NCBI GenBank assembly: GCA_020050795.1
Contig: JAGVKD010000004.1
Location: 384-64,383 of the forward strand
Direction of reading: 5' to 3'
Source: Candidatus Babeliales bacterium
GTDB taxonomy: Bacteria; Babelota; Babeliae; Babelales; Vermiphilaceae
DNA length: 64,000 nt
The translations under genes and the position numbers were made by a program. Below, in pieces: positions 1 through 64,000 of the stretch; the first letter of the stretch is position 1; each line of letters opens with the position of its first letter. The notes beneath the pieces are model-generated. The model was not told the DNA's origin. It did no database searches and saw only the letters and a program-made list of their open reading frames with translations.

Positions 1-173
1 TCCTCTTCCTGATGCTGTTTTTTTTGAAACAGTTCGGTGAAGTTGGCAGCGAGTGATTGTTCATTGGCTACATGATGGGCAAATAAAAGAAGGAGGAGTA
101 ATGAGCCGTGCAGCAACAGTATTAAAAGAAGGACAAGAAAACTTGCTCGTTTACTGAGGGTTGCTTCTTCCAT
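1..173 (-). CDS. hypothetical membrane protein, 5' part only (runs off left edge)
   Basis: ATG at 171-173 on minus strand, open to base 1; translates MEEATLSKRASFLVLLLILLLHGSLLLLLLFAHH... (one hydrophobic helix). No homology recognised. Confidence 0.3.
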   Translation of the reverse strand, partial: MEEATLSKRASFLVLLLILLLHGSLLLLLLFAHHVANEQSLAANFTELFQKKQHQEE

Positions 174-249
174 CGCGCTACCTTTTTTCAGCCTATGTTC
201 TAAAACTGCTTGCTAGTATAGCTTACTTTAGTTGCGGATGCAGAGAAAA

Positions 250-280
250 TAAAAAGCCACCAAAAATATGGTGGCTTATA
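250..280 (-). terminator. rho-independent terminator after the 289..696 gene
   Basis: 7-bp stem agccacc/ggtggct (255-261 / 270-276), followed on the minus strand by a T-run. Confidence 0.5.
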
Positions 281-288
281 TATTCAAA

Positions 289-696
289 TTAGTGAAAGAG
301 ACGACCGCGAAGATATATCAAGTTGGCATGAGCCTGCGGTGCACGTACCTGATCGTTGTTAAGTTGCAGTTCTCGATCCAAATAATAGCGCTGCGCTGCT
401 GCGTAAACGATTTGAACCGGCTGAGCTGGTAGATTAAGGGGGGCTCCTGGAGCATTGTCTTGAACAAGAGGTGCTGCAATATCGGCTGGATGTGGCTGAG
501 GAACTTCTCTAACAATTCGAACATCAGCCCGATGACGACGTCGAGCCCTGTCTGGACGGGCAATAGCTACCTGTGGCTGCAATAATTCATCGATTCGATT
601 ATCTTCAGGTTCAGGTGCTTGGTTTTCGTCTGCATAATTCATGGCAAGAATAGGCGCTGCGATCAAAAATAGTGCGCATACAAAAATTTTTTTCAT
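289..696 (-). CDS. small leader-bearing (secreted) hypothetical protein, PILAM-leader family
   Basis: Leader MKKIFVCALFLIAAPILA|MNYADENQAP. The leader plus ENQAP region is about 88% identical at nt level to that of the 2470..2694 gene. Pro/Arg-rich mature part. Confidence 0.6.
   Translation of the reverse strand: MKKIFVCALFLIAAPILAMNYADENQAPEPEDNRIDELLQPQVAIARPDRARRRHRADVRIVREVPQPHPADIAAPLVQDNAPGAPLNLPAQPVQIVYAAAQRYYLDRELQLNNDQVRAPQAHANLIYLRGRLFH
612..696 (-). repeat. leader cassette copy 1 (85 nt), paired with 2610..2694
   Basis: Collinear 85-nt match with about 10 mismatches to 2610..2694. The rest of the two genes does not align. Confidence 0.6.
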
Positions 697-741
697 TAAT
701 TATCCTGGTAGAGACTAATGGTTTTTCTTTACGTTACTTGG

Positions 742-1086
742 TTACGCTTCTTCGAATGCCTGGTCAAATTCTTGATTGAATGCCCCATCGAATTCGAATG
801 CGCGGGGTTCTTCTTCTTCAAGTACCAACCCTGCATATTCAGGAAGATCGTCTTCTACTTCAAATAGTATTCCTTGGGCGGGCACGGCGAACTCGTCTGA
901 ATCTGGTTTTATCTTGTTTGAACGAGGCGCAGCAGGGGTATCGTCATGAACCGGATCATTATTGTTAACCCGTTTGAATGGATTGCTTATTCGATCGAAA
1001 ATGTCTCGCTGTTGGTCGTCCATAGCTACCGCACTCATGCATAGAGCAGCAGTTACGAAAGCAAATAATCTGATAAATTTGTTCAT
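742..1086 (-). CDS. small leader-bearing hypothetical protein, acidic C-terminus
   Basis: Leader MNKFIRLFAFVTAALCMSAVA|MDDQQ. ATG (1084-1086) overlaps the tilS stop (ATGA). The ORF-track start at 1137 is an unlikely extension. Confidence 0.55.
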   Translation of the reverse strand: MNKFIRLFAFVTAALCMSAVAMDDQQRDIFDRISNPFKRVNNNDPVHDDTPAAPRSNKIKPDSDEFAVPAQGILFEVEDDLPEYAGLVLEEEEPRAFEFDGAFNQEFDQAFEEA

Positions 1087-2054
1087 TGTTCTCTCTTTAT
1101 AATACGAACACACTGTTTTTTTTTCTCGAGGGACCAAGCGGGATTAATGGTATGGCTTTTGTCCCCAGGCAGCTTGAAGAACCGCATCATTTCGTCCAAT
1201 AATGCATCGCTCGGGGTAAAAGGTACCCCTGCAGAACATAAAAATTGAATCAAAACAGTACGCTGGATTATATCGCTTTCTTCAAGGAATCCATTGATAT
1301 TGAGCCTAATCTTATTTTCTTCGCAAATAGTCAATTTGTCAAACGCTTGGCGGGATAATAGCTCAATGAAATCGTTGGTTTGGGCAAGTCTGTTGAGTGT
1401 TTTGGTAAAGTTCTGGTCAAAGCGGTTATCGATCGCCTGGAATGCGGGTAATACATGATTCCTGATACGATTACGCAAAAAGAGGTCTGAATCGTTGGTT
1501 GGATCCAACCAATAGCTGATCTGGTTGCTTTCGAGATAGGCCAAGATGTCTGATTTATTTGTCTGCAAGAGAGGGCGAATGTAGGGGCCATTTTTGAGTT
1601 TCATACCGGTGAGGCCACTCAAGGATGCGCCACGCAGTAGGCGAATAAAAAAGGTCTCTTGTTGATCCTGGGCATGGTGGGCCAAGGCGATCAGATCAGC
1701 AGTATGTTCTTTTTTGACCTGTTCTAAAAAGTGGCGGCGTAGGGTACGGCCGAGAGCTTCTTTGGAGCCATCTAATTTCACGATGAGGCCAAGTTCTGAG
1801 GCGCGTCGGGCAATGAAAAGGATTCCAAGCTGATCGCACTGTTGCTGGCAAAATTCAACATCTTTGTGTGAATTAACTCGCCACTCATGATCCAAATGAG
1901 CGGCAATGATCTCTAGATTATGAGTTTCGCGCATGCTGGCAAGCAGATGCAGCAAAAACAATGAATCCGGGCCTCCCGAGAGACCAATGATAATGCGCGA
2001 GCCACGAGGGATAAGGGAATGAGTGTCGATAAAAGAGTATAAAGTGTGCAGCAT
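1083..2054 (-). CDS. tilS: tRNA(Ile)-lysidine synthase
   Basis: PP-loop motif IIIGLSGGPDSLFLLHLL, followed by HLDH.WR, about 320 aa, typical TilS architecture. Confidence 0.85.
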   Translation of the reverse strand: MLHTLYSFIDTHSLIPRGSRIIIGLSGGPDSLFLLHLLASMRETHNLEIIAAHLDHEWRVNSHKDVEFCQQQCDQLGILFIARRASELGLIVKLDGSKEALGRTLRRHFLEQVKKEHTADLIALAHHAQDQQETFFIRLLRGASLSGLTGMKLKNGPYIRPLLQTNKSDILAYLESNQISYWLDPTNDSDLFLRNRIRNHVLPAFQAIDNRFDQNFTKTLNRLAQTNDFIELLSRQAFDKLTICEENKIRLNINGFLEESDIIQRTVLIQFLCSAGVPFTPSDALLDEMMRFFKLPGDKSHTINPAWSLEKKKQCVRIIKREQ

Positions 2055-2114
2055 AGGTACTTTTTACCTTACTGCATTTGGGAAAAACGTAAAGAAATTA
2101 TGTAGAAATAAGGG

Positions 2115-2387
2115 TTATTTATTTTCGGTCGCTAGCTTGATACGTATGCATTGAAGCTCACTTTGTGATTGGTTATGCATTAATTCATAGGCAGCTTTTG
2201 GCATCCAGCGCTCAAGCAAGGATTCATTCAAAGGGGTATTTTCAGGGGCCCGTTGTTCGGGGGTTGGTTGTGGTGCCCAACGGTCAAGTAGTGCAAGTAG
2301 TGAAGTATGGGTACTTTTTGTTTCATTATTCATTGCCAGACAATACTGACCCATCAATAATAGACCAAAGGCGACTGCTATTTTCAT
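2115..2387 (-). CDS. small leader-bearing hypothetical protein
   Basis: Leader MKIAVAFGLLLMGQYCLA|MNNETK; 90 aa. Confidence 0.5.
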   Translation of the reverse strand: MKIAVAFGLLLMGQYCLAMNNETKSTHTSLLALLDRWAPQPTPEQRAPENTPLNESLLERWMPKAAYELMHNQSQSELQCIRIKLATENK

Positions 2388-2469
2388 ATATTTTTCCTGA
2401 ATTAATTTTGAAAAAATGCAGCCATAAAAAATTAGGCTGCATTTTTAATCATGATATTGCCCAATGAGA

Positions 2470-2694
2470 CTAGCCATTCTTTTTAGGAGAATATTCTGCT
2501 TTTTTTGTTTTTAAAAACTTACGATTTTGAATACCGGTTTCTGTTTTTTTCTCTGCCCGTTCATTGAGATATCGTTTTGTGCCGGCTCTCTTTCTTAAGA
2601 TGAAGTGATCAGGTGCTTGATTTTCGCCTGCATCATCCATGGCGAGAATAGGCGTTGCGATCAACAATAGTGCGCATCCAAAAAATTTTTTCAT
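2470..2694 (-). CDS. small leader-bearing hypothetical protein, PILAM-leader family
   Basis: Leader MKKFFGCALLLIATPILA|MDDAGENQAP, paralogous to the leader of 289..696; Lys-rich mature part. Confidence 0.55.
   Translation of the reverse strand: MKKFFGCALLLIATPILAMDDAGENQAPDHFILRKRAGTKRYLNERAEKKTETGIQNRKFLKTKKAEYSPKKNG
2610..2694 (-). repeat. leader cassette copy 2 (85 nt), paired with 612..696
   Basis: See 612..696. Confidence 0.6.
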
Positions 2695-2764
2695 AGTCAT
2701 TCCATTCTATCTGTTTTGTGAATTTAAAAATAACATAGGCCCTTGTGTGGGCGTATCGAGTTTT

Positions 2765-3064
2765 TTATTTCTTTTTTTCTAATAGTTCATTGCTGCGTTT
2801 TTTTGCAGTCGCGAGAACTTCGCGCCATTCATCGGAGCTTTTACGTGTTGCGGGAGGAAGCATTTCGGGACTTTCAGGATTAGCTTCAAAGCATCCACTA
2901 TTTAATGAAATTTTTTTCTTTAATAGATTCGCACGTTTTTTGCCATCTTTTTTCCTACTCTGTTCTGATTTTTCGTATTTGCTTTGAGCGGCTTTTTTTG
3001 GGCTCATAGCCGATAGAGAAAAAATATTGCAGATGAGCGCTGCAAATAGAAGCTTTTTAAGCAT
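2765..3064 (-). CDS. small leader-bearing Lys-rich hypothetical protein
   Basis: Leader MLKKLLFAALICNIFSLSA|MSPKKAAQ; very basic mature part. Confidence 0.5.
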   Translation of the reverse strand: MLKKLLFAALICNIFSLSAMSPKKAAQSKYEKSEQSRKKDGKKRANLLKKKISLNSGCFEANPESPEMLPPATRKSSDEWREVLATAKKRSNELLEKKK

Positions 3065-3210
3065 TATAGACCCTTAGTTTTCTGATATGTATTAACGAAA
3101 AGATAGTATAGTATAGGTGTTTTAAAGCGCAATGCAAAAAAATATGCTTGTTTGAATAAAAAACCCTACGTGTTTTAACAAGATTTATTTTTACATCATC
3201 AACACGATTG

Positions 3211-4428
3211 TTATGTAGTACGTGCAACATCTCCGCGATTCTTTTTAGTTGGACCATTTTTTGACGGCGTTAAATCGAAATCAAAAATTTCGGTAGGCAC
3301 TGAAACGGTAGTGCAGCAATTTGGAATGTCAGTGATGCCGTTGATTCTGCCTTCAACTGGTGCTGTGCTCAAAATGATGTAGGCTTGCTCGCCGGTATAG
3401 CCAAATTTTTTCAGATATTCGATTGCATTAAGTATTGAACGACGATACGCAATGTGCGCATCCAGATAATATTGTTTATCTTTGTCGTCAACTGAAATTC
3501 CCTCAAAAACGAGATGCTTGTAATAGTGTGGTTCTATCGGACTCGTTTCAAAAATTGGACTTGTGATGCCATATTGTTTCATGCCGTTTTTAATCACATC
3601 AACTTTTAATTCCAACCAACCAGCCATTTCAATCGCACCGCAAAAAGAAATTTCGCCATCGCCTTGGCTAAAATGAAGGTCGCCCATCGATAAATTGCCT
3701 CCATCCACATACACGGGAAAATAAGCACGAGAGCCACGTGTTAAATTCTTGATATCACAATTGCCGCCATTCTCGCGTGGTGCCACTGTGCGCGCACCTT
3801 CGCGGCCAAAGCGCTCTTTGTCTTTCATCAAGCCAGCAAGAGCTTCTTTTGGTTCTGGTGGTAATGCAAGAGGTGGAATGCGATGCGGATTGGTATCAAT
3901 AAGAGCTTGTTCTCGTTTGGTCCATCGCTTTAATAATTCATGCGAAGGAGCAGTGCCGATCAATCCTGGGTGGGTAAGTCCAGCAAAGCGAACACCGTCA
4001 ATATGTCGTGATGTTGCATATATGCCTTCAAAATCCCAGATTGCTTTGCATGCTTTCGGATAATAATCAGTCAAAAACCCGCCGCCATTTTCTTTGGCAA
4101 AAATACCGGTGAATCCCCACTGAGAATTTTCAAGCGGCCCGATATTAAGAATATCAACAACAAGCAAATCACCTGGTTGTGCATTTTTCACTGCGACAGG
4201 TCCGCTCAGATAATGAACTTGGTTAAGATCAATGTTGAGTATATCATTTGCGCTATCATCATTTTTTACTTGTCCGCCAGTCCAATCAAGACATTCGATA
4301 CGAAATTCTGCGCCGGGTTCAACTGTCTTGACTGCGGGAACATCTGGATGCCATCGATTGTGCAGTGGAACGGGTTGTTTGTCTGGTTTTTTATTCACAT
4401 CAACGGAAATAAGTGTTTCTATCGCCAT
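3211..4428 (-). CDS. fmdA: formamidase / acetamidase (FmdA_AmdA family)
   Basis: 405 aa. N-terminus ...HNRWHPDVPAV..PGAEFRIECLDWTGGQVKNDDSANDI...VHYLSGPVAV..AQPGDLLVVDI matches my memory of FmdA-type formamidases. Confidence 0.8.
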   Translation of the reverse strand: MAIETLISVDVNKKPDKQPVPLHNRWHPDVPAVKTVEPGAEFRIECLDWTGGQVKNDDSANDILNIDLNQVHYLSGPVAVKNAQPGDLLVVDILNIGPLENSQWGFTGIFAKENGGGFLTDYYPKACKAIWDFEGIYATSRHIDGVRFAGLTHPGLIGTAPSHELLKRWTKREQALIDTNPHRIPPLALPPEPKEALAGLMKDKERFGREGARTVAPRENGGNCDIKNLTRGSRAYFPVYVDGGNLSMGDLHFSQGDGEISFCGAIEMAGWLELKVDVIKNGMKQYGITSPIFETSPIEPHYYKHLVFEGISVDDKDKQYYLDAHIAYRRSILNAIEYLKKFGYTGEQAYIILSTAPVEGRINGITDIPNCCTTVSVPTEIFDFDLTPSKNGPTKKNRGDVARTT

Positions 4429-4501
4429 AATTAAGGCTCCTTACTTTTTTATGTTTTGGATCTTAGCAAACAGATGCACAAATGAGAAAGGGTTTTAATG
4501 C

Positions 4502-4533
4502 AAAAAAAGCAGGATGTTTAGTCCTGCTTTTTA
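4502..4533 (-). terminator. rho-independent terminator after gyrB (bidirectional shape)
   Basis: Stem agcagga/tcctgct (4508-4514 / 4522-4528), flanked by an A-run and a T-run. Confidence 0.6.
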
Positions 4534-4559
4534 AATCGCTATGTTTTGTTGAAGATTTT

Positions 4560-6992
4560 TTAGACGTCTAAATTCTTCACAAATTGTCCAAATTCTTCGA
4601 TGTATGCTCGGCGTCCGCCAACATCATCACCCATGAGTGTGGCAAACCAACGATCAGCTTCAAGCGCATCTTCTATGCTCACTTTCAGCAATTTTCGTGA
4701 ATTTTTATCCATTGATGTTTCCCACAATTGTTCAGGGTTCATCTCTCCCAAACCTTTGTAGCGCTGGATATTCATGAATGGTTTGCTGATTGTGCCGATT
4801 GCTTCTGCCAACTTGAGAGCGCCTTGTCCCTCGATACTATTGGTTTTTCCAATGATGGAAATTGTCCATTGTTTTTCTTCGAGTACTGCAATCTCATCGA
4901 GCAATGCGATGAGATCTTCCAATCTTGGTGCATTGAAGAACGCAAGTGGCGCATCCCATGTACTGCTCAAGCGGTTGAAAATAAGTGCCGGTTCAGGCGT
5001 GGTTTCCGTTCCTTCTTCAGCGGCAATATTTTGTGGTGTATGTTCACCAAGCGTGATTGTATAATCGCTAAAAGATTTTTGGAGATTCTCTATCAATTTT
5101 TCAATGCCATCTTGTTTTTTCCACGGATTCATGCGCAGTGCGTTTACGAACTTGTTGCATTGGTCGTAGCCAAGATGGAAATGGAGAGAAACTTCTTCTA
5201 GCTTGTCGTTATATTTTTTCACACCTTCAAGCAGTTGTATCCATTTGGTATGTGGCAACAGCTGGCCATCAATAGAGCCTTCAGTTGTCTCATGTGCCCA
5301 ATCGAGTAGGAACTGTTTGAACTCACGCTCATCTTGCAAATATTGTTCTTTCTTGCCAATTTTTGCTTTATAGAGTGGTGGTTTTGCAATGTAGAGATAC
5401 CCTTTTTCGATAAGTGGCTGCATATACCTAAAGAAGAAGGTAAGCAGCAACGTACGAATATGAGAACCATCCACATCGGCATCCGTCATTAAAATAATTT
5501 TGTGATAGCGTGCTTTTGCCGGATCAAATTCATTTGCAACACCAGCACCAATTGCTGCGATGAGCGATTTAATTTCTTCGTTAGAAAGAATACGATCAAG
5601 GCGCGCTTTTTCGACGTTCAAGATTTTACCACGCAATGGAAGCACTGCTTGGTTGTGGCGATCACGTGCTTGTTTTGCAGAGCCGCCCGCAGAGTCACCC
5701 TCTACGATGAACATTTCGGTTTGTGTTGCATCTTCATTTGAGCAATCAGCAAGTTTTCCGGGAAGAACCGCATTTTCTAATACAGTTTTTCTGCGCGTTA
5801 AATCACGAGCCTTACGAGCAGCCTCGCGCGCTTGTTTTGCAATTTCCGCTTTTTGTAGAATCTTTTTGGCAATTGCGGGATTTTCTTCAAAGAATGATTC
5901 TAAGAAGTTGAAGAATAAAGAATCAACGATCCCTTTGATGTCGTTATTGCCTAACTTGGTTTTTGTTTGGCCTTCAAACTGTGGCTCAGGGACCTTGATG
6001 CTGATAACAGCTACAATCCCTTCACGCACATCTTCACTCGAAAAAGTCTCTTCACCGCTTTTGACGATTTTTAAATCAAGGGCCCGCTTATTGCACTCTT
6101 TGGTGAGTGCTGCACGGAAACCAGAAACGTGCGTACCGCCTTCAACCGTGTTGATGTTGTTCACGAATGAAAATACTTGCTCGCCGTAGCCATCATTATA
6201 TTGCATCGCGATTTCAACAACATATTGTTCATCTTCGTGATGGAAATAGATGACTTCGGGAAAGAGCGGAATTTTTTTCTTGTTAATGTGTTGTACGAAT
6301 GAAACGATCCCGCCTTCAAAGAAGAAATCATTTTTCTTGTCGTGGCGTTCATCTTCGATAACGATATGCAAGCCTTTATTCAAAAAGGCAAGCTCGCGTA
6401 GTCGTACAGACAATGTGTCGAAACTGAAATCAGTTGTTTCTTGGAAAATTTCTGGATCAGGCATGAAGCGCACGAGTGTACCGCGTTTGTCGGTATCGCC
6501 AGTAACCGTGAGGCGACCTTGCGGTTTGCCTCGTTTATACAGCTGCTCGTGAATTTTGCCATCTTGGAAAATAGTGAGTTGCAACGTTTCTGAAAGGGCG
6601 TTAACTACCGAAATACCAACACCATGCAAGCCACCAGAAAATTTGTAGGAATCTTTATCGAATTTACCGCCGGCGTGCAATTTAGTGAGCACCACTTCGG
6701 CAGCAGAAATTTTTTCTTGTTGATGGATACCCGTTGGAATACCACGTCCATTATCTTCCACGGAGCAGGAACCATCTTTGTGTAGAATCACATTAATGGA
6801 ATCGCAATGTCCGCCGAGTGCTTCATCCACGGAGTTATCAACAACTTCATACACAAGATGGTGTAGGCCTGCTGGCCCGGTTGAGCCGATGTACATCGCA
6901 GGACGTTTTCGAACTGCCTCTAATCCTTCGATGACCCGAATACTATCCGCTTTGTATTCGTTCGGTTTAGTTGAAGGGTCTTTTTTGGCCAT
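4560..6992 (-). CDS. gyrB: DNA gyrase subunit B
   Basis: EGLEAVRKRPAMYIG, LHAGGKF, EGDSAGGSAKQARDR, PLRGKILNVE, DADVDGSHI. ATG at 6990-6992 is preceded by GGGAG. The track start at 7019 is a TTG extension. Confidence 0.95.
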   Translation of the reverse strand: MAKKDPSTKPNEYKADSIRVIEGLEAVRKRPAMYIGSTGPAGLHHLVYEVVDNSVDEALGGHCDSINVILHKDGSCSVEDNGRGIPTGIHQQEKISAAEVVLTKLHAGGKFDKDSYKFSGGLHGVGISVVNALSETLQLTIFQDGKIHEQLYKRGKPQGRLTVTGDTDKRGTLVRFMPDPEIFQETTDFSFDTLSVRLRELAFLNKGLHIVIEDERHDKKNDFFFEGGIVSFVQHINKKKIPLFPEVIYFHHEDEQYVVEIAMQYNDGYGEQVFSFVNNINTVEGGTHVSGFRAALTKECNKRALDLKIVKSGEETFSSEDVREGIVAVISIKVPEPQFEGQTKTKLGNNDIKGIVDSLFFNFLESFFEENPAIAKKILQKAEIAKQAREAARKARDLTRRKTVLENAVLPGKLADCSNEDATQTEMFIVEGDSAGGSAKQARDRHNQAVLPLRGKILNVEKARLDRILSNEEIKSLIAAIGAGVANEFDPAKARYHKIILMTDADVDGSHIRTLLLTFFFRYMQPLIEKGYLYIAKPPLYKAKIGKKEQYLQDEREFKQFLLDWAHETTEGSIDGQLLPHTKWIQLLEGVKKYNDKLEEVSLHFHLGYDQCNKFVNALRMNPWKKQDGIEKLIENLQKSFSDYTITLGEHTPQNIAAEEGTETTPEPALIFNRLSSTWDAPLAFFNAPRLEDLIALLDEIAVLEEKQWTISIIGKTNSIEGQGALKLAEAIGTISKPFMNIQRYKGLGEMNPEQLWETSMDKNSRKLLKVSIEDALEADRWFATLMGDDVGGRRAYIEEFGQFVKNLDV

Positions 6993-7140
6993 GCGAGTCT
7001 CCCATTGATCGGTTGACAAAAATGAGTATATGAGTTGTTTTTTACGTGTGCTATACTAGGACAACAATACAATCAGTTTAAAGAATTATTGTCGTTTTTT
7101 CCACTTTTATCGTTTACTCGGTCTCTTTATAAATTTTCTC

Positions 7141-7629
7141 ATGAATAAAACCCCATTTGGCCCACAAGCCGATCAAATATATATGCAACATGCTCTCAAG
7201 CAAGCGGCACGAGCATATGCCAAAAATGAAGTTCCCATAGGTGCCATCATCGTTGAACCGGGGGGTACTGTTGTCGCGCGAGCGCATAATCAAGTAGAAT
7301 CAAAAAAAACGCAGCGTGCCCATGCAGAAAGTTTGGTCATTGAAAAAACGAATAAAAAGCGAAAAGGCTGGCGTTTAGATGGGTGTTGGTTGTATGTCAC
7401 CCTTGAGCCATGTACCATGTGCATAGGATTGATTCGCCTCAGCCGCCTTGCGGGTGTGGTCTATGCAGCTGAATCGCCGCTCTTTGGGTATCGCCATGAT
7501 CTTGACATAATGGGTGGGTCTCGAGTATATAAAAGAGACTTTCGAATAGAAAGTGGAGTATGTGCTGATGAGGCAGCAGCATTAATGAAGCGTTTTTTCA
7601 AAAAAAAGAGGGAGCAGAGCAGTGAGTGA
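7141..7629 (+). CDS. tadA: tRNA-specific adenosine deaminase
   Basis: CMP/dCMP deaminase zinc site: RAHAESLVIEK ... TLEPCTMCIGLI; about 160 aa. Confidence 0.85.
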   Translation: MNKTPFGPQADQIYMQHALKQAARAYAKNEVPIGAIIVEPGGTVVARAHNQVESKKTQRAHAESLVIEKTNKKRKGWRLDGCWLYVTLEPCTMCIGLIRLSRLAGVVYAAESPLFGYRHDLDIMGGSRVYKRDFRIESGVCADEAAALMKRFFKKKREQSSE

Positions 7630-7975
7630 TGTAAGTCTTGAAAAAGTAAAGCAAGAGCTGTTGGAGCGAAAAAGGGAACTAGAAGAAAAGCTCAACAAAA
7701 TTTCGACTGAAAAAGTCTCGGATGACCAAACAGGTGATCCAGGCGATCAGGCGCTTTCTTCAAGTATGGAATCGTTACGCAGCTCGTTTCAAAATACTGA
7801 GACAGAAGAATATAAACGAATTGTAAAGGCGCTTGAAAAAATAGCGGATGGTACGTACGGTATTTGCACCGACTGTGATCAACCAATCAGTCCGAAGCGA
7901 TTGGAAATGTATCCAAATGCTGAACGATGCCTGACTTGCCAAGAAGCATACGAAGAGCAACAACAGCTATCATAA
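7622..7975 (+). CDS. DksA/TraR-family C4 zinc-finger protein
   Basis: Coiled-coil N-terminus plus CTDC-x17-CLTC zinc finger. Confidence 0.7.
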   Translation: MSDVSLEKVKQELLERKRELEEKLNKISTEKVSDDQTGDPGDQALSSSMESLRSSFQNTETEEYKRIVKALEKIADGTYGICTDCDQPISPKRLEMYPNAERCLTCQEAYEEQQQLS

Positions 7976-7976
7976 A

Positions 7977-8015
7977 TAAAAAGAAGCCCCGCAAAACTGC
8001 GGGGCTTCTTTTTAT
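7977..8015. terminator. bidirectional rho-independent terminator
   Basis: Perfect 12-bp stem agaagccccgca/tgcggggcttct (7982-7993 / 7998-8009), A-run upstream and T-run downstream. It sits between convergent genes. Confidence 0.75.
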
Positions 8016-8031
8016 GGCAGGGGTGTTTTTT

Positions 8032-9813
8032 CTATTTTGCTACTGTGCGCTCTCGGCCTTGTGTTGCATATTTATATCCGACGCCAAGACCAGCCGCAGC
8101 GCCGACCATTCCAAGATTGAACACAGCATCAACTATTCGTGGATCAGTCGGTGGGACATTAAGTTCCCATGCTCTGATGGCCACAATTGCAATGCCAACT
8201 CCTGCGCCGATTGTCGCAGCCTTCAACCAGGTTAACCAGTTTGATGCGGGTAGAAATGGTTTGAGTGGCATGAGAATCTTTTCATTAAAATTAGTGAGCA
8301 GTGTGCGGTAATCAGCAATCATCTTGGCAACAGCAATAGCCTCCGGTTTTGTCGTTCCTAATGTCGTTTCTATATCCGATAGTTTTTGTGTGAATACATT
8401 TATTTTTTGTATGTACGAGACATTGAATGCCTCTTTGCCAGCAAGAGGAGCTGTTTCAAGAAGCGCATCAAGTTTTAAAAGGAGTTGATATGTTTTTGTA
8501 TCATTTTTTTTGCCAAGAATTTCCATCAGATGAAATCCAAATCCGTGATTCACATTCAAGATTGTCATGCGCAGATCACGCGCAAAATTCATTATCGAAC
8601 CGGTCACGCTCGCAAGTTCGGCAATCATTGCGGTATTGGTTGCATCAAATGGATGGCGCGCATCAGCAAGTTGCAATTTTGATCTTATTTGTGTGCCGAG
8701 TACCGTAATCTGTGCGTTTATTAAATCGCTTCGTGTATTGAAATTTTCCTGCCAGTGTTTAACTACTTCTTGTGCATGTTTATCTGATGGCAGTTCCCAT
8801 GAGATTTGTTTAATGCCACGAGCTTTTCTTGCCAATAGTGCCCACCAAGATTCGCGAGAACTTTTTTTGGTTGGAATAAATGTTTCTTTAATAGAACGGA
8901 GTGTTGGCGCGGCAACTGCACCGGCAAGCCCGCCGGTCATAATGAGAGCGGCCTGCACCTCCTCCAGATTTTGTGGAAGTGGACTTGGACTGAGGTGGGG
9001 ATAGAGCGCAAGTCCTACCGCTGTAGCTGTTGCGCATGCAGCTGCGCCAAAAAGGGCATACCGCCCAACGCATTGCCAGCTTCGGTTGGGGACATAATGT
9101 GCGGGCATGTAATCATCGAGTGGTTGTAAAATAGTGTGATTAAATTGTTCGAGCAGTCGGCGATAAAAACCGATCATGTTTGCCGCATCGGCGCGTGCTT
9201 CGTGTGGAATCATTGTGCTCGCGCTATTCATGAGCTGATATGAGATCTCACGCAGTTGTGTGCAATAGTTTTCAATTTTGGAAATATCATCGTGATTGAG
9301 TGGTTCGTTTGCAACAAGCGGTCCCGTGGTGAGCGTGTTGTTTAACTTTAGTAACAAATCATACGGTTCTTTGTTTATCTGGCCAGCAGCTTGCTGATGC
9401 GCGACAATGTTCATAAGGTTATAACCAAATGCATGGTTGGTGTTGAGCAAAGTCATCTGCAATTCGCGTGCGAAATTAAACAGTGAACCGGTGACGCTTC
9501 CTAATTCGGCTTGAAAGGCGGTGTTACTTGCAAAGAAACGTTTTTTTGAGCCAGCGTCTTTTTCTCGTGCTTCCTCTTTTAATTTTGCCTTAATTTTGCT
9601 TGCGAGCTCAGCGATATATTGCTCAATGAGCACCGCACGCATTCTGAAACTGTTTTGCCACTCATCAAGCACCACTTCTGATTCTTTCACCGAAGGCAGA
9701 TTCCATGTCACTTTCGAGGTGCCGGCAATTTGTGCCAGTGTGTCCCACCAGGAACCGGCTTGTATAATCGATGTAGTGGCCAGTAGAATGCTCAAAAATA
9801 TTTTTTGATACAT
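8032..9813 (-). CDS. two-module exported/membrane hypothetical protein (593 aa)
   Basis: Signal-like N-terminus. Two homologous halves of about 290 aa (GSWWDTLAQ...ELGSVTGSLFNFARELQMTLLNTNHAFGYNLMNI vs ESWWALLAR...ELASVTGSIMNFARDLRMTILNVNHGFGFHLMEI). Each half ends in a Gly/Ala-rich bilobed hydrophobic segment. Confidence 0.6.
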   Translation of the reverse strand: MYQKIFLSILLATTSIIQAGSWWDTLAQIAGTSKVTWNLPSVKESEVVLDEWQNSFRMRAVLIEQYIAELASKIKAKLKEEAREKDAGSKKRFFASNTAFQAELGSVTGSLFNFARELQMTLLNTNHAFGYNLMNIVAHQQAAGQINKEPYDLLLKLNNTLTTGPLVANEPLNHDDISKIENYCTQLREISYQLMNSASTMIPHEARADAANMIGFYRRLLEQFNHTILQPLDDYMPAHYVPNRSWQCVGRYALFGAAACATATAVGLALYPHLSPSPLPQNLEEVQAALIMTGGLAGAVAAPTLRSIKETFIPTKKSSRESWWALLARKARGIKQISWELPSDKHAQEVVKHWQENFNTRSDLINAQITVLGTQIRSKLQLADARHPFDATNTAMIAELASVTGSIMNFARDLRMTILNVNHGFGFHLMEILGKKNDTKTYQLLLKLDALLETAPLAGKEAFNVSYIQKINVFTQKLSDIETTLGTTKPEAIAVAKMIADYRTLLTNFNEKILMPLKPFLPASNWLTWLKAATIGAGVGIAIVAIRAWELNVPPTDPRIVDAVFNLGMVGAAAGLGVGYKYATQGRERTVAK

Positions 9814-9825
9814 AATGTCCTCTTT

Positions 9826-19349: not shown

Positions 19350-21299
19350 ATGCATTATATACGATGTGGGGTTCTTCTGTTGCTCGCGTATGGAAGCATC
19401 CAATGCGAAACGGAAGTGCTGATAGAAAACCCAACACCACGGGGCCTTTGGGGCGCTACCTACTATACATCAATTTCTAAGGCAGAGAGATTTGGAGAGC
19501 CCATTTTCATTGGGCCTGACAGTGAAGTTCGATTTCCTCATCCTCCCCTCAAGCTCCTTGTGACTCGTTCATTCGCATATGACATTGATAAAAATCAGTT
19601 AAAGCCGCACATGACGAGTAAGGAATATTCTGCACTCACCTCCATTTTGTTTGGTACCCTACAAGGCAATAATTTTCGTGTTGGTCTTAAAGACGGCCGC
19701 ACGAAAATTTATAATTGGCGAGAGCTCAATATTACCAAGCCATTTCGTGAGGCAGTTGCTCCGATAACCGGTGCCATAAAAGAAACGATTCAGGATTGGC
19801 GTATTGGCAAATCAAAAGCGGTCGAAACTAATCCACATAAAGATAGAGTCGCAAAGATACGTATTGGCAACGAATTGTCTCCCAATGAAAATGAATACCT
19901 CAAAAAACGCAAAGCATATGTGCACACCAACTTAAGTACCATGCTTGGTCGCACTATCCCGGCTAATGCAACGCCTGTTATTGCATATGTGTTTAGTGGT
20001 GGTGGCTATCGTGCAATGTTATGGGGGTCGGGTGCTCTTGTTGGTTTTGAAACTATTGGCCTCAATGCTATTACCACCTATTGTGTTGGCCTTTCTGGTG
20101 GCGCTTGGTGTCTTGGACAATGGTTTACAAGTGGTCTAGCGCCGCGTCAATTTAGAGATCAATTGTATCAAAAAGCAGGCATGAGTTTGAGGCCTGTCGG
20201 TGGACAAATCACCCTTATGAATGATGCGTTTTCTACTAAACGAGCATTTGATCAACCAATAACGCTGGTTGATTTGTGGGGTGGACTACTCGCGAACGTT
20301 TTCTTTGGTGACAAAGGAGATGATCGTCAGATGGTTCATATGTCTGACCAAGTGCAGCGCATTGCAAATGGTACGTGGCCAATGCCTATCTACACCGCAA
20401 TCAGAGCCGAATGGGCAGCAGAAGCAGATTGTTGGTATGAATTCACACCATTCGAAATTGGCGCAACGTGGATGAATATTTGGGTTCCCACTTGGGCATT
20501 TGGCAGAAAATTTGTGAATGGCTCATCAGTTGATTTTGCGCCAGAACAAAGTTTTGGATATCTGATGGGGATTTTTGGTTCAGCATTTGCAGCACAATTC
20601 AAACAGATCTACTCAGAAATTAAGAGTGGCTTATCCGAGTCCATGCAAAAGTTTATTGAGTCAATTCCCTCGCAAAAAACAGCTGAATCTCGTCTTTCGC
20701 AAGGTGAGGTATTTAATTTTTCCGTGGGATTGAATCAAAGTCCTTTGCGAGAGCTCAAGATGTTGAACTTTGTTGATGCAGGGACTTGGCCAGGATTTAA
20801 TCTTCCCTATCAGCCGGTGAGTGGCGAGCGTCGGGCGCGAAAGGCAGACATACTTATTTTTGTTGATGCATCTGGTACCATCGCAGATGGTGTGGGGTTA
20901 CGGCATGTGGAGCATTATGCTCGCTCGCACAATCTCAAATTCCCGCCTATTGATTATGCAGGCATAGAGAATCAAGCGGTGAGTATTTTCAAGGATGAAA
21001 GTAATCCTGACGTGCCGATGGTAATCTATATGCCGCGGGTTGTTGATCAAGCTTTGGTTATGCACTATAAAAATGATCCGCAGTTTGGCCGCATTGCACG
21101 CAACATTGAGCAGTTTGACGTGGAAAAATGTATAAAGCAGGACTATTGCAGAACAACGAATTTCAACTATTCGTCAGCCGATGCGGCACGATTGAGCGAG
21201 GTTGCCGAGTTTAGTGTGAGTAATCCAATTATTGCCAATAAATTAAAGCAGGCAGTAGCTTGGAAAACGGAGCAATTGATCCAAGCTCGGGGAGGCTAA
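19350..21299 (+). CDS. secreted cPLA2-like phospholipase/lysophospholipase (PLA2_B catalytic domain), copy 1
   Basis: VFSGGGYRAM (GGGxR), GLSGGAW (nucleophile elbow), FVDAGTWPGFNLPY...ADILIFVDAS (Asp motif). Further blocks resemble metazoan cPLA2: WPMPIYTAIRAE...WYEFTPFEIG, YLMGIFGSAFA. Confidence 0.85.
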   Translation: MHYIRCGVLLLLAYGSIQCETEVLIENPTPRGLWGATYYTSISKAERFGEPIFIGPDSEVRFPHPPLKLLVTRSFAYDIDKNQLKPHMTSKEYSALTSILFGTLQGNNFRVGLKDGRTKIYNWRELNITKPFREAVAPITGAIKETIQDWRIGKSKAVETNPHKDRVAKIRIGNELSPNENEYLKKRKAYVHTNLSTMLGRTIPANATPVIAYVFSGGGYRAMLWGSGALVGFETIGLNAITTYCVGLSGGAWCLGQWFTSGLAPRQFRDQLYQKAGMSLRPVGGQITLMNDAFSTKRAFDQPITLVDLWGGLLANVFFGDKGDDRQMVHMSDQVQRIANGTWPMPIYTAIRAEWAAEADCWYEFTPFEIGATWMNIWVPTWAFGRKFVNGSSVDFAPEQSFGYLMGIFGSAFAAQFKQIYSEIKSGLSESMQKFIESIPSQKTAESRLSQGEVFNFSVGLNQSPLRELKMLNFVDAGTWPGFNLPYQPVSGERRARKADILIFVDASGTIADGVGLRHVEHYARSHNLKFPPIDYAGIENQAVSIFKDESNPDVPMVIYMPRVVDQALVMHYKNDPQFGRIARNIEQFDVEKCIKQDYCRTTNFNYSSADAARLSEVAEFSVSNPIIANKLKQAVAWKTEQLIQARGG

Positions 21300-21455
21300 G
21301 TTTTTAAGCCCTAAAGTTAAAAAGTAGCGCATGCAATACGGATGGGATATACTTGAAAAAGTAGTTTCCCATCCGTACTTTCGTATGTATGGTACATGAA
21401 AGAAATGCCCACGAGCACATGGCAATAATGGCCATCTAAGATTTGAGGCGAATAA

Positions 21456-23723
21456 ATGAGAATCCGGATAGAAAAAAATATTTTTAAAAAATATCCATCC
21501 ACTGCAATAGGTTTTGTAGTAGCAAGTGTTAAGGTGAATAAACCTAATGAGCATGCTAAAAAACTTAAGGCCTCTCTTGCCGCTTCGCTCAAATCAATAA
21601 AGTTAACTGAATACAATCTCGAGAAGCATCCACAGATACAGGCCTGGCATAGAATATTTAAAGATTTTGAAGTTCCGGAAACGTATATTTCTTCTGTTGA
21701 GGCGCTCATTAAGCGCGTGCTATCGGGCGGGAGTTTGTGGAATATATCTAATATTGTTGATCTCTATAATTCCTGTTCAGTCTTGAGCCTGTTGCCAATG
21801 GGTGGTTATGATTTGGAAAAAATCAAAGGTGACATCGTTCTGCGCTATGGAAAAGCGGGCGAAGTTGTGCAGCCACTGGGGAAAAGTGAGATTGGAAAAG
21901 TTAACGAAAAACATGTCGTGTATGCAGACGATGAGAAGGTAATCTGTTGGCTTTGGAACTATAGAGATTCAAAATTATCATGTATTGACTCAGATACTCG
22001 TCAAGCAATTTTCTTTATTGATGCTGCATTTCCATTAACTCATATGCAGATGCAAGATGCCATTAAACTTTTTGAAAAAGAGTTGGTTAATGTCGGTGCA
22101 TCAGTGTTAGCCAATGGCATACTTAATGCAAAGCATCCAGAAGTTGAAATTGCTCAAAATGAGTTATTTAAAAATTTACCTAAAGCAGATCGGAAAGAAG
22201 CTCCCGCACCTGCCATTCGAGAAACACATCAAACTCATCCCGAGCACACGACAGAACATCACGGGTCCGAAGAACATCTGATTCGCGTTCAAAAAGTTAA
22301 GGACATGCGCGAAGCTGGTATCGAACCATGGCCATACAGCAAGAAGATCACTGCATCATGCAAGAGTGTGCATGATGAGTTTCGTGACATTAATGATGGG
22401 GCTGCAGAAAAAACCTATGCAATTGCCGGCCGTGTTATCACGCGCCGTGAACATGGCAAGGCAGCCTTTGCAACACTGCAAGACCATTCTGGTCAACTGC
22501 AAATTTATGTTCGCCAAGATGTGATCGGTGATACTGCATTTGAATTTTTCAAACATCGTATCGATTTGGGCGATATCATCTGGTGTACCGGAACTGCATT
22601 TCGCACAAAAGTTGGCGAAGTAACGCTCAAGATTTCGGAATTTACTCTTTTGAGCAAATGTCTCTTTCCACTACCAGAAAAATTTCATGGCATGACAGAC
22701 GTGGAAGCACGGTATCGTCAGCGCTATCTTGATCTGATTGCCAATCCAGAAAGCAGAGAGCGATTCAAAAAACGTTCTGCAATTGTGCGTACGATTCGTA
22801 ACTTTTTGGATAACCACGATTTTATGGAAGTTGAAACACCGATGTTGCACCCAATTCCTGGTGGCGCAGCGGCTCGTCCATTTATGACGCATCATAATAC
22901 ATTGGATATGGAACTCTTTTTGCGCATTGCACCAGAGCTCTATCTCAAACGATTAGTGGTTGGCGGATTTGAGCGGGTGTATGAAATCAATCGTAATTTT
23001 AGAAACGAGGGAATTTCAACACGCCACAATCCTGAATTTACCATGCTTGAGTTTTATGTTGCGCATCACGATTATAATTGGATGATGGATTTTGCCGAAG
23101 AATTGATCAAGCATGTAGCGCAAGTTGTTGCCGGTTCCACACAAGTTCAATTTGGCGATCATCAGATTGATTTTGGAAAACCGTTCAAACGGATTGCAAT
23201 GGCGGATGCTGTTGCAGAATATGCGGGTGTTTCCAAAGATGATTTGAGCGAGAAAAAAATTGGCGCGCTTCTAAAGAAACACAATATTGTGCTTGAACAT
23301 GCATCATGGGGTCAAAAGATTCTTGCATTGTTTGAAGCAGTAGTTGAGCCACATTTGATTCAACCAACATTTATCACGCAGTTTCCGGTCGAAATTTCTC
23401 CGCTGGCAAAAAGCAATCCGGCAAATCCTGGATTTGTGGATCGCTTTGAATTGTTCGTTGCAGGAATGGAATTGGCAAATGCCTTTAACGAGTTGAATGA
23501 TCCATTCGATCAGGCAGAGCGTTTCCATGAGCAAGCAGCAGCACACGAGAGTGGCAAAGATGATGAAGCGCATCGTTATGATGCTGATTATGTGCACGCG
23601 CTTGAATATGGCTTGCCGCCAACGGTGGGATTTGGCATGGGCATCGATCGCTTAACTATGATGCTCACCAATACAGTTTCGATAAAAGATGTGATTTTAT
23701 TCCCGACCCTCAAACGAAAATAA
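21456..23723 (+). CDS. lysS: lysine--tRNA ligase (class II) with N-terminal B3/B4 (PheRS-editing-like, COG3382-type) domain fusion
   Basis: C-terminal about 490 aa: GRVITRREHGKAAFATLQD, FMEVETPMLHPIPGGAAARPF, class II motifs ...YEINRNFRNEG..., GLPPTVGFGMGIDRL. N-terminal about 215 aa: SVEALIKRVLSGG..ISNIVDLYNSCSVLSLLPMGGYDL...VVYADDEKVICWLWNYRDS. One uninterrupted ORF. Confidence 0.9.
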   Translation: MRIRIEKNIFKKYPSTAIGFVVASVKVNKPNEHAKKLKASLAASLKSIKLTEYNLEKHPQIQAWHRIFKDFEVPETYISSVEALIKRVLSGGSLWNISNIVDLYNSCSVLSLLPMGGYDLEKIKGDIVLRYGKAGEVVQPLGKSEIGKVNEKHVVYADDEKVICWLWNYRDSKLSCIDSDTRQAIFFIDAAFPLTHMQMQDAIKLFEKELVNVGASVLANGILNAKHPEVEIAQNELFKNLPKADRKEAPAPAIRETHQTHPEHTTEHHGSEEHLIRVQKVKDMREAGIEPWPYSKKITASCKSVHDEFRDINDGAAEKTYAIAGRVITRREHGKAAFATLQDHSGQLQIYVRQDVIGDTAFEFFKHRIDLGDIIWCTGTAFRTKVGEVTLKISEFTLLSKCLFPLPEKFHGMTDVEARYRQRYLDLIANPESRERFKKRSAIVRTIRNFLDNHDFMEVETPMLHPIPGGAAARPFMTHHNTLDMELFLRIAPELYLKRLVVGGFERVYEINRNFRNEGISTRHNPEFTMLEFYVAHHDYNWMMDFAEELIKHVAQVVAGSTQVQFGDHQIDFGKPFKRIAMADAVAEYAGVSKDDLSEKKIGALLKKHNIVLEHASWGQKILALFEAVVEPHLIQPTFITQFPVEISPLAKSNPANPGFVDRFELFVAGMELANAFNELNDPFDQAERFHEQAAAHESGKDDEAHRYDADYVHALEYGLPPTVGFGMGIDRLTMMLTNTVSIKDVILFPTLKRK

Positions 23724-23747
23724 TTCACACTGTTCTAAGTAATTATT

Positions 23748-23780
23748 GCGCCCGGCCCTCGCCGGGCGTTATTATTTGCT
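23748..23780 (+). terminator. rho-independent terminator after lysS
   Basis: Stem cgcccggc/gccgggcg (23749-23756 / 23761-23768) with loop CCTC, then a T-rich tail. Confidence 0.65.
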
Positions 23781-23816
23781 ATAGGGACGAGTCTTATTCT
23801 TTAGGGGGAAAGTAGC

Positions 23817-24224
23817 ATGAAGAGAATACTATTGAGTGTGGTGATGCTGTGTGCTCTCCAGAGTCCGCACGCACTGTGTACCAAATTCGAACCGTATCAA
23901 GAAAATCGCCAATTATTTATACAACTTTTATTTCCTAATAGCTCTTCTGGCAAGCCATTGCTCGAGACACGACTGCTGCAAGAATCGCCATCTCAAACAA
24001 TTCGAGGCGTACGCATTCAAGTGGCTCGTTCACTCGGCATCTGGCCATCATTAATTAAAGTTTCTGATCGCAAAGGGCGCCCACTGCCAGATCATTTAAA
24101 AATCGGATACGATATCGGGCGGGTGCCACAAGATCCATTGCGCATGTTTGTTGATGTTGGGGTGCAAAAAATTCGCCAACAGGTGCCCCAATCCGATTTT
24201 GTTGACTCAACTTTTTTACAATGA
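23817..24224 (+). CDS. small secreted hypothetical protein (possible ubiquitin-like fold)
   Basis: Leader MKRILLSVVMLCALQSPHALC. The mature part shows a ubiquitin-like residue pattern (see findings). Confidence 0.5.
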   Translation: MKRILLSVVMLCALQSPHALCTKFEPYQENRQLFIQLLFPNSSSGKPLLETRLLQESPSQTIRGVRIQVARSLGIWPSLIKVSDRKGRPLPDHLKIGYDIGRVPQDPLRMFVDVGVQKIRQQVPQSDFVDSTFLQ

Positions 24225-24272
24225 GTAGGCTGAGCGCGAAAATAATAGAATGATTAGCCTCTGGAGGTTTTC

Positions 24273-26222
24273 ATGATGCGTTCGGTTCGCCTTAGTTTGC
24301 TTCTGGTTTTAGGATCATCATCGTTAGTTCGTGCAGATTTGCTCACCATCAATAATTTGACGCAAACAGATGTGTGGGTTGCGACCTATTATAATGAAGG
24401 AACAACGATTTCACGTGTTGGCAAACCAGTGCTCGTTTTGAAACAATCATCTGCAGCGATAGAACGTCCGAAGCGAAAATTATGGTGCAACCGTGAACTT
24501 GTCTTTGATTACCATGATACCGTGTTGGCACCGACTCTAACGGAAGCTCGCTGGCGCGATATCAAACATAAAAATATTGGTCTCTTGAGTGGCGACACTT
24601 TTTTTATTGTGAAAAATGAAGGCGAACTTTTTTCTTATACAAGCCTTGAATGGAATTATCTCGAACCGCTCAAACAATGGTTTAATGAATCCTATAGTGT
24701 GGTGATTGAACCATTGATCCAGACGCTCAAAGAAGATCTTCCAGCCATAGCGAATAATCCGCACAAAGATCATATTGCGCTTGTACGTGATGGTAACGAT
24801 TTGCACCCGGCAGAAAAATTATGTGTATCACGTCGCCGTGCAAAAGCAAAAGTGGCAATGGAAAAAATGATTGGTGTCTCTGTTGATCAAGAGCGTATGC
24901 CAACGATTGCAATAGTAGCCAGCGGTGGTGGCTATCGTGCAATGATTAGTACGGTAGGTTATTTGCTTGGTGCAGAGCGCATGGGCTTGCTCGATTCAAC
25001 TATTTACCTCAGTGCACTTTCTGGATCAACATGGACTCTCTGCAGTTGGTATGCAACTGGATTACCGCTTAAACTATTCCGTCCTAATATCATAGATAAA
25101 ATGAACGACCCAATATTTCCTATCTCTGGTGAAGATATGGCGCTCATTACTGAGGCCATAGTTGTTAAGTTGGCGTTTGGCCAGCCAGTTACCTTGGTGG
25201 ATGTCTATGGGGCACTACTTGCAAATGTGCTTTTGAGTGATTTTGGTGATAATCGCCACCGTGTGTATCTCTCAGATCAGGTTAAACGTATCAGGCATGG
25301 TGAATGGCCATTCCCAATCTACACGGCCATTCGTGCAGAAGAAGATGCAACAGATGGTTGGTATGAATTTACGCCATTCGAAGTTGGGGGCCAGTGGATT
25401 GGCAGATATGTGCCAACATGGGCTTTTGGACGCAAATTTGTCGAAGGCACATCAGTTGATTATGCACCTGAGCAAAGTTTAGGTTTCCAGATGGGAACAT
25501 TTGGATCCGCGTTTGCTGCTCGTGTGAGTGAAATTTATGACACATTCAAAGATGATATTCCATCAGATTTAGTCAGAGAACTAATTGAACAATTAGTGGT
25601 AGAAGAAATTGGCAATAAGCGCTTGACCTATGCTGAAGTGTTTAATTATGTGCATGGTCTCTATCGTGAACGATTTGAAGATTTAGAAAAAATTCGTATG
25701 GCCGACGGCGGTTTACAACCCGGATTCAATTTGCCATATCCGGTTGTTAGTGGTGAACGTAACGGTCGCAAAGCAGATGTTATGATTTTCTTGGATATGT
25801 CTTGGGGCGCATTTGATGGATCTAATCTGTACAAAGCGGAAGAATATGCACGGGCCCATGGACTCAAATTCCCAACCATAGCAGCAGTGAGCGACTCTTC
25901 ACTGAGCACGTGCAAAATATTTAAGGATGAACATGATCCAGAAGTGCCGGTAGTTATCTATTTGCCGCTGATTAATGACAAAGCATTGTGGTCAAAACTG
26001 AACGAGCCTGGATTTGCTGAGTTTATGCCATACGTGCAAAATTTTGATGTGAAAGAATGTGTTGAATTTGGTGATTGTGGCACATTTGATTTGCACTACG
26101 AAGCGCACGAATCAAATCAATTAAGCAAGCTTGCCGAGTTTAATATGCTTGCCAACAAAGAACAGATAGTCGATGTGATTGCCTGGAAAACAGCGCAATT
26201 GCAGACTGCAGTTGCATCATAA
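24273..26222 (+). CDS. secreted cPLA2-like phospholipase/lysophospholipase (PLA2_B catalytic domain), copy 2
   Basis: Also 649 aa. VASGGGYRAM, ALSGSTW, MADGGLQPGFNLPYPVVSGERNGRKADVMIFLDMS. Collinear with copy 1. Confidence 0.85.
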   Translation: MMRSVRLSLLLVLGSSSLVRADLLTINNLTQTDVWVATYYNEGTTISRVGKPVLVLKQSSAAIERPKRKLWCNRELVFDYHDTVLAPTLTEARWRDIKHKNIGLLSGDTFFIVKNEGELFSYTSLEWNYLEPLKQWFNESYSVVIEPLIQTLKEDLPAIANNPHKDHIALVRDGNDLHPAEKLCVSRRRAKAKVAMEKMIGVSVDQERMPTIAIVASGGGYRAMISTVGYLLGAERMGLLDSTIYLSALSGSTWTLCSWYATGLPLKLFRPNIIDKMNDPIFPISGEDMALITEAIVVKLAFGQPVTLVDVYGALLANVLLSDFGDNRHRVYLSDQVKRIRHGEWPFPIYTAIRAEEDATDGWYEFTPFEVGGQWIGRYVPTWAFGRKFVEGTSVDYAPEQSLGFQMGTFGSAFAARVSEIYDTFKDDIPSDLVRELIEQLVVEEIGNKRLTYAEVFNYVHGLYRERFEDLEKIRMADGGLQPGFNLPYPVVSGERNGRKADVMIFLDMSWGAFDGSNLYKAEEYARAHGLKFPTIAAVSDSSLSTCKIFKDEHDPEVPVVIYLPLINDKALWSKLNEPGFAEFMPYVQNFDVKECVEFGDCGTFDLHYEAHESNQLSKLAEFNMLANKEQIVDVIAWKTAQLQTAVAS

Positions 26223-26240
26223 AACTTAGAGGAAAAGAAT

Positions 26241-27719
26241 ATGAAAAAACTATTATTGAGTATGCTCGCGCTCGTTGGCATGCAAATTTATGCAGATGAG
26301 ATTACTGTTCACAATATGACGGGGAATCCGGTTAATATTGTAACCGCATGGTGGAATGCAAAAATTGGTGAACCTTCATTGACACTTAATGCAGACTCTT
26401 TACAAGCAGTAAGTACAGAAGAACCAGCTAAGTTCGAACGGCCCGCAGCTCAAGAAGAAAAGAAGGCCTGGTTACTTGCTGCGTATTCTGGTAAAGAGTT
26501 TGAAAAGTTGAGAGAAACATCCGAGACAAATCTCAAGTTATTTCCTGCATTACGTCCAGTCGCAAATATAAAATTAAAAAATAATGTGAAGAAAATAGGA
26601 ATAGAGATAGAATCTGGAAATGAATTTTACATTGTCCGAGATCCAGATAGTGAAGATTCTGTCCGCATTCAGAAGAAATCGCCAATAAAAGAAGCTCCAA
26701 GGGTTGAAGTTGTAGCAGCAGCTCCAGAAGTGCCAGTGATGCAAGAAGTTGCTGTAGTAAAGGAAGAGAAGAAAGAAGGGGTTGGTGAGATGTTTGCGCG
26801 CAAGGGCCGCGAGATAAAGGATGCGTGGGCGCGAGCTAAAGAGACGGTAGCTGAAGCAGTAACGACACGCATAGAAGAAACGAGAGGTTTTCAACCAGCA
26901 CAAGTTGAAAGCAAAGGCATTCAAAATCCAGTTTTAATTATCAATGGATTTGATAAACCTATTTATGTGCGTATGTATACTAAAAGCGATGTGGGATTAA
27001 TAGCAATTAACGATCAATCGCTTCCGGTAAAAATAGAAAAGGATAAATATTCATTTTTGCAGGGGCCAGAAAAAGGATCTTTTTTTAGAAGAAGTCCGCA
27101 AGCGACATTACTTGTTGCCCACGAACCGATAGATACGTTAAAGCGTTCAACAATAAGGGAGGCAACTCTTGAAGATATTACACCACATACGGTTTATCAT
27201 AACGAGATTTTAAATATTGCATCCTCTGGTGTTGAGCGATTTACTATGGGGAACGTTATTACAGTAAAAGTCTATGCATTAACTCGGCCAGACTATTTGC
27301 CCAATGCAGCAGTGTATGTAAAAGAAAAAAATACAGAAAATTATATTCAGGCAAGTCCTATCATCAAAACTAAGACACCGCAGGGCACAGCATTAGAAGC
27401 GGAAATTACGATTCTTGAGCCCAATGAAGAAGGATTTTTTGCCCGACTGGGTTTTGGACGAGAAAAATTTGTGGTCGGCATGGTTAATGAATCACAATTT
27501 AAAGCCCGTTTAAAAGAGCCGCTTCCCTTTACTCCTGAGACAAAGAGTTTGATTAACGGTACTTTGTTTAGCTATAGAAACTGTGTCACTTGGAAGCAAG
27601 ATGGAATCCTTTGGCTCAAGTCTCAGTCTTACTATGATGACAGAATACAAGAAGAAACATGGCTAACGCGATTTGCGGCAAGAGTTGCAAGAGTTTTAGT
27701 AAGAAGAGTGGCGAAATAA
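26241..27719 (+). CDS. secreted hypothetical protein sharing the N-terminal domain of the two phospholipases
   Basis: Leader MKKLLLSMLALVGMQIYA. ADEITVHNMTGNPVNIVTAWWNAK... aligns with ADLLTINNLTQTDVWVATYYNEG and CETEVLIENPTPRGLWGATYYTS. Confidence 0.6.
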   Translation: MKKLLLSMLALVGMQIYADEITVHNMTGNPVNIVTAWWNAKIGEPSLTLNADSLQAVSTEEPAKFERPAAQEEKKAWLLAAYSGKEFEKLRETSETNLKLFPALRPVANIKLKNNVKKIGIEIESGNEFYIVRDPDSEDSVRIQKKSPIKEAPRVEVVAAAPEVPVMQEVAVVKEEKKEGVGEMFARKGREIKDAWARAKETVAEAVTTRIEETRGFQPAQVESKGIQNPVLIINGFDKPIYVRMYTKSDVGLIAINDQSLPVKIEKDKYSFLQGPEKGSFFRRSPQATLLVAHEPIDTLKRSTIREATLEDITPHTVYHNEILNIASSGVERFTMGNVITVKVYALTRPDYLPNAAVYVKEKNTENYIQASPIIKTKTPQGTALEAEITILEPNEEGFFARLGFGREKFVVGMVNESQFKARLKEPLPFTPETKSLINGTLFSYRNCVTWKQDGILWLKSQSYYDDRIQEETWLTRFAARVARVLVRRVAK

Positions 27720-27774
27720 ATATGAAATTATAGATAGTTTCACTTAGTATTGAATTCCCGCTATTCTAAACAAC

Positions 27775-29499
27775 ATGAAAACACTGCAGGGAAACAAATA
27801 TTTGTGGCGATTGCCACAAACCGATGCGCAGCAGGTGGCTCAACTTGCTGCGCAATATAATTTATCATTTTCGATTGCGCAAACACTTCTGTCTCGTGGA
27901 TTTAAAACCAGAGAAGATGTGGATTCTTTTTTATTCAGTTCATTCGAACGTGATGTTGCACATTCATCGCTCATGAAGGATGCACAAAAATCGGTTGAGC
28001 GAATTCTTTTTGCAATCCAACATAATGAAAAAATTCTCGTGTTTGGTGATTATGATGTGGATGGGATCACCTCATCGGCACTCATGATGATTTGTCTGTT
28101 GCCACTTGGCGCACAGGTGAACTTTTTTCTACCCAATCGTGCACGTGATGGGTATGGTCTTTCGACAAAAGTGGTTGAACGTGCTGCGGCAAATGGGTAC
28201 AAATTAATTATCACCGTTGATAATGGCATCACTGCTTTTGCACCGGCTGCGCGCGCAAAAGAGTTGGGCATCGATTTGATTATCACTGATCATCACCGAC
28301 CGCATGAGTCTGTTCCCGAAGCATTTGCGATTGTTAATCCCAATCAAACGGATTGTTCCTATCCATTCAAAACGCTTGCGGGTGTGGGTGTAACATTCAA
28401 ATTGCTCTCCTTGCTCTATGAGCTCAAAGGCATATCACTGCCATCAAAAGCATATGAACTATTATTGCTTGGTACGATTGCGGATGTTGTGCCTCTACTA
28501 GGTGAAAATCGTTTTTGGGTACGCTATGGATTGAATTATGTGAACAATGCCGACAGCTTATCGCTCAACGTGCTCAAAACAAATGGCAAAGTGAGCAAGG
28601 CAATTATCGATGCATCAGATATTGGTTTTTCTATTGCACCACAAATTAACGCGCTTGGTCGCTTGGAAGATCCTCGCCAAGGCGTCAAATTTTTAATTGG
28701 ATCAGACAAAAAAGAAGTGGAAGAGGTTGGTAAGGTGCTGCTCGAACTCAACGAGCGCAGAAAAGAAATTGAGCGTTCCATTTTCAATCAAGTGGTGCAG
28801 CAGATTGAAGAGAAAAAAATTGATCTTGCGACAGAAAAAGTTATCGTTGCGGCAAGTCGCGGCTGGCCAGCAGGCGTCATAGGATTGGTCGCATCACGTT
28901 TAGTTTCTGCCTATGGGCGCCCCGCTATTTTGTTGCATCTGACTAATGATGGCATTGCAAAAGGTTCGTGCCGTTCAATTGCAGAATTTAATATGTTTAA
29001 TGCATTAAATTCTTGCAAAGATTTGCTCCATCAATTTGGTGGCCATTCGCAAGCGGCAGGGCTTTCACTGTCCGTGGATAATCTGCCAAAATTCAAAGAA
29101 CGATTAGAGCAATTAGTTGCCGAACAACTAACTCCAGAAGATTTGCAGCAGAAATTGCGTATCGATGCGCAGATGAATTTGGGTGATCTCACGCAAAAGT
29201 TTGTTTCCGACATGCAGCACCTGCAACCATTTGGCAACGAGAATCCAGCGCCGGTGTTTTATGCGCAGGATGTGGTGATTGTTCAAAAGCCAACATTGCT
29301 CAAAGATGCGCATGTGAAACTTTCTATTTTTGCTGATGGTGTTATCAAGCCGGTGATATTTTTTAATCGCCCAGAATTATTCGAAATGTTACTTTCATTT
29401 GGACAAGATTCATTTTCTCTCGCGGCGCACGTGAGCGAAAATCATTGGAATGGACGAGTGAATATTGAGTTGACGGGAATTGATATTTCGAAAGAGTGA
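27775..29499 (+). CDS. recJ: single-stranded-DNA-specific exonuclease RecJ
   Basis: DHH motifs DYDVDGITS, VDNGI, ITDHH; DHHA1 motif GGHSQAAG. Confidence 0.9.
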   Translation: MKTLQGNKYLWRLPQTDAQQVAQLAAQYNLSFSIAQTLLSRGFKTREDVDSFLFSSFERDVAHSSLMKDAQKSVERILFAIQHNEKILVFGDYDVDGITSSALMMICLLPLGAQVNFFLPNRARDGYGLSTKVVERAAANGYKLIITVDNGITAFAPAARAKELGIDLIITDHHRPHESVPEAFAIVNPNQTDCSYPFKTLAGVGVTFKLLSLLYELKGISLPSKAYELLLLGTIADVVPLLGENRFWVRYGLNYVNNADSLSLNVLKTNGKVSKAIIDASDIGFSIAPQINALGRLEDPRQGVKFLIGSDKKEVEEVGKVLLELNERRKEIERSIFNQVVQQIEEKKIDLATEKVIVAASRGWPAGVIGLVASRLVSAYGRPAILLHLTNDGIAKGSCRSIAEFNMFNALNSCKDLLHQFGGHSQAAGLSLSVDNLPKFKERLEQLVAEQLTPEDLQQKLRIDAQMNLGDLTQKFVSDMQHLQPFGNENPAPVFYAQDVVIVQKPTLLKDAHVKLSIFADGVIKPVIFFNRPELFEMLLSFGQDSFSLAAHVSENHWNGRVNIELTGIDISKE

Positions 29500-29501
29500 C
29501 A

Positions 29502-30230
29502 ATGATCATAACTATCGATGGCCCAGTTGCAAGCGGCAAATCAACGATCGCACGCATGGTGGCAGAAAAATTACGCTTTTATTATGTCTATAGTGGATTG
29601 CTCTATCGGGCATTGGCCTATGTGTTGATCCGTGAGCATGGCTACAGCAATGACACAATTGCAACACCAGATATGCGCCTTGTCTATACTATTCTTGATC
29701 ATATTTCCTATGCAGATACCAATGGCGGTGTGGGGATTACTTTCGCGCTTCAGGACATCACTACCGCATTAAAAGATGCATCGGTTGATCAAGCTGCATC
29801 CATTGTGAGTGGTAATCCAGCAGTGCGTGATAGTATCAATCAATTGCAGCGCACTATAGCCCAAAAGCATGATGTAGTTGCCGATGGGCGAGATTGCGGA
29901 TCGGTGGTTTTTCCCCACGCGGAACATAAATTTTTTCTCACAGCACCGCTTCATGTGCGTGCACGCCGATGGCAGATGCAGCAACAAGAGCGGGGACATT
30001 TCTATACAATCCAAGATGCAGAACAGATGCTTGCAACGCGCGATACCCGAGATTCAAATCGGACCGTGGCACCTCTTGTAGTACCACTCAATGCCATTGT
30101 TATTGATACTTCTCAGATGACAATCGAAGAAACATTGGATCATATCTTACACTCTATGTATCTATCTCCAGAAGCTCCGTGGCCAAGCAGGCAGGATGTT
30201 TTTCAGGGACCTCATAATCAGGGTGTTTAA
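29502..30230 (+). CDS. cmk: cytidylate kinase
   Basis: MIITIDGPVASGKSTIARMVAEKL P-loop, ...GRDCGSVVFP..., RD..DS.R..APL. Confidence 0.85.
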   Translation: MIITIDGPVASGKSTIARMVAEKLRFYYVYSGLLYRALAYVLIREHGYSNDTIATPDMRLVYTILDHISYADTNGGVGITFALQDITTALKDASVDQAASIVSGNPAVRDSINQLQRTIAQKHDVVADGRDCGSVVFPHAEHKFFLTAPLHVRARRWQMQQQERGHFYTIQDAEQMLATRDTRDSNRTVAPLVVPLNAIVIDTSQMTIEETLDHILHSMYLSPEAPWPSRQDVFQGPHNQGV

Positions 30231-30252
30231 GATAATAAGCAGGAACTTTTTT

Positions 30253-30660
30253 ATGAAACTACATGCATTATTATTGTGTCTTGCTTTGAGTGTGGTACCA
30301 CTCGCTGCGATGGGCAAAAAGAGGTTATCAGAAGGTTTTGTTGAGCGAGATGGGCAAGAACAAGAAGAGCCAGATCTATGGAAATTTTTTATTCCTGTTA
30401 GATCGCCTGGCCGTGGTGCGATCATAAATACACGTCGAGGAATTGGCCATTGGTTACTTGTTGCCCCTGAATTTAAAAATTTTTTTCACTATGCAAAGGT
30501 TGTTAAGGGTACTGCCTTCATTCAAAATGGTGCCATAAAGATCTTAGAAGTTGAAGGTATCAGGAGCATAGATGACTATTATAATGAGGGCATTTCCGTC
30601 GAGGAACGCCCAGAGAATGTGAGACTCAGGCTGGGTAGCAGGCTTGGTACTGTGCTATAA
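30253..30660 (+). CDS. small leader-bearing hypothetical protein
   Basis: MKLHALLLCLALSVVPLAA|MGKK. The track start at 30196 overlaps cmk and is unlikely. Confidence 0.5.
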   Translation: MKLHALLLCLALSVVPLAAMGKKRLSEGFVERDGQEQEEPDLWKFFIPVRSPGRGAIINTRRGIGHWLLVAPEFKNFFHYAKVVKGTAFIQNGAIKILEVEGIRSIDDYYNEGISVEERPENVRLRLGSRLGTVL

Positions 30661-30714
30661 AATGAGCCAACCCGGATTAGTGTTTCTGCTCATTCAATAA
30701 ATAATAAGAACACA

Positions 30715-30750
30715 AAAAAAGAGCCTCGCATTTCTGCGGGGCTCTTTTTA
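30715..30750. terminator. bidirectional rho-independent terminator
   Basis: Stem gagcctcgca/tgcggggctc (30721-30730 / 30735-30744) with an A-run and a T-run, between convergent genes. Confidence 0.65.
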
Positions 30751-30771
30751 CTAAGTGTCTAGAGACTAGAC

Positions 30772-31077
30772 TTAGATTTTTTCAGTAGTTTTTTTATAGC
30801 TGCTGGTAGTTGTTGTTTTTTCTTTTTTCATGCCTTTATCTTTTTTCATAGATTTTTCTTTAGCGGCTTTATCTTTCGCAGCTTTATCTTTTTTTGCTTG
30901 CTTTGCTTTGTCGCGTTCTGCGCGTTCAGCTTTGTCGTTTTTGCCGCCACGTTTTGAACGATCTTCACGTTCCTTTTTATCATACTTGCCTTTCAAGTCA
31001 CCATCTTTTTTACTGCAAGCTGGGAGTGAAAGCAGAGCGCCAGCAGCAAGTGCAAGGCTCAAGAATAACTTATTCAT
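30772..31077 (-). CDS. Lys-rich lipoprotein
   Basis: Lipobox MNKLFLSLALAAGALLSLPA|CSKK. The mature part is K/D/E/A low complexity. Confidence 0.6.
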   Translation of the reverse strand: MNKLFLSLALAAGALLSLPACSKKDGDLKGKYDKKEREDRSKRGGKNDKAERAERDKAKQAKKDKAAKDKAAKEKSMKKDKGMKKEKTTTTSSYKKTTEKI

Positions 31078-31092
31078 ATGCGATCCTTTTGG

Positions 31093-33545
31093 TTACGCCG
31101 TCAAACGCGCTAACTTACGCGCCGGCTTTATTTTTTTGCTCGATGTTTTCTTCTTACGGATGATATTCTTTTTAGCAAATGGACTTTTCACAAATGCTGT
31201 TTCAAGCACTTGATCCATGTTCTTAACAGGTACTATATTTAGATCGTCGATTGCAATCTCTTTTCTAATTTCTGTCAGATCGTCTTTATTTTCATCGGGT
31301 ATAATAACTGTTTTGAATCCATGCTGGCGTGCAGCAAGTAATTTCTCTTTCAAGCCGCCGATTGCAAGCACGCGTCCTTGCAACGTTATCTCACCCGTCA
31401 TAACAATGTCCGGGCGTAATGCATTTTTGGTCAATGCAGAAACAATTGCGCAGCACATAGTAATACCAGCGGAAGGACCATCTTTTGGAGTGGCACCTTC
31501 TGGCAAGTGGACGTGAATATCTCTGTTGGCATAAAAGGATGGTTTGATATTCAAATCTTCTGCGCGGGAACGGATGTATGAAATTGCTGCTTGCGCAGAT
31601 TCTTGCATCACATCGCCAAGTTGTCCGGTCAGAGTTACGGTACCTTTACCCGCCAGAGCGGTTGTTTCGATTTCTAACACGTCACCACCAACCTCGGTCC
31701 ATGCAAGGCCAGTTGCCAAACCGATGCGATCAGCACGATCGCTCAAGCTGGTTGGTTTGAAAATATGATTTCCAAGCCATTCAAGAATGAGTTGGTTAGT
31801 AACGGTTATACTCTTCTTATTTTTATCTTTTAGTAATTCTTGAATCGATTTACGCATTAATTTGGTAATAATACGTTCAAGCTGACGAACACCAGATTCT
31901 TTAGTGTAGTGATTAATGATGGTATTAATCGATTCATCAGGAAGCTTGAACTGTGTTTTATCCAAACTGTGTTCTGTCAAATTGCGTGGAACCAAAAACT
32001 TTTTGCCAATGGCATTTTTCTCTTCGATGGTGTAGCCAGACAATGGAATCATTTCCAAACGATCATAAAGAGCGTAGGGAATATGGTCAGCAACGTTTGC
32101 CGTTGCGATGAACATTACTCGCGACAAGTCGTATTCCGTATCCAAAAAGTGATCCACAAAGTTTTTGTTTTGTTCTGGATCGAGCACCTCAAGCAATGCT
32201 GCAGCTGGATCGCCGTGCACGTCGTGCGACATTTTATCAATCTCATCAAGCAAGATGACCGGGTTGATCGAGTTTGCTTTCTTCATCGATTGAATAATTT
32301 TGCCCGGAAGTGCACCAATATAGGTGCGGCGATGACCACGAATTTCTGCTTCGTCACGCACACCACCCAAGGAGATGCGCACGAACTCACGTCCCAAACT
32401 TTCAGCAACTGATTTTGCCAACGAGGTTTTACCCACACCCGGTGGACCAACGAGGCACAAAATGGGAGAGCGTTCTAGATTTTTAGAAAACTTTTTCGCA
32501 GCCAAAAATTCAATAATACGCTCTTTAGCCTTTTTCAGACCGGCATGCGTATTTTCAAGAATGTGTTCTGCTTTTCTGATGCTGATAGTATCTTTGGTTT
32601 CTTTTTTCCATGGCAACGACATGATCCAGTCGATATAGTTTCGACTAATCGCTGCTTCAGAAGAAAGCGGTGGCATCTGCTCAAGGCGATTTAATTCTTT
32701 TTCAACTTTTTCATGAGCATCTTGTGATAGACCAATTTTTTTAATCTTGGCACGAATTTCATCAATGTCGGCGCTTTGGTCATCACGACCAAGTTCTTTT
32801 TGAATCGCCTTCATCTGCTCATTGAGATAGTATTCACGTTGATTTTTTCAACTTGAGTTTGAACGCGTCCCTGAATGCGCTGTTGAGCTTGCAAAATATC
32901 AACTTCACGTTGCAATACACTAGAAACGTACAGCATACGATCAGCTAAATTGTGAAGTTCAAGAATCTTTTGGCGATCTTCAAGGGACATCTGAGGATAC
33001 GCAGGGTTAAAAATATGGACTGCGATAGTGTCAGTCATATAGTCCATATCAGTTGCCGTTTTGATTGTTTCGATCAAGTCAGCAGGAGCTTTTTCATTGA
33101 GCTTAGTGTAGTTCAGGTAGAGCTGGTGCAATTGACGCCATCCGGCCCATAATTCAATCTCATTGCCCTCGATGCCACTTGTGGGTACATCTTCATAGGC
33201 AGCCGTGAAAAACTCGCCCTCAGTCTCAATATGAGTGGCGCGAGCACGGCAGATACCTTCGGCCAAAATTTTGAATGCGCCATCAGGATTTCGCATGACC
33301 TGAAGAATAGTCGCACGAGTACCAAAATGGTACAAATTCTCTGCCTCAGCTTCATCAGCTTTGGTATCTTTTTGGGAGGTGATAAAAAGGGTTCGGTCGT
33401 GTTTGAGGGCGTATTCAACAGCCTTTATAGATTTTTTACGCCCAACAACGATGGGGATAATGCTTTTGGGCAAAATCACCATGTTTTTCAGGGGTAAAAG
33501 GGGAAGTTGAGTTTCGTGCTCAGTGAGCATTTCTGTATCGGTCAT
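31093..33545 (-). pseudogene. lon: ATP-dependent Lon protease, reading frame broken once (ORFs 32811..33545 and 31093..32814)
   Basis: Upstream ORF is the Lon N-domain (LPLLPLKNMVILP...). Downstream ORF starts at the conserved ...MKAIQKELG and carries GPPGVGKTS, the sensor region and the protease site PKDGPSAGITM. Adding one A to the A6 run (T6 at 32843-32848 on the plus strand) restores VEKNQREYYLNEQMKAIQKELG. Confidence 0.85.
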
Positions 33546-34082
33546 TGTACGTCCTATTCCTACTAGACACGTTTCCCGAGGTGGCTAAAAACGCGTAAAA
33601 ATCTCGTGTGATGCGTCTTTATGCTGACCTACGAGGAAATTGGACTAAGTATTTTCTCTTCCTATATTATAAAGGTAAGTTTTTGCCACTTTTTGTCAAT
33701 CAAATGCGTAACTCTTTTGTCTCAATATAATTGGGGCCGAAGCTGACAAGAGGCTCGAATGCCATTATTTAATTTTTACTTTAAAAGTAAGTCTGTAGTT
33801 GCAAAATTTGCCCTTTGATTCACATGAGGCTATAGTAGGAGAGCTTGCTAGGGCAGCCAAAAATAGGGCTTAGTCCAAAACAGGCTCTTTTTTGTTGGTC
33901 ATTGTTTTCCTAAGAATATTTGGTAATTAAAGGAGGGGACAACGGGTAGAGAGTTCTTCCTTTTTGTCTTTTTTGCAAACCTAGAGAAAAACCCGCTACT
34001 CCAGCATTTACAATACCTTATTCTTTGTTAGAATTATTTTTGTTAAGGTTTTCACACATTTCTGTCCTAAAGGGATCTGCAT

Positions 34083-35420
34083 ATGTTTAATCGCCTTGCC
34101 TCTGCTCTATGGGGTAAATTCGAGAGTTCAGATGAGCTCAAAAAATTTCTCAAGTTAGCCGTAATCTTCGGCTTGATTATCGGTGTCTATTGGACGCTTC
34201 GCCCAATCAAAGACAGTATCTTTATGTCGGTTGTTGGTCGCGACTACCTGTGGATGGCAAAAATTGTGTCTCTCTGCGTAGTGGCACCGCTTGTCATTAT
34301 CTACAGTAAATTGCTTGATATGTTCCATCGCCACAAAGTTTTTTATGTGTTGATGGGCGGTTATGCGGTACTGGCCTTGATCTTTACTTTTGTTTTTATG
34401 CATCCAGAATTAGGACTTTCAAACACAGTTGCAGCGCCAACACGCGTTGTTGGTTGGGCATGGTATGTGTTTGTGGAAAGCTTTGGTTCATTGACCGTAG
34501 CGCTCTTCTGGGGTATCACTACTGATATTACTGCTCCTCAGGCTGCGCAGCGCGGGTTTCCTATCATTGCTCTCTTTGGGCAGTTGGGTAACATCTTCGG
34601 GCCATTTATTCTTCGTACAGATTTTCTTGGTCTAGCGCACAGCGGTCCAATCGTTGGTATCTGTGGCCTGCTTATGATTATGACTGGTTTGGGAATGTGG
34701 TATTTCCAACACTCAACACCAGAATATTTGATGCATGGCTTCGATGACAAAGCTCACAAAAGTGACTCGGAACCAGAGCCAGGCTTCTTTGAAGGCTTGC
34801 GTCTTTTGGTGAGCCAATCATACCTCTTGGGTATCTTTATCATCATCACTTTCTACGAAATTATCGTTACTATTATCGATTATCACTTCAAGCAAACAGC
34901 CGGTGCTACATTCTCAACTGAGGGTGAAGTTTCAGCGTTCTTGTCTAGCTATGCATACACAACAGGTATCGTTGCTACATTGTGCGTATTGTTAGGTATT
35001 AACAATATTCAGCGCAAATTGGGCATGAAAGCATCTTTGATCGTGCTTCCTATTCTGATCGGTGTTGCGATTTTAGTAATTAAATTTAATCCTGACGCGT
35101 TGCATATTGCATTCTGGATCATGGTGTTTTCAAAAGCGGTAAACTACGCATTGAACGCGCCAACATTGAAACAGCTCTACATTCCAACATCATCAGATAC
35201 CAAGTATAAAGCTCAAGCATGGCTTGAAATGTTTGGTTCTCGTGGTGCAAAAGGTGGCGCATCTGTTATCAATAGTTTCCGAGGCAAACTTGGTCTTGCA
35301 GGCTTCTTGACTATGAGCGTTGCATTATCATTTGGTTTGATTGGTATCTGGATTATGGTTGCGCTCTATGTATCGCGTACCTTTAATACAGCCATCGAGA
35401 AGAACGAAGTGGTATGTTAA
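34083..35420 (+). CDS. ATP/ADP translocase-type nucleotide transporter (Tlc/NTT family), copy 1
   Basis: LRPIKDSIF..., VFYVLMG, VESFGSLTVALFWGITTDIT..QAAQRGFPIIALFGQLGN, KAVNYALNAPTLKQLYIPTSSDTKYKAQAWLEMFGSRGAKGGASVI. Collinear with Rickettsia Tlc1 as I recall it. Confidence 0.85.
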   Translation: MFNRLASALWGKFESSDELKKFLKLAVIFGLIIGVYWTLRPIKDSIFMSVVGRDYLWMAKIVSLCVVAPLVIIYSKLLDMFHRHKVFYVLMGGYAVLALIFTFVFMHPELGLSNTVAAPTRVVGWAWYVFVESFGSLTVALFWGITTDITAPQAAQRGFPIIALFGQLGNIFGPFILRTDFLGLAHSGPIVGICGLLMIMTGLGMWYFQHSTPEYLMHGFDDKAHKSDSEPEPGFFEGLRLLVSQSYLLGIFIIITFYEIIVTIIDYHFKQTAGATFSTEGEVSAFLSSYAYTTGIVATLCVLLGINNIQRKLGMKASLIVLPILIGVAILVIKFNPDALHIAFWIMVFSKAVNYALNAPTLKQLYIPTSSDTKYKAQAWLEMFGSRGAKGGASVINSFRGKLGLAGFLTMSVALSFGLIGIWIMVALYVSRTFNTAIEKNEVVC

Positions 35421-35590
35421 TGCAGCATGCACAACAAGTTCGGTTAGTATAGAAAATGCAAAGGCCATGTGGATCGCCCAAAAGTGATCCTCTGGCCTTT
35501 TCTCGTAAGTTTTTTTGGTGAGAGTTGAGTAATAAAAAAGCGCAGTAGTTTGGAAATTGTAGTGGCATTTTTATTTGCGGAGCGCAACAG

Positions 35591-36997
35591 ATGTTTTCGG
35601 CAACCCGAAGATGGTTTGGAAATTTGTTACTCGAAGGCGACGTGCACGAGCGGCGCAAGGTACTCCTTTTAACGGTTATCTACTTTTTGGTAATTAGTGC
35701 CTACACGGTGGCTCAAGGCCTCAAAGACTCGGTCTTTTTGAGTGTTGTTGGTCGCGAATATGTGCCATGGGCACGACTTGCTTCATTGTTTGTATTGATA
35801 CCGGCTGTATTACTCTATTCAAAAGTTGTCGACAATGTTCGCCGCTATCAATTGTTGGCAATCTATAGCATCGCATTTGGTCTTTTAGGGCTTGGCTTTG
35901 CCATTGCAATAGGGCATTCGACTATCGGAATTGGTAATACAGATACAAGTCCTCTGCGCATTTTTGGCTGGCTCTTCTATTTCTTCGTGGAAGGCTATAC
36001 ACCTTTTGTGGTGAGTGTTATGTGGGCATTTGTGAACTCAATAACCAGTCCCGAATCTGCAAAACAAAGTTATGGGATTATGGTGGCGGGTTCCAAATTG
36101 GGCGGGATGTTAGGTGCTGGAGTTCCATGGTTATTATTTGCGCTTGATGATTATTCGAAAGCTCCTATTGCCGCGCAAGTATTCACCCATCAAATAGTCC
36201 TTGCCGTTGCTTCCACATTGCTTTTAGCGGTACCACTTGTTATTTATCACTTAATGCGCGTGATCCCGGGCAAATATCTTCATGGATATGAGGCCGCCTA
36301 TCAATTTGAAAAACATCAAAAGCAGGTGGGGAAAGAAAAAACGGGATTATTTTCTGGTTTAGTTCTATTGCTTAAATATCCCTATGTGTTGGGCATTTTT
36401 GGTGTGGTCTATTTCTATGAAGTACTCAATACCGTACTTGGCTATATGCGGTTGGGTGCAGCAGAAGAATATAGCGAAACACTTGCTGGCAAGGGTGCAT
36501 TTTTCTTCCAAACATACTTTTTAGTGCATTCAGTTGGATTTGTGATTTCTCTCTTTGGAACAAGATGGCTCATGTCCCATATGGGTGAGCGTATTTGTTT
36601 GATACTTATTCCTGTTTTGACAGGTTTTGGATTGCTTTATTTCTCACTTGCCACTTCGCCAAGTGCATTGATTTTTGCTTTTACGATAATGAAGGCAGTG
36701 AATTATGCATTTAGCTATCCAGTGCGCGAAAGTCTTTATATTCCAACGGCAAAAGCTATTAAGTTTAAATCAAAATCTTGGATAGATGCCTTTGGAAGTA
36801 AGTTTGCAAAAGTGAATGGATCCTCCTTTGTGTTGCTCATGCAAACGGCGGGGCCTGCTGTGTTAGCGGTAGCGCAACCCCTGTTTTTTGTGACAACTAT
36901 TGGACTTTGGACAGTGACAGCATATTGTCTTGGGCGCAGATTTGAGCGCTCCGTAGTGAATCAAGAAGTTATTGGATCAGAAGAAGAGGCTGCATAG
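35591..36997 (+). CDS. ATP/ADP translocase-type nucleotide transporter (Tlc/NTT family), copy 2
   Basis: LKDSVFLSVVGREY, VEGYTPFVVSVMWAFVNSIT, KAVNYAFSYPVRESLYIPTAKAIKFKSKSWIDAFGSKFAK. Paralog of copy 1. Confidence 0.85.
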   Translation: MFSATRRWFGNLLLEGDVHERRKVLLLTVIYFLVISAYTVAQGLKDSVFLSVVGREYVPWARLASLFVLIPAVLLYSKVVDNVRRYQLLAIYSIAFGLLGLGFAIAIGHSTIGIGNTDTSPLRIFGWLFYFFVEGYTPFVVSVMWAFVNSITSPESAKQSYGIMVAGSKLGGMLGAGVPWLLFALDDYSKAPIAAQVFTHQIVLAVASTLLLAVPLVIYHLMRVIPGKYLHGYEAAYQFEKHQKQVGKEKTGLFSGLVLLLKYPYVLGIFGVVYFYEVLNTVLGYMRLGAAEEYSETLAGKGAFFFQTYFLVHSVGFVISLFGTRWLMSHMGERICLILIPVLTGFGLLYFSLATSPSALIFAFTIMKAVNYAFSYPVRESLYIPTAKAIKFKSKSWIDAFGSKFAKVNGSSFVLLMQTAGPAVLAVAQPLFFVTTIGLWTVTAYCLGRRFERSVVNQEVIGSEEEAA

Positions 36998-37088
36998 GCC
37001 TAGGAAAAAAGAGGTTCGATATTGCAATTTGTGCCTCTTTTGATACACTTTTTCTGTGTGGTTTAAGCGGAAACTTGAAAGGATTTGA

Positions 37089-38096
37089 ATGAGCGATCGC
37101 AAGCAGCTATATAAGCAGCTGGTCGAGGCCGGCGTACACTTCGGGCATCAAACGTCCCGTTGGAACCCGAGCATGAAGCCCTATATTTGGGGTTCTAAGA
37201 ACAAAATACATTTAATTGATGTCTCAAAAACTGCTAATCAGTTGCAAAAGGCAGCAACGTTCCTTGAAGGAATTGCGGCCGAAGGCAAACAGATTTTGTG
37301 GGTTGGTACCAAGAAGGCAGCGCAAAACTCTATTAGAGAAGTTGCGACTAGGCTTGATATGCCCTACGTGAATCATCGTTGGGTTGGTGGTACCCTGAGC
37401 AATTTTACTCAGGTAAAAAAATCGGTAACTCGTCTCCTTCATGATGAAGACATCATTGAAAAATCCGAGAAGTTCCCGCACTACACCAAGAAAGAATTGA
37501 ACGTTATCAAAAAACGTGCCGATCGTACAGCCAAAGTTGTTGGCGGCATTCGCAAGTTCACCTGGCCGGTAGCCGCAATCGTTCTCATCGATGTAGGCAA
37601 AGAATGCTCTGCATTGCGTGAAGCATCGGTTATGGGTGTTCCTGTCGTTGGTGTTGTCGATACAAATTGCGATCCATCGTTGGTTGATTACGTAATCCCA
37701 GCAAATGATGATGCAGAACGTTCTATCGCTATGATCACAGCGTTCTTGGGTAATGCAGTTGAACGTGGTCGCGAAGCAGCTAAACAAACTATTCTTGAAA
37801 AAAGAAAGCAAGAAGCTGCCAAAAAGACTGAAACTAAAGATGCAGCAGCTAAAAAAGTTGCCACTTCATTAGAAGCAGTTGTTGCGCCAGTGGAACTAGA
37901 AGTACTTGAGCGGTTGAGTGAAGAAGCTGAAGAAGAAGATCACGAAGAGCAATCTTTTGTGAAGAAATCAGCGAAATCCTCTGCTCCTAAAGTAGTCATC
38001 GAAGAAGATGATATTGAAATTGAAGAGCCCACAGAAAAGAAAGCAACTGTAAAACCAGCTGCAAAAAGAGATGAAAAGTCTAAAGCTAACAAATAA
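37089..38096 (+). CDS. rpsB: 30S ribosomal protein S2 with K/E/A-rich C-terminal extension
   Basis: VHFGHQTSRWNPSMKPYIWG, ILWVGTKK, DTNCDPSLVDYVIPANDDA. About 85 extra charged residues at the C-terminus. Confidence 0.9.
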   Translation: MSDRKQLYKQLVEAGVHFGHQTSRWNPSMKPYIWGSKNKIHLIDVSKTANQLQKAATFLEGIAAEGKQILWVGTKKAAQNSIREVATRLDMPYVNHRWVGGTLSNFTQVKKSVTRLLHDEDIIEKSEKFPHYTKKELNVIKKRADRTAKVVGGIRKFTWPVAAIVLIDVGKECSALREASVMGVPVVGVVDTNCDPSLVDYVIPANDDAERSIAMITAFLGNAVERGREAAKQTILEKRKQEAAKKTETKDAAAKKVATSLEAVVAPVELEVLERLSEEAEEEDHEEQSFVKKSAKSSAPKVVIEEDDIEIEEPTEKKATVKPAAKRDEKSKANK

Positions 38097-38121
38097 TTAG
38101 CTGCGGAACTTTTTACGCTGT

Positions 38122-38213
38122 GGAGAGGTGTCTGAGTGGTCGAAAGAGCATGATTGGAAATCATGTATGTTCCGAAAGGGGCATCGAGGGTTCGAATCCC
38201 TCTCTCTCCACCA
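38122..38213 (+). tRNA. tRNA-Ser (anticodon GGA), encoded CCA
   Basis: Acceptor ggagagg/tctctcc, anticodon stem catga/tcatg with loop tTGGAaa, long variable arm, T-arm gaggg-ttcgaat-ccctc, 3' ACCA. Confidence 0.85.
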
Positions 38214-38456
38214 GTCTTCGCCTAAGGGCTTCGTCTGGCTGCGCCGCTTTCTGAGGTAGAAATATAAAGTTACGATAGAACAGTTCGAAGACTGTCCGAA
38301 GTAGCTGAAAGCGTAGACGGACAAGACTATAATGACTGGTCTGCCAGTCAGCACCGAGAACTTGAAATATAATGCTTGAATAAGCAATTCGACGACATGC
38401 AGTATTCGGCCTAGCTTTTGGCAACGGTAGAATCTGCTAGTGATGATTTCAAAATT

Positions 38457-38566
38457 TGGGGAAGTGTGTGAGGAAATGCTCCTCATTCGTGAGGAGTAGC
38501 TACATATCTTGTCAGGTCCGAAAGGAAGCAGCAAATGTAGGCTATTCTTGTACACACTTTCCCTGC
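38457..38566 (+). ncRNA. ffs: signal recognition particle RNA (small/4.5S type)
   Basis: Domain IV core GTCAGGTCCGAAAGGAAGCAGC (GNRA loop GAAA). Closing helix ggggaagtgtgt / acacactttccc. An extra UUCG-capped hairpin ctcctcaTTCGtgaggag. Sits just upstream of dnaX, as in many bacteria. Confidence 0.7.
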
Positions 38567-38640
38567 TTAGTATCTAAGTTATTTTATCCAGTTTTGGATG
38601 TGAGCAATAAATCGGTAAGCACCGGTTTGGTGAGTTTCTT

Positions 38641-40395
38641 ATGAGCGAAATAAAGCTCAATCTCGCGCGCAAGTGGCGTTCGCGCAATTTTGATCAAATT
38701 GTAGGGCAAGAATTGTCGGTACGTATGTTGAAAAACAGTTTGTATCGTGGACAATACTTTCCCGTTTATTTGTTTTCAGGGCAACGTGGCTGTGGTAAAA
38801 CTACTACTGCACGTGTTTTTGCGACTGCCATAAACTGCGCCAAAGTCACCGATTTTCAAAATGATCCTCGCATCACTTCTATCCCATGTCTCGTATGTGA
38901 TTCATGCACTGCTATGCTTGCAGGCAACCATCCCGATTTTATCGAAATTGATGCAGCATCACACACTGGTGTTGATAATGTTCGTAACATTATCGAAGCA
39001 TCCTCTCTTATGCCATTAATGGGCGGCAAAAAAATCTATTTGATCGATGAAGCGCACATGCTCAGCAAAGCAGCCTTCAATGCCTTTCTAAAAATTCTTG
39101 AAGAGCCGCCAATGTCGGTCCTCTTTATCTTGGCAACAACCGATCAAGAAAAAATTATTGAAACAGTTCGTTCTCGTTGCTTCCAGCTCTTTTTCAAACC
39201 AATTGATTCAAACGATTTGCTGGAGCATTTGCACAAAGTCTGCTTGCACGAAGATATTCGTGCGGATCAACCGGGCCTTGAGTTGATCGTCAAAGAAAGC
39301 GGCGGCTCAGCGCGTGATGCCCTCAATCTCGTTGAACAAATTAGATTCTCAAGCAGCGCGATTACAAAATTATCGGTACTGAAAGTGCTTGGTCATATTG
39401 ATGACGAGCGCCTGATTGCCTTGCTTGAAACAGTGCTGACTAAGTCTGCGGGCGATGTCTTGCAGCTTTTGAGTGCTATAAAATTTGAAACATACTCAGC
39501 AGACTATGTATGGCGTCGTCTGATTGAACTGACACGTGCGCTTGTCTGGATGAAGTATGGCGTACCTCGTGAACAAGTGCGCGAACAACATGAAGCATTG
39601 CAGCAACTTGCGCGCGTTTGCTCGCTCAAACGAATCAACCAACTTTTGCGTGATATGTATGCCAGTGAATCTATGTTCCTGCGTACCACTGCACAACACC
39701 TTCTGTTGGAAATGCTCTTCCTTCGTCTCGCGCACACCAATTCTAATGATTCAGAAGGCGGTGCTGCACCAGCCTCTGCACAAGCAGCGGTGACATTCAT
39801 TGAGCAAGAAAGCGAACTTGAGGATGAGGAAGATGATGAGGACAGCGAGGATGATGAAGAAGAAGAGGATGAAGATGAGCAAGAGCAGGATGGCAAGGGC
39901 TTTGTGGTCAACTGGAAACATTTTGCCCAAGAGATCGAAACGCTCAATGAACCATTGCTCACCTCGGTATTCAAACAGGGTGAACCAACAACATTTGATA
40001 AAGTGACTGGTGTGCTCACCGTTGAATTCGCGCGTGACCTCAATTTTTTCAACGACATGCTCGCAGAAAATAAAGCGCAGTGGCAACCATTGCTTGATGC
40101 GGCATATCGCTGCGTGGTCTCATTTAACCCCCAATTTGTGCGTGAATCATTGCGAGCGCGTGTGGAGAAAAAGCAGCCAATGCCAGTACACACAACTCCG
40201 CAACCATCTTCACAATCAGCGCAAAAACCTATGTATGAAAATTATCAAAAACGGCGTCCAACTGCAGCAGCAGTGCAAACGCCACGGGAACCAATGGTAG
40301 ATGTTTCTGATGCGGCACAATGGCCAAAATCACAACTATTGCTCAAATACTTCCCAGGCACTATAACAGAAATTCGTGAGCAAGCGCATGACTAA
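38641..40395 (+). CDS. dnaX: DNA polymerase III subunit gamma/tau
   Basis: GQRGCGKTTTARVFA, zinc module CLVCDSC, IDEAHML, VRSRC. Acidic tract ELEDEEDDEDSEDDEEEEDEDEQEQD in the linker. Confidence 0.9.
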   Translation: MSEIKLNLARKWRSRNFDQIVGQELSVRMLKNSLYRGQYFPVYLFSGQRGCGKTTTARVFATAINCAKVTDFQNDPRITSIPCLVCDSCTAMLAGNHPDFIEIDAASHTGVDNVRNIIEASSLMPLMGGKKIYLIDEAHMLSKAAFNAFLKILEEPPMSVLFILATTDQEKIIETVRSRCFQLFFKPIDSNDLLEHLHKVCLHEDIRADQPGLELIVKESGGSARDALNLVEQIRFSSSAITKLSVLKVLGHIDDERLIALLETVLTKSAGDVLQLLSAIKFETYSADYVWRRLIELTRALVWMKYGVPREQVREQHEALQQLARVCSLKRINQLLRDMYASESMFLRTTAQHLLLEMLFLRLAHTNSNDSEGGAAPASAQAAVTFIEQESELEDEEDDEDSEDDEEEEDEDEQEQDGKGFVVNWKHFAQEIETLNEPLLTSVFKQGEPTTFDKVTGVLTVEFARDLNFFNDMLAENKAQWQPLLDAAYRCVVSFNPQFVRESLRARVEKKQPMPVHTTPQPSSQSAQKPMYENYQKRRPTAAAVQTPREPMVDVSDAAQWPKSQLLLKYFPGTITEIREQAHD

Positions 40396-41710
40396 AACAG
40401 TAGCATTACCAAAAGTGGTTATCGTTGGCCGAATGAATGTTGGTAAATCAACACTGTTTAATCGGCTTTCTGAAAAAGTTAAAAGCATTACCCTCGATTA
40501 TGAAGGGGTGACGCGTGATTTTATTTCTGACACCGTTCATTGGCAAGATCGCACATTTCAGCTGATCGATACGGGCGGAATTAGTTTGCACAAAACTGCT
40601 GATCCTGTCTCAGAAGAGGCACGCAAGCGGGTGATTGCTCTGCTTGATTCTGCCGATCTTATTTTATTTGTCTGCGATGGGACCGTTGGATTGCTGACTG
40701 AAGATCGTGAAATTGCAAAATTGCTCCACAAAGTTGGCAAGCCAGTTATTGTGTTGCTCAATAAATCAGATGCAAAAATTAGCCAAGAAAATATGCATGA
40801 ATTTGATCGCATTGGCCACCGGCCTTTGATTCAAATTTCTGCGGCACATGGCAGCGGCATTGAGGATCTTCTTGAATATATGATGACTGTATTGCCATCA
40901 CGATATATTGAAGAAGAGCCAGAGCAGCTGCAGCCAAAAGTGGTTATTTTGGGCAAACCGAATGTGGGCAAATCATCCCTCATTAATTTATTGCTTGGGC
41001 AAGAACGGGCCTTAGTTGCCGATATGCCGGGTACCACCCGCGAGGCAATTACCGAAAAAATTCGTTTCTATTCTGAAGATATTCAAGTGACCGATACGCC
41101 CGGTATTCGCCGTAAGCGAGGTGTCACTGAACCTCTTGAAACATTGATGGTCAAAAGTTCCTTCCATGCTCTCGATCAGGCAAATATGGTTTTGCTCATG
41201 ATTGATTCAAGCGAAGGCCACATAGCCGATCAAGAACTCAAGCTCGCATTTTATGCCTTTGACTCAAAATATCGTGCGCTGATTATTCTATTTAATAAGA
41301 ATGATTTAGCCGATGAGCGGCAAAAAGAGTTGCTGGTCGATGATCTAGACAACTATGAACACATGATGAAAAAAATTGAGCAGCTGACTATTTCTTGCAA
41401 AGATGGCAAGAATATTGGTCGCGTGCTACCACTGATCAAAAAAGTGTGGGCGCGCCATTGCCAAGAATTTTCTTCGAGTGAACTGACGATGCTTTTCCAG
41501 GAAGGCATACGTCGTCGTCCGATTTTCAAAAGCGAGCAAGAATTATTTGTGTTGCAAGCCAAACAGGTCAAAACAGCACCGATCACAATTGCGCTCAAAG
41601 TTAATATACCGCAATGGTTTGAGAAAAATCACCTCGCATATTTCGAACAGCTCATGCGCAAAAAATATGATCTCAAGGGCGTGCCGATTCGCTTCATCGT
41701 GACGAGATAA
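40388..41710 (+). CDS. der: ribosome-associated GTPase Der (EngA)
   Basis: Two G domains: GRMNVGKSTLFN/DTGG/NKSD and GKPNVGKSSLIN/DTPG/NKND. ATG 40388 overlaps the dnaX stop. Confidence 0.9.
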   Translation: MTKTVALPKVVIVGRMNVGKSTLFNRLSEKVKSITLDYEGVTRDFISDTVHWQDRTFQLIDTGGISLHKTADPVSEEARKRVIALLDSADLILFVCDGTVGLLTEDREIAKLLHKVGKPVIVLLNKSDAKISQENMHEFDRIGHRPLIQISAAHGSGIEDLLEYMMTVLPSRYIEEEPEQLQPKVVILGKPNVGKSSLINLLLGQERALVADMPGTTREAITEKIRFYSEDIQVTDTPGIRRKRGVTEPLETLMVKSSFHALDQANMVLLMIDSSEGHIADQELKLAFYAFDSKYRALIILFNKNDLADERQKELLVDDLDNYEHMMKKIEQLTISCKDGKNIGRVLPLIKKVWARHCQEFSSSELTMLFQEGIRRRPIFKSEQELFVLQAKQVKTAPITIALKVNIPQWFEKNHLAYFEQLMRKKYDLKGVPIRFIVTR

Positions 41711-41766
41711 TTTCTCTATGCTAGACTCCGTTGATGAAAAAAGATGGTTGCAACAAGGAGATGTTG

Positions 41767-42117
41767 ATGAATAAGAGAATTGTGTTTCGCAACATGGCGC
41801 ATTCCGACCCGATGGAAGAATATGCAAATAAGCAGCTAGCAAAAATAGAAAAGTTTTTGACCAATGAACCTTCACCGGTCAATATTGAGCTTGTTTTGCA
41901 ACCTTCAAAAAATCATGAACATCATCATATTGAATTGCGCGTCAAATCAAAAAATTATGATTTGGTTTCTGACTATGAACATCAAGGTGATGATTTTTAT
42001 GACACACTGGATCGCGTGATTGATGTGATGTATCGCCGTTTGCTGCAAGAAAAAGAAAGACGCATTGATGAACGCAAATCGCGTGGTCGCCACGATGATT
42101 TTAAAAAAGAACGTTAA
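41767..42117 (+). CDS. hpf: ribosome hibernation promoting factor / RaiA family (short form)
   Basis: About 115 aa: ...IVFRNMAHSDPMEEYANKQLAKIEKF...HHIELRVKSKNYDLVSDYEHQGDDFYDTLDRVIDVMYRRL. AAGGAG upstream. Confidence 0.7.
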   Translation: MNKRIVFRNMAHSDPMEEYANKQLAKIEKFLTNEPSPVNIELVLQPSKNHEHHHIELRVKSKNYDLVSDYEHQGDDFYDTLDRVIDVMYRRLLQEKERRIDERKSRGRHDDFKKER

Positions 42118-42120
42118 ATA

Positions 42121-42152
42121 AAAAAGCCCCTCGCAATGAGGGGCTTTTCTTT
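42121..42152. terminator. bidirectional rho-independent terminator
   Basis: Stem gcccctc/gaggggc (42126-42132 / 42138-42144) with loop GCAAT, A-run and T-run flanks. Confidence 0.7.
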
Positions 42153-42164
42153 TGTTTGGCTGTT

Positions 42165-43004
42165 TTAGAACAAAGGATCGTGCTTATTAGAATCGCCATC
42201 AACTCCAAGTCCTTTGCGAAATTCTTCTGCCTCAATTTCGATCAGCTCTTTCGCGAGTACTTTCCTACGCTCTGCTAATTGTGCCTTTGATCTGAATGTT
42301 TCCTCTTTCTCAATTTCAGCATGGACAGACGTTTTGATTTCATTAATAACGGTCATCATAAAATGTTCTTTGGTTTCATCGCTGAGCAGAGTCTGCGCTT
42401 TTTGCCATCGCTCATCCGCTTCCATGGTGCCGCTCAAGCCACATTCATCATAGAGTTCTTTGAGTGCAAGAATTTTTGTGGTCACTTCGGCAAGCGGGGG
42501 TTGCTCACCAACTTGCTGCAAGTCACAAATTTCCTTCCCAAGCATGAGACCGAGCCTATACAAACTTCCCGGAGCGCATATTTTTCTAAGAACTGCTGTT
42601 CTGGGTGATAGCGGTGCCGATTGTGCAGCTGCTGCATCGATGGCGATATTTTTATTGCATTCTTCTATTGTGGTGGATGCGGCGGCCGCTTCTATAGAGC
42701 GTGGGATTTTCGCTGCGATGATATCAAAGAATGGCATCCTTGATTGGGGAGATGGTGTTCTATCCGTTGCTTGCATCCGGTTCAAAGTATCTTCCGTCTG
42801 CAACTTGGCATAAGCAGCGCGTGTGTCTGCAGAAAGATCACCGGCATGGGATTGGTGCAACTTGACCAATTCAGCAGCCTCAGCCATGCGTTTACTTGCA
42901 AAGTGTTCAGCTTCAGTCATAAACCCAGTCTCGTTATTACTATTCATTGCCTGTGCACAAAATGGAAATGCCAAAAGCAGCGTGAGCGATAGTATTTTTT
43001 TCAT
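42165..43004 (-). CDS. array A member 1, class I leader, SPRT motif
   Basis: MKKILSLTLLLAFPFCAQA|MNSNN; SAPLSPRTAVL; RWQKAQTLLSDETKEHFM. Confidence 0.65.
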   Translation of the reverse strand: MKKILSLTLLLAFPFCAQAMNSNNETGFMTEAEHFASKRMAEAAELVKLHQSHAGDLSADTRAAYAKLQTEDTLNRMQATDRTPSPQSRMPFFDIIAAKIPRSIEAAAASTTIEECNKNIAIDAAAAQSAPLSPRTAVLRKICAPGSLYRLGLMLGKEICDLQQVGEQPPLAEVTTKILALKELYDECGLSGTMEADERWQKAQTLLSDETKEHFMMTVINEIKTSVHAEIEKEETFRSKAQLAERRKVLAKELIEIEAEEFRKGLGVDGDSNKHDPLF

Positions 43005-43040
43005 GTGTGTCCTTGAAACAAAAGATGTTAAATTTTTGCT

Positions 43041-43523
43041 TTATAGTTCGCCGTTTATCTTTACCATTAGCGATCCCAATGCTTCATCAGTGAATCTTGG
43101 ATCAGGGGCGGCAGACGCTTTGACATCTAGAATAATTTGCTTCATAAAATGGTCTTTGGTTTTATTACTGAGAAGGTCTGAAATTGTTCGCCACGAATTC
43201 TGTCCAGATTCAGGGTCCTTCTTTAAGTCATCACGGATTTTTTTCAAGCTACAAGCTTTTTCTGCTTGCTTAAGAAGAAAATCATTTTGCAGAGATTCAT
43301 CCAGTTGACTAATTTCATAGGCGATTAACTCTTTAGGAGTATATTTCTCTTTAAGGAGCTTCGTGCGGGGGGACAATGGTACGCCTTCCGGCTTAAAGCG
43401 CCTTTCAGGTACCCAAGCTTGTACCGCTGCTTTCAATTCTTTCCCAGTCATAGGCTGTTCTTCCATAGCCTGTGCGCAGAATGGAACGGTCAAAAGTAAT
43501 GTGAGTGAAAGTAATTTTTTCAT
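43041..43523 (-). CDS. array A member 2, class I leader, SPRT motif
   Basis: MKKLLSLTLLLTVPFCAQA|MEEQP; VPLSPRTKLL; SWRTISDLLSNKTKDHFM; ends INGEL. Confidence 0.65.
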   Translation of the reverse strand: MKKLLSLTLLLTVPFCAQAMEEQPMTGKELKAAVQAWVPERRFKPEGVPLSPRTKLLKEKYTPKELIAYEISQLDESLQNDFLLKQAEKACSLKKIRDDLKKDPESGQNSWRTISDLLSNKTKDHFMKQIILDVKASAAPDPRFTDEALGSLMVKINGEL

Positions 43524-43568
43524 GTGGGTCCTTGAAACAAAAGATGTTTAATTTTTTTTGCTCGTATA

Positions 43569-43597
43569 AGTATAAGTAAAAGAGTATTCGAGCACAA
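43569..43597 (-). promoter_or_regulatory. sigma70-like promoter of array member 2
   Basis: Minus strand TTGTGC-N17-TATACT, with the -10 element 46 nt upstream of the ATG. It lies just downstream of the terminator at 43624-43657. Confidence 0.45.
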
Positions 43598-43623
43598 ATT
43601 GCGGGATATAAAATTTTCTCAAT

Positions 43624-43657
43624 AAAAAAAGGCTCCTCGCAATGAGGAGCCTTTTTA
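43624..43657 (-). terminator. rho-independent terminator after array member 3
   Basis: Stem ggctcctc/gaggagcc (43631-43638 / 43644-43651) with loop GCAAT, and a T-run on the minus strand. Confidence 0.7.
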
Positions 43658-43670
43658 ATTTTTTGCTTTA

Positions 43671-44408
43671 TTATAGTTCGTCGTTAATCATTGCCATTAC
43701 CAATGATTCATCAGTTGCTCTCGCATCATTAGGGTTGGTAGATTTAGAGGCGACAGACGCTTTGATTTTTTTAACAGCTTTCAGCATAAAATGAACTTTG
43801 GTTTCATCGCTGAGCAGTGTTTGAGCTTTGTTCCATCTTAGATCAATCACACCACCCATTTTATTGCTGTCATCAAAAAACTTTTTCAAGACAAGTGCTT
43901 TCATCGTTATGTCGGCAGGTGCGGCATCGGCAATTTCCATCTTGCTAATTTCTTCCGCGATCATTTCAGCAAGCGTATAGTCAAGCACTAGCGTCATTTC
44001 TTTGAGGCACGATGTTCGGGGTGACAATGGATTTTTTACAGCACCCTGAACCTTCAAGGCCTCAGTTAATTTTCTGGCTTCCTTAGCTTGCGCGGCCAAT
44101 GTATCCGAGTCGCCGTCAAAATATTCTTCTTTTTCCTGTTCCTGGAATTCTGGTAGCTTTATTGCCCTAGCAACACGTCGTTTCTGTGCACGCAATTCTT
44201 GTAGCTGAGCTACTGAAGCAGCTGCTTCATCCTTGGGTAACCACTGTACAAATTTATCATCGGGATGATGTATGCCCACTGTGTGACTAGCAGGCTGAGC
44301 AGCTGCCATGCAAGCGAGTGCTTCAGCCTCGTTATTATTATTATGATTCATTGCTTGTGCACAAAATGGAGCAGTCACAAGCAGCGTGAGTGATAATAAT
44401 TTTTTCAT
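43671..44408 (-). CDS. array A member 3, class I leader, SPRT motif
   Basis: MKKLLSLTLLVTAPFCAQA|MNHNN; NPLSPRTSCL; RWNKAQTLLSDETKVHFM; ends INDEL. Confidence 0.65.
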   Translation of the reverse strand: MKKLLSLTLLVTAPFCAQAMNHNNNNEAEALACMAAAQPASHTVGIHHPDDKFVQWLPKDEAAASVAQLQELRAQKRRVARAIKLPEFQEQEKEEYFDGDSDTLAAQAKEARKLTEALKVQGAVKNPLSPRTSCLKEMTLVLDYTLAEMIAEEISKMEIADAAPADITMKALVLKKFFDDSNKMGGVIDLRWNKAQTLLSDETKVHFMLKAVKKIKASVASKSTNPNDARATDESLVMAMINDEL

Positions 44409-44455
44409 GTGTGTCCTTGAAACAAAAGATGTTTAATTTTTTTCGACCAGATACA

Positions 44456-44484
44456 AGTATAGGCAAAAGTGTATTCAAGTTCAA
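44456..44484 (-). promoter_or_regulatory. sigma70-like promoter of array member 3
   Basis: Minus strand TTGAAC-N17-TATACT, with the -10 element 48 nt upstream of the ATG. The 5' region is homologous to that of member 2. Confidence 0.45.
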
Positions 44485-44524
44485 ATCACAGCGTGTAAAA
44501 AAAGCCTAATAAAAAGGGCTTACT

Positions 44525-44971
44525 TCATTTTCTGATTTGTCTCAATCCCTTCTTTTCCCATATCTTCTTTCCAAGAGCTTCTCTGCTTTTGGTGAATGCT
44601 TTATAATCGCGCCATTTTTGCCCATCGGGATCTTCTTGTTGCAGAGCATTGTGAGCATAGAGTGAGTCATATTTAATACACAATTGTTCAAAACGTTGCA
44701 TAGAGTCCATGAACATTTCGCACGCTATTGTATAATCAGTCTTAAGATTTTGATGTTCTTCTTGGTCTTGCGAGCCAGGCAAATTCTTTTCTAAAGCCAG
44801 GCTGCTTGTAAGGGCATGAAAAGCGTGCGCGAGATCAGCAAGCTCACTTGTATTCATCGCTTTCCAAGTTTGGACGTAACCAATTACTCGTGATTTCTCT
44901 TTAGCCTCGCCATCCATGCACAGAGCTGATGCAGTTGCGCAGAGCAGTAAGATGCTTAATTTAAATTTCAT
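44525..44971 (-). CDS. array A member 4, class II leader
   Basis: MKFKLSILLLCATASALC|MDGEAK. The track start at 45001 runs into a terminator stem. Confidence 0.6.
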   Translation of the reverse strand: MKFKLSILLLCATASALCMDGEAKEKSRVIGYVQTWKAMNTSELADLAHAFHALTSSLALEKNLPGSQDQEEHQNLKTDYTIACEMFMDSMQRFEQLCIKYDSLYAHNALQQEDPDGQKWRDYKAFTKSREALGKKIWEKKGLRQIRK

Positions 44972-44989
44972 TTCCAAAAACCTCATGAT

Positions 44990-45023
44990 ATTAAAAAACA
45001 CCCTCTTGCTAGAAAAGAGGGCG
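44990..45023 (-). terminator. rho-independent terminator after array member 5
   Basis: Stem ccctctt/aagaggg (45001-45007 / 45015-45021), with a T-run on the minus strand. Confidence 0.55.
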
Positions 45024-45049
45024 TTTAGTTTGTCTACCTGACTAATTTT

Positions 45050-45580
45050 TTATTCTTGATTATCGGAATGATTATTCATGATGTCTTCTAATCTTTTCCT
45101 AAGTATTTGTTTATTTTTATGAAGACTTGCCAGGACGCTTGGTATCGTTGCATCTTTGCCGCCTTTGCTTGCTATCGCGGTTATTATTTTTCCATCAAAC
45201 TGCGTGTGAAACTCTGTATCGAATTGCAAGAGGGCCCATGCAGAATTAATCAACCCCGTAGTGAGTTTTTCATATTCGACTTCCAATGGACCGGGCTCTA
45301 ATGCGCACTGTGATCCGTCAGATGTGATACTATTTGCTAGATGAGTAAGTGACTCATAATGCTCAGTGCAGGATTCTGCAAGTTTTTTAAGCTGGTAAAG
45401 GTTGGGGCGTGCTGGAGCTTTGACAGGCTCAGGATCGGTGGTTGGTTCATTTGGATCCACAAGAGCTGCGAGACCTCGAATATCTTGAATCGGTTGAGCC
45501 GCAGGTGCCGCATTATTATCATTCATGCATACGGCTGATCCGGTTGCGCAGAGTAGCAAAATGCTGAGTTTATAGTTCAT
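45050..45580 (-). CDS. array A member 5, class II leader
   Basis: MNYKLSILLLCATGSAVC|MNDNN. Confidence 0.6.
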   Translation of the reverse strand: MNYKLSILLLCATGSAVCMNDNNAAPAAQPIQDIRGLAALVDPNEPTTDPEPVKAPARPNLYQLKKLAESCTEHYESLTHLANSITSDGSQCALEPGPLEVEYEKLTTGLINSAWALLQFDTEFHTQFDGKIITAIASKGGKDATIPSVLASLHKNKQILRKRLEDIMNNHSDNQE

Positions 45581-45625
45581 CTTCGAAATCCTTCTGTGTT
45601 GTTGTAGTAATAAAGAGAGGATATT

Positions 45626-46255
45626 TTATTTTTTAGCTTTTAATGTATCGAGTGTTGTCTTGATACTTTTTTTACTGCTACCAATCTCTTTCAGAGCTTG
45701 AGGTATCTTGCTCTTTTCTTTTTCATTGTGTTCTAGTGCATCCACAATGTCAGGATTGAATTGTGCACGATAGCTTCTTTCATATGCCGCAAGAGCTGGT
45801 TCAAGTGCCACTACCTGATTGTGGAGCTGTGCATAATGAGCAGCGAGAGTTCCTTCTCTATGGTTTTTTCCATAGTCCTTATCTTTTCTTGCGCGAATAT
45901 CCGCTTTAACTTTTGCTTTTTCGCTACTAGAGAGATAGCCATGCACCACCGTTGGTGTGTCACTGCTTCTCATTTTTTCTTCTATCCGTTGTGATTCTAT
46001 TGTCTTGAGAGCATGCAAAACTTTTCCATATTGTTCCACAAGACCGGTAAGTTCACGAATGGACAATGTTCTCGCGGCAGGACCAGGCATGGTCCTCGGT
46101 AGAAATGCTTCTCTGTCTAATGCGTCGGATAAGGCTTTGGATGCCCCGGCAAAATCAGGTTGAGCAGCAGGTGCGGGTACAGGTGCATTATTATCATTCA
46201 TGCATATAGCTGATCCTGTTGCGCAGAGCAGCAAAATGCTTAGTTTATATTTCAT
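45626..46255 (-). CDS. array A member 6, class II leader
   Basis: MKYKLSILLLCATGSAIC|MNDNN; weak FLPRT motif. Confidence 0.6.
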   Translation of the reverse strand: MKYKLSILLLCATGSAICMNDNNAPVPAPAAQPDFAGASKALSDALDREAFLPRTMPGPAARTLSIRELTGLVEQYGKVLHALKTIESQRIEEKMRSSDTPTVVHGYLSSSEKAKVKADIRARKDKDYGKNHREGTLAAHYAQLHNQVVALEPALAAYERSYRAQFNPDIVDALEHNEKEKSKIPQALKEIGSSKKSIKTTLDTLKAKK

Positions 46256-46295
46256 AGAAGAACCCTTTTTGATGTTAAAAATAATAATGATTTCA

Positions 46296-46907
46296 CTATT
46301 CTTTGATGCCAAAAACAGTTTGTGCTTCGGGCAGTAATTGTTTCATAGTTTCTATTTTTCTTGATTCTAAAAACATCTGTGAATATGCAGCTTTTTCATC
46401 TGAATCGCCATGCTGCCATATCTTTTGCTCGCTCTCACGAAGGCAGGCTTTCAAATGGCGAACAATTATACTGCCGGCATATTTTTTGCATTCTTCGTTT
46501 AAGGATTTGAATTCTTCGAGGGTTGCATCTTTACCTTGCGCGAGGAAATTAAAATAATTTTCAACTTCAGATGCCACGAGCAAGCTATTGGATCCGCCCA
46601 ATACGGCCACGATATCTTTTGCAGCGCCATTTGAACGCAACACATTCATGGTTGATTTGCGTTGTGAGACAATCGCTTCTTGGCATGTTGTGCGCTTGAA
46701 AACAGTCTGATGTAGTTTTATAACGAATGATGTGCGGGGAGATAATGGCGCTTCCGCTGGTGGTTGTTCTGCATCGCCAGAATCATCTTGTGGTCTATTG
46801 AGGAGTGCAAGCAATGCTGCACGCGGTTGTCGTGCTACGACAAGTTCCATTGCTTGTGCGCAGAGTGTGGATGCCAAAAAGAATGTGAGCGATAGTATCT
46901 TTTTCAT
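46296..46907 (-). CDS. array A member 7, class I leader, SPRT motif
   Basis: MKKILSLTFFLASTLCAQA|MELV; APLSPRTSFV; ENYF...IIVRHL shared with member 10. Confidence 0.6.
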   Translation of the reverse strand: MKKILSLTFFLASTLCAQAMELVVARQPRAALLALLNRPQDDSGDAEQPPAEAPLSPRTSFVIKLHQTVFKRTTCQEAIVSQRKSTMNVLRSNGAAKDIVAVLGGSNSLLVASEVENYFNFLAQGKDATLEEFKSLNEECKKYAGSIIVRHLKACLRESEQKIWQHGDSDEKAAYSQMFLESRKIETMKQLLPEAQTVFGIKE

Positions 46908-46938
46908 GAAAGTCTTCATTTTAAAAAGTGTGTAATTT

Positions 46939-47175
46939 TTATTTCTTACTAGCATCACTCTTTGGAACTTTTTTCTCTGGCGATGATGGTGCAGGCTGAG
47001 GCTTTTGAGCCTTGTGCTGTTCATGCAAGATTGCGAGCTTCTCCAACCGTTCTGAGCGACTAAGCTTCATCAGTTCGTTCACCTGCTCGTTGGTAAAACG
47101 AGGAAATCCATCATCATCCATGCACAGAGCCGATCCGGTTGCGCAGAGTAGCAAAATACTGAGTTTATAACTCAT
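46939..47175 (-). CDS. array A member 8, class II leader (78 aa)
   Basis: MSYKLSILLLCATGSALC|MDDDG. The start overlaps the stop of member 9 by 11 nt (ATGAGTTATAA). Confidence 0.5.
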   Translation of the reverse strand: MSYKLSILLLCATGSALCMDDDGFPRFTNEQVNELMKLSRSERLEKLAILHEQHKAQKPQPAPSSPEKKVPKSDASKK

Positions 47176-47638
47176 TTTCAAATCCATGTTGGTTTGTTTG
47201 GTTGTTGCTAATTTCTTGGAGTTTTCTTTCAATAGATTGTCTGCATTTTTCTCGCTCTCTAAAAACAGAAAAATCTTGGTGATTTCCGCCGCCATGCCCA
47301 TCGATTATATGTTGGCTCAATTGATCTTGATGCAGTCTATCCAACTCCATAAGATCGGTTAAGGCTTGTCTTATCGAATCACTTGCTCGTTGATGTGCGC
47401 CGGCAATGCGCCGTGGGTTTTCACACATCTTCCGCTCTTCTTCGGTTATATAGTTATCCCGTTCAGCAAGATTACTTATGAGATTATGCGCGAGCTCCGC
47501 GAGGACATTCATATCTGACAGACTTAATTTTCCTATCGAATTTTGTGTAGCAGGGGTGAGCTGTGGGTCATTGTTATCATTCATGCATATGGCAGATCCA
47601 GTTGCGCAGAGTAGCAAAATAGTGAGTGCGTATTTCAT
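47165..47638 (-). CDS. array A member 9, class II leader
   Basis: MKYALTILLLCATGSAIC|MNDNN. AGGAG lies 7 nt upstream of ATG 47636-47638. Ends FENEL. Confidence 0.6.
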   Translation of the reverse strand: MKYALTILLLCATGSAICMNDNNDPQLTPATQNSIGKLSLSDMNVLAELAHNLISNLAERDNYITEEERKMCENPRRIAGAHQRASDSIRQALTDLMELDRLHQDQLSQHIIDGHGGGNHQDFSVFREREKCRQSIERKLQEISNNQTNQHGFENEL

Positions 47639-47676
47639 CTTCAAACTCCTGAGTGAGAATTATTAATGGTAACGGG

Positions 47677-48234
47677 TCAATTATAATCAGTTACGTTAAA
47701 AACCTTGCGTGTTTTCGTGAGCAATTTTTGGTACATATTTCTTTGTTGTACGGCAGCGAATACTTTCTTGGAAGCATCTTGCTCATCACTGAGCCCGAGT
47801 TGAATGATTGTCTTCTTATAATTCTCAAGGGAGTCCACTAAATGTCTCACTATAAATTCTCCTTCTCGCTGTTTGGCCTCGGAGGCTAATCCTTTAAAAT
47901 CTTCCACAGAAGCAGTGTGCCATGCGAGTCGCTGCAGATAATCTTCAAGTACGGCCATTGAGGCGAAATAATTCTCACCAAGCTCATCTAAAAAGTTGGG
48001 ACGCCCCGCCTCGAACTGCATTTTTAAACGACGTCGTTCTCTAAATATTGTAAGACAGGAAGTCTTATTGAAAATATCAAGGTTATGAGCCTCTATAAAT
48101 AATGATGTGCGTGGAGAGAATGGAGTTCTTTCCGCTGCAGGGTGTTCAGTGGTGTCAGAATCAGAATTGGCATCTTCCATAGCCTGTGCGCAGAATGTGG
48201 CACAAAGCAATATGAAGAAAATTTTTGTTTTCAT
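47677..48234 (-). CDS. array A member 10, degenerate class I leader, SPRT motif
   Basis: MKTKIFFILLCATFCAQA|MEDAN; TPFSPRTSLF; ENYF...FIVRHL. Confidence 0.6.
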   Translation of the reverse strand: MKTKIFFILLCATFCAQAMEDANSDSDTTEHPAAERTPFSPRTSLFIEAHNLDIFNKTSCLTIFRERRRLKMQFEAGRPNFLDELGENYFASMAVLEDYLQRLAWHTASVEDFKGLASEAKQREGEFIVRHLVDSLENYKKTIIQLGLSDEQDASKKVFAAVQQRNMYQKLLTKTRKVFNVTDYN

Positions 48235-48330
48235 ATGAGTCCTGTGTAAACAAAGATGTGAGTCTATTTCAGCGGTGATAGTATAGGCCAAAGCATGGCA
48301 AGATGCAAAAATGAGAGTGTGTGCGAAAAC

Positions 48331-48364
48331 AAAAAAAGCCCCCGTCATGAACGAGGGCTTTTGA
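48331..48364 (-). terminator. rho-independent terminator after array member 11
   Basis: Stem gcccccgt/acgagggc (one mismatch), with a T-run on the minus strand. Confidence 0.55.
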
Positions 48365-48376
48365 AATTTAAATCAA

Positions 48377-49054
48377 CTATTTAATATTCTGTTGCTCTTC
48401 GAAATCTTTTAATTTCGTGAGATCAAATTGTGCGGCTTCGAGCTTTGCAACCTCTTCAACAATGGTTGTGGCACGCGCATAGTAGTTTGTCCAGACTCTA
48501 TCGATTGCCTTTGAGTCGAGATTTCTGCGGCTAACTGTCGCATCCGCTTCTAATTTTAGTTGCGCCTTCGTCGCTTCGGCATGCGCATCCTTCAAATTCC
48601 CATGAGTTGCTTCAATTGCTTTTTTGAGTTCAGCTATCCTCGTTGTGAGAACCGCTTTTTTGGCATTGATAGCCTGCGAAAGAAGGACGCCCTTGTGATC
48701 AGCATGTGCTGCTAGATGTTGAAGAAGGCGTTCTCTGTCACTGGGAGCCTTGATACCATTTTTTGCTCTATTTGCTGCATTGAGGAATACCTTCCCATCA
48801 CTCTTGCCAGATAATAAGTCCTGGAGAGCATCATCGAGGTGCTTAGCAATGAGTTTTTCTGTTGATTCTGGTGCGGGAAGCAATCCTTTAATCTCTGCAT
48901 TTCCCTTCTCAAGTTCTTCAAGAAGGAATGAAGTGCGGGGCGTTTGTGGAGTTGATTGAGCTGCAGGTGGAACTGTATTCGGCTGCCCAGATTCCATGCA
49001 GGATGTGGTGCCAGCGGCTAAGAGCGTTAACGAAAGAATTGATAGTTTTTTCAT
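48377..49054 (-). CDS. array A member 11, class III-like leader, TPRT motif
   Basis: MKKLSILSLTLLAAGTTSC|MESGQ; TPQTPRTSFLLEELEKGN. Confidence 0.6.
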   Translation of the reverse strand: MKKLSILSLTLLAAGTTSCMESGQPNTVPPAAQSTPQTPRTSFLLEELEKGNAEIKGLLPAPESTEKLIAKHLDDALQDLLSGKSDGKVFLNAANRAKNGIKAPSDRERLLQHLAAHADHKGVLLSQAINAKKAVLTTRIAELKKAIEATHGNLKDAHAEATKAQLKLEADATVSRRNLDSKAIDRVWTNYYARATTIVEEVAKLEAAQFDLTKLKDFEEQQNIK

Positions 49055-49096
49055 GGAAGTGTCTTTCCTTTAAAAATGAGAACAATACAATGTTAT

Positions 49097-49744
49097 TTAT
49101 TTACCAGCGGCTTGGATTGCATAAAGACAGGCCGTAATTTTTGTTAGACATTTTCGGTAGGGCTTCCAAACTTCATCAACAGCGGCTCCTTCAAGTTGTT
49201 TTCCCGTTGCATTGCATTGCGCAAGTTTTGCGTGTGCGATTCGGTTTTCTCGTTTCAACTTTGGAAAGAGTGTGAGTGCAAGCTGTTGTGTGGCGGCTTT
49301 GCATTCTGGTCTGGAGATATGGGCTAGTATAACTGTGTCATCAGAGAGAAGATTCTGCTTCTCTTTAGTTGCAGCGTTCATTATGTAAGTCTTATTTTCT
49401 TCAGAACCATTTACCAATTCAAGAAGCTGCTCTTCCTGAAGCTGAAATTCCGCCTCAGTTGGAACCGGAAATCCAGCCAGATGGGCATTGCACCACGCAG
49501 CCACAGATTTTTGAGTTGTTACATATACCTGTTCCTTCAAAGAGCGCTCTGCACTTTCTTCAATCACGTGGCTGAACAATTCTTGTTTTGGAAGTCTTTG
49601 CATAATGCCCGCATTTCCAAGGCGAAGTTCTTCAAGAAGGAATTTGGTACGTGGACTTTGTGGAACTAATCCAACTGCAGATTCCATAGCGGATAGAGTG
49701 CCAGCAAAGAAAACTGTTATGGAGAGAAGCGACAGTTTATTCAT
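49097..49744 (-). CDS. array A member 12, class III leader, SPRT motif
   Basis: MNKLSLLSITVFFAGTLSA|MESAV; VPQSPRTKFLLEELRLGN. Confidence 0.65.
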   Translation of the reverse strand: MNKLSLLSITVFFAGTLSAMESAVGLVPQSPRTKFLLEELRLGNAGIMQRLPKQELFSHVIEESAERSLKEQVYVTTQKSVAAWCNAHLAGFPVPTEAEFQLQEEQLLELVNGSEENKTYIMNAATKEKQNLLSDDTVILAHISRPECKAATQQLALTLFPKLKRENRIAHAKLAQCNATGKQLEGAAVDEVWKPYRKCLTKITACLYAIQAAGK

Positions 49745-49751
49745 AGGTGTA
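49684..49751 (-). repeat. class III leader cassette copy (68 nt), paired with 50404..50471
   Basis: 67/68 nt identical to 50404..50471. Covers 7 nt of 5' UTR, the whole leader and the Met-Glu after it. Confidence 0.85.
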
Positions 49752-49765
49752 TCTTTCATATAAAA

Positions 49766-50464
49766 TTAAAGTCCAATTTCGAAGTTTCGAATTGCGTGAA
49801 GACAGAGCTCAATCCTGTTTAGACATGCTTGGTAGGGTCTCCAGATTTCTTCTTTCACTCTTATTCTTTCATCAATTGTTGTTTCAGGTTTGATAGTTGC
49901 TTCGTACTGAGCAAGTTTTGCTTTTGCGATGAGGCTTTCCCGTTTCAATCTTGGATAATAGATTGCTTTTACGCGGAGTTGTAAAGCGCCAACGGAGGTA
50001 TTTCGTGCAAGTGGCGAGGGTTCAGATAGAATAACACGCCTATGATCAGTTGCAGATCGTACCATGAGATCTTTGTTTTCTTCAGAATGGTTTATAAATT
50101 CAAGAAGATCTTTTTCTTGAAGCAGAAATTCTCCCTCAGTAGGAATCGGAAATCCTTGATCCAGATGATTGACCCAAGCGCACACATGTTGGGTAACGCG
50201 AGCTTTTTCACTCCAATTTAGATGGTATTCTAAGCTGCGATCAGTTGTCTCTTCAGCATGGCTAGAGGACTTTCGCTCTGGCAGGAGCTGTTTAATGGCT
50301 TCATTGCCAAGACGAAGTTCTTCAAGAAGGAATTTGGTGCGCGGACTTGCGGGAGCTACAGCATCGATTTCTTCTGATCTGAGTCGTTTTGCGTGATCAG
50401 GCTCCATAGCGGATAGCGTGCCAGCAAAGAAAACTGTTATGGAGAGAAGCGACAGTTTATTCAT
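49766..50464 (-). CDS. array A member 13, class III leader, SPRT motif
   Basis: MNKLSLLSITVFFAGTLSA|MEPDH; APASPRTKFLLEELRLGN. Confidence 0.65.
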   Translation of the reverse strand: MNKLSLLSITVFFAGTLSAMEPDHAKRLRSEEIDAVAPASPRTKFLLEELRLGNEAIKQLLPERKSSSHAEETTDRSLEYHLNWSEKARVTQHVCAWVNHLDQGFPIPTEGEFLLQEKDLLEFINHSEENKDLMVRSATDHRRVILSEPSPLARNTSVGALQLRVKAIYYPRLKRESLIAKAKLAQYEATIKPETTIDERIRVKEEIWRPYQACLNRIELCLHAIRNFEIGL

Positions 50465-50471
50465 AGGTGTA
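50404..50471 (-). repeat. class III leader cassette copy (68 nt), paired with 49684..49751
   Basis: See 49684..49751. Confidence 0.85.
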
Positions 50472-50499
50472 ACCTTAGATTGAGTGTTGTTATATATGC

Positions 50500-52221
50500 T
50501 TATCGAGTTAACTGTGCAATAAATTCCGTCGGTTCAATATCATACAGCTCTGCGCCCCAACGTGCAATTTCTTTTTCGTGATGTGGATCAATAACGATGA
50601 AGGTTGGCACGCCCACTACATGGAATTTTTCTGCAACTGATTGATCGATATCTTCCAACTTGACGGTAACATAATCATTTAATTTTTTTTGCACATCAAC
50701 GCAGCAAAAGAGCGTGCGATCGATTGCTTTGCAGATTGAACAGTAGGGCGCGCTCACATCGAGAAACAGTAATTTGTTTTCCCGTTTTGCGTGCTCAATT
50801 CCCTCTTCATATGAATGAATCCAAGCGCTTGTTGGTGATGTTTCGCACTGACATTGATGCATTGCTTGATAGGATTTTGCCGCCATAACCACAAATGCGG
50901 CCGTCAGGATCATGCCGATAACATTGTGTATTTTTTTCCATACGCCAACACTTTTTGTTGCTTCATGCAAATAGAATAACCCAGCGCCGAGAGTCAAAAA
51001 TGAGGCGATCCACATAATGGCAGTCCATGGCAAAATATTGCTCAAAAAATGAAGACTCGTTGCCAAAATAATAAATCCAAATGCTTTTTTAATTTCCACC
51101 ATCCACATGCCCGCGCGTGGCAGAGCGTTCATTGATGAAGAAAATGTGCCGATGATCAGCAATGGAATACCCAGTCCTATCCCAAAGAAAAAGAGCAGCA
51201 AGAAGCCAAGCAGCGTGCTGCCTAGCGTGGTGACAAGCGTGAGCAGTAGCAGCAAGCCAGGAGATAAGCAGGGTGATGCAATCGACCCACTCACGGCACC
51301 AAGCATGAAAATAGAAATGATTGAACCGTTGTGATTGCTCGATTTGCTACTTTGCAAAAAGCGCGGGATATACATGTCATAAAAACCAATCATTGAGCCG
51401 GCCATGTAGACCAGCAATGCCACAATGGCAATAATAAACCAAGGTCTGGCAAGTAGATTTCCACAGAGTTTTCCCGTGCACGAAGCGAGCAAACCAAGCA
51501 GCGCAAAGGTGGTGGCAATGCCAATCACATAACAGAGTGCCAACAGAAAATTACGTCCCACCGATTTGGTGCTGTGTGATTGCAACACACCCACGGTGAT
51601 CGGAATCATCGGATAGATGCACGGTGTGAGGCTCAAAATAAGACCAAGCAAAAGTGCAAGAATCAGGCGCAAAGCCATCGATTCGGTATTTTGCAGCGTG
51701 TCGGAAAAATAGGAGGACCAGGAAGAAGGTTTTTTTGGTTCTGCTTCTTGCGGTGGCGTAGTTGTTTTGTGAGAATGCATCGTAGATTCTTCAGCTGCTA
51801 GTTGTTCAACAATTGATGCTGGCGGATTATTCATCACAATCGGGAATGAGGCATGCTCAATTTTGTGCGTATTTTTCTGATAATAGCTCACATGCAAATG
51901 TGCGTCAGGAGTTTGTGCATTTTCAGTTTCTGCGCGAAATGAAAAGGTGACTGGTTCATAATAGGCGAGTTTCGTATTATTAAATCCCGTATCATATTGT
52001 TCGCGCGGCGTGCTCGATGCACGGGCTGGCGACAGGGTGATGGCTGGATGGTCAGTGGAAAAAGAAAGATAATCATGGTACAAACAATCACCCGCATCAA
52101 CATTAAAATTGACTTGCACATCACTTGAGTGTTCGTCTATTGGTGTTATAGTACAGGTTGGCGCTGCACTCAGGATGGTGGTGCAGAGTGTCAGAAATAA
52201 TGGTACGAATTTTTTTAGCAT
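50500..52221 (-). CDS. dsbD: thiol:disulfide interchange protein DsbD (N-domain + CcdA-like membrane core + thioredoxin domain)
   Basis: Leader MLKKFVPLFLTLCTTILSA. Membrane core LTPCIYPMIPITVG and SPCLSPGLLL. C-terminal thioredoxin fold with APYCSICK. Confidence 0.85.
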   Translation of the reverse strand: MLKKFVPLFLTLCTTILSAAPTCTITPIDEHSSDVQVNFNVDAGDCLYHDYLSFSTDHPAITLSPARASSTPREQYDTGFNNTKLAYYEPVTFSFRAETENAQTPDAHLHVSYYQKNTHKIEHASFPIVMNNPPASIVEQLAAEESTMHSHKTTTPPQEAEPKKPSSWSSYFSDTLQNTESMALRLILALLLGLILSLTPCIYPMIPITVGVLQSHSTKSVGRNFLLALCYVIGIATTFALLGLLASCTGKLCGNLLARPWFIIAIVALLVYMAGSMIGFYDMYIPRFLQSSKSSNHNGSIISIFMLGAVSGSIASPCLSPGLLLLLTLVTTLGSTLLGFLLLFFFGIGLGIPLLIIGTFSSSMNALPRAGMWMVEIKKAFGFIILATSLHFLSNILPWTAIMWIASFLTLGAGLFYLHEATKSVGVWKKIHNVIGMILTAAFVVMAAKSYQAMHQCQCETSPTSAWIHSYEEGIEHAKRENKLLFLDVSAPYCSICKAIDRTLFCCVDVQKKLNDYVTVKLEDIDQSVAEKFHVVGVPTFIVIDPHHEKEIARWGAELYDIEPTEFIAQLTR

Positions 52222-52264
52222 AATGAATGTCCTTTTATAGCTCACGTTGAAAAAGGTGAATGTC

Positions 52265-53608
52265 ATGAAGAATAACACATATTTATTATTGTTGATCTCC
52301 GCAGTGTTATACGCACTGCCCTTTCTTTTTATACACCAACTTTGGTGGCTCGTCTTTCTCTATCCTATACCACTTTTGTATGCAGCACTATACAACCGAT
52401 TAACCTTTTTACACGGTGTTTTTTGGGGTGCGATCTCGTGGGGATTGCATCTGAGCGGTGTTTTGTATGCCATCATTAGTATGGCGCAAGGCAGCTGGGG
52501 CTATGCATTAATTCCCGCGGTGGGCATTGTGCTCTATCAAGCATTTTTTGTGGGAATCATTTTCTGGCTCACGCAATCATTAATCGAATATAGTCGTTCG
52601 CTCAAAATCGAGCGTGAATTGGGAATTTGGACCGTTGCTCTTTTTGTATACACCTACTGGGTGGATCGTTGGTGCTTGTTTGTGTTTGGTCGTGTGGAAG
52701 GATATCAATTGATGCATCCGCTCATGCCACTTGCAAAACATCCGGCATTGTTGGCCCTCTTGCCAATCCTGGGCAAGGTGGGACTCACCGCATTATTCTT
52801 TGTGGTTGCAGCAACGGCAACTTATGCACTTGTGCGCAGAACATTGTTCTCAGTGGGATTGTGTGCGCTTAGTTTGCTGCCCTGGTTGGCGAGTGCCTTG
52901 CTTGCACAACCGCATCAACCAGAACCAGAATGGGTTTCAAAAATTGTGACGATGCCAACTATTTTCCCGGCAGCGAATAATAAAGTGGCGATGGTGCGCG
53001 CAGCGGGCGATGAGTTTGCCTACATTGTGCGACAAGAACCGAATGCGCAACTGATTGTGATGCCGGAATCTTCCTATTATGACGATCGTCTTGCAGAACG
53101 AAATGAAACTCAACAATTTTGGGCAGATAATCACGTCGGCAAAAATATTAATTTGTTGGTGGGTGCCTTTCGCCGTGATGATGGCATCTTCTACAATTCG
53201 GTCTATTGGTATAAAAATGGGCAACTACAATCCTATTTTGATAAACGACACACGATGGTGTTGACCGAGCATATTCCTTCTTTTCTTAATTTTGGGCAGA
53301 TCAATGACATGTATTTCCGTGCCTATCCGCAGCGCTGCATTGGCTGCAATGAGCGGACACCATTCGCACTGTTGGATGAGCAATCATTTGTGCCCTATGT
53401 CTGTTCGGAGCTTTTTTTCAATGAGCGTCCTGATGATAACTATCAGAATATGCCTATTATTTTTGTTTCGAATGATATGTGGTTCGATCTGCCCGGTTCG
53501 CGCTATGTGCAGGATCTGATGGAAGTGGGTGCGCAATTCAAAGCGATTCAATGGCAGCGAGATATTGTCTACACCTCTGTTTCGCGCATGAATTTTATTG
53601 GCAAATGA
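52265..53608 (+). CDS. lnt: apolipoprotein N-acyltransferase
   Basis: Multi-TM N-terminus plus a CN-hydrolase domain with the E/K/C triad contexts LIVMPESSYY, YFDKRH, VCSELFF. Confidence 0.8.
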   Translation: MKNNTYLLLLISAVLYALPFLFIHQLWWLVFLYPIPLLYAALYNRLTFLHGVFWGAISWGLHLSGVLYAIISMAQGSWGYALIPAVGIVLYQAFFVGIIFWLTQSLIEYSRSLKIERELGIWTVALFVYTYWVDRWCLFVFGRVEGYQLMHPLMPLAKHPALLALLPILGKVGLTALFFVVAATATYALVRRTLFSVGLCALSLLPWLASALLAQPHQPEPEWVSKIVTMPTIFPAANNKVAMVRAAGDEFAYIVRQEPNAQLIVMPESSYYDDRLAERNETQQFWADNHVGKNINLLVGAFRRDDGIFYNSVYWYKNGQLQSYFDKRHTMVLTEHIPSFLNFGQINDMYFRAYPQRCIGCNERTPFALLDEQSFVPYVCSELFFNERPDDNYQNMPIIFVSNDMWFDLPGSRYVQDLMEVGAQFKAIQWQRDIVYTSVSRMNFIGK

Positions 53609-54112
53609 AGGTGAACCTGCGCGGTAAAGCGTAAGATTTTTGCACAGTCAAACCGTTTCATTCCTTGTTTTTCTTTTTGTGCATATTTATATCGCTGTTT
53701 CTAAGGGTATTGCTTGCCCAATACCCTTAACCCAATGCACCAGCAGATTGCTGGACCCTCCGCTCCCCGCCGAACATAGGGCACTCATCATCATGCTTAC
53801 GCATAATGCTTCGCACCCATACCACTCACCGGGGCCGGACTTATGTTTAAGGATTATTATAATTATAAAGAGTTTCGAATGGTTCGCTTATTTTTAAAAC
53901 AATATATTATGTCCGTTCGTCCTGGCCTGCCCGCCATAGCTTGCCGAGTCGGAAGACCCGGATAAGCGACGGCTGGGAGTGTTTTGCGTAAGCAAAATGT
54001 ATCGAAGGATATCGAACTCCTTGCTCTCGCCTGTTTTTTCATCGCGCCTGCCCTTCGTAGCTTTTAGCGAAGTAGGGCCTGCTTTTTTATCTCATCACGC
54101 ATAATTTTTCCA

Positions 54113-54150
54113 AAGAAAAACCCCCGAGAATTTCTCGAGGGTTTTTTGAT
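54113..54150. terminator. bidirectional rho-independent terminator
   Basis: aaaaa-cccccgaga-attt-tctcgaggg-tttttt (one mismatch). Confidence 0.6.
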
Positions 54151-54201
54151 TTTCTCCGAATGGGGTCCCCACACCAGTGGGGATTTTCTACTGGGGATTT
54201 T

Positions 54202-55170
54202 CTACGTTGTTTTTGTTTCAAGAATTTTGATGTTGCCACTTTTGCATGACAGTTCAATGTTTGCTTCACCAGAGCCCAACATGCCATCAATTTCTTTTTT
54301 GAATTGATTCCAGGTGCGGCGGTTCAATTTGGTTGCGCGTGTTTCGAGCTGCACATAATGGTCACACATTAAAGTTCCCTTCTCAGTGCGTCCGCGGATA
54401 GTAGCATTCGCTTCTGAAGGAAGCGCTAGGACGATACTTCCAGACGCAGTTTCCAGTTTAATGCGGCCAGTCTGCGGTACTGCAGAGCAGATCGAATTGA
54501 TTGTGCCACGTTCTGCGCATGCGACAATATTATCACTTGCATCTTTGATAGTGATGTTACCGTTGTGAGTATTTGCCTGAATTGGACCTTTTGAATCTTT
54601 GATTAAAATAGATCCAGATTTTTGTGTTTGCGCGACGACTAATTGCGTTGTGTTATTAATTTCGATATTGCCATGAGTGGTGCTTGCAGCAACAGAACCA
54701 TTCACATCATTCACCGTGATAGTGCCCCGTTTGGTAGTCAATTGCAGGCGCATGTCGGAAGGAACAATCAGTTCATAATCAACTTGTCCTTTCACATTAT
54801 CATTGCCATAGACTGTTGCGATAGTCAGATCGTCTTGACCATTTTCTTTTTGTTGTGCAGATTTCACACGAATATCAGGGAGCATTTCTTCTTTGTTAGT
54901 TCGTTTGGTTGCTTTAACACATACCGCATTTTGATTCCAATTAGTCCTGACGGTGATATTTCCATCGAAATTGTTGAGGGTGAACGTGCCAGGAGTGTGC
55001 ACTGCGTATTCTTTGTCTTCGGTTTGTTCGAAATTATAGTTGGTGAAAAAGCCAAATACTTTATCTTTGGTGCGTTTCAAAAATGATTCTTTTGCTTGCG
55101 GTGTATCGGATGCTACCATAGTGCCGAGGCATATAAGACTCACAAGTGATAAGATTTTTTTTGTATGCAT
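54202..55170 (-). CDS. secreted beta-rich protein, DUF4097-like (putative adhesin fold)
   Basis: Leader MHTKKILSLVSLICLGTMVA. Repeated G(N/T/S)I(T/E/L)(V/I) strands: GNITVRT, RGTITVND, HGNIEINN, SGSILIKD, NGNITIKD, SGSIVLAL, SGNIKILE. Confidence 0.5.
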   Translation of the reverse strand: MHTKKILSLVSLICLGTMVASDTPQAKESFLKRTKDKVFGFFTNYNFEQTEDKEYAVHTPGTFTLNNFDGNITVRTNWNQNAVCVKATKRTNKEEMLPDIRVKSAQQKENGQDDLTIATVYGNDNVKGQVDYELIVPSDMRLQLTTKRGTITVNDVNGSVAASTTHGNIEINNTTQLVVAQTQKSGSILIKDSKGPIQANTHNGNITIKDASDNIVACAERGTINSICSAVPQTGRIKLETASGSIVLALPSEANATIRGRTEKGTLMCDHYVQLETRATKLNRRTWNQFKKEIDGMLGSGEANIELSCKSGNIKILETKTT

Positions 55171-55216
55171 AAAAGAGTTCCTCTTTTTTTAGTACGTGAA
55201 TAAATGGTGTAAACAT

Positions 55217-64000: not shown

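Follow-up and report, generated by a model that had tools for sequence, protein, structure and literature searches.

The interval between dsbD and hpf in the 64,000-nucleotide stretch of DNA that we analysed (the window) is filled by 13 tandem minus-strand ORFs (Table 1). With ORF starts shifted to the leader Met, these code for 78-279 aa; they are separated by gaps of 21-147 nt, and genes 5 and 6 form the only overlapping pair (11 nt), all as described in the initial annotation. Gene 6 is possibly a truncated copy. In 200 shuffles, same-strand ORFs reached a mean coverage of 2.4% and a maximum of 13%; their actual coverage of the interval is 93%. For every one of the 13 genes the annotated frame had the top codon-usage score among six frames, and most starts have a Shine-Dalgarno-like AAGGA/AGGAG sequence ahead of them; judged by these coding signals the 13 ORFs are real genes. 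The GC content of the array is like that of the remainder of the window. Internal terminators and TTGnnn-N17-TATACT promoters had also been claimed, and were found as terminator-like hairpins and promoter-like sites. The DsbD relatives obtained by protein sequence search were all from Dependentiae/TM6/Babeliales, which places the source organism in the Dependentiae (TM6), a phylum with an intracellular lifestyle, parasitic on protists (PMC4776705, PMC6561590). The obligate intracellular lifestyle proposed earlier from two ATP/ADP translocases (both TLC family by domain search) fits this placement. A Lnt-like gene, with a weak Pfam match, lies near the array (52247-53608).

Table 1. Features of the dsbD-hpf interval and its flanks (window positions; a slash marks the predicted leader cut; motif positions are coding positions).
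Feature	Coordinates	Strand	Size (aa)	Leader class	Sub-family	Motif	Remarks
dsbD	50500-52221	-					conserved upstream flank; 85% aa identity to relative
gene 1	49766-50464	-	232	III (MNKLSLLSITVFFAGTLSA/ME)	D	APASPRT, 50336-50353	
gene 2	49097-49744	-	215	III	D	49646-49663	size counted from leader Met; AlphaFold2 model
gene 3	48377-49054	-	225	III, degenerate	D	PQTPRT, 48932-48949	
hairpin + T-run	48334-48362	-					terminator-like, after gene 3
TTTGCA-N18-TATACT	48280-48309	-					promoter-like, upstream of gene 4
gene 4	47677-48234	-	185	I, degenerate	C	PFSPRT, 48106-48123	
gene 5	47165-47638	-	157	II (MKYALTILLLCATGSAIC/MND)	B	none	
gene 6	46939-47175	-	78	II			short mature part
gene 7	46296-46907	-	203	I	C	PLSPRT, 46731-46748	
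gene 8	45626-46255	-	209	II	B	degenerate FLPRT	
gene 9	45050-45580	-	176	II	B		
hairpin + T-run	44996-45026	-					terminator-like, after gene 9
gene 10	44525-44971	-	148	II	B		
TTGAAC-N17-TATACT	44456-44484	-					promoter-like, upstream of gene 11
gene 11	43671-44408	-	245	I (MKKLLSLTLLVTAPFCAQA/MN)	A	PLSPRT, 44013-44030	W.KAQTLLSDETK.HFM box at C-terminal end
palindromic hairpin	43626-43656	.					terminator-like, after gene 11; A and T runs flank both sides
TTGTGC-N17-TATACT	43569-43597	-					promoter-like, upstream of gene 12; read from sequence
gene 12	43041-43523	-	160	I	A	PLSPRT, 43362-43379	minimal member of sub-family; AlphaFold2 model
gene 13	42165-43004	-	279	I	A	PLSPRT, 42597-42614	
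hairpin	42122-42148	.					between convergent hpf and gene 13; common to both
hpf	41731-42117	+					ribosome hibernation factor (Ribosomal_S30AE); conserved downstream flank; 94% aa identity to relative

The three interleaved leader classes were recovered with the membership first assigned to them. In a rule-based call the leaders have the features of Sec signal peptides: a basic n-region, an h-region of 9-12 residues, and small or aliphatic residues at -3/-1 (A/A, A/C, L/A or T/C). The mature N-terminus is Met-Asp, Met-Glu or Met-Asn in all 21 proteins of the window and its relative (see below). Leader DNA of genes 1 and 2 is identical at 56 of 57 nt; leader amino acids are kept despite 3-8 synonymous codon differences per pair, so selection acts on the peptide. 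The mature parts have no further hydrophobic segment (mean hydropathy ≤1.16 for every 19-residue stretch), and 23-37% of their residues are charged. By these sequence rules the array proteins bear the marks of Sec export and signal peptidase I cleavage, and the prediction that they are exported is well supported. Cleavage by signal peptidase II at a Cys near the leader end, which would make the array a variable surface lipoprotein family of the kind known from Borrelia or Mycoplasma, is very improbable. Class II leaders do end in GSA[VIL]C/M and gene 3 in TTSC/M, the Lnt-like gene is close by, and Foldseek gave a weak, non-significant match (E=5) to Borrelia PFam12 BBK01; however, gene 3 is the only one of the 21 proteins with a PROSITE-type lipobox (A, G or S before Cys), the sole Cys of class I leaders falls four residues ahead of the predicted cut, two of the three class III leaders in the window contain no Cys, and a true lipoprotein in the window (30772-31077) has a canonical LPAC/S box.

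The mature parts fall into four sub-families (A-D). The groupings proposed earlier stood up in blastp, but the sub-families are not all independent, because A, C and D have an [ST]PRT motif in common. This motif, P-x-[S/T]-P-R-T in full, was absent from the initial annotation. Its [ST]PRT core is invariant in 15 of the 21 proteins, with P at -2 in 14 of these, and lies 6-36 residues past the cleavage site in 13 of the 15. Profile-profile comparison aligned sub-families A, C and D with one another only across a 14-20 residue stretch containing it. Sub-family B of the window is without the motif; in the relative, one protein with a class II leader has the same core. The pattern P.[ST]PR[TS] occurs eight times in the six frames of the window, each time within the array, and is absent from the 701 ORFs with leaders in 1.57 Mb of sequence from other Dependentiae loci. 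AlphaFold2 models of genes 2 and 12 were of moderate confidence (mean pLDDT 60 and 64); in both, the first helix with pLDDT above 70 starts at the motif, which in the models is an N-terminal helix cap. Foldseek matched neither model to a solved structure and, given also their moderate confidence, the models therefore offer no clue to function.

As had been claimed, no array protein carries a named domain: none matched Pfam or NCBIfam, and profile searches linked none to a known housekeeping family of the periplasm. A PDB sequence search returned nothing. Among 5.8 billion proteins, gene 1 matched nothing but itself and its paralog. HMMER, run exhaustively over 1.84 billion representative proteins, returned 11 members of the array, a single protein from the relative and no others, and profiles built from both genomes had no match among the 9,704 ORFs taken from other Dependentiae loci. 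The array is thus lineage-specific in all searches run, its homologs being confined to the window organism and its relative.

Public data hold one close relative, which has the same dsbD-to-hpf interval on a contig (L081/L104) collinear with the window. Copy number is variable, as anticipated, with 13 genes in the window and 8 in the relative. Flanking DNA is 83-90% identical; the similarity passes through dsbD, ends 25 nt inside gene 1, and resumes at the hairpin beside hpf, so that the variable island ends there on its 3' side. Inside the interval, the only DNA matches are some leader segments of 68-105 nt. Protein identity is 85-94% for the flanks and 24-47% for the best array pairs; dN is 0.03-0.09 in the flanks (dS 0.48-0.74) and 0.57-1.1 in the array mature parts, for which dS in this two-genome comparison is saturated or unreliable. 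Nonsynonymous divergence of the array proteins is about 10-fold above that of their neighbours. In the relative, the dsbD 3' end, spacer and leader recur ahead of the second gene, in sequence terms the footprint of a duplication. From these comparisons the dsbD-hpf interval is a hypervariable gene island, and fast turnover of the array is well supported. The divergence may reflect positive selection, or relaxed constraint together with differential loss of old paralogs, as seen between two genomes.

Neutral drift of decaying, non-functional duplicates is a reading we hardly credit. It would account for mature-part dN near or above flank dS, for the member cut down to 78 aa, and for the lack of homologs in the HMMER search beyond the array and the one protein of the relative. 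However, frames of 150-280 codons would not survive a neutral divergence of some 0.6 per site, yet every one of the 13 window frames and of the 8 frames of the relative is intact; ribosome-binding sites stand at most starts, in-frame codon usage is correct, and there is little or no variation in the leaders, the +1 Met or the motif. We give equally little weight to the idea that the genes encode orphan immunity proteins, protecting against competitors' toxins that act in the periplasm, as in acquired interbacterial defence islands. Tandem, small, leader-bearing, fast-evolving paralogs without an enzymatic domain would suit such a role, but the flanks are dsbD and hpf, with no toxin, Rhs, CDI or type VI secretion gene; families of that kind are usually spread widely by horizontal transfer, whereas the array was found in two related genomes only and has native GC content and codon usage; and an obligate intracellular parasite would meet little interbacterial warfare.

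The proteins might also be exported but retained, as helical proteins that are soluble in the periplasm or associated with the envelope (chaperone-like, structural, or peripheral at the surface) and whose fast change would come from weak constraint or from contact with host defences. We regard this as rather unlikely, though a Sec leader assures delivery to the periplasm only, the array adjoins the periplasmic redox gene dsbD, the distant Dependentiae loci L089 and L090 also have arrays of small leader-bearing ORFs beside dsbD, domain searches detected no eukaryote-like domain in the array proteins, and Foldseek was empty of significant matches. Housekeeping periplasmic proteins are normally conserved, whereas the array diverges at the elevated rate given above and differs in copy number inside one genus; it matches no known periplasmic family, there is no membrane anchor, and just one of the 21 proteins has a lipobox. 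Cysteine content is erratic (0-5 per protein), hence the proteins are not obviously clients of the DsbD pathway. Envelope-resident or surface-exposed proteins are likewise typically fast-evolving, which counts against an effector reading.

The explanation that we favour, with modest confidence, is a birth-and-death family restricted to this lineage, whose soluble helical products are exported through Sec and probably released as effectors directed at the host. Support for the host role is indirect. The window also encodes two leader-bearing eukaryote-type PLA2_B lipases and a leader-bearing ankyrin+RING protein (16096-16758), which can act only in a eukaryotic cell. In Chromulinavorax, 44% of coding sequences have signal peptides and ORFans are enriched among these (PMC6561590); most ankyrin proteins of Babela have signal peptides (PMC4378268). 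The sole secretion system detected in Dependentiae is type II, and Sec-leader proteins are taken as effectors (PMC4378268, PMC6561590); TM6 core genes include type II components (PMC4776705). No type II secretion genes lie within the window, and passage of the array proteins across the outer membrane is what we infer. No linear signal is known for type II substrates.

The array has likenesses to several known systems. ORFan and ankyrin effector candidates of Chromulinavorax destructans and Babela massiliensis come from the same phylum and lifestyle, have Sec leaders on proteins without annotated function, and presumably leave by Sec and then type II secretion or vesicles (PMC6561590, PMC4378268, PMC4776705); tandem duplications are common in Babela. 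No protein of either genome is related in sequence to the array, and no description of three leader classes, an invariant +1 Met and P-x-[ST]-P-R-T, or of a sharply bounded variable island between conserved genes, was found in PMC6561590, PMC4378268 or PMC4776705. Phytoplasma SVM-signal effectors (PF12113; SAP11, SAP54), Sec-secreted by an obligate intracellular bacterium, also combine a conserved signal-peptide module with highly variable small mature proteins (PMC8026896). PF12113, however, had no match in the array at E≤1, and the array occupies a fixed chromosomal slot rather than mobile units; phytoplasmas have no outer membrane, so Sec export alone frees the protein, whereas array proteins need a second step. 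Oomycete RxLR effectors and Plasmodium PEXEL proteins have a signal peptide, a short motif within a few tens of residues and a fast-evolving body, and their genes are clustered and variable in copy number. Layout and clustering are like those of the array, but these are eukaryotic pathogens with unrelated motif sequences, and the array motif, a helix cap in the models, carries no evidence of a processing or translocation role. Small type II substrates of the amoeba parasite Legionella pneumophila (NttA group) have Sec leaders, no known domains and a genus-restricted distribution (PMC7325957); they have no homology to the array, and their genes are single and scattered, where the array is a hypervariable tandem cluster with common leader classes.

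Under the birth-and-death explanation, each protein would consist of a Sec-type signal peptide of 18-19 residues from one of the three conserved classes, the Met-Asp, Met-Glu or Met-Asn mature N-terminus, a short linker (often Pro/Ala/acidic-rich) at the end of which, in most members, the motif opens the first helix, and a soluble, charged, all-helical body without detectable relative. The array would expand and contract through tandem duplication and loss; the helical bodies would diverge at a roughly neutral rate or faster, and the leader, +1 Met and motif would be held constant by selection with some gene conversion. The conserved N-proximal module may serve export, sorting or a common host contact, and the variable body may supply shifting specificity in a host-parasite arms race. 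Near-neutral change outside the leader and motif is the pattern expected of secreted host-manipulation proteins, a role that the array proteins may have.

The array of 13 tandem minus-strand ORFs between dsbD and hpf (genes are named here by their lower coordinates) described in the initial annotation was borne out by our ORF listing, as were the intergenic gaps of 21–147 nt, the 11-nt overlap of genes 47165 and 46939, the three leader classes (I, II and III), the interleaving of these classes and the motifs of the sub-families. The 5' extensions of 6/13 ORFs were spurious; once each ORF is restarted from the first Met of its hydrophobic leader, the products are 78–279 aa. These ORFs are real genes: same-strand ORFs covered 93% of the interval compared with a mean of 2.4% in shuffles, the annotated frame was the best-scoring one for each of the 13 under a codon model trained on the conserved genes of the window, and AAGGA or AGGAG preceded most of them. 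The GC content of the array is that of the remaining window, and a foreign origin was ruled out by the native GC content and codon usage. Terminator-like hairpins lie 3' of genes 48377, 45050 and 43671, as previously claimed, and also 3' of 42165; promoter-like sites (TTGnnn-N17/18-TATACT) lie upstream of 43671 and 43041, also claimed previously, and of 47677. Because of these hairpins and TATACT sites, transcription of the array probably proceeds in about four units. Rfam and tRNA scans of the array returned no match.

Coordinates of the array, its sub-families and other features of the window and of the sister locus (L081/L104, the locus of the only close relative in public data); positions are those of the window unless a locus is named
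Feature	Position	Strand	Remarks
Array	42165–50464	-	13 genes
Sub-family A	42165, 43041, 43671	-	grouped by blastp
Sub-family B	44525, 45050, 45626, 46939, 47165	-	grouped by blastp
Sub-family C	46296, 47677	-	grouped by blastp
Sub-family D	48377, 49097, 49766	-	grouped by blastp
dsbD	50500–52221		upstream flank of array
Membrane protein	52247–53608	+	453 aa; divergent from dsbD; 89% identical in sister
Ankyrin + RING protein	16096–16758	-	220 aa; Sec-type leader; C3HC4 RING finger
PLA2_B paralogs	19350–21299, 24273–26222	+	649 aa each; leader-like N-terminus
Large leader-bearing ORFs	26241–27719, 8032–9813, 9826–11859		
Second tandem array	56632–59742	-	five leader-bearing paralogs, 152–241 aa, without Pfam domain
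Sister counterpart of second array	L104 4268–6129		three genes
Loss of DNA similarity at second array	L104 4337–6127; window 59673–56609		flanks 83% identical
Small leader-bearing ORFans	289–3064	-	76–135 aa; Met after predicted cleavage
Small leader-bearing ORFan	14511–14867	-	as above
Small leader-bearing ORFan	30253–30660	+	as above
Duplication footprint in sister	L081 7328–7436 (= L104 12346–12449)		diverged copy of dsbD 3' end, spacer and leader start

The leaders (18–19 residues) begin with basic residues, continue as a hydrophobic core free of charges and end in A-x-A, A-x-C or L-x-A at the cut. A rule-based test for Sec export and signal peptidase I cleavage (basic n-region; uncharged h-region of about 8–12 residues; small or aliphatic uncharged residues at -3 and -1) was passed by 13/13 window proteins and by the 8/8 proteins of the sister array, the -3/-1 pairs among these 21 being A/A, A/C, L/A, T/C, T/A and V/C. 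No second hydrophobic segment was found in any mature part (19-residue mean hydropathy ≤1.16), as is characteristic of soluble exported proteins, which lack a further membrane-spanning segment; the mature parts contain 23–37% charged residues and have a pI of 5–9.4. Judged from sequence, the array proteins thus display the features of Sec export and of a soluble, predicted helical product. That they are instead lipoproteins is less likely, since a PROSITE-type lipobox ([LVI..][ASTVI..][AGS]-C at the cleavage site) fits only 1/21 proteins, the product of gene 48377.

Two features absent from the initial annotation join these proteins beyond their leaders. In 13/13 window proteins the first mature residue after predicted cleavage is Met (Met+1), followed by D, E or N, and sub-families A, C and D have in common the motif P-x-[S/T]-P-R-T, a pattern with eight occurrences among the six translated frames of the window, every one inside the array. 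In profile-profile comparison A, C and D aligned mutually over the motif stretch only (14–20 residues), and sub-family B gave no meaningful alignment to the others. Across both genomes the core [ST]PRT is invariant in 15/21 proteins; within these 15, P-x-[ST]-P is present in 14 and [ST]-P-R in all, and in 13 the motif lies 6–36 residues past the cleavage site. AlphaFold2 models of one D and one A member, built from three-sequence alignments, were all-helical and of moderate confidence (pLDDT 60 and 64), and in both the first well-predicted helix begins at the motif, behind a low-confidence linker.

We examined public data for relatives of the array. A word-indexed search of gene 49766 against 5.8 billion proteins returned only itself and its neighbour, and a HMMER profile made from the mature parts of 11/13 members (all four sub-families, concatenated as three rows) and run over 1.84 billion representative proteins returned 11 array members and one other protein, P0022. 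P0022 is encoded in the sister, on a metagenome contig of 88,946 bp that shares the gene order of the window (lnt-like, dsbD, small genes, hpf, der, dnaX, rpsB, TLC, TLC, lon); a metagenome scan added only the one sister contig, and the six contigs with the sister DsbD are 99.99–100% identical. The metagenomes in which the sister contig occurs come from soil and rhizosphere (JGI 3300005843, 3300014968, 3300028381; ENA ERZ27252108). Around the more distant DsbD relatives no array homolog was detected by phmmer or by two-genome profiles, the latter covering 9,704 ORFs of about 94 other Dependentiae dsbD loci, and the motif was found in 0/701 leader-bearing ORFs of those loci. This agrees with the earlier proposal of a lineage-specific family, which as far as public data show is confined to one genus-level lineage. 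An immunity-gene array is a less likely explanation of the locus, both because its flanks are dsbD and hpf/der, with no toxin or delivery gene, and because its homologs occur in one sister genome only, unlike the spread across unrelated taxa of such genes. The earlier statement that no member has a named domain also held: matches to Pfam for the 13 proteins (best E=0.03) were below cut-offs, those to NCBIfam for 10/13 (without 46939, 49097 and 49766; best E=0.008) were far below them, PDB sequence profiles gave no match, and Foldseek comparison of the AlphaFold2 models with the PDB gave best E values of 1.7–2.4, with none <1.

Comparison with the sister locus showed a sharply bounded interval of replacement. 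DNA of the two genomes is 83–90% identical until 25 nt into the first array gene, and similarity resumes at the hpf terminator; inside the interval, DNA alignment is limited to leader segments of 68–105 nt. Copy number is variable, as had been anticipated, with 13 genes in 8.3 kb in the window and 8 genes in 4.6 kb in the sister. Flanking proteins are 85–94% identical (dN 0.03–0.09, dS 0.48–0.74), whereas the best pairs of array proteins are 24–47% identical and their mature parts have a dN of 0.57–1.1, with dS saturated or unreliable. All three leader classes recur in the sister array, with Met-Asp at +1 in 8/8 proteins and [ST]PRT in 7/8, its single class II member among them.

Ahead of the second array gene of the sister lies a further copy of the 3' end of dsbD, of the spacer and of the leader, so this gene was made by tandem duplication. 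Leader pairs show 3–8 synonymous differences over 11–17 identical-residue codons; genes 49097 and 49766 have 56/57 leader nucleotides in common and a mature-part dS of about 1, and in most pairs mature dS exceeds leader dS. Leader conservation accordingly reflects purifying selection in part and concerted evolution in part. Long DNA repeats were rejected as a mechanism, the only repeats being the coding segments for leader, motif and W.KAQTLLSDETK themselves, and a 5' untranslated segment of about 35 nt in sub-family A was rejected as a family regulatory element, as it is not kept in the sister. Array dN is at or above the level of neutral divergence between the two genomes; from these two genomes, the rate fits either diversifying selection or weak constraint together with differential loss among the older paralogs. 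Decay of the genes is unlikely, since all 21 frames have stayed open, a ribosome-binding site precedes most of them and the N-terminal module (leader, Met+1 and motif) is kept; the open frames and the module likewise make it less likely that the ORFs are junk. The evolutionary pattern of the array is typical of effector or antigen families.

Downstream of the array, on the opposite strand, lie hpf and der, which are followed by dnaX, rpsB and a pair of TLC nucleotide translocases. The relatives of DsbD, searched among 185,579 species genomes, are all from Dependentiae/TM6/Babeliales at ≤48% identity. Members of this phylum live as obligate intracellular parasites in protists (PMC4776705, PMC6561590, PMC4378268), which fits the obligate intracellular lifestyle proposed earlier from the two translocases. 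Elsewhere in the window, the ankyrin + RING protein (Pfam E=3.6e-10 for the ankyrin repeats and 8.5e-6 for the RING finger) may be a secreted E3 ubiquitin ligase of eukaryote-like type, and both 649-aa paralogs have a PLA2_B domain (the catalytic domain of eukaryote-type lysophospholipase/cPLA2; E about 1e-28). In this organism, then, a Sec leader is found on proteins that make sense only in a eukaryotic cell. A Pfam scan of the three large leader-bearing ORFs gave no match. The membrane protein beside dsbD has only a very weak Pfam match (E=0.2) to the N-terminal domain of apolipoprotein N-acyltransferase, and may be a divergent Lnt.

Other leader-bearing families of the window share the Met junction. 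All five paralogs of the second tandem array have ...A↓M or ...P↓M at the predicted cut (↓), and among the small ORFans, genes 289 and 2470 have leaders 72% identical and unrelated bodies. Within the window Met+1 marks small ORFan families, not conserved exported proteins. The pattern [ASGC]M[DENQ] at residues 15–30 was present in 19/52 leader-like window ORFs, 9/18 in L104 and 66/701 in other Dependentiae loci, where some dsbD-adjacent arrays also have an ...A↓MD junction (loci considered: L089, L090 and L052).

From the vesicles observed in Chromulinavorax and the enrichment of ORFans among its signal-peptide proteins (PMC6561590), from the eukaryote-type leader-bearing proteins of the window and from the evolutionary pattern of the array, we infer that the array proteins pass out of the periplasm and act on the host. 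Type II secretion substrates have a Sec or Tat leader, and the array proteins have a Sec-type one; no gsp genes lie within the 64-kb window, and type II secretion components are reported as core genes of TM6 (PMC4776705, PMC4378268). The main alternative to host action is that the proteins, exported by Sec, remain in the periplasm or on the envelope.

Known effector groups offer a likeness of design. The phytoplasma SVM effectors (PMC8026896) likewise have a conserved leader ahead of a variable body, but their family profile, PF12113, was unmatched by any of the 13 array proteins at E≤1. RxLR/PEXEL effectors resemble the array in layout only (signal peptide, near motif, variable body); the motif here is P-x-[ST]-P-R-T, not RxLR or RxLxE/Q/D. 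Judged on defining sequence features, the array belongs to neither group. Proline-directed kinases recognize P-x-[ST]-P (MAPK) and [ST]-P-[KR] (CDK), and the array motif, which follows a low-confidence linker in both models, fits the MAPK and the short CDK consensus, as a pattern match only. There is a slim chance that the N-terminal module is an address label, for delivery or for a host kinase, on a fast-diversifying effector repertoire. Such a label would combine three elements: the class-specific Sec leader, the Met-[D/E/N] N-terminus and the motif with which helix 1 begins. The motif would either direct sorting or processing for passage out of the periplasm or be recognized by host proline-directed kinases, and the Met-acidic N-terminus would mimic the native end of a eukaryotic cytosolic protein. 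If this were true, the array would be a bacterial counterpart of the RxLR/PEXEL design, and the Met+1 trait might extend across Dependentiae.

We found no published account of the family or its leader classes, nor of the Met+1 rule, the motif or the bounded hypervariable slot, in keeping with the initial view of an undescribed family; that Dependentiae have many leader-bearing ORFans and tandem duplications is already published. The array does not overturn current views, and its function is something we infer. Very few members of the Dependentiae, which are widespread protist parasites, have been cultured; signal peptides occur on nearly half of the proteins of these bacteria, and the majority of those are uncharacterised. 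For such organisms the locus is a clean, bounded example of repertoire evolution, a fixed slot between conserved flanks in which gene number and sequence have been almost wholly replaced, and leader, Met+1 and a six-residue motif alone have been kept. These three invariants are handles on host delivery by a bacterium whose secretion routes are limited to Sec and type II, and the variable bodies are candidate determinants of host range.
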